DNA from: Verrucomicrobiota bacterium
GTDB taxonomy: Bacteria; Verrucomicrobiota; Verrucomicrobiia; Limisphaerales; UBA11358
DNA length: 64,000 nt
Reading direction: 5' to 3'
Assembly (NCBI GenBank): GCA_028873125.1
Contig: JAGWMQ010000003.1
Span: 15,295-79,294 of the forward strand
Under the pieces are notes generated by a model. That model had not been told where the DNA came from. It saw nothing but the letters and a program-made list of their open reading frames with translations, and did not search any database. Positions 1 through 64,000 of the stretch are shown here, piece after piece. Positions within the stretch are counted from its first letter, which is position 1; each line of letters starts with the position of its first letter. Both the position numbers and the translations under genes were made by a program.

Positions 1-54
1 CAGCCGGCGCGCCGTCGGTTGCGGGGTTTTGCCGAGGCGAAACGGCGGGAGCGA

Positions 55-417
55 TCACCGGCCCACGAGGCGCCTGGCCCGGCCGTGGGAGCCGAGATTG
101 AGCACGTAGGAATAGCCCAGGGCTTTGAGCATCCGCTGGGCAAGCTCGCTGCGCGCCCCGCTCCGGCAGTGCAGGAGCAGGACTTGATTTTTATCGGACA
201 CGCGGCGCGGGAGGCTGCTGCGCAGTTCGTCCAGCGGAATGTTGACGGCATTGGGGAGGTGGCCGGCCTCGAATTCCTCCGCGCTGCGCACGTCCACCAC
301 CAGCGCCCCCTGTTTCAGATGGGTCCGGGCTGTTTGCGCCGAGACCAGTCCCAGACGCTGGAACGCCAGCACGGCCACCGCCATCAGTCCGACAATCAGG
401 GTGAAATGCCAGTCCAT
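55..417 (-). CDS. Membrane-anchored rhodanese-domain sulfurtransferase
   Basis: Internal ATG of ORF 55..648. N-terminal TM helix MDWHFTLIVGLMAVAVLAF. Rhodanese signature: VVDVRSAEEFEAGHLPNAVNIPL and the active-site loop LLLHCRSGARS. Confidence 0.8.
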   Translation of the reverse strand: MDWHFTLIVGLMAVAVLAFQRLGLVSAQTARTHLKQGALVVDVRSAEEFEAGHLPNAVNIPLDELRSSLPRRVSDKNQVLLLHCRSGARSELAQRMLKALGYSYVLNLGSHGRARRLVGR

Positions 418-421
418 GGTG

Positions 422-679
422 TCATTGCCGGTTCGCCGCTCCACCGCGCGTCTCCCTCCATCGTTTGCGCAGGGTCTCGTGAAGCCGTTCGCGGAACGGC
501 GCCGGCAATTCATAGGGCCGGCCGGCCTTGTAGAGCGTGATGGTCTTGCGGACATTGTCCACGACCACCTGGCAGGGATTGCAGCCGGCCATGTGCTGCT
601 CGAATTCCTTGCAGAGGGCCGGATCCACCGTGCCATCCACGTATTCATTCAGCATGGCCAGCAGTTCTTCGCACTTCAT
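422..679 (-). CDS. Zinc-binding (ZAS, zf-HC2) anti-sigma factor
   Basis: 85 aa with an HxxxCxxC motif (EQHMAGCNPCQ). Lies directly downstream of the ECF sigma gene. Confidence 0.75.
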   Translation of the reverse strand: MKCEELLAMLNEYVDGTVDPALCKEFEQHMAGCNPCQVVVDNVRKTITLYKAGRPYELPAPFRERLHETLRKRWRETRGGAANRQ

Positions 680-745
680 GGCGTGTATTCCCGGTTTTCT
701 TGAGTCGCCGCAGGAAGAAAAGTTACAGGCATTTTGACTGGAGGC

Positions 746-1396
746 TCAATGGACATGGTCATGGTCTCGGGTCAATCGCGTGTCCGGGTCGCCCAGCGCG
801 CGCGTCAGTTGTTCGCGCAGTTGCAGGCGCGCGCGCAAGAGGCGCACCTTGGTGTTGGCCTCGGTCAACCCCAGGGCCTCGGCGGTTTCCTTCACGGACA
901 ATCCCTCGACGTCGCGCAGCAGGAACACCAGCCGGTGTTTTTCGTCCAACCGGGCCAGCGCCCCGTCCAGCAGCCGTTGGATTTCACGGCTCTGCACTAG
1001 TTGCTCGGGCGATTGCCGCCAATCCGCGATGAATTCCGGGTGCGGAATGGAACTTCCCGGGTCCGTGCCTTCGGTGGCTGCCTCCAGCGAAACGGTCTTC
1101 AGCCCCTTGCGTTTGCGGATGACCTTGAGCGCGGCGTGGGTGGCGATGCGAAACAGCCACGTGGCGAAACTGGCTTGGCCGCGGAAGCCGTCCAGATTCT
1201 CCACGGCGCTGAGAAAAGTCTGCTGCGTGACGTCCTCGGCGTCCTGCTCCTGACGCAAGATGCGCAGTGCCAGGGAATACACGCGCCGTTCGTAGCGGGC
1301 GGCCAGCACCTCAAAGGCGTCCAGCTCTCCGGCCTGGGCGCGGCGCACCAGCTCCGAATCCGACGGTTCCATGCTTGTTGCAGTCGCTGTGTTCAA
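746..1396 (-). CDS. ECF (sigma-70 family) RNA polymerase sigma factor
   Basis: Region 2 and region 4 motifs: FEVLAARYERRVYSLALRIL, DAEDVTQQTF, ATWLFRIATHAAL, RLVFLLRDVEGLSVKETAEALG. Confidence 0.9.
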   Translation of the reverse strand: MNTATATSMEPSDSELVRRAQAGELDAFEVLAARYERRVYSLALRILRQEQDAEDVTQQTFLSAVENLDGFRGQASFATWLFRIATHAALKVIRKRKGLKTVSLEAATEGTDPGSSIPHPEFIADWRQSPEQLVQSREIQRLLDGALARLDEKHRLVFLLRDVEGLSVKETAEALGLTEANTKVRLLRARLQLREQLTRALGDPDTRLTRDHDHVH

Positions 1397-1474
1397 CGGC
1401 TTCGAAATGTCTTTGAAAACCTTTCCGTTCTGTCCGCGGGCGGACGGCTTTTCTCCGCGTCCGGGCGGCAGGAG

Positions 1475-2344
1475 CTATTCCACAAATTCCAGTTCCTGCC
1501 GGCGCGGAATCAGGCCGCGCTCGAAGGCCTGGCCCAGAAAGCGCCGGATCGCCTCGCGCCCGCGCGCGCCGTAATCGAGCGTCCAATGGTTGACATACAT
1601 GCCGACGAACCGGTCGGCCAGGTCGCGCCCCATGTCGCGGGCGAATTGCAGCGCGTGTTGCACCGCCTCGGCGCGGTGGTCCAGGCTGAATTGGATGCTT
1701 GCCTTGAGAATCCCGGAAAGGGTCCGGCGAACCTCCGGCGGAAATTTCTTGTGGATGACGTTCCCGCCCAGCGGCAGCGGCAGGCCGTCGTTGTGCCGCC
1801 CCCACCAGGCGCCCAGGTCTTCGCAAACCACCAGGCCTTCCTTCTGGTACGTCAACTGGCCTTCGTGAATGATCAACCCGATCTCGGCCTGGCCGCTGTT
1901 CACGGCCGAGAAAATCCGGTCAAACGGCACGACCCCGTAATCGAATTCTTCGGCGCTCCGGCCCAGCCAGAGTTGCAGCGCCAGAAACGCGCTGGTCATG
2001 GCGCCGGGCACGGCGATCTTTTTGTTGGCGATCTGTTCGCGCGAAAATTTTTGTTTTGCCACCAGCAGCGGGCCGTAGCCGTCGCCCAGGCTGGCGCCAC
2101 AGGGCAGGAGCGCGTAGCGGTCGCTGACGTAGGCGTAGGCGTGGAGGCTGATGGCGGTGATGTCGAGTTCGCCGCGCGTGGCGCGCTCGTTGAGGGTCTG
2201 GATGTCCTGCAAGACGTGCTGGAAACGAAAGCCGCCGGTCGGGATCAAATCCTTGGCCAATGCGTAAAACATGAAGGCATCATCCGGGTCGGGCGAATGG
2301 CCCAGCGTCAACGTCGTTTGCTGCATCGGCTGACCGTAACTCAA
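1475..2344 (-). CDS. Menaquinone (futalosine pathway) MqnA/MqnD-family protein
   Basis: N-terminal LTLGHSPDPDDAFMFYAL is typical of the MqnA/MqnD periplasmic-binding-like fold. I cannot say which of the two enzymes it is. Confidence 0.55.
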   Translation of the reverse strand: MSYGQPMQQTTLTLGHSPDPDDAFMFYALAKDLIPTGGFRFQHVLQDIQTLNERATRGELDITAISLHAYAYVSDRYALLPCGASLGDGYGPLLVAKQKFSREQIANKKIAVPGAMTSAFLALQLWLGRSAEEFDYGVVPFDRIFSAVNSGQAEIGLIIHEGQLTYQKEGLVVCEDLGAWWGRHNDGLPLPLGGNVIHKKFPPEVRRTLSGILKASIQFSLDHRAEAVQHALQFARDMGRDLADRFVGMYVNHWTLDYGARGREAIRRFLGQAFERGLIPRRQELEFVE

Positions 2345-2494
2345 ACCAGGCGGGCTGTCACGACTGGAAAATCTGCCGGAAGCGCCGGAGACAATCTGCG
2401 CCTGCGAACGAGCACTTTGTCCTTCGCCCGGCCTGGCGACCGGTTCGAAATTTGTCTCCTACTCCGGCCGGCAAACCTCTAAACTGCGGTCGTT

Positions 2495-2929
2495 ATGGAT
2501 TGGCTGGCCCATTTCATCTGGCAGGACGTCATCTGGCACGACGGCAAGTTCCTTGGCATCGAGTGGAGCGTCTGGAAGGTGATCGGTTGGATGGGCAACG
2601 CCGTGTTCTCCTCGCGCTTCCTCGTCCAGTGGTATGCCACCGAAAAGCACCGGCGCGTGGTCATCCCGGTGGTCTTCTGGTGGTTGAGCCTAGGCGGCTC
2701 GCTGCTGCTGCTGGTTTACGCCCTGCGCCAGACCGACTCGGTTTTCATCTACGCCTATCTGTTTCCGTGGATACCCTACACGCGCAACCTGATTATTCAC
2801 TACCGCCACAAGAACGCGCACAGCGAATGCCCCGGCTGCGGCCACCTCTGTCCGCCCCGCTCGAATTTCTGCCCCAATTGCGGCACGCGCCTGGCGGCGG
2901 CGGCGGTGGTTGAACCGGCGGAGCGGTGA
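2495..2929 (+). CDS. Lipid-A-biosynthesis N-terminal (LAB_N) domain membrane protein with C-terminal zinc ribbon
   Basis: GWMGNAVFSSRFLVQWYATEK and WWLSLGGSLLLLVYAL membrane repeats. C-terminal CPGCG...CPNCG. Confidence 0.6.
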   Translation: MDWLAHFIWQDVIWHDGKFLGIEWSVWKVIGWMGNAVFSSRFLVQWYATEKHRRVVIPVVFWWLSLGGSLLLLVYALRQTDSVFIYAYLFPWIPYTRNLIIHYRHKNAHSECPGCGHLCPPRSNFCPNCGTRLAAAAVVEPAER

Positions 2930-2991
2930 GTCGTCCGGACCGGCTTCGATTCCACGGTTGAACGCCGCGCGCCCTCTGCTATTGTGCCGTC

Positions 2992-3681
2992 ATGTTCAAA
3001 CCGGCCGACTTGTTCGATTTGGCGCAGACCGGGCACGCCGCGCTCTTTGACGGCGCGGAGTTTGCCTGGGAGGCGTTGAAAAAAATCGAGGGCTACCTGG
3101 CCGCGAACCTGAAGCCGGCGCTGCACAACACCTGCCAAGGCGTCGCCTTCATCGGCGAGCAGGTCTTCATCGGCCAAGGGACGGTGGTGGAGGATGGCGT
3201 GATGATCAAAGGGCCGGCCTTCATCGGCAAGAACTGCAAAATCCGCCACAACGCCTACCTCCGCGAAAACGTCATCATCGGCGACGGCTGCGTGGTGGGC
3301 AACTCCACCGAAATCAAGAACTCGCTGCTGTCCAACGGCGCGCAGGCGTCGCACTTCAATTACGTCGGCGACTCCATCCTCGGCCACAAGGCGCACCTCG
3401 GGGCGGGCGTGAAGATCTCCAACTTCAAACTGTTCCCGGGCAACATCACCGTGGAAAGGGACGGCGCGCCATTTGACACCGGCCTGCGCAAGTTCGGCGC
3501 GCTGCTGGGCGACGGCGCGGAAGTCGGGTGCAACGCCGTGCTCAATCCGGGCAGCGTCCTAGGCCGCGGCGCGGTGATTTACCCGAACGTCTTCTGGCGC
3601 GGCATCCTGCCCGCGAACATGATCGCCAAAAACAAGGCCGGAATCGAAGTCGCCGTCAAACGGCCGAGGGAGGCGAATTAG
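2992..3681 (+). CDS. Left-handed beta-helix (hexapeptide repeat) acyltransferase, GlmU C-terminal-like
   Basis: Successive hexapeptide turns: IGQGTVVEDGVMI, IGKNCKIRHNAYL, IGDGCVVGNSTEI, LGHKAHLGAGVKI. Confidence 0.6.
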   Translation: MFKPADLFDLAQTGHAALFDGAEFAWEALKKIEGYLAANLKPALHNTCQGVAFIGEQVFIGQGTVVEDGVMIKGPAFIGKNCKIRHNAYLRENVIIGDGCVVGNSTEIKNSLLSNGAQASHFNYVGDSILGHKAHLGAGVKISNFKLFPGNITVERDGAPFDTGLRKFGALLGDGAEVGCNAVLNPGSVLGRGAVIYPNVFWRGILPANMIAKNKAGIEVAVKRPREAN

Positions 3682-3862
3682 TCGTGAGTGCAACGGTAAA
3701 ACCCCTTTACCCCGGTTTGTATGGTTTCCACGCGCATTTTTTCAGCGCTTCCTCCGGCTTCAATTCAATCCATTCTCAATTTCCGCGACAACGAAACCGC
3801 GTCAGTTGCGGCTGCGTCAGTCGCGGCTTGGCAAATTGCCGCGCCTGTGTTACAGTCCGCGT

Positions 3863-4093
3863 ATGACAGAGACGCTCACCATTCGATTGCCGAAATCGCT
3901 CGCGCGCGAGTTTCGCGCCAAGACGCGCGCCGCCAAGACCAATCCCACCGAGGTCTTGCGCCGGGCGGCGGCCAATTACGTCCGCGATGACCAGACGGCG
4001 CGCAACGCCATCGTGGAACACATCCGCGCCCGCGCCGGCACCTGGGATGGCGATATTTCCGGCGAAGAATTGCTGCGGAGGACCCGCCCGTGA
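3863..4093 (+). CDS. Type II antitoxin, ribbon-helix-helix (VapB-like)
   Basis: Internal ATG. MTETLTIRLPKSLAREFRAK is an RHH-like N-terminus. Has a 4-nt overlap with the downstream PIN gene. Confidence 0.7.
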   Translation: MTETLTIRLPKSLAREFRAKTRAAKTNPTEVLRRAAANYVRDDQTARNAIVEHIRARAGTWDGDISGEELLRRTRP

Positions 4094-4479
4094 TTCTGGT
4101 GGACACTTCGGTGGTTGTCGCATGGCTGGACAAAAATCATCCGCAACATCGCGCCTCCGTGGCGGCGATTGAACGTTGGGCGCTGCGCGAACGGCTGGCG
4201 GTGAGTTCAGTGACTTTTGGCGAATTGGCCGCGGGCGGACGCAAGCGCGAAGCGGTCGAGGAAGATTTGCGCGATTTTGAAAAGATCCCGCTGGATACGG
4301 GTGCCGCCTGGCGCGCGGGAATGGCTCTTCGCCAATATCGCCGCAGAGATTCCGATGATCCGGTTCTGCCGGATTTTTTCATCCGCGCCCAAGCCGCGGT
4401 GTTGAGTCTTCCGCACCTGACGAATGACCGACGCCGCATCAAATCCTTTTTGGACGTGGATTTTGAATTCGTGGCTTGA
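4090..4479 (+). CDS. vapC: PIN-domain ribonuclease toxin VapC
   Basis: MILVDTSVVVAWLD carries the first acidic PIN residue. Length is 129 aa. GTG start overlaps the antitoxin stop. Confidence 0.8.
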   Translation: MILVDTSVVVAWLDKNHPQHRASVAAIERWALRERLAVSSVTFGELAAGGRKREAVEEDLRDFEKIPLDTGAAWRAGMALRQYRRRDSDDPVLPDFFIRAQAAVLSLPHLTNDRRRIKSFLDVDFEFVA

Positions 4480-4480
4480 A

Positions 4481-4762
4481 TTATTGCGGCTTTCGTTCGC
4501 TCAAGACTTTCAGGAACGTTTCGTAAACCACGTCGCGGGTGTCGGCGTATTCCAGCCGGATGATTTGGCCGCGATGCTGCGAATAGACGATCCGCAGGCC
4601 GTCAATCCGCAACCGGCAGAAACCCTCCAGTTCGCCACGCAGCGCCTTGATGTCGCCGCGCCCGTTTTGCAATCCGCGCAACGCGGCGCGCACGCGCTTT
4701 TGGGTGTCCGGCGGCAGCGCCACCAGCCAGCGTTGCACCGGGTCAGAGGCCGAAATTTTCAT
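4481..4762 (-). CDS. RelE/ParE-family type II toxin
   Basis: 93 aa with LRGELEGFCRLRIDGLRIVYSQHRGQIIRLEYADTRDVVYE, the typical RelE/ParE C-terminal fold signature. Overlaps the upstream Phd gene by 20 nt. Confidence 0.7.
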   Translation of the reverse strand: MKISASDPVQRWLVALPPDTQKRVRAALRGLQNGRGDIKALRGELEGFCRLRIDGLRIVYSQHRGQIIRLEYADTRDVVYETFLKVLSERKPQ

Positions 4763-4997
4763 CGGCCAAATCCAGTTCGTTGTAAGCCAGTTTGCCCGCT
4801 TTCGCCGCCCGCAACGTTTTCATCGCGGTCGGATCGCTCAACAACTCCATCGTTTCCAACAGCGCGTCGTAATCCTCCAGCGGCATGGCCACATAAACCG
4901 GCTTGTCCCGCCGGGAGATCACGAACCGCCTGCCCGACCGGCACAAACTCGGCAGGTTCGCCTGCGCCTCGGAAATTGTGTATGTAACTTTGTACAT
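4743..4997 (-). CDS. Phd/YefM-family antitoxin
   Basis: Internal ATG at 4997. MYKVTYTISEAQANLPSLC...ISRRDKPVYVAMPLEDYDALLETMELLSD. Confidence 0.75.
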   Translation of the reverse strand: MYKVTYTISEAQANLPSLCRSGRRFVISRRDKPVYVAMPLEDYDALLETMELLSDPTAMKTLRAAKAGKLAYNELDLADENFGL

Positions 4998-5230
4998 CAA
5001 ATTACATATAATGGAAAACTTGAGTCGAGTCAACGAACAACTTGACGCAGACCGGACGCCATTGAATCCAGTGGTTCGTCCGGCTCCAATTCGAATACCC
5101 CGGGTTTTTCGCACGCGAGCGCATGCGCCGTGGATTTCATGCCGGCTTGGCTTGGGTTGAAGGCGCTGAAACGGCGCAATTCCGTTGCAAGCGGATTTAC
5201 TTTTCTTTGCCGGGCTGCTAAAACTGCCCC

Positions 5231-6046
5231 GTGCTCAACGACGCCATCATCTGGAAACGCCTCAATTCGCCGCGCCAATTGTTTCTGATCGCCGGACCGT
5301 GCGCGATTGAAAATGAACAACTCTGCCTGCGCGTCGCCGCCGCGCTGAACAAGGCCTGTGCGCGGCTCGGCATCTTTTACGTCTTCAAGGCCAGCTTCGA
5401 CAAGGCCAACCGCACCTCCGGCAAATCGTTTCGCGGCGTCGGCCTCGAACGCGGGCTGGGAATCCTCGCCAAAGTCCGCGCCGAATTCGGGGTGCCGGTG
5501 CTCACCGACATCCACAACGAGGCGCACGCCGCCGTCGCCGGCGAGGTCGTGGACATCCTGCAAATCCCAGCGTTCCTCTGCCGCCAGACGGATTTGATCG
5601 AGGCCGCCGCCGTGACCGGCCAGATCGTCAACATCAAGAAGGGCCAGTTCCTGTCGCCGGCGGAAATGGGGCGGGTCGTGGAAAAGGCCCGGAGCGCCGG
5701 CGCTGAAAAAATCCTGGTCACCGAGCGCGGCACGACCTTCGGCTACAACAACCTCGTGGCCGACCTGCGCTCCATCCCGATCATGAAGCGGTTCGGTTGC
5801 CCGGTGGTTTTCGACGCGACGCATTCGGTGCAATTGCCGGGCGGCGGCGGCGACAAGTCCTCCGGCCAGTGCGAATTTGCGCCGGTGCTGGCCCGCGCGG
5901 CGCTGGCGGCGGGCGCGAATGGACTGTTCATCGAAACCCATCCGCAGCCCAACAAGGCGTTGAGTGACGGGCCGAACATGGTCCCGCTCGCCGAAATGCC
6001 GGGGTTGTTGAAGGACTTGCTGAAAGTCTTCAACGCGCTGACATGA
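5231..6046 (+). CDS. kdsA: 3-deoxy-8-phosphooctulonate (KDO8P) synthase
   Basis: [51 protein letters not shown]. Confidence 0.95.
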
Positions 6047-6177
6047 AAAATTCCAAGTTCCAAATTCCAAGTTCCAAAGAAAATTCAAGCTCCAAGCTCC
6101 AAACCTTTGCCGAAGTATTTTCCGAACTTGGAATTTGGAGCTTCTTTGGAGGTTGGAAATTGGAATTTGGAACTTGA
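6047..6177 (+). repeat. ttccaag-periodic long imperfect hairpin, copy 1; fills the kdsA|kdsC intercistronic gap
   Basis: Left arm is aattccaagttccaaattccaagttccaaagaa... Right arm is ...ttctttggaggttggaaattggaatttggaactt. The arms are reverse complements around a loop of about 23 nt. Confidence 0.85.
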
Positions 6178-6183
6178 TTGGTC

Positions 6184-6726
6184 ATGCCCGCGAAAATTTC
6201 GCCGCAACTCCGGGCGCGCCTCGCGCGGGTGAAGCTTTTCCTGTGCGACGTGGATGGCGTGTTGACGGATGGCACAATCTTCATCGGCGGCGCGCGCGAG
6301 TTCAAGCGGTTCAACGTCCACGACGGCCTCGGTCTGGTGCTGCTGCGGCGCGCCGGAATCAAGACCGGCTGGGTCTCCAGCCGCCCCTCGGCGGCCACCG
6401 CCCTGCGCGCGCGCGAACTGAAAATCCATTTTTTGGTCCAACAAAAGGACTCGTCGAGCAAGGCCGCGGCGATTGAAAAAATCCTGGGGCGGGAAACAAT
6501 AGAGTGGCAGGAGGTCTGTTTCGTCGGCGACGACGTGGTGGACGTGGGGCCGCTGAAACGCGCGGGCGTGGCGGTCGCGGTCGCCAACGCGGTTGCCGAG
6601 GCGAAGGCGGCGGCGCACTGGGTCACCCGCGCGGCGGGCGGTCACGGCGCGGTGCGCGAGGTGGCCGAACTGATTTTGAAGGCGCAGGGAAAATGGCGGG
6701 CGCTCATCGCGCATCACCGAAAGTGA
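6184..6726 (+). CDS. kdsC: KDO 8-phosphate phosphatase (HAD-IIIA)
   Basis: LFLCDVDGVLTDG and CFVGDDVVDVGPLKRAGVAVAVANA. An alternative TTG start lies at 6178. Confidence 0.9.
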   Translation: MPAKISPQLRARLARVKLFLCDVDGVLTDGTIFIGGAREFKRFNVHDGLGLVLLRRAGIKTGWVSSRPSAATALRARELKIHFLVQQKDSSSKAAAIEKILGRETIEWQEVCFVGDDVVDVGPLKRAGVAVAVANAVAEAKAAAHWVTRAAGGHGAVREVAELILKAQGKWRALIAHHRK

Positions 6727-6729
6727 CAG

Positions 6730-7230
6730 GTGACAGGCGACGCAAAAAGAACAAAAGCGCGGCGCGTGACAATTTCCCTCACGCGCCACGTGTTCATCGT
6801 CACCGGGCTGTTCATTGCCGGCGTCATTTCATTTTTTGCCTTCGCCACCGGCGTTTACGCGCAGCCCGACACCGCCGGCCGCGCCACCGGCTTTTCCTCG
6901 GTCGAATACTACGACCCGCCGCACCAGCAGCAGGTCAAGTCGCGGCTGTCCGGCGCCGAGGCGCAGCCGCAGCCGGGCGGATTGCTCCTGATTAAACACC
7001 TCAAACTCGAAACGTTTGGCGTGGACGGCAAACCGGAAATCGTCGTGAACGCCCCGGAATGCCTCTACGACACGGTCAACGGCGTGGCCCGTTCGCCGGG
7101 GCGGTTGCAAGCGCGGACGGGTGAGGGCAAGGTCCGCATCGCCGGCGAAGGTTTTTTGTGGCGGCAGAACGACTCGTCCCTCACCATCTCCAACCACGTG
7201 CAAACGGTGATTGAACAGCCGATGAAATGA
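6730..7230 (+). CDS. lptC: LPS export system protein LptC-like
   Basis: Single N-terminal TM helix followed by a beta-jellyroll-like periplasmic region. Synteny is kdsC-lptC-lptA-lptB. GTG start. Confidence 0.6.
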   Translation: MTGDAKRTKARRVTISLTRHVFIVTGLFIAGVISFFAFATGVYAQPDTAGRATGFSSVEYYDPPHQQQVKSRLSGAEAQPQPGGLLLIKHLKLETFGVDGKPEIVVNAPECLYDTVNGVARSPGRLQARTGEGKVRIAGEGFLWRQNDSSLTISNHVQTVIEQPMK

Positions 7231-7946
7231 AAAGCCGGATTGCGAGAATCTTTTGCCTGATCCTGCTGGCGGCCCTGGCGGACAACTGGACGCTGCGCGC
7301 GCAAACGAACGCCGGCGCCCCGGCGGTGAGCGCCACCAATGCCGCGGCGGACACCACGAACGCCATCAAGACCGCCACGCCGCCGAGCACACCGGCGATG
7401 GCCGGCACGAACGCGCCCGTCCCGGCCAAGCCGCCTCTGAAAACGGTAATTACGGCGGATGGCCCTTTCTTTTTTGATTTCGCCCATCATACCGTGCTTT
7501 ACCGCGAGCACGTGCTCGTGGACGCCCCGGACCTCAAGTTGCGCTGCGAATGGCTCTTCGCCACTCTACAGCAGCCCAACGACCAGCCGACCAACATCCT
7601 CGCCGAGACCAACGTGGTGATTGACGCAACCGATGACAAAGGTCAAAAGATGCACGCGACGGCCGACAAGGCGGTTTATGTTTACGCGGTGCAAAACGGC
7701 GTGACGAACAAAACGGTCACGCTCACGGGCCATGCGACGGCTGAAAACTCGCAAATCACGCTGACCGGAGAAACCATCGTTTGGGACGGCGCGAGCAATA
7801 CGTTGAGCGTGCCATCCCAACCCAAAGTGGTTTATCGCGAGAATTTGAACGGCGCGGTGCTGCCGGCCCATTCGCCGGGCGCAGAAACCAATCCGGCGTC
7901 CTCCGGCACAAATGGTTTGTCCGCGCCGAGGACGAACGACGAGTGA
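7227..7946 (+). CDS. lptA: LPS transport periplasmic protein LptA (OstA family)
   Basis: Signal peptide MKSRIARIFCLILLAALA. OstA-like repeats: ITADGPFFFD..., HATADKAVYVY..., VTLTGHATAEN. Supported by synteny. Confidence 0.7.
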   Translation: MKSRIARIFCLILLAALADNWTLRAQTNAGAPAVSATNAAADTTNAIKTATPPSTPAMAGTNAPVPAKPPLKTVITADGPFFFDFAHHTVLYREHVLVDAPDLKLRCEWLFATLQQPNDQPTNILAETNVVIDATDDKGQKMHATADKAVYVYAVQNGVTNKTVTLTGHATAENSQITLTGETIVWDGASNTLSVPSQPKVVYRENLNGAVLPAHSPGAETNPASSGTNGLSAPRTNDE

Positions 7947-7952
7947 TTCCAA

Positions 7953-8702
7953 ATGGAAGCCTCCAAGCCACAATCCAACGGACGGCTCCTCGCCACTGAA
8001 AAGTTGGCCAAGGCCTATCGCGGGCGGCGCGTGGTGGACGGCGTTTCGGTGGGCGTCGGCGCCGGCGAAATCGTGGGGTTGCTCGGCCCGAACGGCGCGG
8101 GCAAGACGACGACCTTCAACATGATCGTCGGCGTGGTCAAGCCGGACGAGGGCGCGGTGCTGTTTCAGGACCGCAACATCGCCGCGCTGCCGATGCACCG
8201 GCGCGCGCGACTGGGCATTGGTTACCTGACGCAGGAGCCGTCGGTCTTCCGCAAATTGACCGTGGCCGAAAACATCCTGGCCATCCTGGAGACGTGCAAG
8301 CTGTCGCGCGACGAGCGGGCGGCGCGGCTGAAGTATCTGCTGGAGGAACTGGATTTGACGCCGATTGCCGGGACCAAGGCCTATCAGATCAGCGGCGGCG
8401 AAAAGCGGCGGCTGGAAATCACCCGCGCGCTGGTGACCAGCCCCAGGCTGATGCTGCTGGACGAGCCGTTCAGCGGCATTGACCCGATCGCGGTCTATGA
8501 AGTGCAGAAGATCATCCGGCGGCTGAAGGGGCGCGGGCTGGGCATCCTGATCACCGACCACAATGTGCGGGAGACCTTGAAGTTGATTGATCGCGGCTAC
8601 ATCATTCACAAGGGCCGCGTGCTGGTGGAGGGCTCGTCGGAATTCCTGGCCAACGACCCCAAGGCGCGCGAAATTTACCTGGGACCGGAGTTTAACTTGT
8701 AA
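7953..8702 (+). CDS. lptB: LPS export ABC transporter ATP-binding protein
   Basis: Walker A GPNGAGKTT, signature ISGGEKRRLEI, Walker B LMLLDEP, and the LptB-type C-terminus EIYLG. Confidence 0.95.
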   Translation: MEASKPQSNGRLLATEKLAKAYRGRRVVDGVSVGVGAGEIVGLLGPNGAGKTTTFNMIVGVVKPDEGAVLFQDRNIAALPMHRRARLGIGYLTQEPSVFRKLTVAENILAILETCKLSRDERAARLKYLLEELDLTPIAGTKAYQISGGEKRRLEITRALVTSPRLMLLDEPFSGIDPIAVYEVQKIIRRLKGRGLGILITDHNVRETLKLIDRGYIIHKGRVLVEGSSEFLANDPKAREIYLGPEFNL

Positions 8703-8788
8703 TTTCGTTGGAGGGTGGAACGGTTGAAGCGTTAAGGCCAGGTGATTCGCTTCGACGTTTTTACGCTTCAACGCGGCGACGAAAAAAT

Positions 8789-9739
8789 ATGCAACACCCA
8801 TCCGTGACCGTCCAGCAGTTCTACGAGCAACACGCCGGCCCCCTGCAAATGCGCCTGCTGGCCGGCGTGGACCACCTGGAGCGCATCATTCGCGAGCCGA
8901 CCGTGAACCGTCCGGGGCTGGCGTTGAGTGGGTTCACGCAGTACTTCGCCCACAAGCGCGTGCAGGCGATGGGCAACGCCGAGTGCCATTACCTGCGCTC
9001 GCTGTCGCCAGCCCAGCGCCAGAAGCATTGCGCGGACCTGTTCGCGTTCAAAATCCCCTGCTTTGTGTTCAGCCGCGGCCTGAAGCCGGATGCGGAGTTT
9101 CTGGCGGCCGCGGCGGCGGCGAACACGCCGATTTTCCAGACGCCGCTGGTGACGATGAAATTCATCAACCGCGCCACCCTCGCGCTGGAAATGATGTTCG
9201 CGCCGCGCGGGACGGAACTGGGCAGCATGGTGGACATCCTGGGCGTGGGCGTCATCATCCGCGGCGAGAGCGGCATCGGCAAGAGCGAGTGCGTCCTGGC
9301 CCTCATCGAACGCGGCTACAGCCTCGTGGCCGACGACGTGGTCAAGGTCGCGCTGGTGGACGCGCGCGAAGTCATGTGTACCAGCGCGGAATTGACGCGC
9401 AACCACATGGAGGTGCGCGGCATCGGCATCGTCAACGTCGCGGCCATGTTCGGCGTCAAGAGCATCCGCAAGGAAAAGACGCTGGACCTGGTCATCACCC
9501 TCAAAGCCTGGGACGAAGCCGACGATATGGAACGTCTGGGCATGGAGCAGGAATTCGTCAGCATCCTGGGCGTGAACATCCCGCACATCACCATCCCGGT
9601 GCGGCCCGGCCGCGACCTGGCCCGGCTGATCGAGGTGGCCGCGTTCCAGACCAAGCTGAAAATGTCGGGCCAGAACGCCGCGCAGGAATTGAACGAGCGG
9701 CTCATTGCCAAAATGGTCCCCGGCACCCCCGGCAAGTAA
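8789..9739 (+). CDS. hprK: HPr kinase/phosphorylase
   Basis: GESGIGKSE P-loop, SLVADDVV, MEVRGIGIVNV signature. ATG at 8789 is preferred over the TTG at 8708. Confidence 0.9.
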   Translation: MQHPSVTVQQFYEQHAGPLQMRLLAGVDHLERIIREPTVNRPGLALSGFTQYFAHKRVQAMGNAECHYLRSLSPAQRQKHCADLFAFKIPCFVFSRGLKPDAEFLAAAAAANTPIFQTPLVTMKFINRATLALEMMFAPRGTELGSMVDILGVGVIIRGESGIGKSECVLALIERGYSLVADDVVKVALVDAREVMCTSAELTRNHMEVRGIGIVNVAAMFGVKSIRKEKTLDLVITLKAWDEADDMERLGMEQEFVSILGVNIPHITIPVRPGRDLARLIEVAAFQTKLKMSGQNAAQELNERLIAKMVPGTPGK

Positions 9740-9830
9740 ATCCTCGACGCGGCCCCCTTCAACGCCTCCAGCGGCCAACCCGGCCGGTGAACATTTCGCT
9801 GGCGTGAGGACGCGAGTTCATCTACAGTCC

Positions 9831-10142
9831 ATGTTGACTGGACCGATGAGCGCCAAGACAATGCCGGCAGACACCGCACTCGACAAAGAGTTGACCATCA
9901 CGAACAAGCTGGGCATCCATGCCCGGCCGGCCGCACTCTTCGTCAAGACCGCCAACCGTTTCGCTTGCGACATCATGGTCGAAAAGGACGGCGAAAAAAT
10001 CAACGGCAAGAGCATCATGGGCCTGATGATGCTTGCCGCCGGCCCCGGCAGCAAAGTCCGGCTGCACGCCTCCGGCCGGGACGCGCACCAGGCCCTGGCC
10101 GAACTCGAAGCCCTTGTCCAGCGGAAGTTCGACGAGGAGTAA
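9831..10142 (+). CDS. ptsH: Phosphocarrier protein HPr
   Basis: NKLGIHARPAALFV (active-site His) and INGKSIMGLMMLAAGPG (regulatory Ser). Start is uncertain: 9831, 9846 or 9861. Confidence 0.85.
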   Translation: MLTGPMSAKTMPADTALDKELTITNKLGIHARPAALFVKTANRFACDIMVEKDGEKINGKSIMGLMMLAAGPGSKVRLHASGRDAHQALAELEALVQRKFDEE

Positions 10143-10226
10143 CCGGGGAATGGCGGTCCGGCTCCCTTCCGTGTCGCACCTTCGGCCGGGGCGCCGGGCG
10201 TCCGGACTTTGAGCCTTGAAGTTTGA

Positions 10227-10538
10227 ATGCCAAACCCTACCCTTCCGCGCATGGCTGCGGTTCACTTCGACATCCAATACGTCGCGCATCTCGCGCGGCT
10301 CGCCCTCTCTCCCGACGAAGAAACAAAACTTGCCGCGCAACTGGGCGACATCCTCGGCTACATCGAAAAACTGAAGGAACTGGACGTGACGCATGTCGAG
10401 CCGACCGCCCACGCCGTCCCGCGGGTCAATGTCACGCGCCCTGACGAAGTCGGCCCGTCATTGGCGCGCGCCGACGCGCTGCGCAACGCGCCCGCGCAGG
10501 CCAACGGCCTGTTCATCGTCCCCAAAATTGTGGAATGA
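10227..10538 (+). CDS. gatC: Asp/Glu-tRNA amidotransferase subunit C
   Basis: VAHLARLALSPDEETKLAAQLGDILGYIEKL. An alternative start at 10251 would give the typical 95 aa. Confidence 0.9.
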   Translation: MPNPTLPRMAAVHFDIQYVAHLARLALSPDEETKLAAQLGDILGYIEKLKELDVTHVEPTAHAVPRVNVTRPDEVGPSLARADALRNAPAQANGLFIVPKIVE

Positions 10539-10613
10539 AAACGAGACACGCCGAACCGCGCGCGGCCCAATCCTTTTTCGTGTAGCGCGCGTGTTTCGTG
10601 GCTGAAGAATCAG

Positions 10614-12092
10614 ATGCTCAATCAACTCACCATCTCCGAACTTTCGGCCCGGCTCGCCCGCCGCGAGGTCTCAGCGCGCGAGGCGATGCAATCGTGTCTG
10701 GAGCGGATCGCGCGCGTGGACGGTAAGATTCACGCTTTTATCAGCCACGACGCCGAGGACGCGCTCGCGCAAGCGGACGCGGCGGACCAATGGCTCGCCC
10801 GGCAGGGCGGCAAGAACGCCGGCCCCGACGGCGGCCGCCCGCTGCTGGGAATCCCCATCGCCATCAAAGATGTCCTGGCAGTCAAAAACCAGCCGCTGAA
10901 CTGCGGCTCGAAAATCCTCGATCATTTCATTTCGCCCTACGACGCGACAGTCGTTGAAAAACTCAGGGCGGCCGGCGTGATCGTCTTTGGCCGGCTGAAC
11001 ATGGATGAATTTGCGATGGGCAGTTCCACGGAAAACTCCGCGTTCGGCGTCACCCATAATCCGTGGGATCTGGCGCGCATTCCGGGCGGTTCGTCCGGCG
11101 GCTCGGCGGCGGCGGTCGCGGCCGACGAATGCCTGGCCGCACTCGGGTCGGACACCGGCGGCTCGATCCGCCAGCCGGCGGCCTTGTGCGGCTGCGTGGG
11201 ACTGAAACCCACTTACGGTCGCGTCTCCCGCTACGGCCTCGTCGCCTTTGCCAGTTCCCTGGACCAGGTCGGTTCGTTCACCAAGGACGCCCGCGACGCG
11301 GCGATTCTGCTCGGGGCGCTGGCCGGACACGATCCGCGCGACTCCACCAGCGTGCCGCAGCCCGCGCCCGATTACGCCGCGCGGTTGACCGGCGAGATCA
11401 AGGGACTCAAGCTCGGCCTGCCGCGCGAATACCTGGTGGGCGGTCTGGACGCCGAAGTGAAGGCGGCCGTGGAGGCCGCCGTGAAAAAATTCCAGGAACT
11501 CGGCGCGGAGGTTGTGGAAATCTCGCTGCCGCACACCGATTACGCCGTGGCGGTTTACTATATTGTCGCCACGGCCGAGGCCTCGGCGAACCTGGCGCGG
11601 TTCGACGGCATCCGCTACGGCCTGCGCGTGGACAGCGTTGATCCGACCGAACTCTACCGCCGGACGCGCGGCGCGGGGTTCGGCGCGGAGGTAAAGCGGC
11701 GGATCATTCTGGGCGCCTACGTCCTCAGCAGCGGCTACTACGACGCCTATTATCTGCGCGCCCAAAAGGTCCGCACGCTCATTCGCGGCGATTTTCTGAA
11801 GGCCTTTGAAAGCGTGGACGCCATCGTGACGCCCACCACGCCGACGGCGGCGTTCAAGGTCGGCGAAAAATCCGACGACCCGCTGCAGATGTACTTGTCC
11901 GACATTTTCACCATTTCGTGCAACCTCGCCGGAACCTGCGGCCTGAGCGTGCCTTGCGGATTCACCCGGAATCCGAAATTGCCGATCGGGCTGCAGCTTC
12001 TTGGCAGGCCCTTCGGTGAGGAAACGCTCCTCAACCTGGCATGGGCCTTCGAGCAAAACACGGCCTGGCACCGGGAAAAACCGCCGCTGTGA
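10614..12092 (+). CDS. gatA: Asp/Glu-tRNA amidotransferase subunit A
   Basis: Amidase signature [13 protein letters not shown] and [13 protein letters not shown]; 492 aa. Confidence 0.95.
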
Positions 12093-12114
12093 ACCGGAGG
12101 TTGCGGCAGGACCA

Positions 12115-12150
12115 GGTTTCCAAATTCCGGTTTCCAAATTCCGGTTTGCC
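12115..12150 (+). repeat. Tandem 14-mer ggtttccaaattcc x2 plus a partial third unit; solo-arm relative of the ttccaa hairpin family
   Basis: Direct tandem repeat read in the gatA|cimA gap. No complementary arm was found nearby. Confidence 0.7.
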
Positions 12151-12199
12151 ACGGGCGCTGGTTTCAGAGATACTGTTTGGCCGTTTTACAGGCCATTTT

Positions 12200-13759
12200 A
12201 TGAAACCCCAGATCGAAATCTACGACACGACTCTGCGCGACGGGTCGCAAGGCGAGGGCGTCAATTTCTCGGTGGCGGACAAGCTCCGCATTGCCGAGCG
12301 GCTCGACGCCTTCGGGGTTCAGTACATTGAAGGCGGCTGGCCCGGCAGCAATCCCAAGGATCTGGAGTTTTTCAAGCAAGCCGCGCGGCGGAAGTGGAAG
12401 CACGCCAAAATCGCCGCCTTTAGCATGACCCGGCGCAAGGGTGTCGCGGTGGAAACCGATGAATTGATGCGGCAGATTCTGGAGGCGGACACGCCCGTCG
12501 TCACCATCGTCGGCAAGACGTGGCTGCTGCACGTCACCGAAGTCCTGCGCGCCAAGCCCGACGAAAACCTGGCCATGATCGGCGACACCATCCGCTTTCT
12601 GAAGGACCACGGCAAGACCGTCATTTACGACGCCGAGCACAGCTTCGACGGCTGCAAGGACGAGCCGGACTACGCGCTGGCCACCTGGCAGGCCGCCGAA
12701 AAGGCCGGCGCCGATTGCGTCGTGCTGTGCGACACCAACGGCGGCTGTCTGCCGGGTGAAGTCGCGCGCATCACGGCGGTCGCCAAGGGCAAATTGACCT
12801 GCCCGATCGGCATCCACACGCACGACGATTGCGGCGTGGGCGTGGCCAACGCGGTGGCGGCGGTGGACGCCGGCGCCACTCAGGTGCAGGGCACCATCAA
12901 CGGCTACGGCGAACGCACGGGCAATTGCAATTTGATCAGCATCATCCCGCTGCTGCATTTCAAGATGAACAGATCCGCCGTGCCCGCGCAGTCGCTGCCC
13001 AAGCTCAAGGAGCTTTCCGAGTTCGTGGACGAGATCGCCAACATGCGCCACAACCCGCGCCAGCCGTGGGTCGGGGCGACGGCGTTCGCGCACAAGGGTG
13101 GCATGCACGTGCATGCCATTGACCGGGTCGCCCGCAGTTATGAGCACATCCAGCCCGAGGCGGTCGGGAATTCACGCCGCGTGCTCATCAGCGACATGTC
13201 GGGACGCACGAACATCCTGATGAAGTCGGCCGAACTGGGTTTCAAACTCACGCCGGACACGCCGGAATTGAAGGCCATCACCGCGCGTGTCAAGGAATTG
13301 GAAAACGAGGGCTATGAATACGAGGCCGCCGAAGGCTCGCTGGCGCTGCTCATCAGCAAGACCTTGAAGCACCGCGATCTCCCCTTCCGCGTGGACGCCT
13401 ACCATGTATCCATGCGGCGCAACGGCGCGGAAAACATCTGCGAGGCGACGGTAAAGGTCATCGTCGGCGGCCAGACGGCGCACACCGTGGCCGAAGGCGA
13501 CGGCCCGGTGAACGCGCTCGACGGCGCATTGCGGCTGGCGCTGGTGAAATTTTTCCCGCAACTCCAGAACGTGACCCTCACCGACTACAAGGTGCGCATC
13601 CTGGACAGTGCCACCGGCACGGCTGCGAAAACCCGCGTGCTCATCCAGTCCAGCGACGGCAAGCGGGAGTGGGGGACCGTCGGCGTGGACGAAAACATCA
13701 TCGAAGCCAGCCTGCAGGCGCTGGTAGATTCGATGGAATTCGCGCTGTTGAAGAAATGA
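12200..13759 (+). CDS. cimA: Citramalate synthase (LeuA/CimA family, long form)
   Basis: IEIYDTTLRDGSQGEGV, HTHDDCGVGVANAVAAV, and a C-terminal LeuA-dimer-like regulatory domain. ATG at 12200; the ORF extension back to 12041 reads through the repeat. Confidence 0.85.
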   Translation: MKPQIEIYDTTLRDGSQGEGVNFSVADKLRIAERLDAFGVQYIEGGWPGSNPKDLEFFKQAARRKWKHAKIAAFSMTRRKGVAVETDELMRQILEADTPVVTIVGKTWLLHVTEVLRAKPDENLAMIGDTIRFLKDHGKTVIYDAEHSFDGCKDEPDYALATWQAAEKAGADCVVLCDTNGGCLPGEVARITAVAKGKLTCPIGIHTHDDCGVGVANAVAAVDAGATQVQGTINGYGERTGNCNLISIIPLLHFKMNRSAVPAQSLPKLKELSEFVDEIANMRHNPRQPWVGATAFAHKGGMHVHAIDRVARSYEHIQPEAVGNSRRVLISDMSGRTNILMKSAELGFKLTPDTPELKAITARVKELENEGYEYEAAEGSLALLISKTLKHRDLPFRVDAYHVSMRRNGAENICEATVKVIVGGQTAHTVAEGDGPVNALDGALRLALVKFFPQLQNVTLTDYKVRILDSATGTAAKTRVLIQSSDGKREWGTVGVDENIIEASLQALVDSMEFALLKK

Positions 13760-13765
13760 AAGGGT

Positions 13766-14318
13766 TTGACGCGAATTAACGCGAATTTTTGAAGCGGAAC
13801 CATGAGTGAACTGCTTTATAAGGATGAAGTGTTTAAGCTCATCGGTTTCTGCATGGAAATTCACCGCGAGTTGGGCAAAGGCCATGACGAGGTGATTTAC
13901 AAGGACGCCCTTGTCGTCGAGTTGCAGCGCGCCAAAATTCCTTTCGCCCGCGAGCTAAAATATGAAGTGAGGTACAAGGGTGTGATTCTGCCTCACCATT
14001 ATCAGGCCGACTTCGTGGTGTGGAATAAAATCCTTTTTGAAGCCAAGGCTGTCGAGACGTTGACCGAGGCATACGTCAAACAAGTTCTAAATTATCTGGC
14101 CGCCTCGAAACTTGAACTCGGCTTGCTCGTCAACTTCGGCGCCGATTCACTGGAATGGAAGCGGGTCGTCTTAAGCAGATCCAAGCCACAGCCATTGCCG
14201 AAAGATTTTCGCCTATGAAGCACAAGACCTCGATGCGGATTACGCTAATTATCGCGAATCTCTTTTCGTGTTTGTGTGTTCCTCTTAATTCGCGTCAATT
14301 CGCGTAATTCGCGTCAAA
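13766..14318. mobile_element. Small cassette: aattcgcg-type inverted repeats bracketing a GxxExxY gene
   Basis: Left end ttgacgcgaattaacgcgaatt (13766-13787). Right end ttaattcgcgtcaattcgcgtaattcgcgtcaa (14286-14318). The ends are near reverse complements. The interior has visibly lower GC than the flanks. Confidence 0.55.
13802..14218 (+). CDS. GxxExxY family protein (PD-(D/E)XK nuclease-like fold)
   Basis: Motif GKGHDEVIYKDA (G-x-x-E-x-x-Y); ADFVVWNKILFEAK (D...E-x-K-like); LNYLAASKLELGLLVNFG. Confidence 0.8.
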   Translation: MSELLYKDEVFKLIGFCMEIHRELGKGHDEVIYKDALVVELQRAKIPFARELKYEVRYKGVILPHHYQADFVVWNKILFEAKAVETLTEAYVKQVLNYLAASKLELGLLVNFGADSLEWKRVVLSRSKPQPLPKDFRL

Positions 14319-14326
14319 AATTTGCC

Positions 14327-17300
14327 ATGTCTGAAATCTCCAAAGCCTACGAACCGCAGTCCGTCGAGGAAAAGTGGTATCAATTTTGGCTCGACCAGAA
14401 ATGCTTCGTCGCCCATCCGCAATCGCCCAAGCCCGCCTATTCCATCGTCATCCCGCCGCCGAACGTCACCGGCGTGCTCACCCTGGGCCACGTCCTCAAC
14501 AACACCATCCAGGACATCCTCGCCCGCAAGGCGCGCATGGACGGCAAGGAAGTCCTCTGGCTGCCCGGCACCGATCACGCCGGTATCGCCACCCAGACCG
14601 TCGTCGAGAAGGCGTTGAAGAAGGCGGGTGAAATCAAACACCGCGACGACTTGGGCCGCAAGAAATTCCTCGAACGCGTCTGGCAATGGAAGGAAAAGCA
14701 CGGCGGCATCATCATCCAGCAATTGAAAAAGCTCGGCGCGTCGTGCGATTGGACACGTGAACGGTTCACGATGGACCCGGAGTATTCGCGCTGCGTGCAG
14801 AAGGTGTTCGTGGAGCTTTACAAAAAGGGCCTCATCTACCGCGGCAAACGCATGGTCAACTGGTGTCCGGCTTCGCTCACCGCGCTGTCCGACGAGGAAG
14901 TGGTGATGAAGGAGCAGAAAGGCTCGCTCTATTACTTCAAAGTCGAGGTTGTTGACATGGGGAGCGCGACCGTCCCGGTTGCAGATTCTGGCGTCTCGCC
15001 AGAATCCTCTTCGCGCGCGGGAGATCCGATTGGCGCGACGCCAATCGGAGCAGGCGAGACGCCCCCGCTCCGCGGAGAAAAAATTTTCCTGACCATCGCC
15101 ACGACGCGGCCGGAGACAATTCCCGGCGATACCGCCCTGGCCGTGAATCCGAAGGACCCACGCTACGCCAAATTCATCGGCAAACACGCCATCCGACCGT
15201 TACCTGCTGAATTACCGCGCGAGCAAAAGCTGATTCCCGTCATCGGCGACGAGCACGTGGATTTTGAATTCGGCACCGGTGTGCTCAAGGTGACGCCGGC
15301 GCACGACAAGGCGGACTTTGAAATTGGCCAGCGGCATAATCTGCCGCAGATTGACATCATGCATCCCAACGGCCACATGAACCAACTGGCCGGAAAGGAT
15401 TTGAACGGGCTGGACCGGTTCAAGGCGCGCAAAGTTGCTTTGGAAAAACTCGCGGAGCTTGGCGTTTTCGAAAAGGAGGAGCCATACACCAATAACGTCG
15501 GCTTCAGCGAGCGCGCCGACGTGCCGATTGAACCGCGCCTGAGCGAGCAATGGTTTTTGAAATATCCGAGCGTGGAGAAAGCGAGGAATTGCGTGGATTG
15601 GGGGAGCGCGACCGTCCCGGTTGCCAATTCCGGCGTCGCGCCGGAATCTTCGCCAGACAAATTTAAGGTTGCCGAACAAGCATTGGACGCGACGCCCAAT
15701 GCAGCACGCGAGACGCGTGCGCTCCCCGATAAAATGCGCTTCCACCCACAGCGCTGGGCGAAGGTTTATGACCATTGGATGGGCGGTTTGCAGGACTGGT
15801 GCATCAGCCGCCAGCTTTGGTGGGGACACCGGATTCCGGTGTGGAAGAAAATGTTTGGAGGAGGAATTCCGAATTCCAATCCGTTAAGCGCAATTGAGCA
15901 AAAGGCACAGTTTGATTCCGTGGAAAAACTACAAATCGTGAAAGGCATGAAAGAAATCCGATCCACGGAAACATCTTCTGCAAGTATGTTCGGGCAAACT
16001 TTCTTCAAGTTCGAGAAATCTATTTTTGAGAACGAACATTTGAATTTACCCACGACGACCACGACAGTTGTTACAGCTTTAACTTATGATGCACACGGTG
16101 CCCACGCGTTGAACGACGCAGGTTTTGTCCAAGACCCCGACGTGCTCGACACCTGGTTCAGTTCCTGGCTCTGGCCGTTTGCCACGATGGGCTGGCCGGA
16201 GCAGACCGAGACGTTGAAAAAATTTTATCCGACCACCGATCTCGTCACCGGGCCGGACATCATTTTCTTCTGGGTCGCGCGCATGATCATGGCCGGCTAC
16301 GAGTTCATGGGTGAGATGCCGTTCCGCAACGTCTATTTCACCGGCATCATCCGCGACAAGCAGGGGCGCAAGATGTCCAAGAGCCTCGGCAATTCGCCCG
16401 ACCCGCTCGACCTCGTCGGCAAATACGGCGCCGACGCGCTCCGGTTCGGCACGATGCGCAGCGCGCCGCTGGGCCAGGACATTTTGTTCGACGAACAAAA
16501 CGTCGAGTTTGGCCGCAATTTCTGCAACAAGCTCTGGAATGCCTGCCGCTTCCGCCAACTGCAGGGCGGCGAAGTGCAGGGCGAAATCGTCCCGCAACTG
16601 CTCACGAGCGACGACAAATGGATTCTGCTCAAGCTCGACGCCGCCATCCGCGAAATCAACGCCGCGTTCGCCGAATACAAATTCAGCGACGCGACGGCGA
16701 CGCTCCACCGCTTTTTCTGGAGCGAGTATTGCGACTGGTATGTCGAGGCGAGCAAGGCGGCGTTGGGGAACGCGCGCGTCCCGCGTGCGGATTCCGGCGT
16801 CGCGCCGGAATCTTCGTCTGACAACCATAACCTTGAAGAACGAGCATCGGGCGCGACGCCCGACGCGACAACCGGGACGGTCGCGCTCCCCGAAAAATTT
16901 GATGTGCGCACGGCGAACACGCTCGCGGTGATTGATTTTGTGCTCTCGCACACGTTGCGGCTGTTCCATCCGTTCCTGCCGTTCATCACCGAGGAATTGT
17001 GGCACGGGATGGGTTACGCCGACAACATGCCGGACGACCAGGGCGGCCGGACCATCATGTTCGCGCCGTGGCCGAAGCCGCTGGACGACGATTTCAAGGC
17101 GCACTACGGCTTGAGCGAACAGGATGAAGAATTCATCGAGGCGCGGAACGCATTGATTGCACTAGGCCGCAATCTGCGCCGCAACGCCAACATTCCGGCG
17201 AACAAAAAGGTGAAATTCATCTTCAAACCCAAGGGCCGGGCCTCGGCGAGCGACCTCGGGGTTTTGAAGTCCCTGCTCAATGCCGAAACCGTCGAGGTGA

Positions 17301-17587
17301 ATCCCCATTTTCAGCCCGCGAAAAATGTACTGGCGGCTCGCCACAAACTCGGCGAACTCCTTCTGCCGCTCGAAGGGTTGATTGACGTGGAAGCCGAAAC
17401 AGCGCGGCTGGAAAAGGAACTGGATAAAATCGAAGCAGAAATCGCGAAGGTCGAGCAGAAGCTGGCCAATCCGAATTTTACGCGGAAAGTCCCGCCGAAT
17501 GTTTTGGCGGAGCACCGGCAACGCCTTCTGGACTGGCTGGGCAAACTCGCGCACGTGAAATCGGCGTTGGCGGCGCTGCAAAATTGA
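14327..17587 (+). CDS. valS: Valine--tRNA ligase carrying four in-frame insertions
   Basis: PPPNVTGVLTLGH (HIGH), TTRPETIPGDTA, WCISRQLWWGHRIP, KMSKSLGN, and a C-terminal coiled coil. 1086 aa. Confidence 0.95.
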   Translation: MSEISKAYEPQSVEEKWYQFWLDQKCFVAHPQSPKPAYSIVIPPPNVTGVLTLGHVLNNTIQDILARKARMDGKEVLWLPGTDHAGIATQTVVEKALKKAGEIKHRDDLGRKKFLERVWQWKEKHGGIIIQQLKKLGASCDWTRERFTMDPEYSRCVQKVFVELYKKGLIYRGKRMVNWCPASLTALSDEEVVMKEQKGSLYYFKVEVVDMGSATVPVADSGVSPESSSRAGDPIGATPIGAGETPPLRGEKIFLTIATTRPETIPGDTALAVNPKDPRYAKFIGKHAIRPLPAELPREQKLIPVIGDEHVDFEFGTGVLKVTPAHDKADFEIGQRHNLPQIDIMHPNGHMNQLAGKDLNGLDRFKARKVALEKLAELGVFEKEEPYTNNVGFSERADVPIEPRLSEQWFLKYPSVEKARNCVDWGSATVPVANSGVAPESSPDKFKVAEQALDATPNAARETRALPDKMRFHPQRWAKVYDHWMGGLQDWCISRQLWWGHRIPVWKKMFGGGIPNSNPLSAIEQKAQFDSVEKLQIVKGMKEIRSTETSSASMFGQTFFKFEKSIFENEHLNLPTTTTTVVTALTYDAHGAHALNDAGFVQDPDVLDTWFSSWLWPFATMGWPEQTETLKKFYPTTDLVTGPDIIFFWVARMIMAGYEFMGEMPFRNVYFTGIIRDKQGRKMSKSLGNSPDPLDLVGKYGADALRFGTMRSAPLGQDILFDEQNVEFGRNFCNKLWNACRFRQLQGGEVQGEIVPQLLTSDDKWILLKLDAAIREINAAFAEYKFSDATATLHRFFWSEYCDWYVEASKAALGNARVPRADSGVAPESSSDNHNLEERASGATPDATTGTVALPEKFDVRTANTLAVIDFVLSHTLRLFHPFLPFITEELWHGMGYADNMPDDQGGRTIMFAPWPKPLDDDFKAHYGLSEQDEEFIEARNALIALGRNLRRNANIPANKKVKFIFKPKGRASASDLGVLKSLLNAETVEVNPHFQPAKNVLAARHKLGELLLPLEGLIDVEAETARLEKELDKIEAEIAKVEQKLANPNFTRKVPPNVLAEHRQRLLDWLGKLAHVKSALAALQN
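14959..15071. repeat. Intragenic structured palindromic element, copy A (in valS)
   Basis: Starts ggggagcgcgaccgtcccggttg. Hairpins at 14985-15005 (attctggcg/cgccagaat) and 15026-15048 (ccgattggcg/cgccaatcgg). The right end is degenerate. Confidence 0.8.
15601..15727. repeat. Intragenic structured palindromic element, copy B (in valS)
   Basis: ggggagcgcgaccgtcccggttg ... attccggcgtcgcgccggaat ... gcattggacgcgacgcccaatgc ... cacgcgagacgcgtgcgctcccc. Confidence 0.85.
16765..16891. repeat. Intragenic structured palindromic element, copy C (in valS)
   Basis: ggggaacgcgcgcgtcccgcgtg ... attccggcgtcgcgccggaat ... tcgggcgcgacgcccga ... caaccgggacggtcgcgctcccc. The right end is the exact reverse complement of the left end of copies A and B. 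Confidence 0.85.
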
Positions 17588-17598
17588 ATTTCGCAGGA

Positions 17599-18399
17599 AT
17601 GAAGGCTTTTTCAATCAAACAGGCGCTGGCCGCCGCCATTCGAGCCGCGCGCGCCGCCGGAAAAGTCATGCGCGACAACTGGCGGTTGCCCAAGCGCGTC
17701 AAGCTCACCGACGCCCACGACATCAAACTCGAACTGGACGTGCGCTGTCAGAAGCTCATCGAGAGCGTTCTGCGCGCCGCGTTTCCGCAAATCCCCCTGC
17801 TCGGCGAGGAGGGCGATTCGGGCAACGTGGATGCCGAACGCCGCTGGGTGGTGGACCCGATTGACGGCACGGTGAATTATTTCTTCGGACTGCCGCACGC
17901 CGCGGTTTCGATTGCATTGCAAGCCCGCCGTCCGCCGTCCGCCGCCCGCCGTCACGAAACGTTGCTCGGTGTGATTTACGACCCGTTCACCGACGAGCTT
18001 TGGACGGCGACGCGCGGCGGCAAAACGAAGCTCGATGGCCGCGTCGTCCGGGTCAGCACTCATTCGCGCCTGAGCGAGGCTGTGATTGCGATGGGATTTT
18101 CCAAGAGCAAGGAAAATTTGGAGAAAAGCCTGCCGCATTTGAACCGGCTGGCGCGGCGCGCCAAAAAAATCCGCATCCTGGGTTCGGCGGCGCTGGAACT
18201 GGCCTACGTGGCCTCCGGCCGGCTCGACGCTTACATCGAACGCACCATCAATCTCTGGGACGTGGCGGCAGGCGGGCTGATGGTGGAGTGTTCGGGCGGG
18301 GAATTTTATCTGAAACCGCTGCCGGACGGACGCTTTCGCATGTGCGCCGACAACGGAAAACTGCGACGTAAACTGCAACTGGGAAGTTTGTTGAGATGA
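17599..18399 (+). CDS. Inositol monophosphatase family protein (SuhB-like)
   Basis: LLGEEG, WVVDPIDGTVNY, WDVAAGGLMV. A TTG at 17584 overlaps the valS stop and is an alternative start. Confidence 0.85.
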   Translation: MKAFSIKQALAAAIRAARAAGKVMRDNWRLPKRVKLTDAHDIKLELDVRCQKLIESVLRAAFPQIPLLGEEGDSGNVDAERRWVVDPIDGTVNYFFGLPHAAVSIALQARRPPSAARRHETLLGVIYDPFTDELWTATRGGKTKLDGRVVRVSTHSRLSEAVIAMGFSKSKENLEKSLPHLNRLARRAKKIRILGSAALELAYVASGRLDAYIERTINLWDVAAGGLMVECSGGEFYLKPLPDGRFRMCADNGKLRRKLQLGSLLR

Positions 18400-18424
18400 A
18401 AGGCAGCGACGCCGCGCCGCGGCG

Positions 18425-19144
18425 TCAGGCCGGCGCAGCGCGCCGCCCCTGGCATTCGTGGCCTTCAAGAAACTTTTTCACCTTTTCCAGCGCCCGCGCG
18501 CGGTGGCTGATCCGGTTCTTGACCTCCTCGCCCAACTCGGCAAACGTCTGTTCAAAACCGGCCGGCACAAACAGCGGATCGTAGCCGAACCCCTGGCTCC
18601 CGCGCGGCGCGAACAGGATCCGGCCTTCGCAAACGCCGTCGAAAATCTGCGGTTCAAATTCATCGTCATAACAAACCGGCGAGGCGGCCTCCACTTTTCC
18701 GAACGACACCGGCACCAGCGCCGTGACGCAATGGAACCGCGCGGTGCGTTTTTTGGTCGGTACGTCCTTGAGCAGGCGCAACAACTCGGCGTTGTTCTCC
18801 GCATCGGGCGAATTGCCGGGACGGCCCGAGTCCAGGGCGGCAAAGCGCGCGGAATGGACGCCGGGCGCGCCTTGGATCGCGTCCACTTCCAATCCTGAAT
18901 CGTCGGCCAGAACGAATGTGCGGTGGACGACGGGTGGCGGGTGGCGCGAGGCCGAAAGCCAATGCGCCAGCCCGACAGCTTTCTTCGTCGCGTTGCCGGC
19001 AAAAGTCGAAGCGTCCTCCACAACCTTCGGCGCCTCGGGGAAATGGTCAAGCGTGAGCAGCTCAAATTGCCCGCCCAGCATGGCATGGATTTCACCCGCT
19101 TTGTGGGTGTTCCGCGAGGCAATGAACAGCACGATGTCAGACAC
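18425..19144 (-). CDS. rdgB: dITP/XTP pyrophosphatase (RdgB/HAM1)
   Basis: ASRNTHKAGE, LADDSGLEVDAIQGAPGVHSARFA, GFGYDPLF, ISHRARAL. Confidence 0.9.
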   Translation of the reverse strand: MSDIVLFIASRNTHKAGEIHAMLGGQFELLTLDHFPEAPKVVEDASTFAGNATKKAVGLAHWLSASRHPPPVVHRTFVLADDSGLEVDAIQGAPGVHSARFAALDSGRPGNSPDAENNAELLRLLKDVPTKKRTARFHCVTALVPVSFGKVEAASPVCYDDEFEPQIFDGVCEGRILFAPRGSQGFGYDPLFVPAGFEQTFAELGEEVKNRISHRARALEKVKKFLEGHECQGRRAAPA

Positions 19145-19255
19145 GGGCGGGAAAGCTTGCGAATCATGGGCCGGCAGGCAACACTATTCGGATAAATTGT
19201 ATCTGCCGGCGCGGCGGCGGCGCGCAGATTCTGAACACGCCAAGCAAATGAATTT

Positions 19256-22042
<2,787 letters not shown>

Positions 22043-22129
22043 CTGGGGAAACATCAACCGGGAGGCGTGAAAAATCAGCGTGCCCGGCGCCAACATCCTG
22101 TGCGGTCTCACCCGTTGCTCATCCCCAAC

Positions 22130-22159
22130 AAAAAGCCGTTCCGCATCGCACGGAACGGC
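22130..22159 (-). terminator. Rho-independent terminator downstream of erpA
   Basis: On the minus strand: gccgttccg-tgcgatg-cggaacggc followed by ttttt, 29 nt after the erpA stop. Confidence 0.65.
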
Positions 22160-22187
22160 ATTATCAGGCTTGCGCAAAAAAGCTCGC

Positions 22188-22535
22188 TCAAGCCTCAAAG
22201 GATTTTCCACAGCCGCAGCTTTGTCGGGCGTTCGGATTGGAGATTTTGAAGCCGCCGCCGCTCAAGACGTCGCTGAAATCCACCACCGCGCCGCGCAGAT
22301 ACTGCGCGCTGAAGGCGTCCACCAACACGGTCACACCGCGCTCTTCGGACACCAAGTCCGCCTCGCGCTTTTCGTCAAAGACCATGCCGTATTGCATCCC
22401 CGAACACCCGCCCTGCTCCACATAAAGCCGCAACGTCTTGCCGGCATTTTCATTTCTGGCAAGCAGCGATCTGATTTCCGCCGCCGCGCTTTCGGTGAGG
22501 GTGGCCACGGGATTGGCTCTGACAACTTCGCTCAT
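22188..22535 (-). CDS. erpA: Iron-sulfur cluster insertion protein (HesB/IscA/ErpA family)
   Basis: LRLYVEQGGCSGMQYGM and the C-terminal CGCGKSF. Confidence 0.9.
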   Translation of the reverse strand: MSEVVRANPVATLTESAAAEIRSLLARNENAGKTLRLYVEQGGCSGMQYGMVFDEKREADLVSEERGVTVLVDAFSAQYLRGAVVDFSDVLSGGGFKISNPNARQSCGCGKSFEA

Positions 22536-22640
22536 GTTTCCTATCAAACATTAAACTTGCCCGGAGTGCATGTCAAATAACTGGGAAAATTTAAACACGC
22601 GGAGCGTCGCAACGTCAAGCCCCCCCGCCGCCGCCCCCTT

Positions 22641-25298
22641 TCAGCGATTGGCCGCTTCCACGGCCTCCGGATGTTCGGCGCGGATTTTCTGGATGCGATT
22701 TTCCAGGGCGGCGCGCAACGGCGGCCATTGGTTGATCATGTCCTCGTAGATGCGGATGGCCTGCGGCCATTGCTGGAGCGCCTCGTCCAGTCGTTCCGTT
22801 TCCAGGCCCGCCTTTTTCTGCCAGAACGGATCGGGAGATTCGCCGGGCCGGAGTTTGTTTCCCTTGAAGACGTCGTAGTCGCCATCCCGAGCGAGCGTGA
22901 GCGGGGCGGTCTGGTTGGTCACCGGGGCCAGCGCGGCGGTTTTTTCGAGCACGGCGCCGATGCCGAGCTGCGCCTCGCTGCGGGCGGCGACGCTGGCGTT
23001 CGTCGAGGTCAGGACCTGGGCGTAGGCGTTCGACGCCGCGGCAAAGGCGTTGGTGTCCTGCGCCGCCAGCTGCAAATAACAATTCCCGATCCGCCCCCAG
23101 GCCAGCGCGGCCTGCGGCGAGGATGGAAAGGCCTGGATGATCTTGTTGAAGACGTCAATGGCCTGCTCATAATTGGCCAGCGGCTTGTTGGTGTCCGTCG
23201 AGGGCATTTGCGTCCAGGCGTCGCCGTAGGCGAAGAGGGCCTGCGCAAACAAGTCCGGCGGGCAGTTGGTGTCGCCGGCCAGCTTCGTGAAATAGCCGAT
23301 GGCGTCCGAATAGCCCTGCCGCGCCATGGCCGCCCGCCCGGCCATCATCCGCGCCGGGTACGCCAGTTGGCTCCCCGGCCAGTTTTGGAAGACGTATTCG
23401 TAATTTTTTTCCGCGTCCAGGTAATTTCCCGCCCGGAAGAAATAGTCGCCGATCCACCATTGGGCGACGGGCGCCAGGAGGTTGGCGGGAAAGAGCGCGA
23501 CAAAATTGGTGAACAGCCCGAAGGCGTTCGTCACCTCGCCGGCCTGAAACGTCGCCAGCGCCCGGCGATATTCGACCTGCGGCAGCAGCAGCCGGTTGGT
23601 CGCGTAGAGCCGCACCCAGTCGCCATACACGGCGGCGGCGCGGCGCCAGTCGTTTTCGCGCTCATAGGTCCGCGCGATGGCCAGGGCCACCTGCGGGCGC
23701 AGCGGCGACCCGGGAAATTCCTTTTCGAATTGTTCAAAGACCGAACGCGCCGCCGCCACCTGCGAATGGTTCGTCGCCGCTTCCGCCAGGCTTTGACCGT
23801 AAAGCAGCGCGCCGCTGGCCGCCAGTTCATTGGCCGGATAGTGCTTCAGAATTTGCGCCAACGCGTTGCTCGCGCCCGCCTCGTCTTTCAACTCCAGGCT
23901 TGCGCGCAGGCTTTGATAGAGGGCGCGGTCGCCGAGTGTCTCGGCCACGGCGGGAAACCCGGCAAAATCCTTCAACACGGCGCGGTAATTCTCCCGCGCG
24001 ACCGCATAAGCCTTTTCCAGATACGCCGCGTCGCCCAGCTTGAATCGCGCCACGGCCAAATCCACCGACGGCGGCAGCGCTGCGGCCGCCGCCTTGAAGT
24101 CCGCGAGACTTTCGGGATATTTTTGCTGTTTCCAGAAGGTCCAGCCGCGATCCAGATGCGCCTTGCCCAGCAGCGGGCTGTTGGTGAAGCTGCCGATGAA
24201 CTGGTCAAACCGCGCCTGCGCCCGGGCTAGTTCCTCCGTGTCCGGCGGCTCGCGTGCGACGGCCTGTTTCAAATGCAGTTCCCCCAATGTCAACAGCGCC
24301 ACGTCCGCGGCGGGGGCATTGGAAAACTGCTGCAAAAATTCCGCCAGCGATTGCTGGGCGTTGGTGAATTGGTCCTGGGCGGCGGCCAGGTCGGCAATTT
24401 TCAGGACCGCCTCGCGCTGCCATGGGGCCGGCGCGTTGCTGGACAGATTTTCCTGATAAGCGGAAATGGCGTCATTCGTCCGGCCCAATTGGGTCAGCGC
24501 TTCGGCCTGCAACACCACGCTTTGCGCGCGCCAGTCGGCGCGATGCTCCGACTGGGCGAGCCGGAGGAGGTTGGTCGTGGAGGCCAGCAGGGCGTCGGTC
24601 TCACCCTCGGCGAGTTGAACGCGGCAGAGCAGGTACATCCGCTGCCACTCCAGCGCCAGCCGGAGGGGCTGGGCAGCCAGGGATTGCAGGACCGCGCTCG
24701 CCGCGTCCGCGTGATGTTGCGCCAGGAGCGCCTCGGCCAGGAGCAACTGGCCGCGCACGACGCGTTCGTCCGCCGGGGTCGCCTTGGCCGCTTGTTGAAA
24801 GGGGCCTTTGGGCTGCCGCAACAGGGCGCTGACCTGCGGCCAGGCGCCCAGCTTGGTGCGCGAGGCCGCCTCGTCCACCACCGCGTCCAACTGCCATTGC
24901 GAGTTGGGATACTGGCGCACGAGGCGTGAAAAGGTTCCCGCCGCGCCCTGATAATCTCCATTCTCAAATTGCGCCTGGCCCAGCCAGTAAGCGTATTGAT
25001 CGGCCAGGCTGCCGGCCTGGGATTCGTGCGACGACAGCAATGCGCCGGCGGCGGCGAATTTTCCCTGTTTGAATTCCGCCTCCGCCTCCATCAACATCGC
25101 CTCCGCCGCGTATCCGGATTTGGGGTATTTCTGGAGGAACTGCGCCAGTTCCGTCTCGGCCCGGGACCACATCTCGTCTTGAAACGCGCTGACCGCCGCC
25201 GTGAAGTCGCGATTCTCGCGCGGACCGGCGGCCCACACGGGAATGCCGCCCGTCATCAGGACCACAACCGCAAAGAACCATTGCCGCACAGAAGGCAT
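22641..25298 (-). CDS. Large secreted tetratricopeptide-repeat protein
   Basis: Signal peptide MPSVRQWFFAVVVLMTGGIPVWA. Many TPR / YbgF-like helical repeats (AEAxxxxGxYxxA patterns) along the whole length. Confidence 0.75.
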   Translation of the reverse strand: MPSVRQWFFAVVVLMTGGIPVWAAGPRENRDFTAAVSAFQDEMWSRAETELAQFLQKYPKSGYAAEAMLMEAEAEFKQGKFAAAGALLSSHESQAGSLADQYAYWLGQAQFENGDYQGAAGTFSRLVRQYPNSQWQLDAVVDEAASRTKLGAWPQVSALLRQPKGPFQQAAKATPADERVVRGQLLLAEALLAQHHADAASAVLQSLAAQPLRLALEWQRMYLLCRVQLAEGETDALLASTTNLLRLAQSEHRADWRAQSVVLQAEALTQLGRTNDAISAYQENLSSNAPAPWQREAVLKIADLAAAQDQFTNAQQSLAEFLQQFSNAPAADVALLTLGELHLKQAVAREPPDTEELARAQARFDQFIGSFTNSPLLGKAHLDRGWTFWKQQKYPESLADFKAAAAALPPSVDLAVARFKLGDAAYLEKAYAVARENYRAVLKDFAGFPAVAETLGDRALYQSLRASLELKDEAGASNALAQILKHYPANELAASGALLYGQSLAEAATNHSQVAAARSVFEQFEKEFPGSPLRPQVALAIARTYERENDWRRAAAVYGDWVRLYATNRLLLPQVEYRRALATFQAGEVTNAFGLFTNFVALFPANLLAPVAQWWIGDYFFRAGNYLDAEKNYEYVFQNWPGSQLAYPARMMAGRAAMARQGYSDAIGYFTKLAGDTNCPPDLFAQALFAYGDAWTQMPSTDTNKPLANYEQAIDVFNKIIQAFPSSPQAALAWGRIGNCYLQLAAQDTNAFAAASNAYAQVLTSTNASVAARSEAQLGIGAVLEKTAALAPVTNQTAPLTLARDGDYDVFKGNKLRPGESPDPFWQKKAGLETERLDEALQQWPQAIRIYEDMINQWPPLRAALENRIQKIRAEHPEAVEAANR

Positions 25299-25564
25299 GT
25301 CTGAATCTAAACGACGAGGGGAGAGGGCAAAAGACGGAAATGCGCCGTGGCCTTGGATCGCCACCGCGGATTGGAGCTTGTCAAAAGCGCGGCGGTAGCG
25401 GACGTTGAGCGCGCAGCAGGATCAACCGTCGGGCGCAGAGCGTGGAGTGGACGGCAACACCGCCGCCAAAACCAGGTTGAGCAAGGCCGCCGGGGGGGCT
25501 CTGTCTCAAACGTCGCCGCCATCCGCATTGCGGCCTCCCCATCTCGACGGGCGGCTCCAGGAAC

Positions 25565-26587
25565 ATGAAAGCACTGGTCAAAAACAAATCCGAACGCGGC
25601 CTTTGGCTGCAGGAGATGCCCAAGCCGGCCATCGGCATCAACGACGTGCTGATCCGGGTGGACCGCACCGGCATCTGCGGCACGGACCTGCACATCTACA
25701 AATGGGACGAATGGGCCAGGAAAACCATCCCGGTGCCGATGATTGTCGGCCACGAATTCGTCGGCGAGATTGTCGAGGTCGGCTCGAACGTGAAGGACTT
25801 CTTTCCGGGGCAGACCGTCAGCGGGGAAGGCCACGTGGTTTGCGGCCATTGCCGGAACTGCCTCGCCGGCCGGCGACACCTGTGCGCCGACACCAAGGGC
25901 ATCGGCGTCAACCGCCCCGGCGCGTTCGCCGAATACCTGGCGCTGCCCATGACCAACGTCTGGGTCCACAACGACATTCCCCTGGACGTCGCCGCCATTT
26001 TTGATCCGTTTGGCAACGCCGTCCACACCGCGCTGTCCTTTGACGTGCTGGGCGAGGACGTGCTCATCACCGGCGCCGGGCCGATCGGGATCATGGCCGC
26101 GGCCATCGTGCGCCACGCCGGCGCGCGTTACGTGGTCATCACCGATGTGAACGAATTTCGGTTGGGACTGGCGCGGAAAATGGGGGTGACGCGGGCCGTC
26201 AACCCGGCCATGGAAGACTTGCGCGACGTGCAAAAGCAACTTGGCATGAAGGAAGGCTTCGATGTGGGTCTGGAAATGTCGGGCAAACCGTCGGCCTTCC
26301 GGGCGATGCTGGACAACATGTGTCATGGCGGCAAAATCGCGATGCTGGGCATCCCCTCCGAGCCAATCGGGATTGACTGGAACAAGGTGGTTTTCAACAT
26401 GCTCACCATCAAAGGCATTTACGGCCGGGAAATGTATGAGACTTGGTACAAGATGACGGTGATGCTGCAAAGCGGACTGGACATCAGCCCGGTCATCACG
26501 CACCGCCTGCCTTATACCGAGTTTGAAAAAGGGTTCGCCGCCATGGAAAGCGGGCAATCCGGGAAGGTGATCCTGAATTGGAGATGA
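25565..26587 (+). CDS. tdh: L-threonine 3-dehydrogenase
   Basis: [51 protein letters not shown]. Confidence 0.95.
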
Positions 26588-26597
26588 CACCCCGGCC

Positions 26598-27782
26598 ATG
26601 AACGACGAATTCCAAAAATGCATTTCCCGGCAACTCGATGAAATCCGCGCCGCGGGCACCTACAAAAACGAGCGCGTCATCCTCACGCCGCAGGGCGCGA
26701 CCGTGCGCGTGGCCGACGGCCAGCCGGTGCTGAATCTCTGCGCGAACAATTACCTTGGCCTGGCGCAGCACCCGGCGATTGCGGCGGCGGCGAAAGAGGC
26801 GATTGACCAATGGGGATACGGCATGGCCAGCGTGCGCTTCATCTGCGGCACGCAAGGCGTCCACAAACAGCTCGAGGCGAAGTTGAGCGAATTCCTCGGC
26901 ACGGAGGACACGATTCTGTATTCGTCCTGCTTCGACGCCAACGGCGGTTTGTTCGAGACGCTGCTCGGCCCGGAGGACGCAATCATTTCCGACGAGTTGA
27001 ACCACGCCAGCATCATTAATGGCATCCGGCTCTGCAAGGCGCAGCGGTTCCGCTATTTGAACAACGACATGGCCGGCCTGGAAGCGCGGATGAAGGAAGC
27101 CGGCGGGTGTCGTTTCAAGATGATCGCCACCGACGGGGTCTTTTCGATGGACGGTCATCTCGCCAACCTGCCGGCGATTTGCGACCTCGCGGAAAAATCG
27201 GGCGCGCTGGTGATGGTGGACGATTCCCACGCGGTGGGCTTCATGGGCCGGCACGGACGCGGCACGCACGAATTTCACAACGTCATGGGCCGCGTGGACC
27301 TTCTCACCGGCACGCTCGGCAAGGCCCTGGGCGGCGCCAGCGGCGGTTACGCCAGCGGCCGCCGGGAAATCGTCGAACTGCTGCGCCAGCGGTCGCGCCC
27401 GTATCTGTTCTCCAACACGCTGGCGCCCGCCATCGCCGGGGCGACGCTCAAGGTTTTGGACCTGCTGACCGAATCCACCGCGTTGCGCGACAAACTGGAA
27501 GCCAACACGAAATTTTTCCGCGAAGGAATGGCGAAGCTGGGCTTCCACCTCCTGCCCGGAACGCACCCGATTTGCCCGGTGATGCTGGGCGACGCGGCGT
27601 TGGCGGCGAAATTCGCCGACGCGATGCTGGCGAGGGGCGTTTATGTCGTTGGCTTCTCGTACCCGGTGGTGCCCAAGGACAAGGCGCGCATTCGCACCCA
27701 GATTTCCGCCGCACACTCGCGCGCGGAGTTGGAACTGGCCATCGGCACTTTCGCCCAGACCAAGCGGGAACTGGGTCTCTGA
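26598..27782 (+). CDS. kbl: Glycine C-acetyltransferase (2-amino-3-ketobutyrate CoA ligase)
   Basis: [37 protein letters not shown]; adjacent to tdh. Confidence 0.95.
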
Positions 27783-27836
27783 CCCGGCCATTCCGGACGC
27801 TTTGATTTTCGGACTGCAGCCGCTCGATTCGCGCGC

Positions 27837-28799
27837 ATGAAACGATCACACCTGGTTCTGCTGGTCCTGATGAACTGCCTTTGGGCGGCGTCCTATTCGG
27901 CGTTCAAAGCGTTGGCGCCCGCGCTCGATGCGGGGGGTGTCGCCACGTTGCGCTACGCCTTGGCGGGGATGGTGTTGGTGTTGTGCTGGCGCTGGTTGCC
28001 GGGCCCGGCGCCGCGCGGCCGTGACCTGGCTCGCGCGGCGGTGATGGGTGTCCTGGTTTTTGCTTTTTCTCCGCGTTTGCAAGTGGCGGGGGTGCAAATG
28101 GGCCGGGCGGCGGACGCCTCGGTGTTGGTGGCGCTTGAACCGCTGGTGGTCTCGGTGGGCGCGGCCATCTTTTTGCGCGAACACATCGGGTTGCGGCGGT
28201 GGATCGGGTTCATCCTCGGCCTGGTGGGGGTCGGGGCGCTGGCAGACGTGGGCCGCCCCGATTTCCGCTGGCCAGCCCTGATTTCAAACCTGCTGATCCT
28301 GCTGTCCTTCTTCTGCGAAGCCGCCTACTCCATCATGGGCAAGCCGCTGCTCAACCGCGCCGGCTTGTTCAAGGTCCTGGCGGTGGCGATCATCGCCGGC
28401 ACCGTTGCGAATCTGCTGATGGGGGGACCGTCCATCCTGCGGGCGGCGGCGGCTTTGCCCGTCCGGGCCTGGCTGATTCTGGCTTATCTCGCCCTGATCT
28501 GCACGCTGGCGGGTTATTCACTCTGGTTCGTGGTCATCCGCGAGACGCAGGTCAACAACGCCGCGCTCACGGTGTTCATCCAACCGGTCGCGGGCACGGT
28601 GATTGCCATGGCCTGGCTGGGTGAGGCGCTGCATTGGGGACAGCTCTGGGGAAGCCTCGTCATCATGGCGGGACTGGCGGTGGGATTGTCCCGAGAGATT
28701 TATTCTTCCGGCGCAACGGGTGCGCGGCGGGCGCATCGTCTCAAGAGAAACCGGGATTATGAGGGCATGCTGAAAGGACGGCCGGGAGAGGACATCTGA
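27837..28799 (+). CDS. EamA/DMT-family transporter
   Basis: About ten TM segments in two EamA halves: LLVLMNCLWAASYSAFK ... GYSLWFVVIRE. Confidence 0.8.
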   Translation: MKRSHLVLLVLMNCLWAASYSAFKALAPALDAGGVATLRYALAGMVLVLCWRWLPGPAPRGRDLARAAVMGVLVFAFSPRLQVAGVQMGRAADASVLVALEPLVVSVGAAIFLREHIGLRRWIGFILGLVGVGALADVGRPDFRWPALISNLLILLSFFCEAAYSIMGKPLLNRAGLFKVLAVAIIAGTVANLLMGGPSILRAAAALPVRAWLILAYLALICTLAGYSLWFVVIRETQVNNAALTVFIQPVAGTVIAMAWLGEALHWGQLWGSLVIMAGLAVGLSREIYSSGATGARRAHRLKRNRDYEGMLKGRPGEDI

Positions 28800-29028
28800 A
28801 ACGGTTGAAGTCTTGTGCTGCCGCCCGTGGGATTGTCGCCGGTGGTGATTCTGCTCTTGTGTTTCGAGGGCTGTCGGGTGCGCCGCCGGTTCGACCAGGC
28901 TCGTAACGGCGGGCGCCGCGATGCCCCGGCAAAGTCCACAAGCTGCGTCGTTGCTTGCGGCGCCAATCTGCCGGCACAGATTGTAAATTCAAAAATCATC
29001 CTTGTTACGAACCCAGCCGGTCGCTTGA

Positions 29029-29838
29029 ATGGCCGGCATGTTCTGGTCCAAGACAATATTTGGCCGCGGCATCCCGGTCATTTTCTTCGCCCTGGTGTTC
29101 GTGTGCGGACTACCGGCCGCGCCGCCGCCGGGTTACAGACTGGTTTGGGCGGATGAGTTCAACGGCACGGCGCTCGATACCAACCGGTGGAATGACTACA
29201 ACCCCGGCAGACGGCGCGACGCCATCAACGTGCCCGAGGCCGTTTCGATCCGTAACGGCTGCCTGACCATCCGGACTTTCACCCGCCACGGACGCCAATA
29301 CACCGGCATGATCAGCACACGCGACAAGTTCGAGCCGACGCGCGGCTATTGGGAGGCGCGGATCCGGTTTGAAGATTCGCCGGGGATGTGGTCGGCGTTC
29401 TGGCTGGAATCCTCGACCATCGGCCGGCCGATCGGTGATCCGGCGAAGGCAGGGACGGAGATTGACATCTGCGAGCACCGCGCCGTCGGCGGAAAGGGGA
29501 AAAACCTCGCCGGCAGGGTGCATCAAACACTGCACTGGGACGGCTATGGCAAATTCCACAAAAGCGCCGGGGTGTTGACCCCCGATTTGAAACTCGGCTC
29601 GGGATTTCATCTCTATGGCCTGGAATGGACGGATTCCGCCTACCGTTTTTACGTGGACGGTCGGCTCACGTGGACGGCGACCAACGCCATTTCCAATACC
29701 CACGAGTTCGTCATCTTGAGTTCTGAAATCCAAGCCGGCGGCTGGGCCGGAAAAATTCCCGCCGGCGGTTACGCCGATTGGAGAGACAGCAAAACCAAAA
29801 TGGTGGTGGATTACGTGCGGTATTATTCCCGCGAATAA
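29029..29838 (+). CDS. Secreted glycoside hydrolase family 16 (beta-glucanase-like)
   Basis: Signal peptide; WADEFNG; catalytic GTEIDICE (ExDxxE); SAFWL. Confidence 0.85.
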   Translation: MAGMFWSKTIFGRGIPVIFFALVFVCGLPAAPPPGYRLVWADEFNGTALDTNRWNDYNPGRRRDAINVPEAVSIRNGCLTIRTFTRHGRQYTGMISTRDKFEPTRGYWEARIRFEDSPGMWSAFWLESSTIGRPIGDPAKAGTEIDICEHRAVGGKGKNLAGRVHQTLHWDGYGKFHKSAGVLTPDLKLGSGFHLYGLEWTDSAYRFYVDGRLTWTATNAISNTHEFVILSSEIQAGGWAGKIPAGGYADWRDSKTKMVVDYVRYYSRE

Positions 29839-29923
29839 CGCGCCCCCCGATTTCGACTTTCGGAGGGGAGGCCGCCGACACCCCGGCATGTTGCGTTCAA
29901 AGGCCGGCGCAATGGCCGGACCA

Positions 29924-32900
29924 TCATTGCACCGGCACGCGCAGCCCGATGCGCAACACGACCGGTCCCAGCAGGCCGGACTCGACCAGCTTGGAGTCGC
30001 GCGTGTAGTGCCGCCAGGTGGTGAAGGTCAACCGTTGCGGCACCGGCCGTGGTTTGTCCTCCACGAGCCAGTCGGGCCAGCGCTTGAGGTGATCGTCCTC
30101 CCATTGGCAGTCCTCCGGATATTGCTCGTCGCCGATCAGCCGGTTGATCCAGGTGTTGGTCACGCGGACCTTGAGCACGTTTCGCCCCGGTTGGAGGAAA
30201 CGGGTCACGTCGGCGGCAAAGGGAGGTTTCCACCAGACGCCCAAGTCGTGCCCGTTGACGATGACTTGAGCAAGGTCTTTCACCCGGCCCAAGTCCAGGT
30301 TCAACACCCGGTCCCGCCCCAGTTCGTCCGCGCTCAGGTCAAACTCCGTTTCATATTCTGCGGTGCCGGAAAAGTAGCGCACGCCCCGGTCTGAGGCATC
30401 GCTCCACGAAATCAGGTTCGTGAAGGTGACCCGCGGCGGCGCGCCCCAGTGCGGCGGAAAGCGCAGCGTCCAAGGCCCGGTAATCTTGACCGGCACGGGC
30501 ACGTCAGCCACGACACGGTCGAACACGTGTCCCTGGGCGGTCTTAAACGTGTAGGTCCCCGGCTGGAAGGCCTTCAACATCAAACGGCGATGATCTTCAA
30601 CCAGTGTTGCAACGGGCGGAGGCGCCGCTTCGCCGCGGCCTGCCAGTTCCAGCGTGTCATCCTCACCGGCGGTCCGGGTCAACGGTTTGCCGTTGAATGT
30701 GTACTCCACGCGCAGGCGCTTGCGGTGCTGGGGCGCCGGATCGCCGAAGGCGTCGTTGCTGGCGGGGATCTCCGTCTCGCCGTCCGCCACCATCGCCGCC
30801 ACCTGAGTGGTCACGTCTTTTTCGCCGGTGCCATCAATGGCCTCATAGACTGCCTTTTGGACCTCGATCTCTGGTCCCGGCTCGCGGGCTGTCGCCGGCC
30901 ACGTCGCCGCGACCAGGTGGTCCGCGGACCCGGCCGGGTTGCGGAACACCACAAAAACCGAACCCGCCGGATCGAAATGGATGGGCACGGCGATGCGGCC
31001 GTCTTGTTCCGACCACACGGGCGCCGGGCTGATGGCCCCGGTGTCTGGATGCCACAATTCGGGTTGGCGACCGCCAATCCGGAACTTGCAGGTCACGTCC
31101 TCAGAAACCGGCCGTTGGTTGGCTACAAAGTAAAGGTCGGTGGTTCCCGCCCGGCGATGGATCCAGGCCATCTTCGGCTTGCCGCCGCTGGCGGCGAACA
31201 TGCAGTCCGGCGTCTCGCCCAAGGCCGCCAGCGCCTCCGGAACGGACTCGCCCCAAATCACACGCCCGCGGCCGAAGCGGTGTTCCTTGACCTTCTGCCC
31301 GTCGCAATCGCCCCAGACTTTGTCCGCCAGCCGCCGGACGGTGGCGTCGCAGCGGGGATAGTCCGTCAGACTCGGCGACTGGACGGGCTTGGGGCCGATG
31401 ACCGTGGCACCTTGCGCGATCAACTTGCGCAGCCGGGTGAGCACGCGGGGCGTCATGAACGGCGTGTCCGGGAGGACCAGCACGCGATAATGCATGCCAT
31501 CCGGCAGCACCAGTTGGCGGTGGTGGACGGTCATGTCGTGCAGCAGGACATCGGTGTCACAGGCGTCATAATCGTAACCTTCGGTCTTCAGTTCGGGATG
31601 ATGCGGCGCCTCGTTCGGGGCCACTTCGCCGGCGTAATAACAGACGTCCGCCACGAAGCGGCCCTGCTGCAGGAGATACTGGCAGCGTGTCAGGTAACGA
31701 ATCCAGGCGGCGCCCGGCTTCCACCAGGTGATGGTGCGATCCAACTCCGTGCCATAAGGTCCCATGGTCATACCCGGATACTTGTCCATCCACGGCTGCA
31801 TGGCGTAGCGGTGGAAGGTGAAGCGGTTGATGCCCGCGGCATACTCCAGGTCGCCCAGCGCCTTGAGACTGTAGGGATAAGCCTTCCAGCCCGCCTGATC
31901 CGGCCCCGCCGTGAATGATTCCGCCCCGATGATCGGCCGGTTGTAGATGTGACCGACCGAGGCGGCCAGCTTGCAGGAACCGCTTTCGCCGCGGCTGCCG
32001 ACCCAAAACTCCCCCATCGGAACGTCCGCCGCCCTGCCCGCCTCGAGACATTCGTAGGGGCCGTCGTAAGGCTCAATATGCGAGATCAACCCGTGGCGCT
32101 GACACAATTCGCGAAAATACCCGTAGTAGTTCTGCGCAAACAGGTCGGCTACGGTCCGGCGCATGTCCCACAGAAACCGTTCCGACGCCGCGTCGCTTTC
32201 AACAACGCGGCCGCTCAAAACCGGCAGCCACGGCAACGGGTCGTAGCCCCGGCGCTTCTCGAAGTCCCGGCGGAACCGCGGCGTCCAGTTCTGGGCGCCC
32301 ACTTCGTAGCTGTCAATCAGCGAACTGCGGAGGGTTTTGCCGGCGAGCGGACCGATTTCGTCGAGAATTTTCTGCATGAAGCCCGCCCAATACTCGTCGA
32401 GCGCCTGGCGGCTGAGTTTGTCGCACTCCAGTCCCTCGCCTTCCTTGGGCGCGGGATGATTTTTCGTGCCAATCGGGGTGTAACCGAGCCGCAGAATGGT
32501 CCAGTTTCCACCGGGCACATCCCACGTGAGCCGCCCGCCCTTTTTCATCCGGGCGCTCAAATTCACGATCCGGTCGCGCGGGATGATCGCCTTGGTCGGA
32601 AAGGACGTAATGTCCGGCTGCTGGCCGTAGCGCCAATCATAATCAGCCTTGACCTTGATGTCGCGAATGCGTCGCTGGTCCGGCGGGGTGGGAAAGGCCA
32701 GGACCTCGATGTCACGATAATACCCCAGTCGGGTCTCCGGCTGTTTGAGCGTGTCGTCGAAGCGGACCGGTCCCCGGACATGGGTCGTGCTGGACACGAC
32801 CATCTGCATGGCATAAGGCGGAGTCACCCAGGGTCCGCCGCTGCTGGACCAGCCGGCGCAGTTTTCCACGCAAAGTTTGAGTCCGAGCCGGTGGGCCTCC

Positions 32901-33310
32901 TGCACGGCGAACTTGAAGTCTTCCTGCCATTTTGGACTCATAAACGACACCGTGCCCGGCGGAACGCCTACATCCACGTTGATAATCGTCGCGCCACCCT
33001 CGCCAAATTGCTTCATCGCCTTGAGGTCGGCGGCGATGCCCCGCCGCGTGATGTTGCCATTGATCCAATGCCACCAGGTCAACGGCCTGGCCGATTCGGG
33101 CGGATGCCGGAAACCGGCGGCCAAGTCCGCCTGGGCTGGAGCATGGGTCGCCGTCGCGGGGGGCGTCCGGAGCGCCTCTTGGGCCTGAACAACCGGACTC
33201 GGCAGCCACACCAACCAAGCGAGCAACGCCAGACATGGAAGTGCAGCGTGGTGGACGCGGCCGGGATGTCCGGATGACGAATTAAGTTTCGAGAGACCGT
33301 TTCTTTTCAT
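29924..33310 (-). CDS. Large secreted glycoside hydrolase, GH106-like (alpha-L-rhamnosidase family)
   Basis: Signal peptide. The N-terminal WWHWINGNITRRGIAADLKAMKQFGEGG block is characteristic, from memory, of GH106 and related hydrolases. 1128 aa. Substrate unknown. Confidence 0.55.
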   Translation of the reverse strand: MKRNGLSKLNSSSGHPGRVHHAALPCLALLAWLVWLPSPVVQAQEALRTPPATATHAPAQADLAAGFRHPPESARPLTWWHWINGNITRRGIAADLKAMKQFGEGGATIINVDVGVPPGTVSFMSPKWQEDFKFAVQEAHRLGLKLCVENCAGWSSSGGPWVTPPYAMQMVVSSTTHVRGPVRFDDTLKQPETRLGYYRDIEVLAFPTPPDQRRIRDIKVKADYDWRYGQQPDITSFPTKAIIPRDRIVNLSARMKKGGRLTWDVPGGNWTILRLGYTPIGTKNHPAPKEGEGLECDKLSRQALDEYWAGFMQKILDEIGPLAGKTLRSSLIDSYEVGAQNWTPRFRRDFEKRRGYDPLPWLPVLSGRVVESDAASERFLWDMRRTVADLFAQNYYGYFRELCQRHGLISHIEPYDGPYECLEAGRAADVPMGEFWVGSRGESGSCKLAASVGHIYNRPIIGAESFTAGPDQAGWKAYPYSLKALGDLEYAAGINRFTFHRYAMQPWMDKYPGMTMGPYGTELDRTITWWKPGAAWIRYLTRCQYLLQQGRFVADVCYYAGEVAPNEAPHHPELKTEGYDYDACDTDVLLHDMTVHHRQLVLPDGMHYRVLVLPDTPFMTPRVLTRLRKLIAQGATVIGPKPVQSPSLTDYPRCDATVRRLADKVWGDCDGQKVKEHRFGRGRVIWGESVPEALAALGETPDCMFAASGGKPKMAWIHRRAGTTDLYFVANQRPVSEDVTCKFRIGGRQPELWHPDTGAISPAPVWSEQDGRIAVPIHFDPAGSVFVVFRNPAGSADHLVAATWPATAREPGPEIEVQKAVYEAIDGTGEKDVTTQVAAMVADGETEIPASNDAFGDPAPQHRKRLRVEYTFNGKPLTRTAGEDDTLELAGRGEAAPPPVATLVEDHRRLMLKAFQPGTYTFKTAQGHVFDRVVADVPVPVKITGPWTLRFPPHWGAPPRVTFTNLISWSDASDRGVRYFSGTAEYETEFDLSADELGRDRVLNLDLGRVKDLAQVIVNGHDLGVWWKPPFAADVTRFLQPGRNVLKVRVTNTWINRLIGDEQYPEDCQWEDDHLKRWPDWLVEDKPRPVPQRLTFTTWRHYTRDSKLVESGLLGPVVLRIGLRVPVQ

Positions 33311-33547
33311 CGTGCGCCTCCGCAGGGACCAGGTGGATGCAGTTGTCTGTCGCCTTCGCGACCGTCGCGGCGCACTTTAACGATCTTCTTCAGAAAGTCC
33401 AACCGCAAAACTGCTCCGGCGGCCACAGAATCACTTGATCCCGCCTCTCGGGAAGATACCGGATTGCAACCCGGCAATCCTTGTCCTCATCGTGGCGAAC
33501 CCCAGGTCCAAGCCGCCGGGCAATGTCCGTCCCGCCGCTCCGCCGGT

Positions 33548-35182
33548 TCACGCGGCGATCTTCATGTGGGTGATGCGAAAGCGGGCGCCTTTCGGATCGT
33601 TGGCCAGGCATTCGATTTCCCAGCCGTGGGCCAGGACGATTTGCTGCACCACGGCCAGCCCCAGTCCGGTCCCCTTTTGCTGGGTGGTGAAATAAGGTTT
33701 GAAAATTTCCTGGCGCCGTTCGGGCGGCACCCCCGGCCCGTCGTCGCGGACTTCCAGCGCCGCACCGGCGGCGCCGACCCGTTGCGTCAAAATCTGGATC
33801 CGGCCGTTTTGATCCACGGCTTGAATGGCGTTCAGCGCCAGGTTGAAGAGCGCCTGACGGAGCAGTTGTTCGTCCGCTTCCACGGTGACCGGTTCGCCCG
33901 CGACCTCCAGGCGGACCTTTTTCTCCTCGATGTCGTGCCCGAGCGTGCGGGCGATCTCCTGGGCGGCGGCGTTGAGCGACACGGCGGCGCGGCGGACCTC
34001 CCGCGGACGCGAGTAGTTGATGAATTCGTTGAGCTGGGCCGTCACCTTGTCGGCCTGGTCCACGATGGCGCGGGACCTGTCGCGAATCTCAGCCGGCGCG
34101 CCCGGCTCCTTGGACAGCATCTGGGCCATGCCGCGGATGATGTTGAGCGGGTTGCGGGTCTCGTGCGCCAGGCCGGCGGCCGCCAGGTTCATTTCCTTGA
34201 GGTGCGAATTCAGTTCGCTGGCGCGGACCAGGCGGATCTGGAGTTCCGACGTTTTGGAAACGTTGCGCCAGGCCAGGCCGATGCCGACGACGGCCAGGCT
34301 GGCGAAAAGGGTCACGACGCAGCGCAGCCAGAAATCATAAACGCAAACGGCCCGATAGTTGTCGGTGGACATGGTCATCACCAGGCCGCGCAGTTCCCGC
34401 TTCTTGACCAGGGCTTCGTACTGGCTTTCGTTCATCCAGCGCAGCCAGGGCGGGCGGCGGCGGCCAAAACCATGCGGGGGCTCGGGCACCGCGACTTCCG
34501 GAGGCGGCGGTCCGGGCGGACGCGGGCCTCTGTCAACGAAATGATTGCCGGGTTCGCCGCGCCGCATTTCGTTGGTCACCACGCGCCCGTCGGCGTTGGT
34601 GGCGCGGATGAGGACGTTGGAGGCCTCGGCGCCGCCGTGGCGGAACCTGAATTCGGGGCGTGGAAACTCCGGATGCTCTCCGCGGATGTTCGGGGAGAGA
34701 TCGCGCAAAGAGGGCAGGACGACCGTGGCGTTGGTCTCGCCGCTCGGCGTCACACTCACCCCCTCGATCACGTTGACAAAGGTGACGCTGTTGCTGCCCC
34801 AATGTTCGCCCGCCTGGAGGATGTCCTTTTGTTTGAAATCCACCGGGTGCCCGGCGGCCACCACCGGTTCGCCGGCGGTGTTGAGCAGGACGATGGACAG
34901 CAGTTCGCTGGGCCGGAGCAGTTCGTTGGTGCGCGCGTTGACCAGCTCGTTGAGCACCGGCTCGAGGCGGTCCTGCAGCACCGTGTCGCGGAAGCGCATG
35001 GCGCGGATGACGGCACTCAGGGTGTTGGCAATCTCCTGGGAACGGTTGCGCAGATCGGTCTTGGCCGCCCGTTCAATGCGGAAATGCTCCTCGACCTGCC
35101 AGCCGACGACGAGCAGCCAGACCCCCAACAGGAGTCCGTAAATCAATCGGTGGCGGCGGGCAGGTTCCATGGGTGATGTCAA
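33548..35182 (-). CDS. Sensor histidine kinase (NtrB/PilS-like core)
   Basis: Two TM segments around a periplasmic domain; HisKA LAHETRNPLNIIRG; HATPase NLALNAIQA, DDGPGV, GTGLGLAVV. Confidence 0.9.
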   Translation of the reverse strand: MTSPMEPARRHRLIYGLLLGVWLLVVGWQVEEHFRIERAAKTDLRNRSQEIANTLSAVIRAMRFRDTVLQDRLEPVLNELVNARTNELLRPSELLSIVLLNTAGEPVVAAGHPVDFKQKDILQAGEHWGSNSVTFVNVIEGVSVTPSGETNATVVLPSLRDLSPNIRGEHPEFPRPEFRFRHGGAEASNVLIRATNADGRVVTNEMRRGEPGNHFVDRGPRPPGPPPPEVAVPEPPHGFGRRRPPWLRWMNESQYEALVKKRELRGLVMTMSTDNYRAVCVYDFWLRCVVTLFASLAVVGIGLAWRNVSKTSELQIRLVRASELNSHLKEMNLAAAGLAHETRNPLNIIRGMAQMLSKEPGAPAEIRDRSRAIVDQADKVTAQLNEFINYSRPREVRRAAVSLNAAAQEIARTLGHDIEEKKVRLEVAGEPVTVEADEQLLRQALFNLALNAIQAVDQNGRIQILTQRVGAAGAALEVRDDGPGVPPERRQEIFKPYFTTQQKGTGLGLAVVQQIVLAHGWEIECLANDPKGARFRITHMKIAA

Positions 35183-35268
35183 AGGCTACTGTTCGGTTGC
35201 CCGGCCGGCAATGGCATTCCCCCGGTCCGACTTTGGAAATTCCCGGGCCATTCGGACGGGATCATTTT

Positions 35269-36456
35269 TCACGGGGTTTGCTTGACGGGCACGTGTTCCA
35301 GGAACTGGTTCAGCTCCTGCTCCGAGAATGAATTGGTCACCATGGGACTCTGACGGCTGACGGAGCCGGTGAGCGCGGCCAGTTGCGCGGGCGCCTGCGC
35401 CACGTGCGGCGTCACGAAAATGAGCAACTCCGATTTGGAATCGCTCTTGGTGCTGGACTTGAAAAGGTTCCCCAGCAGCGGGATGTCGCCCAGGATCGGA
35501 ATTTTGCTGGCGTTGGAAGTCTTGTTGTTGGCCATCAAGCCGCCGATGACGACGGTCTGGCCGTCGGGTGTGACCACCACCGTGTCGGCGGAACGAACGT
35601 CCAGATAAGGCGCCGACACCCCGGTGGCGATCGTCTGCGACAAGGTGGCGTCCACCGAGGTGATCTGCGGTTGCAGGATCATCTCCACCAGATGGTCCTG
35701 GCCGATGTAGGGCGTCACGTTCAGGATGATTCCCACGTCGGTGTAGGCCACGTTGATGATGGGAATGGTCGAGCCGCCGGAGGTGTAGTAGGTCACGCCA
35801 TTGACCAGCGGCACGTCCTGACCAACGACGATCTGTGCCGGCTGGCCGTCGCGCGCCAGAACGGAGGGACGGGAGAGGATCTGCACCTTGCCGGCCTGGG
35901 CGATGGCGCGCAGCGTGGCCTGAAAATCGCTGCCCAGCACCTGGTAAAGCCCGCCCGCTCCCTGGCCCGCCGACAGGGTGGGAAAGGCCGAGGCCTGGCC
36001 GAGCACGTTGAAGTTGGTGGCCAAGGCGTTCAATCCGGACAGGCCGAAGATGTTGGCCACGTTGCCGGTCGTCGAATTGCCCAGGCCCTTGGTCCAGCCG
36101 CCCTCGATGCCGATGTCCGAGGAATTGTTGTGCTGGACCTCCAGAAAGACGCAGTTGAGCAGCACCTGCGGTTTGGGCATGTCCAGATTGTAAAGGATGT
36201 TGCTGATCTGCTGCGCCGTTTGCGAGTCGGTGACGACGACGATGTTGTGCGTGTCCGGGTCCACCGAAATCGTCGCGTTGCCCACCGTGCCGTTGTTGTT
36301 GTAGTTGCCGGTGCCGGTGCCCGCGGCGTTGTTGAACGCGCCAAACGGGCGGAAGGGAAAGCCGCGCACCTGGGCGTCAAGCCGCGCCCCGGCGCAGGCG
36401 AGCAGGATCAAGGCGGCGCCCAGGAGCGGTTTCCAGGAGGAATTGGTTGTTTTCAT
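35269..36456 (-). CDS. gspD: Secretin, C-terminal pore half (own signal peptide)
   Basis: Signal peptide MKTTNSSWKPLLGAALILLACAGA. Secretin domain: QVLLNCVFLEVQ, VLARDGQPAQIVVGQDVP, IPILGDIPLLGNLFK, ELLIFVTPHV. Confidence 0.85.
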   Translation of the reverse strand: MKTTNSSWKPLLGAALILLACAGARLDAQVRGFPFRPFGAFNNAAGTGTGNYNNNGTVGNATISVDPDTHNIVVVTDSQTAQQISNILYNLDMPKPQVLLNCVFLEVQHNNSSDIGIEGGWTKGLGNSTTGNVANIFGLSGLNALATNFNVLGQASAFPTLSAGQGAGGLYQVLGSDFQATLRAIAQAGKVQILSRPSVLARDGQPAQIVVGQDVPLVNGVTYYTSGGSTIPIINVAYTDVGIILNVTPYIGQDHLVEMILQPQITSVDATLSQTIATGVSAPYLDVRSADTVVVTPDGQTVVIGGLMANNKTSNASKIPILGDIPLLGNLFKSSTKSDSKSELLIFVTPHVAQAPAQLAALTGSVSRQSPMVTNSFSEQELNQFLEHVPVKQTP

Positions 36457-36496
36457 GATGTGCCTTTTGTTGTCTGGTGATGGAATAAAATCCGGG

Positions 36497-37765
36497 TCAA
36501 AATGTCCGGCCCGCGCCGGTCCGTCCCCGCGTATTTGATCCGCCGAAGCCGGTGGTGGAAGTGCCGCTGCCGATGGTCGTGGCGTTTTGGACCTCCCGCT
36601 CCTGCAACGCGCTGTTCTGCGTGGAGGAAGCCGCGCCGCCGCGGCCGGTGGTCGTGCCGGTGCTCGGGAACAGGTTTTGCAGCACCTGCAGGGCCTGTTG
36701 CGGGTCGCCGTTGTTCAGATGAAACACAAAGGTCTTCTGGTCCCGCCCCGAGGGCACGTCCAGTTGTTCAATCATCCCGCTGATTTGTTCCATCAAATCC
36801 TTGGACGCCGTCACGATGACCGATTGCGTGCGCGGGTCGGCCACGGCCACGACCTGCGTCTGTTTTTGAACGGCGGGATTTTGGGCGCCGGTGGCCGCCT
36901 GCGCGGCCGCCATGCGCGCCAGAAATCCGCCCGGACCGCCGAAGCGGAAGGGCAGTTGCGGCTGATTGCCGCCGGTGGTGGCGCTCGGAAAAATCTGGCC
37001 CAATTCGTTGGCGATGTCGTTCGGGTTGGCGTATCTCAGCGCAAAGACGCGAATCTCCGTTTCGCCCTGGGAGCTGTTGTCAATCGCCTCAATGATCTGG
37101 GCCAGATGCCGGATGTTGGACTGGGTGTCGGTGATGACGATCGAATTGGCCGATTGGTTGGCCACGATCGTCGCCTGCGGCGAAACGAACGGCGACAAGT
37201 CGGTGGCCAGTTGCTTGGCGTCCACGTAATGGACCGGAATGATCTGCGTGACCATTTCGTCGTTCTTGGGAATCTGGCTGGGATTGCTCCCGATTTTGAC
37301 CGGGATGTCGTGGCTCTTCGCATCGCTCTTGCTCATGATGATCAGAGTCCGGCCGTCGCGAATCGCGGCGTAGCCGTTCTTGTTCAGCACCGAGTTGAGC
37401 AAATCCACCGCCTCGTCCCTCGTCACCGGCCTGTCGCTCCACACGTCCACCGTCCCATGCACCGGCGTCTCGAGCACGATGATGAACCCGGCGGCATCGC
37501 TGAGGTAATTCAGCACCATGTCCAGCGGCACCCCGCGAAAGTTCAAACGCAAGGCGTCAGGATTGCCTCCGGCCGGGGCGGCGGGCGAAGGCGCGTTGGT
37601 CGGGGCCGCCGCGACGGTTGCCGGCGCGGCCGGCGGCGGCTGGACCGGCCCATTGGTCGCGGCCACGACCGCCGGCGGCGGCGCAACGCCGTTCGTTTGC
37701 GCGAAGACGGTCCCGACGGCCAAAACCGCCGCGAACAATATGGTCAAGGTCGTTTTCATAATCAT
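36497..37765 (-). CDS. gspD: Secretin N-terminal half (N0/N1-N3-like ring domains only, own signal peptide)
   Basis: Signal peptide MIMKTTLTILFAAVLAVGTVFA. LNFRGVPLDMVLNYLSDAAGF (N0); IRVFALRYANPNDIANEL; VVAVADPRTQSVIVTASKDLMEQISGMIEQLD. Ends in a Gly/Thr-rich tail with no secretin domain. Confidence 0.8.
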   Translation of the reverse strand: MIMKTTLTILFAAVLAVGTVFAQTNGVAPPPAVVAATNGPVQPPPAAPATVAAAPTNAPSPAAPAGGNPDALRLNFRGVPLDMVLNYLSDAAGFIIVLETPVHGTVDVWSDRPVTRDEAVDLLNSVLNKNGYAAIRDGRTLIIMSKSDAKSHDIPVKIGSNPSQIPKNDEMVTQIIPVHYVDAKQLATDLSPFVSPQATIVANQSANSIVITDTQSNIRHLAQIIEAIDNSSQGETEIRVFALRYANPNDIANELGQIFPSATTGGNQPQLPFRFGGPGGFLARMAAAQAATGAQNPAVQKQTQVVAVADPRTQSVIVTASKDLMEQISGMIEQLDVPSGRDQKTFVFHLNNGDPQQALQVLQNLFPSTGTTTGRGGAASSTQNSALQEREVQNATTIGSGTSTTGFGGSNTRGRTGAGRTF

Positions 37766-38523
37766 GGTCCCGATTGCTTTTCCTGTTGCTGGCGCAACCG
37801 CATCAGCCGCTCCAGCACGTCGTTGGGCGCGCCGGAAGTTTCCGGCGTGTTGGTGGCCATCTCCGCGTCCTCCGTCGCTTCGGGCGGCGGCGCGAGGCCA
37901 TCCATCTCTCCGTTCTCCAAGCCCTCGGGCGGCGCGGCAAGATTGCCGCCCGCCACGGCCGCCGTCGGAATATTCCGGCCACCGGCGCGGTTTGAGCGGC
38001 GGACAGTTCCTCCGCCCGATTGGGCGGGGCCGGGAGTCTCCGAGTAGGCCGCCGGTTCCGTGGAAAGCACCCATTGGCCGCTGTCGTCACGCCGCAGTTG
38101 CGCCGACACCTTCAATACCAGGCGGTTGGTGCCGTCCAGCAACGTGGCGCAATCCGGCGCGATGGCGGCAACCTTGAATCCGGCGATTTCCCCGCCCGCC
38201 TGCAACACCTTGCGAAATTCCGGGCTGCTGCCGTTGAAAAAGGCGAAGTTGCCCTTGGCGTAACTCATCGTGCCCACCAGCGAAAAGGAATCCACCACCC
38301 GTGGCGCGCGCGCGGCCAGATGCGGCCGGCGGTTCTGATTGAAAATGTTCCGCTGGCGGATGATTTGGAACGCGGCAAAATCCGTCGCATTGGTCGTCTG
38401 CGCCGCCGTCGGAAACGCCGCCCACCACGCCGCGGCCAAGACCAGAAAGAACCCTCCGGTTCCGCCTGTCCGTCCCCGAGGAATTCGGGCCGGGAGTTTC
38501 AGTTGGGCTTTTTTCAAAATCAT
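37762..38523 (-). CDS. GspC/PilP-like secretin-interacting inner-membrane protein
   Basis: N-terminal TM FFLVLAAAWWAAF. HR-like beta domain: FSLVGTMSYAKGNFAFFNG...GGEIAGFKVAAIAPDCATLL. ATGA overlaps on both sides. Confidence 0.5.
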   Translation of the reverse strand: MILKKAQLKLPARIPRGRTGGTGGFFLVLAAAWWAAFPTAAQTTNATDFAAFQIIRQRNIFNQNRRPHLAARAPRVVDSFSLVGTMSYAKGNFAFFNGSSPEFRKVLQAGGEIAGFKVAAIAPDCATLLDGTNRLVLKVSAQLRRDDSGQWVLSTEPAAYSETPGPAQSGGGTVRRSNRAGGRNIPTAAVAGGNLAAPPEGLENGEMDGLAPPPEATEDAEMATNTPETSGAPNDVLERLMRLRQQQEKQSGP

Positions 38524-39053
38524 GGCGCGGCGGATTTGAGGGCCAGACGGCTGACTTGCAGGTCCAGCGTAAATTGTTGTCCGGTGCCGTCGTGGGCGTT
38601 GAGGTCCAGGGTGTCGAGCTTCAGCGCCATCGGGTCCTTCTCGATGTCGTATAGAAAGCGGCTCACCGCGCCGAGGTCGCCGGAGGCTTCCACCCGGCAG
38701 GCCAGGGTCATGTAATTGGTCGCCTCCGTGTTCCATTGCGGCGTGATGCCGGTGACGCTCACGCCGCTGTCGCGCGACCAGCGGTCGAAGGCGCCGAGCA
38801 CCTGTTGTTCGGCCAGGGAGGTATTGGCCGGAAGCGTGTTGGTGCGCATGGAGTCCCAATGACTGCGCAAGCCGGCTTCGCGTTGCAGCAACAGCGCCCC
38901 ATCATGCACCTGCCGCCGCAGTTCGGCGATCTGCGCCTGGCGCGTCTTCCACCAGCCGGCCAGCGGCTCGAAGACCAGCCGGTCGGCGAAGAAGAGGGCG
39001 ATGACCGAGAGGGTCACTGCAATCAGAAGTTTTTCGCGGTTGTTAATTTTCAT
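38520..39053 (-). CDS. GspM/PilO-like assembly protein
   Basis: TM LLIAVTLSVIALFF, then a coiled coil and a ferredoxin-like periplasmic domain. Sits after the GspL-like gene. Confidence 0.5.
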   Translation of the reverse strand: MKINNREKLLIAVTLSVIALFFADRLVFEPLAGWWKTRQAQIAELRRQVHDGALLLQREAGLRSHWDSMRTNTLPANTSLAEQQVLGAFDRWSRDSGVSVTGITPQWNTEATNYMTLACRVEASGDLGAVSRFLYDIEKDPMALKLDTLDLNAHDGTGQQFTLDLQVSRLALKSAAP

Positions 39054-40500
39054 CGCCGCCTCCGTTGCCCCACTGAAAATCAAAGGAAAATTGCATGGGC
39101 GCCTTGCCGCGGATCTGGTCCAGCTTGACGCCGCGGACACCCTCCGCCGCGCGGAGCCGGGCCAGCGTCTGGAGCAGGGCGGCGTTGTCGCTCGCCATCC
39201 CCGAGCAGGTCACCTGGTTCCCGTCGTGAATCTCCACCGTCCTGGCCGTCACGGCCCCGTCTTCGGGGAAGACCCGGGTCAGTTGCCGCAGGATGCTCAG
39301 GGCGCGGAATGAATGGTCGAACCACGGTTGGTATTGCTGGATTTGGTCCTGGACCGCCTCGAGTTGCCCCGCCCGGGCCGACATTCTTGTCCATTGCGAT
39401 TGCAGCCGCGACAATTGCCATTGCTGGAAGAGGAAAATCCCACCGGCAATCACCAGGACCGCCGCGGCGGCGGCGCCGGCGGACTGCAACTTGCCGGAGG
39501 AACACCGGGCGACGAGTTGTTCCAGAGGGGTCGGCTTGGGCGGCAGAAATTCAAACGCCGGCGGCTGCTCCATCAGGCGGCGCGCCACCAGGCTGAACGC
39601 CGCCGAGACCGGAGCCTCCGGCGGCAGTTGCGCGCCGAACTCGTTGGCGGCGTAAGTTGAGACCACTTCCACACCCAGGCTGGCCGGCTCGAAACGCAAT
39701 TCCATTTCGTCGGCCAGTTGACGCGCCAGATCGTCCGGCCCGAAGATGCGGACACGCCGGACCGCGGCGCGCAATTCGGCGGGCAACTGGCCCAGGGTGA
39801 TGCGCGTTTCGCGCGACAGGACGTCGGCCTGCAGCGCGCGCCGGCCGCCTTCCGTTTCCACGGCGCTCTCCAGGGCGCGCAGGGCCGCCACGCCGCCGCC
39901 ACAGGTGATTTGCAACGCCACGTGGCTTTCGCCAACCGCCAGCGCCAGCACGCCGTTGGACGTCTCCGCCGCCGGCGGCTGCAAGGCGGCGACGCCGAGG
40001 GAGAAGCCGACCGGCTTGAGCTTCGCCGCAGCCAGGACTTTTTCGAGCGCGGCGACGTGCCCGGCGGGAATGGCCACCAGCGTCGCGTGCTGTTTGCCCT
40101 CGGACAAGGCGCAGCGCGAGTCGGCCAGCCGCAGCGTCGCCACGTCGCAGGGAAAACCGCGTTCCGCCTCCAACTGCAGAAGGCTGGCGGCGTCCGCCGC
40201 CTCCAGCCGCGGCAGTTCGGCGCCGAGCGTCAGCGCCCATTTAAGCGGGAGGGCGACCACGCAGCGGCGTTCGCGGACACCCGCGGCGTCCAGGTGGTTG
40301 CGGATCTCGCGCCCGACCAGCTCCGGCGCCGCCGTCAACGGGTCAAGCGCGAGGGCGGCCGAGAAGGACTGCCGGCATTGCAGCGCTCCGTTGGCGCGCC
40401 GGAGCACCGCGCCCTGCAGCCGGCCGCCGTCCAGCGCCAATCCCAGCAGGCTGGTCAGCCGCTTCCGTTTCGCAAAACTGAGTTTCAATATTTTTTTCAT
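39043..40500 (-). CDS. GspL-like protein (PilM actin-like cytoplasmic domain fused to TM and PilN-like periplasmic domain)
   Basis: N-terminal PilM-like region (LLGLALDGGRLQGAVL..., VAIPAGHVAALEKVLAAAKLKP). TM AAAAAVLVIAGGIFLF. Coiled coil and C-terminal domain. Confidence 0.6.
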   Translation of the reverse strand: MKKILKLSFAKRKRLTSLLGLALDGGRLQGAVLRRANGALQCRQSFSAALALDPLTAAPELVGREIRNHLDAAGVRERRCVVALPLKWALTLGAELPRLEAADAASLLQLEAERGFPCDVATLRLADSRCALSEGKQHATLVAIPAGHVAALEKVLAAAKLKPVGFSLGVAALQPPAAETSNGVLALAVGESHVALQITCGGGVAALRALESAVETEGGRRALQADVLSRETRITLGQLPAELRAAVRRVRIFGPDDLARQLADEMELRFEPASLGVEVVSTYAANEFGAQLPPEAPVSAAFSLVARRLMEQPPAFEFLPPKPTPLEQLVARCSSGKLQSAGAAAAAVLVIAGGIFLFQQWQLSRLQSQWTRMSARAGQLEAVQDQIQQYQPWFDHSFRALSILRQLTRVFPEDGAVTARTVEIHDGNQVTCSGMASDNAALLQTLARLRAAEGVRGVKLDQIRGKAPMQFSFDFQWGNGGGDEN

Positions 40501-42014
40501 TCTGTCGTGAGGCCGCCGGTTTTCGCCACCCAGGTTTCGCGGACCTTTTCCCCGAGCGCCCAACCCAGACGGGACAGGTCCTGGCGATAGATGATTTTGG
40601 GCGCGCCGTCGCTCGTGTCAAAAATGAACTTCACGCGCCGGTAACCGCGCCCGTAGGGACCGACGGCGGCGATGTCCGCGGTGAACTGGAAGCTGCGCGT
40701 GGTGATGTAATCGCCCCGCGCCAGCGCCTGCACGACCGGACTGGTGTTGCCCAGCGCATCAACGATCCAGGCGATGGAGGCCAGGTTGTCGGGATTTTGT
40801 TCGCGGTAGGTGATCATTTGCTGCGCGGCCGTCTGGGCGGTGCTCTGGTCCATGCCCAGCCCCATGAACAACGCCGTCAGCACCGGGACGCCGGCGGTGT
40901 TGATGTTCACGCGGCCGTAGTAGTAGGCGACGTTGGTGGCGCAGGTGACGTCGTCAATGATTTCACCGAACTCGGTCGAGTTCATCCCGCTGGCCAGGTA
41001 AAACTGCAGCAGATTAGAGTAGGTGGTTCCGCCGCCCGGACCGCCGCCTCGGGCTTGAAGCTGGTTCAGGATCTGGCTGGCGCGCGAGTCCAGGCGCGCC
41101 TCCAGCAACGGGCGCAATTCGGCGGGATCGTTCACATTGGTGAGCGAGGAGCCGTCGTGATGAAAATTCGGCTCGCGGCTATAAACGGTGGTGTAGTCGA
41201 ACAGGCCGGAATCCACCTGGCCGGTGCCGTTCAAATCTTGTTCGTTGGCGTCGAGGACGCCGTTGCGGTTGAGGTCGTCGCCCACGAGCAAATCCATCGT
41301 GGCGCCATAAACCAGCCGCAGTTCGTCCACGGTTTCAAACGGCGCGTTTTTGTCCTGGTAGCCCAGCGGCGCGTAATTCATCGAATACAGTCCCAGACCG
41401 TTGGTGTCGCGCCAGTCGGCGATCGCCTCGGCAAAATCCGTCGTCATGTCGGGCAAATAGGAGAGAACATTGGTGTCGGCGGTGTTCAAATTCAACTTGG
41501 AGGCCTCGTCAATCAGGCCGAAATACGGTTCCGACGACGGCGCGCCGGAGGGATCGCGGCCGATGATCCAGAAGTGGGCGTTTCCCACCGGCACGGCGGC
41601 GCATTCAAATTCGTCGTTGGTCGGCATGACGCCGTTGGTCGCATAGTTGGCCAGAATGTAGGCGACGTAACGCGCCGCGCCTTCGATGGCCTGTCCGGTC
41701 GCCAGGCCGGAGGCGCGGTTGTCCGAGGCGCGCAGTTCAAACGACATCGAGTGCGCGAAATAGAGGGCAATGCTGACCATGCCGAAGGCGACCAGCATGA
41801 CGATCACCAGCACCGAGCCGCGCTCGGACCCTTGGTTGCCCTTCGCCGGGCGGCGGTAACCGTTCGGAGGCCGGCGCCCGTCTGCTGTCCGGGGCTGTCG
41901 CGGCGATGACGCCGGGTTGCGGCGGCGGATGCCGATTTCACGGCATCGCACCCTGGCGCCAAACGGCTTGTGATTGCGAAGGCCCATTTTGTTGAAGACA
42001 CCGAAGAAATTCAT
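40497..42014 (-). CDS. gspK: Type II secretion minor pseudopilin GspK
   Basis: RGSVLVIVMLVAFGMVSIAL (no Glu5); SKLNLNTA; helix-hairpin-helix-like FETVDELRLVYG. The start is supported by an ATGA overlap with gspJ. Confidence 0.75.
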   Translation of the reverse strand: MNFFGVFNKMGLRNHKPFGARVRCREIGIRRRNPASSPRQPRTADGRRPPNGYRRPAKGNQGSERGSVLVIVMLVAFGMVSIALYFAHSMSFELRASDNRASGLATGQAIEGAARYVAYILANYATNGVMPTNDEFECAAVPVGNAHFWIIGRDPSGAPSSEPYFGLIDEASKLNLNTADTNVLSYLPDMTTDFAEAIADWRDTNGLGLYSMNYAPLGYQDKNAPFETVDELRLVYGATMDLLVGDDLNRNGVLDANEQDLNGTGQVDSGLFDYTTVYSREPNFHHDGSSLTNVNDPAELRPLLEARLDSRASQILNQLQARGGGPGGGTTYSNLLQFYLASGMNSTEFGEIIDDVTCATNVAYYYGRVNINTAGVPVLTALFMGLGMDQSTAQTAAQQMITYREQNPDNLASIAWIVDALGNTSPVVQALARGDYITTRSFQFTADIAAVGPYGRGYRRVKFIFDTSDGAPKIIYRQDLSRLGWALGEKVRETWVAKTGGLTTE

Positions 42015-42838
42015 GGCAAACCTCCGGTGACGCCGCCGCTGACGCTGGCGCTGCCGGACACGGTTGCGTTGGAGAGCGATTGCGAATCAATCGGCACCAG
42101 CATTTCGATGGGCGAGGCGCTGTTTCCGGCCAGTTGGATCTCCACGCGCACCGCCGTCGGCAGATTGGTCTCGCTCGAGGTCGGATCGCTGGTGTCCCAG
42201 GTGTCAAGCCATTGCGTGCCGTCGAAGCACGAGAACTGGATGCTCTGGACGCCGCCCAGCAGCCATTGATCCTCCACGTCGGGCGTGGCGGTGCTCAAGA
42301 GATTTCGGGTGACGCTGCGGACCAGGTCCAGGCCTTGCGCCGTGCGGTCGGACGGGGTCTGCAGTTCGTAGGTGACCCTTTGAATGTCGCCCCAGGGCCG
42401 GCTGGGATCGGAACTGAGCGCGCCGGTGGCCGTGAACATTTCAATGGCCACGGGCCGGCTGATGCCCTGGCTGGTCAGGTTGCCCACCCGGAAATCGCCG
42501 GACAGGATTTTGTCGGTGCCGTTGGTGGGGGTCACCGCGCATTCCAGGTCGCGGCGGAGGACGGCCAGCGCCTGGTCCACCGGCGTTGCCGCATCCACCG
42601 CGTCTTGCGTGGACTCCTGCAAATGCAGCGCGGTGAAGAAGGCGGCGCTTACGGCGGCCAGGACGATGGCGGCCACCGCCACCGCCAGAATCAATTCCAA
42701 CAACGTGAAGGCGTCGCCCGTTGACCCCTGCCGCTTGCCGATGGGCCGGAAGGCCAGGGACGCGTCCGGCCTTCCGAGGGGCCATCGCCCGTCGGAAACC
42801 GACAATCTCAAATTGGCCAAGGGCAGTTTCATCATGGC
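42011..42838 (-). CDS. gspJ: Type II secretion minor pseudopilin GspJ-like
   Basis: Prepilin-type N-terminal segment FTLLELILAVAVAAIVL; GspJ-like size and position in the operon. Confidence 0.65.
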   Translation of the reverse strand, partial: AMMKLPLANLRLSVSDGRWPLGRPDASLAFRPIGKRQGSTGDAFTLLELILAVAVAAIVLAAVSAAFFTALHLQESTQDAVDAATPVDQALAVLRRDLECAVTPTNGTDKILSGDFRVGNLTSQGISRPVAIEMFTATGALSSDPSRPWGDIQRVTYELQTPSDRTAQGLDLVRSVTRNLLSTATPDVEDQWLLGGVQSIQFSCFDGTQWLDTWDTSDPTSSETNLPTAVRVEIQLAGNSASPIEMLVPIDSQSLSNATVSGSASVSGGVTGGLP

Positions 42839-43308
42839 GATCCGGCGGTGGTGTTGAGCGTCTGCGAATCCGCCAGCGTGCTCATTTGCACGGAATAGTT
42901 GATGCCTTGGATCGAAAAGGACACCTGGGCGGTGAGTTGCCGCATCAGGGGATCCTCCGGCCAGTCCAGGCTGGTCAGCGCCCAGCGGAATTGCCGCCCG
43001 CCGTCGCTGATCGTTCCGTTTTGTGTTCCCACGTTCCAATTGGTCGTCACAATGCTTTGGTTGAGCACCTCGTCGGCGACGCGCGCCGCCTGGCCCTTGC
43101 GGGCGGCGACTTCGCCGGCCATGGCGGCGGTGTGCAGCGCCTCGACGGCTGCGGGAATGACGATGGCCAGCAACAGCAGTGCCGCCAAAACCTCCACCAG
43201 TGTGAAGGCAGAAAAGTGACCTGCGACACATGGCGGGTGGCAGGCATTCCTGCCGCGTGTCACTCGCCACTTGTCCCCGGTCACTTTACTGGCTGTTCCG
43301 AATTTCAT
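42832..43308 (-). CDS. gspI: Type II secretion minor pseudopilin GspI-like
   Basis: FTLVEVLAALLLLAIVI prepilin segment; small size. An alternative GTG start lies at 43284. Confidence 0.65.
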   Translation of the reverse strand: MKFGTASKVTGDKWRVTRGRNACHPPCVAGHFSAFTLVEVLAALLLLAIVIPAAVEALHTAAMAGEVAARKGQAARVADEVLNQSIVTTNWNVGTQNGTISDGGRQFRWALTSLDWPEDPLMRQLTAQVSFSIQGINYSVQMSTLADSQTLNTTAGSP

Positions 43309-43804
43309 AGCTCATGCGGTTGCGCGATTCGGCCAGCCACAGGACGCCGCCGGTGGAATCGGTCAGGCGCAACGTCTGCGGGCTGCTCTCATCAATCGAG
43401 CCGTCGGGCAGAAAACGGATGGCCGGCAGGCGGTCGAACGTCGTGGTGGACGAACTGCTGTCCATCACGGCGATCTGGACATTGTCATCCAGGGTCACCG
43501 TTTCGGCTTTTGGATCGCCGCTCTGTGGAGGGCTTTCCTCCTGCAGGCCGCACGCGTTTTGCCTGGCGTCCACCCAGAGCACGATGTTCACGCCCTCGGA
43601 AACCGCCCGGCTCTGCCCGGCATCCGTCAGCGCCAGCAACTCCCGCGCCTGGGAATCCAGGGTGCGTCCGCGGAAGAAATTCGCCAGCGCCGGCGCGACC
43701 AGCGCGGCCATGACGATCAGCAGCGCCATTACCAGGATCAGTTCGATCAAGGTGAAGGCGCGCGCGCATGATGTGCCGCTGTGGGTGGATTCGAGCCACG
43801 TCAT
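43286..43804 (-). CDS. gspH: Type II secretion minor pseudopilin GspH-like
   Basis: FTLIELILVMALLIVMAAL prepilin segment. The ATG at 43804 forms an ATGA overlap with the gspG stop. An alternative ATG lies at 43819. Confidence 0.65.
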   Translation of the reverse strand: MTWLESTHSGTSCARAFTLIELILVMALLIVMAALVAPALANFFRGRTLDSQARELLALTDAGQSRAVSEGVNIVLWVDARQNACGLQEESPPQSGDPKAETVTLDDNVQIAVMDSSSSTTTFDRLPAIRFLPDGSIDESSPQTLRLTDSTGGVLWLAESRNRMSYEIRNSQ

Positions 43805-44328
43805 TTGCTCATGGTCCAATTGCCGATGTCATCGGCCGTGCCCGGCTGGCCGTCCGGTCCGGCGGACGAAACATCGAAGGAACTCGGGTTGTGTTTGCCG
43901 GGACAGACGTAAACGTAGGGATTGCCCCACGGATCGGCAGGCACCGTGTCGTTGTCCAGGTACGGGCCATGCCAGTTCTGGGCGTTGTTGCCGCCGGGTT
44001 GCTGGATCAGGTCGTTCAACGACTTGGGATAATAGCCCATGTCCACTTCATACGCGCCCAAGGCCGTTTTGAAGGTGGAAATCTGCGTCGTCGCCGCGGT
44101 GATGCGGGCGCGCTGGGAAGTGCCGGTGAACTTGGGCAGCACGATGGCGGCCAGCGTGGCCAGGATGACCAGCACCAACAGCAATTCCACGAGGGTGAAG
44201 CCTCGGGATTTCCCGCGGGCCGATGGCCGATGGCCAGGGCCTCCGCCACGCGGCGTCTCGCCTCCACCGATTGGCAATTGGCGATTGGCGATTGGGGGTC
44301 CGTTTTTCGACGCGGCTTTTATTTTCAT
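43801..44328 (-). CDS. gspG: Type II secretion major pseudopilin GspG
   Basis: RGFTLVELLLVLVILATLAAIVLP; T2SS-G signature GYYP...DPWGNPYVY. The leader is unusually long if the ATG at 44328 is used. Confidence 0.85.
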   Translation of the reverse strand: MKIKAASKNGPPIANRQLPIGGGETPRGGGPGHRPSARGKSRGFTLVELLLVLVILATLAAIVLPKFTGTSQRARITAATTQISTFKTALGAYEVDMGYYPKSLNDLIQQPGGNNAQNWHGPYLDNDTVPADPWGNPYVYVCPGKHNPSSFDVSSAGPDGQPGTADDIGNWTMSK

Positions 44329-44340
44329 GAATTTTCCGGG

Positions 44341-45585
44341 TTATTTGATGTATTGTTGCAGGGTGAAAATCGGCAGCAACATGCCGATGAAAATGGTGCC
44401 GATGAAGCCGGCAATCATGAACAGCATGAGCGGCTCGGCAAAGGCCACCGCCGTTTTCAACTCGCGGTCCAAATCGCCCTCGGTGACGGCGGCGATGCGC
44501 ACCAGTTCGCTGTCCAGCCGGCCGCTTTCCTCGGCCACGGAAATCATTTCCAGGACCGAGCCGGAAAACAGCCGCTTGCAATCCGCCAGGCTCTGGCCCA
44601 GCCGTCCGCCCTGCTGCACGCGCTCGATGGACTGCGACACGGCGTCCACCAGAATCTGGTTGCCGATGGATTTGCGCGCCACGTTCAGCCCCTGCACCAG
44701 CGGCACGCCGGCGCCCAGCAGGGTGCCGAGCATCCGGCAAAAGCGCGCCAGGGCAAATTGCGCCACCAGCCCTCCGACCAGCGGCGCTCGAAGCACCAGA
44801 CTTTCCCAAACGCGCCTGCCGGTCTCCGAAGTGAACCAGGCGCGCAGCAGGAATCCGGCGGCCACCAAGCCCGCCGCCACAAACAGGCCGTAGTTGCGCA
44901 CCACGTGACTTACGCCGATGATGAGTTGCGTGATCAACGGCAGCGCGCCGCCGAAGCCGGAGAAGAGTTTTTGAAAACGGGGGATGAAGAACACCAGCAG
45001 AAACGTCAGCACCCCCAGCGCCAGGGTCAGCAAGATGCACGGATACAACATGGCGCTCATCACCTTGGAACGCAGTTCCTTTTCCCGCGACTGGAAATCG
45101 GCGATTTGCGAGAGCACCACGTCCAGGAACCCGCCCGTCTCGCCCGCCTGCACCATGGCCACATAGACGCGCGGGAAAACCTCCGGCGATTTGGCCATCG
45201 CGTCGGCCAGCGACATGCCGTCCACCACCAGGTCGTGAATTTCCTTCCACTTGGCCGCGACCACCGGCGCCGCCGCTTCCCGGTAAAGAATCACCAGCGC
45301 CCGGCTCAGCGGCACCCCGGAGGCCAGCAGGGACGACAGCAACCGGGTGAAATTTTCCAGCGCCTTGCCGGACACCTTCTGCGGCTGGAGCGACAGGGAA
45401 AAACGCTCCGCGGCCGGCGCGGGGGGTTTTTGGACTCCCGCCGCGGCCTTTTTTTCAAACAGACCGACCGGGCGCAGGCCCAACGCCTCCATCTGGCGCA
45501 GCGCGTCGGGACGGCCCGGCGCATCCAACTGGCCTTCGGTGATGAGGCCGTCGGTCTTCAGTGCTCTGTATTGGAAGGTGGGCAT
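44341..45585 (-). CDS. gspF: Type II secretion inner-membrane platform protein GspF
   Basis: MPTFQYRALKTDG; two T2SF domains; 414 aa. Confidence 0.9.
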   Translation of the reverse strand: MPTFQYRALKTDGLITEGQLDAPGRPDALRQMEALGLRPVGLFEKKAAAGVQKPPAPAAERFSLSLQPQKVSGKALENFTRLLSSLLASGVPLSRALVILYREAAAPVVAAKWKEIHDLVVDGMSLADAMAKSPEVFPRVYVAMVQAGETGGFLDVVLSQIADFQSREKELRSKVMSAMLYPCILLTLALGVLTFLLVFFIPRFQKLFSGFGGALPLITQLIIGVSHVVRNYGLFVAAGLVAAGFLLRAWFTSETGRRVWESLVLRAPLVGGLVAQFALARFCRMLGTLLGAGVPLVQGLNVARKSIGNQILVDAVSQSIERVQQGGRLGQSLADCKRLFSGSVLEMISVAEESGRLDSELVRIAAVTEGDLDRELKTAVAFAEPLMLFMIAGFIGTIFIGMLLPIFTLQQYIK

Positions 45586-45588
45586 TCA

Positions 45589-45716
45589 GAAGTTCCAAGT
45601 TCCAAGTTCCAAGTCCCAAGTTCCAAGGAAAATCCAAGCTCCAAGTTCCAAGACTTGCCGATGCCAATTTGAATTTTGGAGCTTGGGGCTTCTTTGGAAC
45701 TTGGAACTTGGAATTT
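45589..45716 (-). repeat. ttccaag-periodic long imperfect hairpin, copy 2; fills the gspE|gspF intercistronic gap
   Basis: On the coding (minus) strand: aaaattccaagttccaagttccaaagaa ... ttggaacttggaacttggaacttctga-ATG. Same orientation relative to transcription as copy 1. Confidence 0.85.
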
Positions 45717-45721
45717 TCATT

Positions 45722-47470
45722 TCATCTCCCCAACGCGGCGCCGGTCGGCGCCAAGCTTGCCGTCGCATCCAGCGTTTCATTCCGGGTCACGCGCGCCACT
45801 TCCTTGGCGGTGGTCACGCTCAAGACTTCCTCGACGGTGGTGATGCCCAGCCGCACCAGCCGCCAGCCGTCTTCGGCCAGCGTCTTCATGCCGGCGCGGC
45901 GGGCGGCGTCGCGTATCTGGTCGGTCGAGGCGCTTTTCAGGATCAACCGCCGGATTTCATCGTCGCTGTCCATCCACTCGAAAATGGCGTGCCGGCCGAA
46001 GAATCCGGTGTTGCGGCACTCGCGGCAGCCGATCGAGCGGTAAATTGTCGCGTTGGCCGGCAGCCCCGCCTGCGCCTTGAAGGCCTGCGCCGTCGGCGAA
46101 TGGTCCGGCTGTTTGCAATGTCCGCACAGCACGCGCACCAGGCGTTGTGCCAGCACGGCTTCGAGGGAGGAGGCGACCAGATACGGCTCCACGCCCATGT
46201 CCACCAGCCGGGTGAGGGCGCCGGGCGCGTCGTTGGTGTGGAGCGTGGAAAAGACCAGGTGGCCGGTCAGGGAGGCCTGCACGGCGATCTGCGCCGTCTC
46301 GGCGTCGCGGATTTCGCCGATGAGCACCACGTCCGGGTCGTGGCGCAGGATCGAGCGCAACCCGCGCGCGAAGGTCAGGCCGGATTTTTCATTGACCTGG
46401 ATCTGGTTGACGCCCTTGAGTTGATACTCCACCGGGTCTTCGATGGTGATGATTTTGCGAACCGAGTCGTTGATGGCGTTGAGCGCGGTGTAAAGCGTCG
46501 AGGTCTTGCCGCTGCCGGTCGGGCCGGTGACCAGGATGATGCCGTGCGGCAGCTCGAGGACGCGCTGGAAACAATCCAGTTCGCGCCGGTCCATGTCCAG
46601 TTCCTTCATGCCGCGCAGGGTGGCGTTCTGCCGCAGCAACCGCATCACCACCGCCTCGCCATGCAGCATCGGTATCACCGAAACGCGGATGTCCACCTCG
46701 GCGTCCTCGATGCGCACCTTGATACGGCCGTCCTGGGGCAGGCGTTTTTCGGCGATGTTGAGGTGGCTCAAAATTTTCACGCGCGAGACGATGGCCGGCT
46801 GGAATTGTTTCAATTGCCCCGGCACCGGCACGTCCTGCAACACGCCGTCAATCCGGTAGCGGATGCGGAATTCGTCCTCGAAGGGCTCCAGGTGGATGTC
46901 CGAGGCGCGCAACTCGATGGCGTCCTTGAGGACCTGGTTGACGAAACGGATGATGGAGGCCTCGTCTTCGGCGGCGGAGTCGAGATTGGTGTCCTCGGCG
47001 TTTTCGTCCACGAACTGAAAGGACTTGTCCTCCTCCAGCGTGCCGATGGTGTCGGCGCCCACGCCCAGGCGTTTTTTCATTTCCCGTTGAATCGCTTCGC
47101 TGGAGGCGAGGACGGGCTTGAGGTTCAAGCCCGTCAACGTTTTCAGGGCGTCCAACCCCTGGGTGGCGAAGAGGCGGCTGGTGGCCACTTCCACCGTGCC
47201 GTTCAGTCGCCGAAGGGGCAGCAATTCTTCCTTGAGAAGGATACGGGCGGGAAAAAGGGAGAGAAGCTGACGGTCCGGCTCCACGTCGTCCAGCGTCGTG
47301 TAGGCCAGATCATACTCGCCGGCCAGCCAGCGCAGCACGTCCTCCTCGCCTCGCAATACGAGCTTGGAGGCGGCCAGGGCTTCGGCGTCGGCCGCCGAAA
47401 GTTGCCGGGCCGCGATCATGCGTTCCAGCAACGGCCGCGGCGGGGTTTCCTGGACGTCAGACGGACTCAT
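45722..47470 (-). CDS. gspE: Type II secretion ATPase GspE
   Basis: N-terminal MshEN-like domain; Walker A GPTGSGKTST; Asp/His boxes; tetracysteine CGHC...CRECRNTG. Confidence 0.9.
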   Translation of the reverse strand: MSPSDVQETPPRPLLERMIAARQLSAADAEALAASKLVLRGEEDVLRWLAGEYDLAYTTLDDVEPDRQLLSLFPARILLKEELLPLRRLNGTVEVATSRLFATQGLDALKTLTGLNLKPVLASSEAIQREMKKRLGVGADTIGTLEEDKSFQFVDENAEDTNLDSAAEDEASIIRFVNQVLKDAIELRASDIHLEPFEDEFRIRYRIDGVLQDVPVPGQLKQFQPAIVSRVKILSHLNIAEKRLPQDGRIKVRIEDAEVDIRVSVIPMLHGEAVVMRLLRQNATLRGMKELDMDRRELDCFQRVLELPHGIILVTGPTGSGKTSTLYTALNAINDSVRKIITIEDPVEYQLKGVNQIQVNEKSGLTFARGLRSILRHDPDVVLIGEIRDAETAQIAVQASLTGHLVFSTLHTNDAPGALTRLVDMGVEPYLVASSLEAVLAQRLVRVLCGHCKQPDHSPTAQAFKAQAGLPANATIYRSIGCRECRNTGFFGRHAIFEWMDSDDEIRRLILKSASTDQIRDAARRAGMKTLAEDGWRLVRLGITTVEEVLSVTTAKEVARVTRNETLDATASLAPTGAALGR

Positions 47471-47508
47471 AAACCTGCGTCAGCTTCTTCGTGGCGTTTT
47501 CGAACGGG

Positions 47509-48048
47509 TCACTCCAGCAGTCCCATCAAGGCCGCTTCGGCCTCCTGCTTGATCGAAAGGACCTTGCGGAGGTTTTCCTGCGCGTCGGTCAGTTTGGCCT
47601 GCTTTGCCTTCTGCGCAGCCTGGTACTTTTCCAACGCGGCCTTGATCTGGGTGTCAGGCGCGTTGTTGTCCACAGCCTGTTGCAAGGCTTCCGCTTCCGG
47701 GCTGGGAGGCGGGCCGAACCGGCGCGGGCGATCTGCGGGACCGCCACCGCGCGGACGGAACATCATCATCCTCATGCCCGGTCCGCCGAGGTCGCGTCGG
47801 GCGTCGAGGACTTTTTGAACCAGCGGTTGGACGGCGTTCCAATCGGTGTCATTGGTGAAACCGAGCCGGTCGCGGATGTTGTCCATCATGCGCTGCTGGA
47901 ACTGGGCGGGGTCAAAGTTTCGAAAACGGCCAGGCCCGCCGCCCGGCCCTCCCGGTCCGCCATTGTCTTGCGCCATCAGGTTGCCGGTGCTTGAACACAA
48001 GGCCGCCACGGCGCCCCAGACGATGAACATTCGTTTTAGTTTGATCAT
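47509..48048 (-). CDS. Secreted Gly/Pro- and Gln-rich helical protein (Spy/CpxP-like?), first gene upstream of gspE
   Basis: Signal peptide MIKLKRMFIVWGAVAALCSS. Low-complexity GGPGGPGGGPG, then helical QQ/AQ-rich segments. Function not recognised. Confidence 0.45.
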   Translation of the reverse strand: MIKLKRMFIVWGAVAALCSSTGNLMAQDNGGPGGPGGGPGRFRNFDPAQFQQRMMDNIRDRLGFTNDTDWNAVQPLVQKVLDARRDLGGPGMRMMMFRPRGGGPADRPRRFGPPPSPEAEALQQAVDNNAPDTQIKAALEKYQAAQKAKQAKLTDAQENLRKVLSIKQEAEAALMGLLE

Positions 48049-48306
48049 ACTGTGCTCCTGGTTTGCTGTTGTTTGATTGTCGTTGCTCTCACCTTGCGGA
48101 GGTCGCGTCGGTGCGCTCGCCGCACTGTCCCTTAAGACTGCAAGGCACGTGCCAAGTGCAAAAACCAGTGAAATCGGGTGTTTCAGCGCCGGTGGCCGCG
48201 CAATTGCTTCGCACCGGTCTCCGGCGCGCGCAGATTTTGCGCAGCGGCCGGTGCGGAAACGAAACTTGTCTGCCTGCCGCCGCCGTCCCATCTTCAACGC
48301 GAGCCC

Positions 48307-49785
48307 ATGAGTGAAAAATTGGATTTCGACGTGGCCGTTCTCGGCGGCGGCAGCGCCGGTTACGCGGCGGCGCGAACCGCCGCCGGCGCCGGTCTCAAAT
48401 CAGTGGTCATCGAGGGCGCCGACGAGCTCGGCGGCCTGTGCATCCTGCGGGGCTGCATGCCCACCAAGGCGCTGCTTTACATCTCCGAAGTGTTGCATCT
48501 GGCGAAGAATGCCGGGCCGTTCGGCGTCCGCGTACACAAGGCCGGCCTGGATTTCAAAAGGGCAATGGCGCGGAAAAATGCGTTGATCCGCGAGTTCGCG
48601 GAGAACCGGGCGCGACAACTGCAAGCCGGCACCTTCAAGTTCATCCGCGCCCGCGCGAGATTTCTGGATGCGCACACGGTGGCATTAACCCCCCGTCAAG
48701 GCAGGGAGTGTCACTCCGCGCGCGCCGCAGCCGAAAAAATGCAAGACGGCGCGCAGGGGACTGACGCGCCCTGCAAGCCGCGCCGATTGTCCGCCAAACA
48801 CTTCGTCCTCGCCACCGGTTCGGCGGTCGCGCCGCCGCCCCTGCCCTCGCTTTCCGAGGCCGGCTACCTTACCAGCGACGACGCCTTGGCGCTGGAAAGA
48901 CCGCCGGAATCGCTCCTCGTCCTGGGCGGCGGGCCGACGGCGTGCGAATTCGCGCAGTTCTTCGCGCGGGTGGGCGTCAAGGTCACGCTGGTGCAGCGCA
49001 GCGGACGGGTCCTGATGGAATTTGACGCCGACGCCGCGACTGAAATTGAAAGGGTCTTCCGCCGCGAAGGCATCCAGGTCTTCACCGGCACAAGGTTGCT
49101 GGACGCCAAACGAAAGGCGAAACTCAAGGTCGTCTCGTTCGAGCGCGGGAGCAAAACGGCCGCCGTTTCTGCCGCGGAAATCCTGTTCGCGCTGGGCCGC
49201 GTGCCGAACACCACGTCACTGGATCTGGGCAAGGCCGGGGTGCAGACCGAGCGCGATCGCATCGTCGCCGATGAATTCATGCAAACCAGCGCGCCGCACA
49301 TCTATGCGGCGGGCGATTGCACCGGGCCGCATGAAATAGTCCATATCGCCGTGCAGCAGGGCGAAATCGCCGCTCACAACATCGCCCATCCGGACGCGCG
49401 GCGCGCCATGGACGGCCGGTTGCTGGCCGAGGTCGTTTTCACCGAGCCGCAGATCGCCTTCGTTGGCCTGACGGAAAAGGAGGCCGCGGCGCGCGGCCTC
49501 CCGTTTCTCGCCGCGAGTTATCCGTTCAACGACCACGGCAAATCGCTGATCATGGAGGCGAAGGACGGTTTTGTGAAACTGCTGGCCGATCCGAAGTCCG
49601 GAGAAATTTTGGGCGGCAGTTGCGTCGGACCGCTGGGCGGCGAACTCATCCACGAGATCGTGGCGGCGATGGCCAAGCGCATGACCGTGCATGAGCTCGC
49701 CGCCATGCCGCATTATCATCCCACGCTGGCGGAGATCTGGACCTACCCGGCGGAGGAATTGGCCGCAAAAATCCCGTGGCGATGA
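48307..49785 (+). CDS. Pyridine nucleotide-disulfide oxidoreductase (dihydrolipoyl dehydrogenase / mercuric reductase-like class I)
   Basis: FAD site VLGGGSAGYAAA; redox CXXXXC GGLCILRGCMPTK; NAD site VLGGGPTACEFA; C-terminal dimerisation HYHPTLAE. Confidence 0.85.
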   Translation: MSEKLDFDVAVLGGGSAGYAAARTAAGAGLKSVVIEGADELGGLCILRGCMPTKALLYISEVLHLAKNAGPFGVRVHKAGLDFKRAMARKNALIREFAENRARQLQAGTFKFIRARARFLDAHTVALTPRQGRECHSARAAAEKMQDGAQGTDAPCKPRRLSAKHFVLATGSAVAPPPLPSLSEAGYLTSDDALALERPPESLLVLGGGPTACEFAQFFARVGVKVTLVQRSGRVLMEFDADAATEIERVFRREGIQVFTGTRLLDAKRKAKLKVVSFERGSKTAAVSAAEILFALGRVPNTTSLDLGKAGVQTERDRIVADEFMQTSAPHIYAAGDCTGPHEIVHIAVQQGEIAAHNIAHPDARRAMDGRLLAEVVFTEPQIAFVGLTEKEAAARGLPFLAASYPFNDHGKSLIMEAKDGFVKLLADPKSGEILGGSCVGPLGGELIHEIVAAMAKRMTVHELAAMPHYHPTLAEIWTYPAEELAAKIPWR

Positions 49786-49846
49786 GCGGGCGACGTTCTG
49801 CCGGGTCGCGCGTGGCTCACCGTCATCCAGCCTGGAGGCCGGAAAG

Positions 49847-50311
49847 TCAGCGTTCCGGCAGGACGCCGTAATTCATGGCTGTCCGTTCCAGTTTATTCCA
49901 GGCTTCGTCAGATCGGCCGAGCGCGCCGAGCAGATACTCGCCCAGCCTCGGATTCGTCACGGCGAACTTGACCAGCGAGGGCGCGTCGGTCGCCGGCTTG
50001 CCCGCCGCGGTCGCGAACATGGCGACGCGCTCCGCTCGGGTGTGCAGGTTTTGGACCTGAACCAGATAGTCGAACCAGGCCGAACGGAAGTCCGCGGGGC
50101 AGTTCCGGACATCAATCGCCATCAGTCTCGGCAGGCCTTGCTTGCTCACAAGACCGGCCGGTCCATTTTCCGCTTCGAGCCTGGCGCGTTGCGCAAAGAC
50201 AGATTCGATCGCGGACTTTTGTGTCTCAGACTTTGCACCATCTTGGGTAACGGAACAACCAGTCAGCGCCAAAGCGCCGACCGCGAGTAGGAGTGCGATG
50301 GTTCTTTTCAC
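49847..50311 (-). CDS. Lipoprotein of unknown function
   Basis: GTG start. Lipobox LLAVGALALTGC. Lies immediately downstream of the ECF-fusion gene. Confidence 0.5.
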   Translation of the reverse strand: MKRTIALLLAVGALALTGCSVTQDGAKSETQKSAIESVFAQRARLEAENGPAGLVSKQGLPRLMAIDVRNCPADFRSAWFDYLVQVQNLHTRAERVAMFATAAGKPATDAPSLVKFAVTNPRLGEYLLGALGRSDEAWNKLERTAMNYGVLPER

Positions 50312-50346
50312 GGTGTGTTTTGTTGCATTGCGTTTTATGTTGAATT

Positions 50347-51975
50347 TTAGACTAACATTCGGCTGCGATTTTTCCTTTGTTTTTGCGCCATCCACCACAA
50401 GACCAGGAATGGGAGGATCCAAAACAAATTGAGCCAGAGCCAGTGCTCGTTGATGAAGAGCGCGCAGCGGCAAAACCAATGCGACTCAAAGGATTGCCGG
50501 GCGAGCTGGTTGTTGATCTGCTCCGCAAAGGCAAAGCGACCGATCGCAAAATCATGCGCCAGCGCGATGGTTCCAGCCGCCGCGTTCAATGCAATGGCCA
50601 GACCGCCAACAGCCTGCCAACCGGCGGCCAACCCGCCAAAAAACGCCCAGACGCCCAACGCAATGCCGCCAACAACGAAAATTCCCGCGGAAAGTCCGCC
50701 GATCGAGAGAACGCCGAGGGAGAATCCGCCGATGCTCAATGGCGCCATCGCCCAGGAGCCAAACGCAAACAGCCCGCCAATGGCGCGGTCGCCCATCGCA
50801 ATCCACGCCTTGACCGGCCCCTTCAGAAGGCTGAACCGGTCGCCGATGCGGATGTGGACGAGGGGCAGTCCGAGCCATTTTGTCTGACTGCAGAACTCCC
50901 ACGCCGGTTTGGGAAGCACGCCGGCGTGTTCCTTCGCCAGAATTCGGGCCAGATTCTGGCGGCGTTTCCCCGACGTGCCACAGATCCAAAGCGTCGGCAG
51001 ATAAATCAAAACCAGTCCCGTGGCGAACAGGCCGGACATAAACGAACGGTCACTTTGGTTCCGGGACATCCACAAAGCCACCGCCGCAAACGGGAGGAAC
51101 AAGCCCAAAGTGATCAGGCCGGCTTTCCCGAAAAGCGACCGGACCCGGGCGCGTTCTGCATCGGACTGCGCCCCGTCCAGAGCAACGCGGTAGGCGAGGT
51201 AATTGGGAAGAATGACCGCGAGCGGACCCATCAGCATCCCCAGCAGACCCGCTGCTCCAGTGGCTTTGGCCGAGGCGCTGCTTTTCGCGAGGGTGGCGCC
51301 CACGGTGGCCGCCTTGGCGGAAGTTGCAAGCCCGGGCAGCGAAGCCAGGACGGCGAGAGTAAAGGCCCTGTCCGGTTTCGTCCGCTCCAGCGCGCCCTCC
51401 ACAAAGGCCAGCACCTGCTCCTGCAGCAATTTTCGCCCGCGCGAAAGACGCTGTTTTACCGTGTCCGCGGTCAGCTCCAGGTTCGCCGCCACGGCCTCCA
51501 CGGATTGATGTTCACGGTAGAACAAAATCAATGGCTCACGATATAGTTCCGGAAGGCATTCGAGCGAGCGCCAGAGAATGGCCGCTTCCTCATTGCTGAT
51601 GGCATGTTCGATGGGCAGCGGCTCCGGGGAACGGTTTTCGGCCGCGTCCTCCAGCGGCTCCGCCCGGTGGCTCGGTTCGCGGCCTTGTCGGCGCCGAGCG
51701 TTGTTGATGAGGTTGCGCGTGATGCCGCACAACCAGGCGCGCAGTTTCTCCGGCTCGCGCAAATTCGCCAATTGCTTCCACGCGGCGACAAAGGTGTCCT
51801 GCGCCAGGTCCTCGCTCTGGGTCAGGCTGCCGGTGGCGCTGTAAGCCAGCGAGCAAACCAGCGACTGGTAGCGGGCGACGATTTGACCGAAGGCGTCGCG
51901 GTGCCCCGCCAGACTGGCCCCCACCAATTCGGCATCCGGCGTTTCCGTCCTGACTGTCATTTGAGTGCTTGTCAT
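50347..51975 (-). CDS. ECF sigma factor fused to a polytopic membrane domain
   Basis: N-terminal sigma regions 2 and 4 (FGQIVARYQSLVCSLAY, DLAQDTFVAAW, LRAWLCGITRN, REPLILFYREHQSVEAVAANLELTADTVKQRLSRGR). This is followed by about 350 aa with about 8 predicted TM helices and GG-x-x-x-G repeats. Confidence 0.8.
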   Translation of the reverse strand: MTSTQMTVRTETPDAELVGASLAGHRDAFGQIVARYQSLVCSLAYSATGSLTQSEDLAQDTFVAAWKQLANLREPEKLRAWLCGITRNLINNARRRQGREPSHRAEPLEDAAENRSPEPLPIEHAISNEEAAILWRSLECLPELYREPLILFYREHQSVEAVAANLELTADTVKQRLSRGRKLLQEQVLAFVEGALERTKPDRAFTLAVLASLPGLATSAKAATVGATLAKSSASAKATGAAGLLGMLMGPLAVILPNYLAYRVALDGAQSDAERARVRSLFGKAGLITLGLFLPFAAVALWMSRNQSDRSFMSGLFATGLVLIYLPTLWICGTSGKRRQNLARILAKEHAGVLPKPAWEFCSQTKWLGLPLVHIRIGDRFSLLKGPVKAWIAMGDRAIGGLFAFGSWAMAPLSIGGFSLGVLSIGGLSAGIFVVGGIALGVWAFFGGLAAGWQAVGGLAIALNAAAGTIALAHDFAIGRFAFAEQINNQLARQSFESHWFCRCALFINEHWLWLNLFWILPFLVLWWMAQKQRKNRSRMLV

Positions 51976-52105
51976 AACGCCGCATCAGTGGCAAACGGAG
52001 GAGAAAAGGTGACGGCAAATCCAGACGACGGCCCTGGTCTCCTCCGCGCCGGGCTTTGGCGCGAAAGATTCATTCACCCCGGGAAGCCGCCCGCAAAACC
52101 TCCGC

Positions 52106-53116
52106 TCATTGGCTTTTCGGAGCGAACATTTGCCCGGCCATTTTCATGCCGGCGATCTGCAACTGGCGTTGCGCCCTTTGGAAATCTTGAAAGGCCGCAA
52201 GTTGCGCCGGCGTCAAAATCTGTTGCGCCCGCGTGAGCACTTGCTCGTCGTTCCGCTCCATTTCCCGGGTGAATGTCTCGATGTTTTCCCCGGTGAACAT
52301 CGCCGCGTAATTGCCGCTGTCCAGGTTCTGCGGATCCAAATCCGCCGACCATTGAAAATCATTGCGCGCGTCGCCCATTGCCTGAATCAACTGCGCCTGC
52401 TGCTGTGCGCTCAACGCCGTCGGCGTCCCGGCCAGTTGGTCGCTGAACTGGCTGACGGCGGTCCGGTCGGGCACGGTTTTTTCATAAGTCTGCAACGCCT
52501 GATAATCTTCGTCGCCGAGCAGTTGCTGGATTTGATTCTCGGCGTCCTCGGTCCGGCTCCGGATCTGCCGGGCCAGCTCGGCGCGTTGCGAGGCGTCCAG
52601 GCTGCCGTCCAGCATTGAAAAGCCGGCGTCGGTCCCGGCAGACATTTTCTTTTCGAGCAGCGCTTTCAAGGCGGCGACCTGCCCGGGCGTCAGATTGAGT
52701 TGCTGAAACAGCGCCCCGTATTGCCGGTCAATCATCGGTCCCATGATGGCCTGCTGCTGCGACTTGATGAGTTCGCGCATCTTCGGGTCTTTGAACATCG
52801 CCGCAATCCCCTGCAGGGGATCGTTGGTTCCCGCCGCCAACGACCGTTTCAAGTGTTCGGATTGCCTGGATTCTTCGGCCACACTGGCCGAGGATTCGAC
52901 GACCAACTGCTGCAGCATCTTCTCATTGGCCTCGGCGAATCGGGCGCGTTCAACCAGGTCGCTTTGCCTCCTGACCTCCGCTTCCACCGCCGCCAACCGC
53001 GCCCGGGTTTGGGCGAGTTGCGCGGCTTGGCTCCGAATTCTGGATTGGTCGCTCACGCCCCATGTGCCCAGCGCGACGACCGCAAGGGTCAACACGACGA
53101 TGGCAAGATTTTTCAT
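52106..53116 (-). CDS. Periplasmic or anchored helical protein with LTPxQ repeats (Spy/CpxP-like?)
   Basis: Signal/anchor MKNLAIVVLTLAVVALG; coiled coil; LNLTPGQVAALKALL and ILTPAQLAAFQDF motifs. Confidence 0.5.
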   Translation of the reverse strand: MKNLAIVVLTLAVVALGTWGVSDQSRIRSQAAQLAQTRARLAAVEAEVRRQSDLVERARFAEANEKMLQQLVVESSASVAEESRQSEHLKRSLAAGTNDPLQGIAAMFKDPKMRELIKSQQQAIMGPMIDRQYGALFQQLNLTPGQVAALKALLEKKMSAGTDAGFSMLDGSLDASQRAELARQIRSRTEDAENQIQQLLGDEDYQALQTYEKTVPDRTAVSQFSDQLAGTPTALSAQQQAQLIQAMGDARNDFQWSADLDPQNLDSGNYAAMFTGENIETFTREMERNDEQVLTRAQQILTPAQLAAFQDFQRAQRQLQIAGMKMAGQMFAPKSQ

Positions 53117-53223
53117 GGCCACTCTTGATGGGAATAATAGCACACCATTAGCGGATCGTCACCCTGAAGCCGGACGATAAAAGGGAGGCTGTGTCCTGCG
53201 GGGTCTGCCTCGGCCGCCGCTTC

Positions 53224-55233
53224 TCAAGCTGGAACAGCCGCCATCGCTTGGGAGTCGTCGGTGGGAACAGGCAACGTCCGCCCGGGGCAATTTTCCGCAC
53301 CATCGAGTGTGTTTCGAATGAGCCGGGCGACCTGCTCCGGTTGGTAAGGCTTTGGCAGGAAGACAATGTCCTCCCCGGAAAAGTCTCTGCCCGAAAACGT
53401 CGGGCTGTAGCCGCTGGCGTAAATGATTTTGAGCGCGGGTTTGCGGCGTTTCAGTTCCCGGGCCAGGTCGCCACCGCTCATTCCGCCGGGCATGACCATG
53501 TCGGTCAGGAGCAAATCAACCTGGCCGCCGTTCTCCTCCCAGACGCGCAGGCCTTCGGCGCCGGAGGCGGCAATCAAGACGCGGTAGCGGTATTGTTGGA
53601 GAACTTCCTGCATCAGGTGAAGGACGCTGATTTCATCCTCGACCAACAGGAGGGTTTCAGGCCCGCCGCGGACGGCGCCGGACCCGGTTTGCGAAGCGGC
53701 GGCCTCGTCGCCGCTCTTTCCGGCTTCGGGCAGAAAGACCTTGAAGGTGGAGCCGGCGCCGACGCGGCTTTGGACTTCGAGCCAGCCGTGATGTTGCCTG
53801 ACGATGCCGAAGACGGTGGCCAGTCCCAGTCCCGTTCCCCGCCCGATGTCTTTGGTGGTGAAAAACGGCTCGAATATCCGCTGGATCACGGCGGGAGACA
53901 TCCCGCAGCCGGTGTCCGTGACGGTCAGACAGACGAACCGCCCGGCCCGCGCCTGGGGATGGCGCCGCACGTAATCGGCGTCAATGTCGGCGCTCTCGGT
54001 GGTCAGCGTGAGTTTGCCGCCTTGGGCCATGGCGTCGCGGGCGTTGACCGCCAGGTTCATCACGATTTGTTCGATGAGCGCCGCATCGGCCAGGATGCTG
54101 GGCAGAGGCGGCCGGCAGCAGATTTCCAGGACAATGTCGTCGCCCAGCATTTGCGGCAGCAGGGTCTTCAGATTTTCCAGGACGGCGTTCAGGTCGAGGA
54201 TCCGGGCCCGGAAAATCTGCTTGCGACTGAAGGCCAGGAGATGCCGGACGAACCCGGCGGCGCGCGCGGTGGCGGCGGTGATTTGCCTCAACGATCTTGC
54301 CGCCTCCCCGCCGGGCGCGGCCGCGCTCAGCAGCAGTCCGGCGTGGCCTTGGATGACGGTGAGGATGTTGTTGATGTCATGCGCCACGCCGGCGGCCAAC
54401 TGGCCGATGGATTCCATTTTCTGGGCCTGGCGCAGTTGCGCCTCCAACGCCAGGCGCTCGGTGATGTCTTCGATCGTGGCGACCAGGCCGTCAATGTCGC
54501 CGGCGGCGTTGAAGAGAGGCGCGGCGTTGGTGCAGAGCAGCGCGCGGCGTCCGTCGCGGAACTGCATCGCATGGTGAACATCATGCGCCGGATGGCCGGA
54601 GTCGAGGACCGCCCTCAACGACGGCGCCCGCCCCGCGACCTTGTTGCCTTCCATGTCCGTTTCCGTCCAGTCCAGAACCGAGGCCGTTTCCCCGCCGGCC
54701 GGGTTCCCGGCGCGCGTCAGGATCTCCCCGGCCCGGCGGTTGGCGAAGGTGATCAGGCCGGTGTGACTGGTGACGACGATGCCTACGGGGCTGGTCTCCA
54801 TGATCCGGCCGATCAGGTCGCGCTCGCGCCGGAGAATTTCCTCGGCGCGTCTGCCCGCGATGGCATACCGGATGGCGCGCTCGAGCGTGTCCGCGTTCAA
54901 CTGGCCTTTGACCAGATAATCGGCGGCGCCGGCCTTCGCCGCTTCCAGATCAATTTCATGGTCGTCCTGCCCGGTGAGCAAAATCATCGGCGGTGGATCG
55001 GTGAGAGTCCGCGCTTCGCGCAGCAACTCCAGTCCGGTCCGCCCGCCGAGACGATAGTCCAGGAGGCAGATGTCATAGGAACGGCGCTGGAGCGCTTCGA
55101 GCGCGGCGTCGTAGTTGTCCGCCCAGTCCAATTGATGCCGCCGGTCGCGGATTTGAGAGATCACCTCGCGGGTGATGACGTAATCGTCTTCATCATCATC
55201 CACCAGCAGGACCTTGATCGGATTGTCGGCCAT
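53224..55233 (-). CDS. Hybrid sensor histidine kinase (REC-PAS-HisKA-HATPase-REC)
   Basis: N-terminal receiver KVLLVDDDEDD...DICLLDYRL; H-box GQLAAGVAHDINNIL; GTGLGLATV; C-terminal receiver LLVEDE...DLLLTDMVMPG. Confidence 0.9.
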   Translation of the reverse strand: MADNPIKVLLVDDDEDDYVITREVISQIRDRRHQLDWADNYDAALEALQRRSYDICLLDYRLGGRTGLELLREARTLTDPPPMILLTGQDDHEIDLEAAKAGAADYLVKGQLNADTLERAIRYAIAGRRAEEILRRERDLIGRIMETSPVGIVVTSHTGLITFANRRAGEILTRAGNPAGGETASVLDWTETDMEGNKVAGRAPSLRAVLDSGHPAHDVHHAMQFRDGRRALLCTNAAPLFNAAGDIDGLVATIEDITERLALEAQLRQAQKMESIGQLAAGVAHDINNILTVIQGHAGLLLSAAAPGGEAARSLRQITAATARAAGFVRHLLAFSRKQIFRARILDLNAVLENLKTLLPQMLGDDIVLEICCRPPLPSILADAALIEQIVMNLAVNARDAMAQGGKLTLTTESADIDADYVRRHPQARAGRFVCLTVTDTGCGMSPAVIQRIFEPFFTTKDIGRGTGLGLATVFGIVRQHHGWLEVQSRVGAGSTFKVFLPEAGKSGDEAAASQTGSGAVRGGPETLLLVEDEISVLHLMQEVLQQYRYRVLIAASGAEGLRVWEENGGQVDLLLTDMVMPGGMSGGDLARELKRRKPALKIIYASGYSPTFSGRDFSGEDIVFLPKPYQPEQVARLIRNTLDGAENCPGRTLPVPTDDSQAMAAVPA

Positions 55234-55240
55234 GGCCTCT

Positions 55241-55696
55241 TCAGTTTTCGCCGGGCGGCAGTTCCACCACCTCGAACCAATATCGGCCCAGAACCTTGAC
55301 CAGTTCGACCAGCGATTTGAACGTGACGGGTTTGGTGACGTAGGAATTCACGCCCAAGTCGTAGCTGCGGAGGATGTCCTCTTCGGCCTTGGAGGTGGTG
55401 AGCACGACAACGGGGATCCGGCGCAGCTCGGGATGGGCCTTGATTTCCTTGAGCGCCTCCCGTCCGTCCTTGCGCGGCATGTTCAGGTCCAGCAAAATCA
55501 AGCCCGGCAGGGGGGCGTGCTTCAATCCGGCGTATTTCCCGCGGCGGTGCAGATAATCCATGAGTTCTTCGCCGTCCTGGACGCAATCCAGCGAGTTGGC
55601 CAGCCGGTTTTCGGCGAAGGCGTCCAGCGTCAGTTTCCGGTCGTCGGGATCATCGTCGGCCAGCAGGATGGTGATCCTTTTTGCTTCCTTGTTCAT
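55241..55696 (-). CDS. Single-domain response regulator (REC only)
   Basis: ILLADDDPDD, LILLDLNMPRKDG, VVVLTTS, NSYVTKP. Confidence 0.9.
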   Translation of the reverse strand: MNKEAKRITILLADDDPDDRKLTLDAFAENRLANSLDCVQDGEELMDYLHRRGKYAGLKHAPLPGLILLDLNMPRKDGREALKEIKAHPELRRIPVVVLTTSKAEEDILRSYDLGVNSYVTKPVTFKSLVELVKVLGRYWFEVVELPPGEN

Positions 55697-55703
55697 GATT
55701 TCC

Positions 55704-57053
55704 TCAAGCGTTGGGCGCCGGTTTCGGGTGTGCCACCGGCAGGGTGACGATGAAGGCGGCCCCTTTTCCGGGCTGGCTTTTGGCCGTGAGGTCACCGCCA
55801 TGGTGAAGGGCGATCTTGTGGGCGATGGCCAGCCCCATGCCGGTGCCCTCGTATTCATCACGGGTGTGCAGCCGCTGAAAAACATTGAAAATCCGGTCCA
55901 GATATTTCTCGTCGAACCCGATGCCGTTGTCGCTGACGGTCAACTGGCAAAGGTCCATGGGAGGCGCGCCGGGCGGGGTCTGGGGCGACACGCCGGAAAC
56001 CATCCGGGCCTGGACTTTGACCACGGGCGGCTCGTCCGGACGGTGAAACTTGAGCGCGTTGCCGATGAGGTTCTGGAGGAGCCGCCGCAATTGCAGGGCC
56101 TCGCCGTCAATTAGCGGCAGCGCTCCCACCTCGACGCGACCGCGGGCTTGTTCAATCCGCGCCTCCAGATCGTTCACCGCCTCGCGGGCGATTTCCGCCA
56201 GGTCCACCGGCGCGAACGGTTGCGCCTTGGTGGTGACACGCGAAAAGGCCAGCAGGTCGTTGATGAGATTTTGCATCCGCGAAGCCGCCTTCTGCATCCG
56301 CCCCAGATAATCGCGGCCGTCCGGCGAAAAGGCGTCGGCGCACTTTTCCTTGAGGCGCTCGCCGAAGACGACGATTTTGCGCAACGGCTCCTGCAAGTCG
56401 TGCGAGGCGACGTAGGCGAAATCCTGCAGCTCGCGGTTGCTGCGCTCAAGCTGGGCGGCGAACTCGCGCAGCTTCGCCTCGCTCTGCCGCAGCGCCTCCT
56501 GGGTCATCTTCAATTCATGGATGTCGCGCGTGATGCCGAGCGTCCCCAGGATGCCGCCCCGCGCGTCGCGCCAGAGGACCTTGGTGCAGACGCGCCAGCG
56601 CCTGGCGCCCAAGGGGTCGCCGAGCCGGGGCTTGTATTGCTCCTGGTTGATGAGGGGTTTGCCGGATTCGAGGATCGCCTGTTCATCGGCGTGAAACTGC
56701 GCCGCCAGTTCGCGCGGAAAATAATCGAAATCACTCCTGCCCGTCATCTCCGCCGGCGACCGGGCACCCAGCGACTCGGCGTGCGCCGAGTTGTTCAGTA
56801 GGAAACGCCCCTGCCTGTCCTTCGCGTAAATGTTGTCGGGCAGGCTGTCAATCACCATCCGCAGCATGTCCCGCTCCTGCGCCAGCGCGGCGTTTTCCCG
56901 CCTCAAACGCGCGTTCTCCTGGGCCAGCCGGTCTGGAGCGCCGGCGGCCGCCTCGGCCTCAAACGAAAACTCCGGCGACGCATCCGGCAACGCGGGAGCG
57001 GTTTCCGACAGGCAAAAGTCATTCCCGTCAATCGTATTCATACCCGAACGCAC
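55704..57053 (-). CDS. PAS-domain sensor histidine kinase
   Basis: Coiled coil plus PAS; H-box FAYVASHDLQEPLRKI; N/G boxes GNALKF, DNGIGF, GTGMGLAI. Confidence 0.9.
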   Translation of the reverse strand: MRSGMNTIDGNDFCLSETAPALPDASPEFSFEAEAAAGAPDRLAQENARLRRENAALAQERDMLRMVIDSLPDNIYAKDRQGRFLLNNSAHAESLGARSPAEMTGRSDFDYFPRELAAQFHADEQAILESGKPLINQEQYKPRLGDPLGARRWRVCTKVLWRDARGGILGTLGITRDIHELKMTQEALRQSEAKLREFAAQLERSNRELQDFAYVASHDLQEPLRKIVVFGERLKEKCADAFSPDGRDYLGRMQKAASRMQNLINDLLAFSRVTTKAQPFAPVDLAEIAREAVNDLEARIEQARGRVEVGALPLIDGEALQLRRLLQNLIGNALKFHRPDEPPVVKVQARMVSGVSPQTPPGAPPMDLCQLTVSDNGIGFDEKYLDRIFNVFQRLHTRDEYEGTGMGLAIAHKIALHHGGDLTAKSQPGKGAAFIVTLPVAHPKPAPNA

Positions 57054-57219
57054 ACGACCCAGGCTGCAGACAGATCAGCCGGTTGGGAGCGAAGCAGGTT
57101 GAATGCCGGATTGCCGGACGCTGTTCAGGACTCCTCGCGATGTCCCCGGGGATTCAGACGTCGGTGAATTCCACTCCAACCTTTGCCTTTAAATCCGACA
57201 CGAGGCGTCCTCAAATCAT

Positions 57220-58208
<989 letters not shown>

Positions 58209-58325
58209 TTAAATGAACTTTGATAAACCCGGCCAGAAGAAATTTTGAAGTTTTTCGCGCAGGCCGCGCGGAAAAAGCCCCGCTCCGAAATTGTTGTCCC
58301 GGGCAAGGAAGGCTAGATTGTCGGC

Positions 58326-60392
58326 ATGAAAACTTCTCCGCTCGTTTTGCCGGCATCGTTCCTCCTGTGCCTCGCGGCCGTCGCCGGACTTTCCCAGACG
58401 GTTCCCGTCCCGGAAAATCTCCAGCGGCTCGTCGCCCAGGAAGACACCGACGGCGACAAAAAAATCACCGTGCATGATCACGTTCAACCCTTTCAAATTC
58501 AGGGCGCCAACGGCGCGACGCTGGCCGTGGTCAAGGGCGTTTATCCGCTGTCGGTGCTGCTGCAGGAATTGAAACGCGCCGAGCACCAGCACCGCCTGAA
58601 GATCCGGATGAGCGGGCTCAAACTCCACGAATCCGTCGTGGACCGCACCCACCGGCTCATCCGCCAATATTATTGGGACGCCCTGACCAGGCGGATTGAC
58701 GCGTCGCATCTGGACCAGGTGGTTCACGACCCGAAGGTTCAAGCGAAGGAAGATTACCTTTACGTGCCCGCTTCCGACACCAATGCCGTTCGTTACTTTC
58801 AAAGCATCGAAAAAACCGCGGACGCCAAAGGCCGTTGGCCGGCGTTGAAGGTGGTCCTGCTGCCTTCGCCGGACAAAATCACCGGCGAATTCGTCCGTGA
58901 ACTGGACGGGGAACACGGCCTGTTGAGCCTGGCGCTGGAAACCAACGCGGACGGAAACATCGTCGGCGTGCCCTATGTCGTCCCCGGCGGGCGGTTCAAC
59001 GAGCTGTATTACTGGGACAGTTATTTCATCGTGCTCGGCCTGCTGCAGGACGGGCGGCGGGACCTGGCGCGCGGCATGGCCGACAACCTGCTCTATGAAA
59101 TGCGGCACTACGGAAAAATTCCGAACGCCAACCGCACCTATTATCTCACGCGCTCGCAGCCGCCGTTTCTGACCTCCATCCTCCGCGCGGTGTATGAGGC
59201 CGGCGCGGCGGACAAGTCGTGGCTGGCCGCCTCGCTGAAAACCGCCGTCGCCGAATACGAAAACGTGTGGATGGGCCGGGACCGGCTGGTGAAAATCGGG
59301 CCTTACAAATTGAATCGTTATTACGGTTCCGGCATCGGCCCGTGTCCCGAGGTGCAACCCGGCGGCTATGATGATCAAATTCAGCCGTGGCTAGCGCGGG
59401 CGAATGCCGGTTTGGAGCGCGGCGACGTGTCGCCTCTTTCAAAGCGCGGACATGTCCGCGCACTCCAAACGCCGCTGACGCCGTTCCGCTTTTTGAACGA
59501 GTTTCTTTATTGCGGAAAATTTTCCGGGCTGAAGGCGAACGGGATGACCTTGAGGTGGTTCTTCACGAACGACCGCGCCGTCCGCGAATCCGGCCACGAC
59601 ACCACGCATCGTTTCGACGACCGCACCACGGATTTTGTCCCGGTGGACCTGAACTCGCTGCTCTACAAATACGAGACGGATTTCGCCGACGTTCTGGAAA
59701 CCGAGTTCAGTGGAAAACTGCCCAGCCTCGGAAGGAATTTCGGCAACGCGGCGTACTGGCGGCGGCAGGCGCAACTTCGGAAGCGGGCGATGATCAAGCT
59801 GATGTGGGACAACCAGCGCGGGTTTTTCTTCGACTACGATTTCGTCCATCACCGGCGCTCGACCTACATCAGCGCGACCGGATTGTATCCCCTTTGGGCG
59901 AAACTGCTCGACGCCAACAATCCGGCGGAACGCGTCGACGCGCGGCGGATGGTCGCCTATGCGCATGAAAAATTGGAAGAACCATTCGGCTTGGCGGCCA
60001 GCGCGGAGGAATCCGTCGCCGCCGCGCGCACGCACGATCCGCGGCAGTGGGATTATCCCTACGGCTGGGCGCCGCATCAAATGCTGGCCTGGCAGGGGAT
60101 CAAGAATTACGGCTTCGATGCCGACGCCGAGAGCCTGGCCTACCGCTGGCTCTACTGCGTCGCCAAAAACGCGCGCGACTACGACGGCGTGATCCCGGAA
60201 AAATACAACGTCGTGACCGGCTCGCACGCGGTGTTCGTCGAATACGGAAACGTCGGGACCAAGTTCGACTACATCACGCCCGAAGGTTTCGGCTGGATGA
60301 ACGCCTCGTTCGAGGTGGGGCTGACGTTCCTCTCGCCGCGGCGCCTGGCGGATTTAAAGACATTGAGACCGCCACCGGAAGTGACGCGGTAG
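58326..60392 (+). CDS. Secreted alpha,alpha-trehalase (GH37) with N-terminal DxDxDG Ca-binding-like motif
   Basis: Signal peptide; DTDGDKKITVHD; trehalase blocks PGGRFNELYYWDSYF, RSQPPFL, ESGHD, DYPYGWAPHQ. Confidence 0.85.
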   Translation: MKTSPLVLPASFLLCLAAVAGLSQTVPVPENLQRLVAQEDTDGDKKITVHDHVQPFQIQGANGATLAVVKGVYPLSVLLQELKRAEHQHRLKIRMSGLKLHESVVDRTHRLIRQYYWDALTRRIDASHLDQVVHDPKVQAKEDYLYVPASDTNAVRYFQSIEKTADAKGRWPALKVVLLPSPDKITGEFVRELDGEHGLLSLALETNADGNIVGVPYVVPGGRFNELYYWDSYFIVLGLLQDGRRDLARGMADNLLYEMRHYGKIPNANRTYYLTRSQPPFLTSILRAVYEAGAADKSWLAASLKTAVAEYENVWMGRDRLVKIGPYKLNRYYGSGIGPCPEVQPGGYDDQIQPWLARANAGLERGDVSPLSKRGHVRALQTPLTPFRFLNEFLYCGKFSGLKANGMTLRWFFTNDRAVRESGHDTTHRFDDRTTDFVPVDLNSLLYKYETDFADVLETEFSGKLPSLGRNFGNAAYWRRQAQLRKRAMIKLMWDNQRGFFFDYDFVHHRRSTYISATGLYPLWAKLLDANNPAERVDARRMVAYAHEKLEEPFGLAASAEESVAAARTHDPRQWDYPYGWAPHQMLAWQGIKNYGFDADAESLAYRWLYCVAKNARDYDGVIPEKYNVVTGSHAVFVEYGNVGTKFDYITPEGFGWMNASFEVGLTFLSPRRLADLKTLRPPPEVTR

Positions 60393-60447
60393 ATTGATCT
60401 TTGCCGGACCTCAGCAGGCTCCAACCTTCCAAAAATGCATAAGGTTC

Positions 60448-60476
60448 TTGACAGAATTGCAGGCTGATGGTATTAG
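60448..60476 (+). promoter_or_regulatory. Candidate sigma-70 promoter (TTGACA-17 nt-TATTAG)
   Basis: ttgaca at 60448-60453, a 17-nt spacer, and tattag at 60471-60476, in an AT-richer patch about 285 nt upstream of the beta-helix gene. Confidence 0.35.
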
Positions 60477-60759
60477 AAATTAGTTTGTTCGAGGGCCGTT
60501 CAGAGGGTCGCCGGGAGACCCGAAACTGTGAGGATTAGGAGGTCAATTGGGTGGTCAATCCATGTTTTACAGACGGTTGCCTTCGGTCGGCGGGAAAAAC
60601 CGGCTGCCGATCATGGCCTTGCGCGCGGGAGTGTCGGCCGGTTCGGTTGTTCCAGTTGTCACACCGCCTCACTCCGCACTCCCGTCTTCCGGCGCCCGAA
60701 CAACTCTCCGCCTCGCATCAAACTTTGGAAAAACCCAACGCAACCCGAAACCAAGCATT

Positions 60760-62406
60760 ATGAAAACCAAATTCAACCGTATCCTCCTTGCCACCGCAGC
60801 CCTGTCACTGCTGTGGGCCGGATCCGTCCATCTCCGGGCGGCAACCACAACCCTCTTCGTTACCAACACCGCCGACAGCGGTCCCGGTTCGCTGCGCGCC
60901 GCCCTGGCCGGCGCCGGCGACGGCGACACCATTGATGCGACCGGCGTCTCCGGCACGATCATCCTGACCAACGGCCAACTGGCCGTTTCCAGGGGCGTGA
61001 CGGTCCTCGGCCCCGGCGCCGCCGTGTTGACGGTGAGCGGCAACCACGCCTCGCGCGTGTTCAACGTCACCGGCGCCAACGTGACCATCCGCAGCCTGAC
61101 GATTGCCGACGGTCAAAGCGCCCAGAGCGGCGCGGGGATCAACGCCAGCGGCAACTCTGGCAGTGTCATAGCCGTCACCGATTGTATTTTCACCAACAAC
61201 GGCACCTTGCTGGACGGCGGCGGCATCTGCGACAATCCCGGCGTCACAATGACGATCAGTAATTGCACTGTCTCCGGCAATAGCGCGACTGGCGCGGGTG
61301 GCGGTATCGTCAATAACAATTCAACTGTGACGCTCGTCGCCAGCACCATGACCGGCAATTCGGCCAACCTCGGCGGCGCCATCTTCAACGAAGGCGCCTC
61401 GCCCAGCGGCACGCTCACGATCCTCGCCAGCACCTTGAACAATAACTCAGCCAATTACGGCGCCGCCATTTACACCGGCAGCGGCGGCTCGGGCAACGCG
61501 ACGGTGACGATCGCCAGCAGCACCCTCAGCGACAACTCGGGGCACGAAAGCATCAACAATGACTGCTATTGGGGAGGCACTGCGACGTTAAAAATCAACG
61601 CCAGCACTTTCAGCCATGAAAAAATTTTCAACGACGGCGGGACGCTGGAGACCGGCGACACTATCTTCAACGCCTGCGTGCCGCCTTCGGCTGCAAACTT
61701 GATCAATAGAGGAGGCGCGATTACGTCCTGCGGTTACAACCTCAGCAGCGATGACGGTGGAGGTTTCCTGACCAATGCGACTGACCAAATCAACACTGAT
61801 CCCAAACTCGGCTCATTGCAGAACAACGGCGGCCCGACGCCCACCCATGCGTTGTTGGCCGGCAGTCCGGCCTTGGACAAGGGCAAACGCGATGCCGTCC
61901 AGGCGCTGGCCGTCAACCTTGACCAGCGCGGCTTTGCCCGACCGGTGGACGATCCTTTCCTGGGCAATGCCGCGGGCGGCGACGGCAGCGACATCGGGGC
62001 GTTTGAATCCCAGAGCGGCACGGACACCGATGCCGACGGGTTGCCCGATTCTTGGGAACTGACCTATTTCGGCGGTTTGAGCACGTGCGCCACGGACGAC
62101 CCCGACGGTGACGGGCAGAACAACCTGTTCGAGTACGTCGCCGGACTGAATCCCACCAACCCGGCTTCCGTCTTCCAGGTGCGAGTTGAAAATGTGACCG
62201 GCCAGCCGGACCAAAAGAAGCTGACTTTCAAGCCGTGGGTTAGCGGCCGGACCTATACGCCGGAATTCACGACCAACTTGACCGCCGCCTTCGCTCCGTT
62301 AACTGGCGACACAACTTCGGTAACCAATGACACCGAAGTCGTCGTTACCGACCTCAATGCCGGCGGAGCGGCAAGATACTATCGCATCCGACTTTCCCTG
62401 CCGTAG
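60760..62406 (+). CDS. Secreted right-handed parallel beta-helix repeat protein (adhesin/Pmp-like) with C-terminal TSP3-type Ca-binding repeats
   Basis: Signal peptide MKTKFNRILLATAALSLLWAGS. Repeated N-x-A/G-x-GGAI/GGGI beta-helix rungs. DTDADGLPDSWE and DDPDGDGQNNLFEY. Confidence 0.75.
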   Translation: MKTKFNRILLATAALSLLWAGSVHLRAATTTLFVTNTADSGPGSLRAALAGAGDGDTIDATGVSGTIILTNGQLAVSRGVTVLGPGAAVLTVSGNHASRVFNVTGANVTIRSLTIADGQSAQSGAGINASGNSGSVIAVTDCIFTNNGTLLDGGGICDNPGVTMTISNCTVSGNSATGAGGGIVNNNSTVTLVASTMTGNSANLGGAIFNEGASPSGTLTILASTLNNNSANYGAAIYTGSGGSGNATVTIASSTLSDNSGHESINNDCYWGGTATLKINASTFSHEKIFNDGGTLETGDTIFNACVPPSAANLINRGGAITSCGYNLSSDDGGGFLTNATDQINTDPKLGSLQNNGGPTPTHALLAGSPALDKGKRDAVQALAVNLDQRGFARPVDDPFLGNAAGGDGSDIGAFESQSGTDTDADGLPDSWELTYFGGLSTCATDDPDGDGQNNLFEYVAGLNPTNPASVFQVRVENVTGQPDQKKLTFKPWVSGRTYTPEFTTNLTAAFAPLTGDTTSVTNDTEVVVTDLNAGGAARYYRIRLSLP

Positions 62407-62426
62407 CCTGATTGGTTCCGGGAGGC

Positions 62427-62457
62427 AAAAAGGCGCCGATGAGCTCTGCGCCTTTTT
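62427..62457. terminator. Bidirectional rho-independent terminator between convergent genes
   Basis: aaaaaggcgc-cgatgagctct-gcgccttttt: a GC stem flanked by an A-run and a T-run. Confidence 0.7.
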
Positions 62458-62515
62458 CATTTGTAGCGTCGCGTCGTGAGCGGCGGGTGGGGTCGCTCAA
62501 AAACCGCCGCTGCAA

Positions 62516-63988
62516 CTACACGTTGTAAGTGCCGCTGGCGGTTGCGCCGCCGTGGCCGGTCCAGTTGGTGTGGAAAAATTCGCCGCGCGGCTTGTCCACG
62601 CGCTCGTAGGTGTGCGCGCCGAAATAGTCGCGCTGCGCCTGCAGCAGGTTCGCCGGCAATTGCGCGCTGCGGTAGCCGTCGAAAAAGGCCAGCGCGGTGC
62701 CGAAGGCGGGCGCGGGGATGCCGCGTTTGGCCGCGGTGGCCACGACGTTGCGCCAGCCCTTCTGGCAGCGCTTGATCTCGCCGCGGAAATAATCGTCCAG
62801 CAGCGGGTTCGTCAGCCTGGGATTCCGGTCGTAGGCCTCCTTGATCTTGCCCAGGAACCGGGAGCGGATGATGCAGCCGCCGCGCCACATGAGCGCGATG
62901 CCGCCGTAATTGAGGTTCCATTTGTATTCCGCCGCCGCGGCGCGCATGAGCATGTAACCCTGCGCATAGCTGACGATCTTCGAGGCGTAAAGCGCGTCGC
63001 GGACGTCGGCGACGAATTGCTTTTTCCTGGCGTCGTTTTTGGCGATGGCGGTGAGCGCCGGACGCGGGCCTTTCAATTTTTTCGCCGCCTTGACGCGCTC
63101 GTCCTTCAGCGCGGAGACGCAGCGCGCGTAAACCGCCTCGGCGATGAGCGTGATGGGCATCCCCAGATCGGCGCTGTTCTGCACCGTCCATTTGCCGGTG
63201 CCCTTTTGTCCGGCGGCGTCGAGAATCTTGTCCACCAGCGGCGCGCCGTCGGAATCCTTGTAGGCGAGAATGTCGCGCGTGATTTCGACGAGGTAGGAAT
63301 CGAGTTCGCCCTGGTTCCATTCGGCGAACACGTCGTGCATCTCCGGCGCCCCCAGGCCGAGGCCGCTTTTCAGGATGTGGTAGGCCTCGCAGATCAACTG
63401 CATGTCGCCGTATTCGATGCCGTTGTGGACCATCTTGACATAATGGCCGGCGCCGTTTTCGCCCACCCAATCGCAGCACGGGACGCCGTCGGCGGTCTTG
63501 GCGGCGATGCCCTGGAAAATGTCCTTCACGTGCGGCCAGGCGACCGGCGAGCCGCCGGGCATGATGCTCGGGCCGCGCCGCGCGCCTTCCTCGCCGCCGC
63601 TCACGCCGGTGCCGATGTAGAGCAGACCCTTGCCCTCGACGTATTTGGCGCGGCGGTTGGTGTCTTCAAACAGGGAATTGCCCCCGTCAATGAGGATGTC
63701 CCCCGGTTCGAGCAGCGGCAGCAGGTGTTCGATGAATTCGTCCACCGGCGGCCCGGCCTTGACCATGAGCATGACCCGGCGCGGCTTTTTCAGCAGCGCG
63801 ACCATTTCCTGGAGGGAATGGGCGCCAATCACTTTCGTGCCCTTGGCTTCGTTGGCCAGGAAGTGGTCCACCTTTTCGACGGTGCGATTGAACGCGACGA
63901 CGGTGAAGCCGTGGTCGTTCATGTTCAAAATGAGGTTCTGGCCCATGACGGCCAGCCCGATGAGTGCGATATCAGCGTTTGGTTCCAT
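62516..63988 (-). CDS. gnd: 6-phosphogluconate dehydrogenase (decarboxylating)
   Basis: IGLAVMGQNLILN, GTGVSGGEEGA, GAGHYVKMVHNGIEYGDMQLI, RDYFGAHTYER. Confidence 0.95.
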   Translation of the reverse strand: MEPNADIALIGLAVMGQNLILNMNDHGFTVVAFNRTVEKVDHFLANEAKGTKVIGAHSLQEMVALLKKPRRVMLMVKAGPPVDEFIEHLLPLLEPGDILIDGGNSLFEDTNRRAKYVEGKGLLYIGTGVSGGEEGARRGPSIMPGGSPVAWPHVKDIFQGIAAKTADGVPCCDWVGENGAGHYVKMVHNGIEYGDMQLICEAYHILKSGLGLGAPEMHDVFAEWNQGELDSYLVEITRDILAYKDSDGAPLVDKILDAAGQKGTGKWTVQNSADLGMPITLIAEAVYARCVSALKDERVKAAKKLKGPRPALTAIAKNDARKKQFVADVRDALYASKIVSYAQGYMLMRAAAAEYKWNLNYGGIALMWRGGCIIRSRFLGKIKEAYDRNPRLTNPLLDDYFRGEIKRCQKGWRNVVATAAKRGIPAPAFGTALAFFDGYRSAQLPANLLQAQRDYFGAHTYERVDKPRGEFFHTNWTGHGGATASGTYNV

Positions 63989-64000
63989 AAAATTAAAAAA

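Follow-up and report, generated by a model that had tools for sequence, protein, structure and literature searches.

In-frame palindromic repeats in valS of a Verrucomicrobiota bacterium probably belong to a REP/REPIN-like family

The valyl-tRNA synthetase gene (valS) of a Verrucomicrobiota bacterium carries three long palindromes in frame, which raises the question of what these sequences are and how they came to reside there. The window, that is the whole 64-kb stretch of DNA analysed, contains valS at positions 14327..17587 of the + strand, as identified by ORF and homology. Its 1086 aa product is 100% identical to the NCBI protein 'MAG: valine--tRNA ligase [Verrucomicrobiota bacterium]' (P0001 in the protein search) and was aligned with T. 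thermophilus ValRS (1GAX) with E=1e-190. The palindromes, all on the + strand, are copy A (14959..15071, 113 nt; detected by terminal-sequence match, nhmmer and a covariance model), copy B (15601..15727, 127 nt) and copy C (16765..16891, 127 nt), and the coordinates given in an earlier note on this DNA were correct. That note had also described shared termini, with a degenerate right end in copy A; indeed, the left terminus is GGGGAGCGC in copies A and B and GGGGAACGC in copy C, and the right terminus is GCGCTCCCC in copies B and C and CCCCCGCTCCGC in copy A. The 24-nt left end had three matches in the window (up to three mismatches), compared with none expected from dinucleotide shuffles. Searches with an nhmmer profile and with a covariance model, the latter proposed as a check, revealed a fourth copy, D (20746..20857, + strand, 112 nt), in frame in an MgtA-like gene for a Mg2+-translocating P-type ATPase (ORF at 19256..22042, + strand; homologues are named magnesium-translocating P-type ATPase). 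By nhmmer profile and half-unit covariance model, the 64 kb hold exactly eight half-units, forming four elements; all four are intragenic and none is intergenic in the covariance model search.

The four copies are free of stop codons in the frame of their hosts, and ORF translation returned the peptide strings that had been reported for those in valS; judging from these open frames, the inserts are presumably translated. Copies B and C each consist of 1 nt plus 42 codons and copy D of 1 nt plus 37 codons. Because the leading G of the GGGG run still belongs, as third base, to the codon before it, the segment from GGG to CCC measures 126 nt, or 42 codons, in copies B and C; it measures 111 nt, or 37 codons, in copy D. 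For these three copies, then, no flanking bases have to be counted in, contrary to the earlier argument from lengths that were not multiples of three. The gaAaaaat tail attributed to the insertion belongs in part to the host: the AAA ATG at site B specifies K-M, which is conserved in KMxFHP and present too in relatives without insert. The elements fold far more stably than their shuffles (z = -3.9 to -8.5). The G+C content of the window's copies is 66-78%. With a pairwise identity of 66-79% and one decayed terminus, they look old.

The three sites in valS lie between conserved ValRS blocks, at points where T. thermophilus ValRS has short loops, in agreement with the placement first proposed. 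Copy A is at the entry of the CP1/editing domain, directly before FLTIATTRPET (between 1GAX residues 205 and 209), copy B is before KMRFHPQRW (between residues 363 and 379), and copy C, which follows CDWYVEASKAAL, occupies a loop within the helical anticodon-binding domain (between residues 658 and 661). Sites A and B were placed by sequence alignment with 1GAX rather than on the AF2 model, which for the whole ValRS (110 close homologues) was poor, with a mean pLDDT of 56; its well-modelled C-terminal half alone was used, for site C. In that half, residues 814-857 are predicted to be unstructured between two modelled helices, with a pLDDT <50 for 818-846.

Each element is composed of two inverted half-units of about 50 nt that flank a variable centre. 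A half-unit starts with 5'-GGGGAGC, a tag conserved in all 143 half-units compared, followed by a 7-bp stem with a 3-nt loop and then by a 9-10-bp stem with a 3-4-nt loop (hairpins 1 and 2, at 15608-15624 and about 15627-15648 in copy B). Covariance model half-units were located at 14959-15008 (+, 64.6 bits) and 15024-15073 (-, 46.9 bits) for copy A, at 15601-15650 (+) and 15678-15727 (-) for copy B, and at 16765-16814 (+) and 16842-16891 (-) for copy C. The palindrome runs on into the flanks, with TCC before GGGG and GGA after CCCC, and 136 half-units across all loci were paired versus 13 solo. Flanking direct repeats of at least 4 nt, expected of target-site duplications, were found in 0 of 122 elements, shorter ones being at or below chance. 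Among the 143 half-units, hairpin pairing was kept in 92.1% of cells compared with 72.5% in shuffles (34-52% in slid controls), double-sided changes in stems numbered 449 versus 125, and the covariation score was 0.50 versus 0.14; 12 of the 17 stem pairs had changed on both sides. The peptide variants TVPV, GVPP, RVPR, AAPA and PAPG are translations of such alternative complementary stems. When both halves were read from their outer ends, wobble pairs were biased 102:29 for G.T over A.C (p=1e-10), a sequence pattern that points to single-strand hairpins of opposite polarity. As the polarity is opposite in the two halves, one of them bears A.C mismatches on the mRNA, and mRNA-level structure was for this reason rejected as the selected form. 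No Rfam 15 family was matched at E<=1 in 14000-21500, and none reached the gathering score in the whole window.

A genome scan detected the family in at least 120 stretches, nearly all from Verrucomicrobiota and from many orders; carriers include Chthoniobacterales, Udaeobacter, Opitutales, Limisphaerales, Verrucomicrobiae and the isolate Verrucomicrobium sp. BvORR034. One open frame and coding flanks were present for 25 of 111 sampled copies. The intragenic share of the sampled family was 23-31%, leaving 69-77% non-intragenic, figures that are only approximate since genes were called by codon log-odds and not taken from standard annotation. By the same approximate calls, the median distance from the upstream stop to an intergenic copy is 35 nt, and spaces between convergent genes are enriched in such copies. 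Intragenic copies used a single reading phase in 24 of 25 cases (G-GGG-AGC, giving G-S-A...A-L-P); stop codons were rejected as the cause, as 75-85% of copies have no stop in any of the three phases. The hosts encode ValRS (7), LeuRS, DnaE, UvrA, PurL, MetH, UbiD and MgtA. These matches are partly non-independent because several represent the same ValRS site, the one before KMxFHP accounting for 6 of 21 distinct intragenic matches. Certain subfamilies, with hairpin-2 loop TCG, are mainly intragenic.

Comparison of ValRS orthologues, also suggested in the earlier note, revealed presence/absence differences at all three sites: among 120 relatives, site A was empty in 57, site B in 16 and site C in 21. 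Site B was thus occupied in 104 of 120, about 68 of the 120 having other repeat families there, and about 41 of 120 had GTAG REP dimers at site C; unrelated families, including GTAG/GTGG-tagged REP dimers, fill the same loops. The number of elements per locus varied, with none in L124, two in L122, three in L121 and four in L123. One ValRS site carries different element subfamilies in different genomes. Between P0004 and P0014 the host genes are 76% identical and the site-2 elements 98%, whereas identity of the window's site-2 copy to those elements is just 69%. Nucleotide identity of the elements, synonymous positions included, was 96-98% between genomes whose valS are 76% identical. An insert comparable to copy D was present in 2 of the 120 closest MgtA homologues and is missing from one of 894 aa with 85% identity. 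An assembly artefact was ruled out, as similar ValRS inserts occur in many independent JGI, ENA and NCBI assemblies. An intein or intron was set aside by reasoning, since inserts of 37-42 codons keep the frame, contain no stops and show no conserved splicing blocks.

Rickettsia genomes are A+T-rich. RPE-1 and its relatives (Ogata et al., 2000, 2002; summarised in PMC10969869 and PMC3733652) are palindromic, about 100-150 bp long and in large part in frame in housekeeping genes. The copies described here (112-127 bp) resemble them in being stop-free palindromes read through in frame in unrelated housekeeping genes and in being polymorphic among relatives, so that the earlier choice of these elements as the closest analogy was apt. 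They differ in the Verrucomicrobiota host, in the 66-78% G+C, in the two inverted double-hairpin half-units with the GGGGAGC tag, and in that the family is mostly intergenic. Given a Verrucomicrobiota MAG as host and this G+C content, the likeness is best taken as analogy only, and sequence homology with RPEs is implausible.

REPs within genes are known from the same phylum: they are commonest in Opitutus terrae, where GTAG-tagged REPs reside in uvrA, dnaE2, aaRS and helicase genes (Di Nocera et al., 2013; PMC3733652). Like these GTAG/CGTC REPs, the present elements are short hairpins with alternative complementary stems, frequently form inverted dimers, lie mostly downstream of genes, and in a minority of cases are within ORFs of the same classes (uvrA, dnaE2, aaRS). 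Unlike them, they have the tag GGGGAGC, two hairpins per half and inserts of 37-42 aa versus 7-30; the GTAG/CGTC end tag of described REP superfamilies is absent, CGTC occurring only within some loops. The GGGGAGC family is absent from that paper and its supplement, and neither the terminus sequence nor in-frame palindromes in Verrucomicrobia led our literature search to any account of it. Hence, of the suggestion that the element was undescribed in this lineage, the part concerning the family sequence stands, whereas the kind of oddity was already known from Opitutus terrae. As in the REPIN-RAYT system (Bertels and Rainey, 2011; PMC3116915), two inverted hairpin units surround a spacer and target duplication is lacking; unlike in that system, no RAYT gene with the GGGGAGC repeat at its flanks was found in the loci searched and a quarter of the copies are intragenic. 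The two halves are also not fully complementary, unlike those of REPINs, because the hairpin-2 stems differ. REPINs persist vertically for long times, according to the RAREFAN preprint (bioRxiv 10.1101/2022.05.22.493013), and by analogy the spread of the family across a wide range of lineages would fit such persistence. The legend to Figure 9 of PMC3733652 gives the motif GGGGWSAS and the term 'double palindromic' for the TIRs of RAYT-like 'TIRYT' genes. On the text of that legend, the terminus GGGGAGCG is one position off the motif and the half-unit is likewise a double palindrome, but the match is inexact and the element could not be tied to any TIRYT gene. The family thus displays compensatory hairpin stems, inverted unit pairs and a mostly extragenic location downstream of genes, as REPs and REPINs do, although the last feature is not seen in the window, where four of four copies are intragenic.

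The search for a partner transposase covered the window and about 1 Mb of loci. These sequences yielded no gene bracketed by a pair of solo half-units, no autonomous element and no transposase that could be assigned to the repeat. With E. coli RayT as the phmmer query, a single weak match emerged among all the ORFs of the loci; it is a RAYT by NCBIfam NF047646 (99.7 bits) but scored 13.1 bits with Pfam Y1_Tnp, under the cutoff of 23. No other RAYT family was encountered in the carrier genomes, and homologues of this one occur in Chthoniobacterales. It was rejected as the partner because a different REP, GTTCCCAAGTTGCACTTGGGAAC, and not the GGGGAGC element, flanks it in L029 and L126-L129.

We propose, with a probability of roughly 0.75, that the copies are non-autonomous REP/REPIN-like palindromic repeats native to Verrucomicrobiota, and that those within genes are survivors in permissive surface loops. 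They would owe their survival to an open reading frame in register with the host, to the benign nature of the Gly/Ser/Ala/Pro/Thr-rich peptide and to their place in loops that tolerate them. Spread may depend on hairpins in single-stranded DNA and on catalysis in trans, the best guess for the catalyst being a RAYT-like HUH/Y1 transposase. Selection would purge insertions that shift the frame, encode a harmful peptide or strike a structured region, with the consequence that a few permissive loops of large enzymes might be colonised repeatedly; resident palindromes may in addition serve as landing pads or be overwritten by gene conversion. The earlier note had envisaged a mobile or structured element tolerated or domesticated in valS: dispersal, covariation and presence/absence indicate that it is structured, probably mobile and tolerated, and nothing indicates a function of the insert, as domestication would imply.

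A rather unlikely variant is that the intragenic copies form an active, long-lived repeat population for which loops of ValRS, LeuRS, DnaE and UvrA are preferred, deletion-proof landing pads; a 'safe' phase, the same in either orientation (G-S-A...A-L-P), would have evolved, residents would repeatedly be replaced by or homogenised to the current subfamily, and hairpins would perhaps be kept by selection. Compensatory differences within coding copies could mean, against the view of these copies as junk, that the hairpins themselves are selected; alternatively, they could result from template-switch correction of quasi-palindromes. It is improbable, however, that the hairpins are functional cis-acting RNA or DNA structures that would, for example, pause ribosomes at domain boundaries, stabilise mRNA or bind a protein. 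Such a role would suit the hairpins kept intact by compensation at 66-79% identity in intragenic copies, the filling of the site before KMxFHP in most relatives and its share of intragenic matches, and the mainly intragenic TCG subfamilies, but the wobble bias is opposite in the two halves, no site is filled in all relatives and none in T. thermophilus, unrelated sequences fill the same loops elsewhere, and the family is mostly intergenic and has no Rfam match. Still harder to uphold is selection for the peptide as a Gly/Ser/Ala/Pro-rich linker with incidental DNA palindromy, the least probable reading of all. The peptide is linker-like, the site C insert, the one that is confidently framed, is modelled as unstructured, and one phase prevails where all are usually open; however, stem changes alter the peptide and keep the pairing, about three in four copies fall outside any gene, and conservation extends to synonymous positions in elements far more similar than their hosts.

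The dispersed copies of 100-130 bp with terminal inverted repeats GGGGAGCGC...GCGCTCCCC recall a classical MITE, derived from an insertion sequence with a DDE transposase and mobilised through these repeats. This reading, which is very unlikely, was dropped because target-site duplications were lacking in all 122 copies; moreover, no longer element or pair of solo ends around a gene was found in the roughly 1 Mb of loci, and what is conserved is a set of subterminal hairpins with variable stems, as in REPs. About as unlikely are immobile fossils, which would derive from single ancient insertions in an ancestor of the clade and be inherited vertically with no present mobility. One pair of elements does differ about as much as its host genes (79% identity) and has hairpin-2 stems in common, the window's copies are diverged with one decayed end, and the 64 kb hold no intergenic copy. 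Against this stand the different subfamilies at the same site across genomes, the nearly identical copies beside 76%-identical host genes, the confinement of the MgtA copy to 2 of 120 relatives, and the unrelated REP families in the same loops.

Protein-coding palindromes were first taken as a Rickettsia curiosity; the window reveals them in free-living, G+C-rich Verrucomicrobiota, in a family that spans many orders of the phylum. They illustrate a route from selfish DNA to protein length variation and bear on the choice of targets, or survival, of REP-like elements; the one-phase usage and the strand-polar wobble bias provide clues to the mechanism of mobilisation. Were the landing-pad reading true, selfish DNA would find shelter in essential genes, from which new protein loops would arise time and again phylum-wide. 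The inserts inflate and fragment marker-gene alignments used for the phylogeny of Verrucomicrobiota, and are liable to be mistaken for assembly errors or novel domains. As a natural experiment, they can also reveal where in aminoacyl-tRNA synthetases, DnaE and UvrA a loop can accommodate 20-50 additional residues. Colonisation of the ValRS loops proved broader than the earlier note had seen, many unrelated repeat families occupying the same loops: one particular loop contains some repeat in >85% of the 120 relatives, and a single protein carries up to four inserts.

The valyl-tRNA synthetase gene valS (14327–17587, + strand; an ORF of 1086 aa identical to the NCBI protein of a Verrucomicrobiota MAG) contains three related in-frame segments, copies A (14959–15071), B (15601–15727) and C (16765–16891), as an earlier note had claimed. 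A fourth element, copy D (20746–20857), lies inside a gene for an Mg2+-type P-type ATPase of the MgtA type (19256–22042), and all four are translated without stops in the frame of their host. The 24-nt left end occurs three times in the window at three mismatches or fewer, none being expected from dinucleotide shuffles. The covariance-model search suggested in the earlier note, run on the window without filters with a model of the half-unit (the ~50-nt GGGGAGC arm), and a profile search found exactly eight half-units in 64 kb, that is four elements. The length between the inverted ends had been read as not a multiple of three; in copies B, C and D the leading G of GGGG completes the codon before it, and GGG...CCC spans exactly 42, 42 and 37 codons, respectively. 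The encoded peptides start with G-S/N-A and end with A-L-P. The elements matched no Rfam family in a search of the window.

Each element consists of two inverted half-units of ~50 nt flanking a variable centre of ~10–30 nt. The order within a half-unit is 5'-GGGGAGC, hairpin 1 (stem 7 bp, loop 3 nt), 1–3 nt, and hairpin 2 (stem 9–10 bp with a GGCG/CGCC end, loop 3–4 nt). The elements fold far better than shuffles (z -3.9 to -8.5). In a set of 143 different half-units, taken from this window and other genomes, standard pairs occupy 92.1% of stem cells (72.5% in shuffles, 34–52% with slid partners), double-sided changes number 449 compared with 125 in shuffles, and the covariation score is 0.50 compared with 0.14. 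Within one element, hairpins 1 and 2 tend to have matching loop triplets, and these triplets define subfamilies (CCT, TCT/TCC, ACT, GCT/GCC and TCG).

The motif is present well beyond the window. Scanning one genome per species with a pattern that required both ends, we found the GGGGAGC family in at least 120 stretches, nearly all from Verrucomicrobiota, in many orders and genera; carriers among the matches listed are Chthoniobacterales, Udaeobacter, Opitutales, Limisphaerales, Verrucomicrobiae and the isolate Verrucomicrobium sp. BvORR034. The sole clearly non-verrucomicrobial match among those listed, in a Polyangiales MAG (L046), lacks the hairpin pattern; its agreement with the end pattern is probably due to chance.

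Genes were called with a codon log-odds model built from the long ORFs in these loci. By this model, 25 of 111 copies among the matches listed sit in a single open frame that is flanked by coding sequence at either end (a cruder gene caller gave 39 intragenic copies of 127 in such matches). The remaining listed copies lie between genes, at a median of 35 nt past the upstream stop, and intergenic copies are enriched between convergent genes, the classical REP position. The phase G-GGG-AGC is used by 24 of the 25 in-frame copies listed. All three phases are stop-free in 75–85% of the listed copies, so stop codons are not the cause of this single phase; the other two phases encode Arg/Cys-rich peptides, and peptide-level selection would therefore be the simplest explanation.

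Distinct intragenic hosts in the sample include seven ValRS, six with the element at the loop of copy B (site B) and one at that of copy A (site A), and a LeuRS with the element at the equivalent entry to the editing domain. UvrA is a host twice, and further hosts are PurL, MetH, a UbiD-family enzyme, a restriction-modification methylase and an MgtA-type ATPase. DNA polymerase III alpha hosts two sites in each of loci L036 and L068 (host ORF scanned), one copy in the PHP domain region and the other towards the C-terminal part; in L047 two copies are equally spaced, possibly in the same gene (about 2.33–2.35 kb apart in all three loci, from Udaeobacter, Verrucomicrobiae and Chthoniobacterales MAGs). 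This polymerase would join valS as a second host occupied at more than one site. The hosts belong to the same gene classes as those of the intragenic REPs described by Di Nocera et al. (2013; PMC3733652), which are most numerous in the verrucomicrobium Opitutus terrae.

We aligned the 120 closest ValRS proteins (66–81% local BLASTP identity) to a profile of the shortest ones. Four loops are insertion hot spots, three of them being sites A, B and C, where copies A, B and C lie. This orthologue alignment, proposed in the earlier note, revealed presence/absence at all three: sites A, B and C are empty in 57, 16 and 21 of the 120 relatives and hold the GGGGAGC family in about 20, 36 and 18, respectively (rough regex counts). 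The remaining relatives carry other repeat families there, and the DNA shows at least two of these to be GTAG/GTGG-tagged REP dimers (GTGGCAGCCGACGTGAG... and GTAGGACAGGCTTCCAGCCTGTC...). The corresponding loops of Thermus thermophilus ValRS have 3, about 15 and 2 residues. Among relatives, valS DNA contains no element in P0114, two in P0014, three in P0004 and four in P0116. The MgtA copy is found in 2 of 120 relatives. In an AF2 model of the whole ValRS, which is poor (pLDDT 56), site C falls in an unstructured stretch (814–857) between two modelled helices, with pLDDT below 50 for 818–846.

The fourth hot spot, profile position 603 (equivalent to ~16560–16580), is empty in the window; relatives carry GTAG REP dimers there or, in P0116, a fourth GGGGAGC element, and many have short odd inserts (e.g. 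VGSADFP, GSGGSATGE) that elements may have left behind on deletion. Separately, 15836–16135 (valS codons ~504–603) encodes a lineage-specific segment of ~90 aa, of 39–46% G+C compared with ~59% for the gene, that stands in for a stretch of ~25 residues (415–440) of T. thermophilus ValRS and has no Pfam match in the window's version. Relatives have unrelated sequences of 25–75 aa at this position, and a few have an LPD3 domain of ~170 aa (PF18798) inserted there or at site B.

Four rival readings, namely a functional RNA or DNA structure, a linker selected as protein, a DDE-type MITE and fossils of purely vertical descent, each conflict with the outcome of one test or more. The peptide variants of ValRS relatives (T-V-P-V, G-V-P-P, R-V-P-R, A-A-P-A, P-A-P-G) are translated alternative complementary stems; what is conserved is thus the nucleic-acid hairpin while the peptide varies, which opposes a linker. 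At non-Watson-Crick stem positions, each half being read from its outer end, G.T outnumbers A.C by 102 to 29 (p=1e-10), so that the favoured single strand is opposite in the two halves. This polarity suggests that single-stranded hairpins are recognised, each end on its own, and speaks against a functional structure in the form selected on mRNA. Insertion as a DDE-type MITE is opposed by target-site duplications of at least 4 nt being found in 0 of 122 copies among the matches listed; the palindrome runs on into the flanks, with TCC before GGGG...CCCC and GGA after it (variants TCT/AGA and TTC/GAA).

Copy A and the P0004 element at site A are 85% identical and have hairpin-2 stems in common, and this pair is compatible with vertical descent. 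However, the site-B elements of P0004 and P0014 are 98% identical when their valS genes are 76% identical (65% if only the third positions in conserved codons are counted), and the window site-B copy shares only 69% identity with them and belongs to a different subfamily; elements at one site are thus not simply orthologous. The two copies within P0014 are 96% identical. A strictly neutral view still leaves the intact hairpins of diverged intragenic copies unexplained. Quasi-palindrome template switching could give such compensatory changes without selection.

We propose that the GGGGAGC elements are a REP/REPIN-like non-autonomous repeat family. Insertion would be widespread, and selection would remove copies except where they are harmless, in intergenic 3' regions and, within genes, in frame, in one benign phase and in permissive loops of large enzymes. 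The same loops may be reoccupied by several families simply because permissive loops are scarce, and the equivalent LeuRS site supports this reading. Alternatively, resident palindromes may draw new insertions into the same loops, REPs being known IS targets (PMC3733652), or homologous ends may let gene conversion replace loop elements. Our best, still tentative, guess for the mobilising enzyme is a hairpin-recognising HUH/Y1 transposase, given the absence of duplications, the conserved hairpins and the strand polarity of the wobble bias. The sole RAYT (REP-associated tyrosine transposase) family found in carrier genomes, NF047646, is bracketed by another REP and not by the GGGGAGC element. 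This RAYT is conserved in Chthoniobacterales (L029, 4578–5319; L126, L127, L128 and L129, around 2900–3700) and forms, with inverted copies of the hairpin GTTCCCAAGTTGCACTTGGGAAC on both sides, a classical REPtron, whose REP family is separate from the GGGGAGC family.

The phenomenon itself is already known, from Rickettsia palindromic elements (RPEs) and from the intragenic REPs of O. terrae; the remark in the earlier note that no description was known in this lineage therefore holds only for the GGGGAGC double-hairpin family, of which no description was found in the literature searched. Colonisation of ValRS loops by several families, the nearly exclusive single reading phase and the polarity of the wobble bias appear to be new, as extensions and not as a new category.

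Directly upstream of valS, a small gene (13802–14218, + strand) encodes a member of the PD-(D/E)XK nuclease superfamily (PDDEXK_3, E=4e-34), for which no link to the repeats was found. Another palindromic repeat, A+T-rich and unlike the GGGGAGC element, is present twice, at 6048–6176 and 45590–45722, and is built from the heptamer AAGTTCC/AAATTCC in inverted arrays; the two copies are intergenic, directly after stop codons, and probably represent another REP-like or terminator-like family. An inverted repeat of 40 nt, 78% complementary with a 9-nt spacer, is present at 43206–43294.

Follow-up and report, generated by a model that had tools for sequence, protein, structure and literature searches.

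Palindromic repeats in frame within valyl-tRNA synthetase and a magnesium-transporting ATPase of a Verrucomicrobiota bacterium: probable REPIN-type mobile elements

Palindromic repeats whose stems vary between copies yet stay paired raise the question of what keeps them paired, and the question is sharper where the repeats lie inside protein-coding genes. Here we report on such a repeat from a Verrucomicrobiota bacterium. The window, i.e. the whole stretch of 64,000 nucleotides that was analysed, contains exactly four copies, all of them in frame inside long open reading frames (ORFs) on the forward strand. Copies A, B and C lie in the gene for valine--tRNA ligase (valyl-tRNA synthetase, ValRS; 14327..17587, 1086 aa, sequence identical to P0121) and copy D in the gene for a magnesium-transporting P-type ATPase (MgtA-like; 19256..22042, 928 aa). 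The flagged element, copy B (15601..15727, 127 nt), encodes the peptide GSATVPVANSGVAPESSPDKFKVAEQALDATPNAARETRALP and consists of a left arm or REP hairpin (15601-15624), inner hairpin 1 (15627-15647), a spacer, inner hairpin 2 (15680-15702) and a right arm (15704-15727). The corresponding arms and hairpins are located at 14959-14982, 14984-15006, 15025-15047 and 15050-15073 in copy A (14959..15073, 115-nt core), at 16765-16788, 16790-16812, 16844-16866 and 16868-16891 in copy C (16765..16891, 127 nt), and at 20746-20769, 20772-20792, 20810-20832 and 20834-20857 in copy D (20746..20857, 112 nt). The arm pattern, with up to three mismatches allowed, had eight matches in the window against 0.32 expected, a number reached by none of 100 shuffles. 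A covariance model of the half-unit likewise gave exactly eight strong matches (55-67 bits, E <= 2e-10), all of which are members of its training set; the next-best match in the window scored 13 bits.

The hairpins quoted in the first-pass annotation were present in the sequence, with hairpin 1 reading attccggcg-tcg-cgccggaat in copies B and C, attctggcg-tct-cgccagaat in copy A and gtttggcg-ccc-cgccaaac in copy D, and with hairpin 2 as given for A, B and C (that of copy B contains one A.C mismatch). The order of the arm variants was also as described (1...2' in B, 2...1' in C, 2...2' in D); copy D is the sole window copy with the same variant on both arms, and in copy A the left arm is variant 1, whereas the right arm is a third variant that has decayed. 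The architecture had to be revised. The annotation had proposed three stems, with swappable arm variants that close an outer stem in every copy; we found two inverted REP-like half-units joined by a variable spacer, each with two local hairpins, and the arm variants are co-varying forms of the local first hairpin. Each half-unit begins with a 5' tag, GGG(G/T)AGC, followed by a 7-bp hairpin with a 3-nt YCY loop and a 9-10-bp hairpin with a conserved top (GGCG-YCY-CGCC) and a hypervariable base. The position of the tag is invariant and its sequence is mostly GGAG (GGGGAGC), with the canonical GTAG in a minority (as GGGTAGCGC in L007, L085, L091 and L108). We rejected a single long outer stem in A, B and C, since the two arms of each belong to unlike variants; pairing between them is limited to the terminal ~9 bp and part of the rest (9-10 of 14 stem positions, versus 6-7 of 7 locally). 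Unlike arms occur in 13 of 48 elements, with local pairing of 6-7/7 and arm-to-arm pairing of at most 11/14, and the two inner hairpins are not mutually complementary either (11/18 across versus 8.4/9 locally).

No direct repeat indicating a target-site duplication was found beside any copy inspected; the flanks have T before GGGG and R after CCCC, or they extend the palindrome. A classical MITE derived from a DDE insertion sequence was considered and rejected: the termini are inverted, but they lack a target-site duplication, and the partner enzyme is of the Y1 and not the DDE type. Membership of the CGTC-tagged REPs was considered since the hairpins have CGTC where stem and loop meet. It was dropped because the CGTC families described by Di Nocera et al. 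2013 (PMC3733652) lack a transposase and have stems that start AT-rich and loops of 4-5 nt, whereas the element combines a 5' G(G/T)AG tag with a partner enzyme, a REP-associated tyrosine transposase (RAYT).

A genome scan recruited 119 loci, about 90% of them from several orders of Verrucomicrobiota. Inverted arm pairs 76-200 nt apart, to which all four window copies belong, numbered 51. Of these, about 12 (all sources, window included) are in frame in long ORFs and the others look intergenic; outside the window most family members are intergenic, and intergenic DNA holds identical elements in either orientation. Covariation was tested on 97 distinct half-units, drawn from 42 loci and from the window, using a MAFFT alignment that was not structure-fitted and shuffled and slid partners as controls. 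Paired cells amounted to 93.4% (73.5% when shuffled), cells changed on both sides to 311 (87 when shuffled), and the covariation score was 0.511 (0.140 when shuffled, 0.06-0.11 for slid partners); all four Watson-Crick types occurred at five inner-stem pairs. The covariation is genuine, lying far above both controls, and the possibility that it stems from two or three recent duplicates is ruled out by the 97 distinct half-units; with 42 loci and the window sampled, a small set of recent copies was rejected as its source.

The covariation had been attributed in the first-pass annotation to selection on secondary structure, of either DNA or RNA. The wobble pairs make a whole-element RNA fold unlikely. 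In the tag-reading orientation, G.T exceeds A.C by 31 to 5 in the arm hairpins and by 21 to 11 in the inner hairpins, the counts including related sequences and hence not independent events. When 21 intragenic copies are read on the sense strand, the left half has 11 G.U and 2 A.C pairs, and the right half 11 A.C and 4 G.U pairs. From this mirror asymmetry it follows that each half is wobble-tolerant on the strand reading 5'-GGGGAGCGC. That the wobbles change strand between the halves speaks against a single mRNA fold and agrees with a strand-specific recognition of single-stranded DNA (ssDNA). We consider it improbable that the stems are kept by RNA-level selection, through a fold in the ValRS and MgtA mRNAs that modulates translation, co-translational folding or mRNA stability, a function that transcribed REPs have been proposed to have. 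Such a role is suggested by RNA folds far more stable than shuffles (z -3.7 to -7.9), by the presence of G.U pairs, by the transcription of every window copy within essential genes, and by the argument of Di Nocera et al. (PMC3733652) that many REPs work as RNA. However, an RNA fold needs wobble tolerance in both halves, which the excess of A.C in the right half of the sense strand contradicts; the z-scores apply to both strands, the antisense folding as well as the sense; the identical intergenic elements occur in either orientation; and a search of the whole window at the Rfam gathering score matched no family.

In the host proteins, copies A, B and C are insertions between residues 205 and 209, 363 and 379, and 658 and 661 of T. 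thermophilus ValRS, respectively; relative to the solved MgtA 8uy7, copy D is inserted between residues 522 and 528. Across more than 100 orthologues, the three ValRS sites are hot spots of insertion: the site of copy A is also filled in L108, P0124, P0134 and P0227, and that of copy C in P0222, P0124 and others. A single site can carry different element subtypes in different species, a sister family (AAGTAGGGC...) was found in the ValRS of P0129, and in many orthologues these positions are empty or filled by unrelated repeat-derived peptides. The intragenic frame is always G-S-A...A-L-P, and in all four window copies G-S-A reads through without a stop in either orientation, as had been claimed for them. 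This constancy of frame would be expected if the inserts were kept for the encoded peptide, as a linker or loop module, with the DNA palindromy a by-product of ancestry; the persistence of inserts at three ValRS loops in many species and the close likeness of some site-C peptides across orthologues point the same way. Nevertheless, we regard this explanation as very improbable, given that the spacer, the only stem-free part, evolves fastest (28% of positions differ between same-site copies, versus 6-12% for termini, stems and loops), that the sites are empty or otherwise occupied in many orthologues, and that the element peptides match no Pfam family. A word-indexed protein search with the 42-aa element peptide returned zero candidates, and an exhaustive search of representatives returned five weak and uninformative matches, among them a ValRS fragment, a spurious ORF across intergenic copies and an unrelated repeat protein. 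An AlphaFold2 model of the ValRS (53 close homologues, pLDDT 54.7) renders the inserts as low-confidence coil, which also speaks against a peptide module but is not diagnostic because the whole model is poor.

Where different species carry a copy at one and the same ValRS site, these copies contain compensated pairs together with wobble intermediates; their variable pairs comprise 12 compensated, 6 wobble-preserved and 10 disrupted. Such same-site copies are 81-99% identical, whereas the host gene reaches only 56-75% identity at its 4-fold sites, and copies at different sites of one gene can be 97% identical (site A versus site B in P0227 and P0134). Such identities within and between sites, together with the switching of subtypes, suggest homogenisation or turnover. 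Intrastrand template switching at quasi-palindromes during replication is established for bacteria (Ripley; Lovett and colleagues). It could keep the hairpins by mutation and not by selection, as one stem arm would be copied from the other and a mismatch either reverted or turned into a compensated pair, and gene conversion between dispersed copies may contribute. The classes of variable pairs are in line with template switching, and the cross-site and same-site identities and the alternation of subtypes at one site with switching or conversion. However, the process does not predict the orientation-tied strand excess of G.T over A.C, leaves the invariant 5' tag and the loop-proximal bases unexplained, and can neither give rise to the family nor tie it to a RAYT, being able only to act on top of these; we judge it unlikely as the reason for the pairing. 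As a separate observation, stems at the same site are retained about three times better than the spacer, which selection at the transposition step alone leaves unexplained and which counts against a REPIN-RAYT reading.

The first-pass annotation had also pointed to an associated transposase. None was detected in the 64-kb window by tblastn; in related genomes, a RAYT bracketed by family half-units was found (L007, L021, L102, L105, L128). A segment of ~170 aa that sits between the arms is common to L007, L021, L105 and L102. It matches the NCBIfam model for REP-associated tyrosine transposases (NF047646) with 70-83 bits (cut-off 80, positions 4-145/146), Pfam PF01797 with 27-35 bits and the NCBIfam IS200 model with 19-24 bits (cut-off 55), and contains the transposase motifs PDHVHLL (HUH) and Y(I/V)xxNP (catalytic tyrosine). 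In all, 380 homologues were found; among the best 120, the N-terminal arm peptide is present in 106, the HUH motif in 115 and the Y..NP motif in 108. The gene is either stand-alone or located in frame inside MetH, AlaRS or RecG; its frame includes the half-units, with no start codon of its own between arm and catalytic core, and an intermediate of 290 nt with an internal deletion is present in L060. The arms of the RAYT copies recovered are of the GSARASR type, and most of these copies come from Chthoniobacterales, which counts against a REPIN-RAYT reading, and a RAYT with the subtype of the window (GSATVPV / ADSGVAPESS) was not found among the copies recovered.

The element resembles the REPIN-RAYT systems of Pseudomonas and E. 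coli in its two inverted REP units with a spacer, its conserved 5' tag beside a GC-rich hairpin, its variable yet paired stems, the common occurrence of dimers of unlike units, and a Y1/HUH partner that matches the NCBIfam RAYT model and whose gene is bracketed by the same units. It differs in having two hairpins per half-unit (~47-50 nt) instead of one, units inside the RAYT reading frame, and a tag that is mostly GGAG and not GTAG, which counts against the REPIN-RAYT reading. Classical REPINs are extragenic, whereas about one-quarter of the element pairs, including all four window copies, are in frame in genes. With IS200/IS605 it shares a Y1 HUH transposase, a tetranucleotide beside the hairpin foot, the absence of a target-site duplication and, presumably, subterminal hairpins recognised as ssDNA; its protein, however, scores far under the IS200 cut-off and at or near the RAYT cut-off, and its ends are inverted copies of one unit, whereas those of IS200/IS605 are distinct and on one strand. 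Di Nocera et al. (PMC3733652) describe TIRtrons, whose tyrosine transposases (TIRYTs) likewise lie between inverted repeats that are long and partly self-complementary ('double palindromic'), with repeat dimers dispersed in the genome; the repeats begin with GGGGWSAS and may overlap ORF ends. According to the same authors, Verrucomicrobia (O. terrae) have the most in-frame intragenic REPs, and tRNA synthetases host intragenic REPs in X. oryzae, E. litoralis and S. alaskensis. The O. terrae families GTAG-17, -18 and -19 (peptides GTGVPPV, GRDARAT and VGPALAAG) differ from the element in being shorter, single-hairpin REPs with other sequences, and neither the element family nor its two-hairpin unit, the ValRS hot spots or host-embedded RAYTs appear in the available portions of the article. 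The RPE of Rickettsia are also palindromes of ~100-150 nt in frame in unrelated housekeeping genes, and their translation adds loops with which the proteins can still function (PMC10969869). They occur in a different phylum, are presumably unrelated in sequence and have no known dedicated transposase, whereas the element has a RAYT partner and is mostly intergenic outside the window; the likeness is a functional analogy only.

We conclude that the element is probably a mobile element of the REPIN type, non-autonomous and belonging to the REP/RAYT world. REP and REPIN-RAYT systems are already known, as are intragenic REPs (Opitutus terrae, Rickettsia), and the element adds unusual features. The source genome presumably contains a RAYT that mobilises the copies and recognises them as ssDNA hairpins. 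The TnpA-REP of E. coli binds ssDNA REP hairpins mainly via secondary structure, makes base-specific contacts to the 5' tetranucleotide and leaves the inverse REP unbound (PMC3479197). In a similar manner, the RAYT would bind each half-unit as a folded ssDNA hairpin with its 5' tag, and only copies with intact stems would remain mobilisable or be copied. The stems most likely co-vary because the RAYT recognises folded ssDNA, and a restriction of mobilisation to stem-keeping copies would lead to compensated stems and to tolerance of G.T, not A.C, on the tag-reading strand. In-frame copies would be translated as inserts rich in Gly, Ser, Ala and Pro in permissive surface loops of essential proteins, where copies that keep the frame (core length 1 mod 3) could persist because their ends contain no stop codons and the G-S-A frame stays open both ways. 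A more specific reading, possible though doubtful, is that a REPIN-RAYT lineage has become specialised to live within reading frames, where its hairpins are actively maintained. The end units may then be coding sequence, and the RAYT may be made only by read-through of the host ORF (MetH, AlaRS, RecG) or be operon-coupled, with overlapping stop and start codons. Miniature copies may repeatedly colonise the same permissive loops of essential proteins, as at the three ValRS hot spots, and their hairpins may be maintained by in-situ selection or RAYT-dependent homogenisation instead of decaying.

This study adds a phylum-wide, sequence-defined REPIN family of Verrucomicrobiota with an identified RAYT partner. 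The mirror-image asymmetry of G.T and A.C pairs offers a simple test, based on sequence only, that distinguishes DNA-level from RNA-level selection on palindromes. With three copies in one essential synthetase, at hot spots, ValRS lends itself naturally to studies of the gain of protein loops through mobile hairpins, a process that has been proposed for Rickettsia, and the in-frame RAYT in MetH, AlaRS and RecG would be an unusual mode of expression of a domesticated transposase, if its translation is confirmed.

The 64-kb window holds four quasi-palindromic copies of the element, designated A (14959-15073), B (15601-15727; 127 nt, the element originally flagged), C (16765-16891) and D (20746-20857). 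The valine--tRNA ligase (ValRS) gene (14327-17587), whose product is identical to P0121, a protein of a Verrucomicrobiota MAG, carries copies A, B and C in frame; copy D is likewise in frame, in a gene (19256-22042) for an MgtA-type P-type ATPase. The window contains all the hairpin and arm sequences that the first-pass annotation quoted. The arm pattern (≤3 mismatches) gave 8 matches in the window against 0.32 expected, and a half-unit covariance model, whose training set included the eight window half-units, placed these at 55-67 bits, with no other match in the window above 13 bits. Both strands of the copies gave much more stable folds than shuffles did, and no Rfam family matched anywhere in the window. 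Comparison with solved homologues shows every copy to be a clean insertion, at residues 205/209 (A), 363/379 (B) and 658/661 (C) of T. thermophilus ValRS and residues 522/528 of MgtA 8uy7 (D). The encoded peptides read G-S-A-(T/R)-V-P ... (T/A)-R-A-L-P; protein searches with them returned nothing informative, and the AF2 model of the ValRS was poor. Another palindromic repeat, ~135 nt long and unrelated to the element, has many TTCCAAG/CTTGGAA pentamers and occurs at 6047-6181 and 45590-45725, both copies being intergenic and in opposite orientation.

A degenerate form of the arm pattern, used in one genome scan, recovered at least 119 loci of the family, ~90% of them, among the matches listed, in Verrucomicrobiota MAGs of several orders. 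In the 885 kb examined, 199 arms were counted along with 51 inverted pairs that mostly span 100-160 nt; the consensus is GGGGAGC-GCACGCG-YCY-CGCGTGC-TG-[N5-6 GGCG-YCY-CGCC N5-6]-spacer-[mirror image]. The majority are intergenic; some 12 pairs out of the 51, a count that takes in the window copies, lie in long ORFs, every time in the G-S-A frame. This frame is open in both orientations in all four window copies, as had been proposed, and in 84% of the 51 elements, compared with 57-69% for other frames. For all 21 copies in ValRS and MgtA genes the core length is 1 mod 3 and the frame is shared; in the population at large, the three mod-3 classes of core length are evenly represented. The flanks are nearly always ...T|GGGG and CCCC|R, and no direct target duplication was seen in the copies inspected. 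In many intergenic copies (e.g. L023 229-388, L055 7881-7982, L086 1331-1432 and L116 5144-5245) the palindrome runs 3-6 nt past GGGG...CCCC, as in ggtcc|...|ggacc or atttcc|...|ggaaat, with complementarity kept while the sequence varies; the extension is absent from the intragenic copies of the window. Three contigs with hits are labelled Bifidobacteriaceae (L029, L022, L089) and one Proteobacteria (L088), which are probably binning errors; at least L029, where the pair lies inside an IleRS-like gene, and L088 carry paired elements of the same or a closely related family.

The three-stem architecture originally described gave way to a different arrangement. Every arm folds on itself into a 7-bp hairpin that has a 3-nt loop, pairing locally at 6.9 of 7 positions against 12.5 of 14 from arm to arm, and inner hairpins pair at 8.4 of 9 positions locally but at no more than 11 of 18 with each other. 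In the 13 of 48 elements with unlike arms, copies A, B and C among them, arm-to-arm pairing falls to 11 of 14 or less, while local pairing remains 6-7 of 7. The element is therefore a pair of inverted half-units, each containing two local hairpins, and its termini are complementary over ~9 bp. The local arm hairpin occurs in at least ten co-varying versions, and the arm variants read as swapped closing arms (variant 1, GCGACCG-TCC-CGGTTGC; variant 2, GCACGCG-TCY-CGCGTGC) are two of these. A MAFFT alignment, made without structural fitting, of 97 distinct half-units drawn from 48 paired elements bore out the proposed covariation itself: the score was 0.511, compared with 0.140 for shuffled and 0.06-0.11 for slid partners, with 93.4% paired cells (73.5% and 26-52%, respectively) and 311 cells changed on both sides (87 and 41-93). 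All four Watson-Crick types occur at five pairs of the inner stem.

The covariation had been attributed to selection on an RNA or cruciform structure. With half-units oriented 5'-GGGG..., the arm hairpins have 31 G.T wobbles against 5 A.C mismatches, and the inner hairpins 21 against 11. On the sense strand of 21 intragenic copies, the left half has 11 G.U and 2 A.C and the right half 4 G.U and 11 A.C. All these counts include related sequences and do not represent independent events. Given the mirror-image pattern, each half tolerates wobbles on the strand where its tag reads 5' to 3', i.e., on opposite strands for the two halves, which is not expected of one mRNA fold or of a symmetric cruciform. 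The asymmetry is what strand-specific recognition of the REP, not of its inverse, would predict. E. coli TnpA-REP recognises REP in this strand-specific manner and binds the single-stranded hairpin mainly by shape, with base-specific contacts to the 5' tetranucleotide (PMC3479197).

The transposase whose existence had been suggested is absent from the 64-kb window but was identified at other loci by an all-against-all ORF comparison. A segment of ~170 aa, 45-70% identical, is common to unrelated proteins, namely MetH (L007), RecG (L105) and AlaRS (L021, where comparison with the AlaRS of L073 shows it to be an insertion), and is also present in L102 and L060. It matches Pfam Y1_Tnp and, over the full model, NCBIfam NF047646 (REP-associated tyrosine transposase, RAYT; 70-83 bits, cut-off 80), and is far under the cut-off of the IS200 model. 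In MetH (L007 3012-3588), AlaRS (L021 408-1033) and RecG (L105 ~5400-6162, between helicase motifs Ia and II), a complete RAYT gene lies between the two half-units and shares the reading frame of its host. The MetH insertion was seen again in several metagenomic proteins (P0003, P0056, P0061, P0062). A database search yielded 380 homologues, mostly of 200-240 aa and named RayT by JGI; among the best 120, the N-terminal arm peptide (GSARASR) occurs in 106, the HUH motif in 115 and the Y..NP motif in 108, with medians of 13 residues before the left arm and 2 after the right. In L007 and L128, the copies read as DNA, the stretch from the arm to the conserved YSKRRLPHFE has no in-frame start codon. 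The stand-alone RAYT of L128 (1501-2124) belongs to an operon: the upstream stop is 2 nt from the RAYT ATG (TGAcgATG), and the RAYT stop overlaps the next ATG (ATGA); its left half-unit begins 13 codons into the ORF and its right half-unit ends 2 codons before the stop, and its expression seems to depend on host signals. An internally deleted copy of 290 nt in L060 is an intermediate on the way to the miniature form. We infer that a RAYT mobilises the window copies.

Across 120 ValRS orthologues three states occur at sites A, B and C, which may be empty (EIAEAPGTFL, AVVADGKMK and AVLQGSDA, respectively), filled by the element, or filled by peptides of several other repeat families. The loops of P0122-P0240 aligned to window positions 14950-15085, 15590-15735 and 16755-16900 include, besides many empty sites, VGQASRLS...DRRDACPT, whose source is a GTAG-tagged REP (AAGTAGGGCAGGCG-TCT-CGCCTGCCC), SPSPLGGERAGVRG...GGEGE, SSRRESAQT...SGLTSAAT and ERNADLPIG...GDRRSD. 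Four ValRS of 1137-1195 aa (P0127, P0143, P0161, P0196) carry a precomputed PF18798 domain; P0143 has an extra segment of ~150-180 aa at site B, and the site-B segments of the other three are ordinary, so their extra length lies elsewhere. In DNA comparisons of nine orthologues (eight fetched plus L108), same-site copies were 81-99% identical, against 56-75% at 4-fold sites of the surrounding gene; they differed at 6% of positions in termini, 10% in arm stems, 12% in loops, 10% in inner stems and 28% in the spacer. Variable stem pairs were compensated in 12 cases, wobble-kept in 6 and broken in 10, and intermediate states can be seen: pair 5 of hairpin 1 at site A is C:G in P0227 and P0134, T.G in P0124 and T:A in the window. 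These comparisons are compatible with in-situ selection, with gene conversion and with templated quasi-palindrome mutation alike. Site A of P0156 holds the window's site-C type, so that one site can carry different subtypes, and copies at two sites within one gene can be 97% identical; these results point to hot spots with turnover or homogenisation, over and above stem constraint.

REPIN-RAYT systems, REPINs being REP doublets, are well described. Di Nocera et al. 2013 (PMC3733652) describe tyrosine transposases between long, partly double-palindromic inverted repeats that begin with GGGGWSAS and may overlap ORF ends, and report that in-frame intragenic REPs are most numerous in Opitutus terrae (Verrucomicrobia); the classical palindromic elements inserted in frame are the Rickettsia RPEs (PMC10969869). 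The family in the window joins this kind as a new family, unusual in its two-hairpin unit, mostly GGAG tag, coding ends, ValRS hot spots and RAYT copies embedded in host proteins.

Follow-up and report, generated by a model that had tools for sequence, protein, structure and literature searches.

[quoted passage not shown] The T2SS secretin, GspD, is a ~15-mer channel of the outer membrane through which folded proteins are secreted. No other secretin copy was found in the window, that is, the whole 64-kb stretch of DNA analysed here. The two genes and their spacer are arranged as follows.

36497-37765, minus strand: gspD-N (the N-half), 422 aa, read from MIMKTT; signal peptide, Pro/Ala linker, N0, N1, N2, first half of N3 and a Ser/Thr/Gly tail
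36457-36496, minus strand: intergenic spacer, 40 nt, G+C content 0.45 against 0.626 for the window
35269-36456, minus strand: gspD-C (the C-half), 395 aa; own signal peptide, Gly-rich leader, second half of N3, pore domain and C-terminal helix

Both ORFs are present on the strand and at the coordinates given in the preliminary description. A longer form of the N-half ORF, reaching to 38074, was set aside as a mechanical extension; its homologues start at MKT. The spacer reads ...aaaaggcacatcATG and is AT-richer than its surroundings, with AAAAGG 6 nt ahead of the C-half ATG, again as described. Among relatives, however, the RBS-like AAAGG is not kept, a Shine-Dalgarno-like 4-mer being found in only 18 of 75 spacers.

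The pair closes a gspE-F-(G)-H-J-K-L-M-like operon, the members of which were assigned through Pfam.

37762-47470, minus strand: upstream T2SS operon
45722-47470, minus strand: GspE
44341-45585, minus strand: GspF
43286-43819, minus strand: GspH-like
42011-43270, minus strand: GspJ-like
40497-42014, minus strand: GspK-like
39043-40563, minus strand: PilM/N (GspL)-like
38520-39140, minus strand: GspM-like
37762-38859, minus strand: ORF without an assigned family, the stop of which overlaps the start of the N-half

The same gene order is seen in two split relatives (L081 and L082) and in an unsplit operon of the Phycisphaerae type (L083), where a single 826-aa gspD takes the place of the two half-genes. 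Neither the ORF directly upstream of the N-half (searched as 37762-38460) nor its counterpart in L083 matched a Pfam family.

The N-half had been described as a signal peptide, an N0 domain, further N-domains and half an N-domain followed by a Gly/Thr-rich tail, and all of these were recovered by Pfam, AF2 modelling, alignment and, for the signal peptide, reading of the sequence (a slash marks the cleavage site).

37700-37765, minus strand: signal peptide, aa 1-22, ...GTVFA/QTNG, read from the sequence by heuristic only
37316-37552, minus strand: N0, aa 72-150; PF21305 (E = 5.6e-12)
37070-37255, minus strand: N1, aa 171-232; beta-alpha-beta-beta-alpha (AF2)
36752-37060, minus strand: N2, aa 236-338; PF03958, best stretch 239-339
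36668-36733, minus strand: N3a (N3 beta1-alpha1), aa 345-366, TFVFHLNNGDPQQALQVLQNLF; aligns to V. cholerae GspD 241-261
36500-36667, minus strand: Ser/Thr/Gly-rich C-terminal tail, aa 367-422, 56 aa, with a terminal Phe
36596-36619, minus strand: clade-specific QNSALQxR motif in the tail, aa 383-390

The MKT...A/Q pattern at the N-terminus is kept in 32 homologues. In the AF2 model of the N-half N0, N1 and N2 are folded. N0 has a pLDDT of 74-82 and a majority-residue frequency of 0.80; the latter is 0.84 for N1, which comprises strands 171-177, 199-203 and 208-214 and helices 183-193 and 215-232. The Secretin_N match (PF03958) has an E value of 9.7e-31, and N2, whose own alpha1/beta2 loop holds a Gly-rich insertion (aa 261-302), is modelled as strand 236-242, helix 248-258, a low-confidence loop, strands 306-310 and 315-321, and helix 322-335. 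N3a contains four invariant residues (D354, P355, L362 and F366); taken alone it is modelled as no folded unit, only helix 355-365 being built at pLDDT 50-66. The tail (pLDDT < 50) carries invariant L387 and R390, is 51-60 aa long in 65 relatives, and finishes with F or Y in 55 of 78 sequences, the distant split locus L082 among them.

The C-half likewise has the content ascribed to it, half of an N-domain and then a complete pore domain, as seen in Pfam, structure alignments and AF2.

36373-36456, minus strand: second signal peptide, aa 1-28, MKTTNSSWKPLLGAALILLACAGARLDA/QVR
36307-36372, minus strand: Gly/Phe/Asn-rich leader, aa 29-50; pLDDT < 50
36277-36303, minus strand: clade-specific YNNNGTVGN motif directly ahead of beta2, aa 52-60
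36175-36276, minus strand: N3b (N3 beta2-beta3-alpha2), aa 61-94, ATISVDPDTHNIVVVTDSQTAQQISNILYNLDMP
35398-35907, minus strand: secretin pore domain, aa 184-353; PF00263 (E = 8e-47)

The second signal peptide possesses a charged n-region, a hydrophobic core and an A-x-A-type site, RLDA/QVR; both signal peptides were called by sequence heuristics only. It is kept in 36 homologues and in all 77 loci surveyed, which bears out the earlier prediction, save that it probably ends at A28 and not at A24. Among the 77 sequences in which the cleavage site was located (76 loci and the window), position -1 is Ala in 74 and position -3 is L, A, I, V or T in 75. Liposecretins such as HxcQ and BfpB are lipidated, self-piloting secretins in which the signal peptide ends at a conserved lipobox Cys. 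The possibility that LLAC in this second signal peptide marks a lipoprotein was dropped because the lipobox is not conserved (strict form in 3 of 78 sequences, PROSITE-like form in 6, any Cys in 43); the conserved site, A/Q, is of the SPase I type. Both signal peptides begin with MKT and finish in A/Q, and one might speculate, on such short sequences, that the second is a duplicate of the first. In relatives the leader region carries GGFGGFGG repeats. Within YNNNGTVGN (conservation 0.81) Y52, N55, G56 and G59 are invariant across 36 sequences. N3b is modelled as strands 61-65 and 72-76 and helix 78-92, with pLDDT about 77, packed before the pore domain. The C-half as a whole matches solved GspD/XcpQ structures with E = 1.6e-40.

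The two proteins are collinear pieces of a single GspD. On the 600-position TIGR02517 model the N-half covers 1-294 (192.1 bits) and the C-half 287-600 (224.1 bits), and neither reaches the equivalog cut-off of 351.35 bits. N-half residues 345-364 (KTFVFHLNNGDPQQALQVLQN) align with V. cholerae GspD (5wq8) 241-261, which is N3 beta1-alpha1, and C-half residues 45-354 match 268-587 of the 5wq8 chain, the stretch 267-319 of which begins ...VMIAAHADTNSLVLTAPQDIMNAMLEVIGQLD and comprises the N3 loop-beta2-beta3-alpha2. A residue-level alignment with P. aeruginosa XcpQ (5wln) places C-half ISVDPDTHNIVVVTDSQTAQQISNILYNLD on N3 beta2-beta3-alpha2. The N-half supplies N3 beta1-alpha1 and the C-half resumes with beta2, so that the cut falls in the N3 alpha1/beta2 loop; the break inside the last N-domain that the preliminary description proposed is thus located in N3.

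The nearest unsplit relatives are GspDs of the Phycisphaerae (Planctomycetota), for example an 826-aa protein (P0288) and that of Humisphaera borealis (P0420), at 34-46% identity. All named relatives of the 826-aa protein belong to the Phycisphaerae, Tepidisphaeraceae or Humisphaera and are unsplit. N-half residues 74-366 are collinear with its residues 88-387, and C-half residues 67-389 with 480-782; a low-complexity loop lies between the two aligned blocks. The Phycisphaerae GspDs resemble the split pair in operon order, position and series of N-domains, and carry a Gly/Ser/Thr/Asn low-complexity loop of ~85-130 aa exactly at N3 alpha1/beta2, the site of the cut. The N-half tail matches the first part of this loop and the C-half leader its second part. 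Unlike the split pair they are single ORFs without an internal stop, start or signal peptide, and without the QNSALQxR and YNNNGTVG motifs, neither of which is conserved in the most distant split lineage (YNNNGTVGN being missing from L082).

Whether relatives carry the same split was the question raised by the preliminary description, and it was put to 77 complete loci from different species-level genomes, all of them metagenome-assembled, giving 78 paired sequences with the window. The split was seen in all 77 checkable species-level loci of the Verrucomicrobiota (Limisphaerales, Pedosphaera, subdivision 3), always in the order N-half, stop, spacer, ATG, signal peptide, C-half. The spacer is short in most (10-42 nt in 74 of 77), and in two species the halves lie 805-809 nt apart; the ~805-nt insertion in one of these (L075) has no Rfam match. 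With the N-half as reference, the C-half is read in frame 0 in 23 loci, in +1 in 25 and in +2 in 29, and the N-half stops with TAA (36), TGA (36) or TAG (5). The mean G+C content of the 75 spacers shorter than 70 nt is 0.40 compared to 0.61 for the loci; the commonest ending is aaattATG, and no slippery or structured motif is conserved among the spacers. The best 120 database matches of the C-half are all half-length (334-439 aa), as are those of the N-half (297-498 aa), at 54-74% identity save for one 100% partial match to the N-half; a fused form occurs nowhere among these 240. When 50%-identity clusters are considered the best ~45 matches (at least 197 bits) are all of 500 aa or less, and unsplit proteins (529-1181 aa, 33-46% identity) start to show below 197 bits. 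Distant L082, at 37% identity, is likewise split. The split being common to all 77 checkable loci, it represents an old gene fission that has been maintained, rather than a disrupted gene.

The halves have been inherited together, the correlation of their pairwise distances (r = 0.62) being reached by none of 500 permutations. The distances of N3b correlate with those of the N0-N2 module on the other chain at r = 0.77, and with those of its own pore domain at r = 0.60. The half-domains are under purifying selection equal to that on intact domains: the majority-residue frequency is 0.74 for both N3a and N3b. For comparison, the halves of the intact N2 have values of 0.73 and 0.74, and the secretin core has 0.74. 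No relaxation of constraint was found around the cut, when N3a and N3b are compared with N2 and the secretin core.

We consider it probable that these genes descend from an ancient fission of gspD which became fixed in a large clade of the Verrucomicrobiota, and that their products form a two-chain secretin in which N3 is completed in trans. The ancestral gspD would have possessed a very long disordered Gly/Ser/Thr/Asn loop between N3 alpha1 and beta2, as in the Phycisphaerae of today, and within it there would have appeared a stop codon and, beyond a short AT-rich spacer, a new ATG with a new signal peptide of the Sec type. Both polypeptides would then be exported separately to the periplasm, signal peptidase I removing each signal peptide. 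The C-half (half-N3 and secretin domain) would form the outer-membrane pore, and the N-half (N0-N1-N2 and half-N3) a periplasmic vestibule touching the inner-membrane platform. The joint between them would be non-covalent, beta1-alpha1 of the N-half completing beta2-beta3-alpha2 of a C-half in its own or an adjacent protomer to give a single N3 fold. The chains would presumably associate in a 1:1 stoichiometry, and the arrangement may confer some functional advantage. The conservation of both half-domains at the level of intact ones makes reconstitution of N3 in trans the most economical inference.

The series N0-N1-N2-N3-secretin, the end-to-end coverage of TIGR02517 and the partners GspE/F/H/J/K/L/M are all shared with single-chain GspD systems (V. 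cholerae 5wq8, E. coli 5wq7, P. aeruginosa XcpQ 5wln), which differ in that here there are two polypeptides with a signal peptide each, cut inside N3 and with long low-complexity ends at the cut. The PDB matches cover secretins of T2SS, type IV pili, T3SS, Tad systems and phages, and every one of these structures is a single chain. A literature search for split GspD or for Verrucomicrobia secretins found only the rhizobial T3SS case, RhcC1/RhcC2. In that system, and in HrcIIC1/C2 of Pseudomonas syringae, secretin function is distributed over two genes (PMC3574062, PMC3973906), the N-terminal part and the pore part being separate as they are here. According to Abby and Rocha (2012) the rhizobial split is not a fission but a partial homologous replacement, RhcC1 being the N-domain left over from the original T3SS secretin and RhcC2 a secondarily acquired Tad-type secretin with a BON domain (PMC3459982). 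In contrast, the present genes belong to a T2SS, are adjacent (40 nt between them, the rhizobial genes lying apart in the T3SS cluster) and specify collinear pieces of one GspD cut through a folded domain. The C-half is not of the Tad (RcpA/CpaC) type, GspD being its best family with 224 bits, and Pfam and NCBIfam profiles gave no BON domain. Another parallel is TadB/TadC, an ancient fixed fission of the inner-membrane platform component of type IV filaments (PMC6668835), which also affected a core part of a type IV filament/T2SS-class machine. There, however, the parts separated are complete T2SSF domains, two repeats within an inner-membrane protein, whereas here a single domain of an exported protein is cut and a new signal peptide was required.

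The foremost alternative, which we regard as unlikely, is a functional split in which no N3 is reassembled. The C-half would then by itself be a short secretin (pore plus a vestigial sub-domain) and the N-half an independent periplasmic ring or adaptor, docking, perhaps transiently, via its tail and C-terminal Phe or via GspC- or GspL-like partners; RhcC1 has been proposed as such a linker (PMC3459982). The tail held at 51-60 aa, its terminal F or Y even in L082, the clade-specific motifs on both sides of the cut and the 805-809 nt separating the halves in two species are all consistent with this, as is the outcome of inter-chain mutual information analysis with APC (78 paired sequences, effective number 36.6), which gave no N3a x N3b enrichment, the top pairs being driven by rare variants in near-invariant columns. 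Against it, N3a and N3b retain the canonical beta-alpha and beta-beta-alpha patterns and are conserved like intact N-domains, a 22-residue beta-alpha fragment has no obvious means of folding alone, and N3b follows N0-N2 more closely than its own pore domain. The motifs and the constant tail length do hint at a mode of docking other than, or beyond, completion of the fold.

To return to completion of N3 in trans, a tentative and rather improbable elaboration of it is that N3 acts as a non-covalent latch, the ring of N0-N2 and half-N3 being a separate, exchangeable or reversibly docking part on a standing pore. Fold complementation would in that case be aided by the clade-specific motifs and by the fixed-length tail with its final Phe. 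Were this so, T2SS assembly or gating could be set by association of the two chains and not by movements within one chain, and the periplasm would contain a natural split-domain system.

A recent pseudogene, made by frameshift or nonsense change of one gspD, and an error of assembly or sequencing at 36440-36520, both of negligible probability, would account for nothing but the bare fact of an interrupted domain and are refuted on comparative grounds: the agreement of 77 independent assemblies, each of a different species, excludes an assembly error, a 37%-identity lineage is split too, and the three frames, the three stop codons, the conserved signal peptide after the cut, the constraint on the halves and the want of a fused form among the best 120 matches of either half uphold the earlier opinion that this is not a recent frameshift pseudogene. 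Programmed recoding (stop-codon read-through or ribosomal frameshifting) into one full-length GspD would suit the strict adjacency of most loci with their 10-42 nt spacers, but is scarcely credible, and like a shared frameshift is excluded, because the relative frame varies; the stop codon also varies, the AT-rich spacers share no slippery or structured motif, the ~805-nt insertion parts the halves in two loci, and a hydrophobic signal peptide within a periplasmic loop would be deleterious.

A two-chain GspD throughout the clade would mean that the covalent link from N-module to pore is dispensable. It would provide a natural experiment on the folding and packing of the N3 constriction ring, on the placement of the N-module relative to the pore and on secretin assembly across the periplasm, as well as a clean example of a within-domain gene fission becoming fixed, for which a pre-existing long disordered loop and a newly evolved signal peptide would suffice. 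Automated annotation overlooks the split GspD, and the halves go under the names "hypothetical" or "secretin N-terminal domain-containing protein". As neither half reaches the GspD equivalog cut-off, T2SS detection tools that require one secretin match may misjudge these Verrucomicrobia.

[quoted passage not shown]

36497-37765, minus strand: N-half ORF, 422 aa
35269-36456, minus strand: C-half ORF, 395 aa
36860-36985, minus strand: Gly-rich insertion of ~40 aa in ring domain N2 (N-half aa 261-302), including PFRFGGPGGFLARMAAAQAA
33548-35182, minus strand: histidine kinase directly downstream of the C-half

The two ORFs are separated by 40 nt with a GC content of 0.45 (0.626 for the whole window), and the AAAAGG reported in the preliminary description lies 6 nt ahead of the C-half ATG. 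The N-half ORF can also be called in a longer form up to 38074 (ORF listing); 32 homologues start at MKT, equivalent to 37765/37759 of the window, and the end of the upstream ORF (37762-38859) overlaps the N-half start as ATGA. By Pfam the N-half contains GspD-N0 and Secretin_N, and the C-half the Secretin pore domain. In the NCBIfam equivalog model for GspD, which is 600 positions long, the N-half covers 1-294 and the C-half 287-600; the two are therefore, as judged from sequence, collinear, non-overlapping pieces of one GspD. Alone, each scores under the family cut-off of 351 bits (192 and 224 bits, respectively). The databases label the halves separately and without comment as 'general secretion pathway protein D', 'secretin N-terminal domain-containing protein' or 'hypothetical protein'.

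The break had been placed inside the last N-domain, and alignments to solved secretins locate it more narrowly. The final ordered stretch of the N-half, KTFVFHLNNGDPQQALQVLQN (345-364), aligns with β1-α1 of N3 in V. cholerae GspD (5wq8, residues 241-261). C-half residues 45-354 match 268-587 of the 5wq8 chain, a stretch starting with the N3 loop and β2-β3-α2 (sequence 267-319); in the alignment to P. aeruginosa XcpQ (5wln, 273 onward) the C-half ISVDPDTHNIVVVTDSQTAQQISNILYNLD is opposite the same N3 elements. Since the N-half stops at β1-α1 (N3a) and the C-half resumes at the loop and β2-β3-α2 (N3b), the cut falls in the α1/β2 loop of N3. AlphaFold2 models of each half alone agree with this: the N-half shows folded N0, N1 and N2, beyond which there is just a helix of medium confidence (355-365) before the disordered tail, and the C-half has β61-65, β72-76 and helix 78-92 (pLDDT ~77) preceding the β-barrel module. 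N2 is intact, and its own Gly-rich insertion occupies the α1/β2 loop, the position equivalent to the N3 cut; this loop position in the N domains therefore evidently tolerates long insertions. The N2 insertion is partly conserved (F275, G276, G277 and G279 are invariant), and AlphaFold2 gives a short predicted helix within it.

The C-half had been proposed to carry its own signal peptide, and each check applied bears this prediction out. The window and all 77 relatives with complete loci have a basic n-region and then a hydrophobic core whose Kyte-Doolittle mean over 10 residues is no less than 1.8, with a putative cleavage site behind it. In the 77 sequences in which the site was located it is small-x-small followed by Gln, with Ala at -1 in 74 and L, A, I, V or T at -3 in 75; 26 residues is the commonest predicted length. 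A lipoprotein signal, with the Cys of LLAC as lipobox, was considered and rejected, a strict lipobox occurring in only 3 of 78 sequences and any Cys in only 43. Because this Cys is not a conserved lipobox, the second signal peptide appears to be of the SPase I type.

Over 78 paired sequences the majority-residue frequency is 0.74 in N3a, in N3b, in the second half of N2 and in the secretin core, 0.73 in the first half of N2, 0.45-0.48 in the signal peptides and 0.31 in the Pro/Ala linker. Both N3 half-domains are under selection. The pairwise distances of the two halves correlate with r = 0.62, a value reached in none of 500 permutations, and the halves are co-inherited. N3b distances correlate better with those of the N0-N2 module of the N-half (r = 0.77) than with those of the pore domain on the same chain as N3b (r = 0.60). 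The correlation between the halves is largely phylogenetic and offers weak support; a search for covariation between the chains (effective number of sequences 37) gave nothing specific.

The locus thus holds two conserved, separately initiated ORFs, both with Sec-type N-termini and collinear with one GspD, and both N3 fragments are conserved. We infer that both chains would be exported and their signal peptides cleaved; the C-half would form the outer-membrane pore and the N-half the periplasmic vestibule meeting the inner-membrane platform, the chains being joined as β1-α1 completes β2-β3-α2 into one N3 fold. This reconstitution of N3 in trans is plausible but unproven. The main rival, which we consider unlikely, is that the N-half docks otherwise, through its tail, its terminal Phe or partner proteins, and that N3 is remodelled. 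The tail (window 36500-36667) is of low complexity, yet its length is almost fixed (51-60 aa), and 55 of the 78 sequences end in Phe or Tyr; the distant split locus L082 does so too (...GMSF). A C-terminal aromatic residue resembles signals read by BAM or PDZ domains. In the main clade the tail carries QNSALQxR with invariant Leu and Arg, and the C-half an invariant YNNNGTVG-like motif immediately ahead of β2; these motifs are found in neither the unsplit relatives nor L082.

Each half was searched against 5.8 billion proteins. The 120 best matches of each are half-length proteins only (C-half 334-439 aa, N-half 297-498 aa; 54-74% identity) and, where named, derive from Verrucomicrobia MAGs. 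In a census of one genome per GTDB species 535 genomes had a relative; the best 80 loci, all from Verrucomicrobiota (Limisphaerales, Pedosphaera, subdivision 3), were examined, three being interrupted by a contig end. In all of the other 77 the N-half lies directly upstream, followed by a stop codon (TAA 36, TGA 36, TAG 5), a spacer and then the C-half, which starts with ATG. Spacers of 10-42 nt account for 74 loci; the remaining three have 66, 805 and 809 nt. The comparison with relatives suggested in the preliminary description thus bears out a maintained two-chain secretin: a pseudogene is extremely improbable, with every complete locus split and no full-length form among the 120 best matches per half. 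That 77 independent assemblies concur rules out an assembly artefact for all practical purposes. The frame of the C-half relative to the N-half is 0 in 23, +1 in 25 and +2 in 29 loci, and with all three in use a shared frameshift is ruled out and programmed recoding becomes scarcely credible.

P0296, from L082, is a much more distant C-half (37% identity) and likewise follows an N-half; the latter ends in VFVYKVAYGDPQAIASMLQSMF plus a 58-residue Ser/Asn tail, and P0296 itself opens with a predicted signal peptide, MRNDASKHPIRNAALALAAFCLATTTFAA, with the putative cleavage site ahead of QA. The long inserts (L075 3055-3859 and the equivalent position in L077) place ~805-809 nt between the halves instead of the usual 10-42 nt. 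They are conserved between both species and consist of long inverted repeats nested within one another, with arms of 67 nt at a distance of 536 nt, of 49 nt at 183 nt and of 27 nt at 55 nt; there is neither an Rfam match nor a convincing ORF. The L075 N-half (1393-3054; 553 aa) has one additional Secretin_N-type domain, giving four full N-type repeats before the half-N3; that of L082 has 568 aa. L075 represents a more distant lineage; within the split clade the detachable N-module thus differs in its count of ring domains.

When 1.84 billion cluster representatives were searched exhaustively with HMMER, the best ~45 matches (at least 197 bits, 40-64% identity) were all of at most 500 aa and aligned from their own N-terminus. 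Below 197 bits proteins of 529-1181 aa start to appear, matched via their C-terminal part at 33-46% identity. The N-domain series recurs in five of these unsplit proteins (P0286-P0289 and P0293), which carry a Gly/Ser/Thr/Asn loop of 85-130 aa from ...LNxLF (N3 α1) to ...GQxxVVAxxDTNSLLV (β2). By BLASTP, N-half 74-366 corresponds to 88-387 and C-half 67-389 to 480-782 of P0288, an 826-aa GspD which stands in its operon where the two half-genes are in the window, the gene order being the same. Its named relatives (Phycisphaerae, Tepidisphaeraceae, Humisphaera borealis) are all unsplit (757-1352 aa). The simplest history suggested by these sequences is fission within the long N3 loop. In an ancestral PVC-type GspD the two parts of N3 would already have been linked just by a long flexible tether. 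A stop codon, a start codon and a signal peptide would have arisen inside this tether in the verrucomicrobial ancestor of the split clade; the S/T-rich N-half tail and the GGFGG-rich C-half leader may be remnants of the tether. Giant proteins of 3,400-4,700 aa and several of 1,500-1,800 aa (P0310, P0355, P0369, P0377, P0378, P0389) have at their extreme C-terminus a secretin domain 34-38% identical to the C-half; fusion to such enormous N-terminal regions is unusual.

The only split secretins in the full-text literature searched are the rhizobial T3SS rhcC1/rhcC2 and their counterparts in T3SS-2 of P. syringae (PMC3574062, PMC3973906). According to Abby and Rocha the rhizobial split is a partial homologous replacement, RhcC1 being the residual N-domain of the original T3SS secretin and RhcC2 a later acquisition, a secretin of the Tad type that has a BON domain (PMC3459982). 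The present split differs in kind: a single T2SS gene has truly fissioned into adjacent half-genes, the cut lies within a folded domain, and a new signal peptide was gained along with it. TadB/TadC, in which gene fission separated whole domains of a membrane protein (PMC6668835), offer a conceptual parallel, although here the cut is inside one domain. Neither a split GspD nor a verrucomicrobial two-gene secretin is mentioned in the literature searched, which leaves out many subscription journals, so that this absence is not proof. The split, which is widespread, clean and directly testable, bears on the coupling of the secretin N-module to the pore module.

Independent gene calls on a relative's 1.38-Mb contig reproduce the operon, with the kinase downstream of it. 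A kinase and a sigma-54-dependent response regulator follow the C-half in relatives (L081 11276-15543; L082 7230-10343, at only 37% identity); no such two-component system lies downstream of the unsplit Phycisphaerae-type gspD in L083. P0121 (KGR98_08510) matches part of the window N-half at 100% identity, and P0015 (KGR98_06035), a C-half-type protein, is only 60% identical to the window C-half. Because they share a locus-tag prefix, the source MAG may be mixed or may carry the split secretin twice; the window itself contains no second copy. A few kb past the split secretin of L081 (15807-20837) are genes for a WXG100-family protein and an FtsK/SpoIIIE ATPase of 1,304 aa, a pairing typical of type VII-like secretion and unexpected in Verrucomicrobiota.
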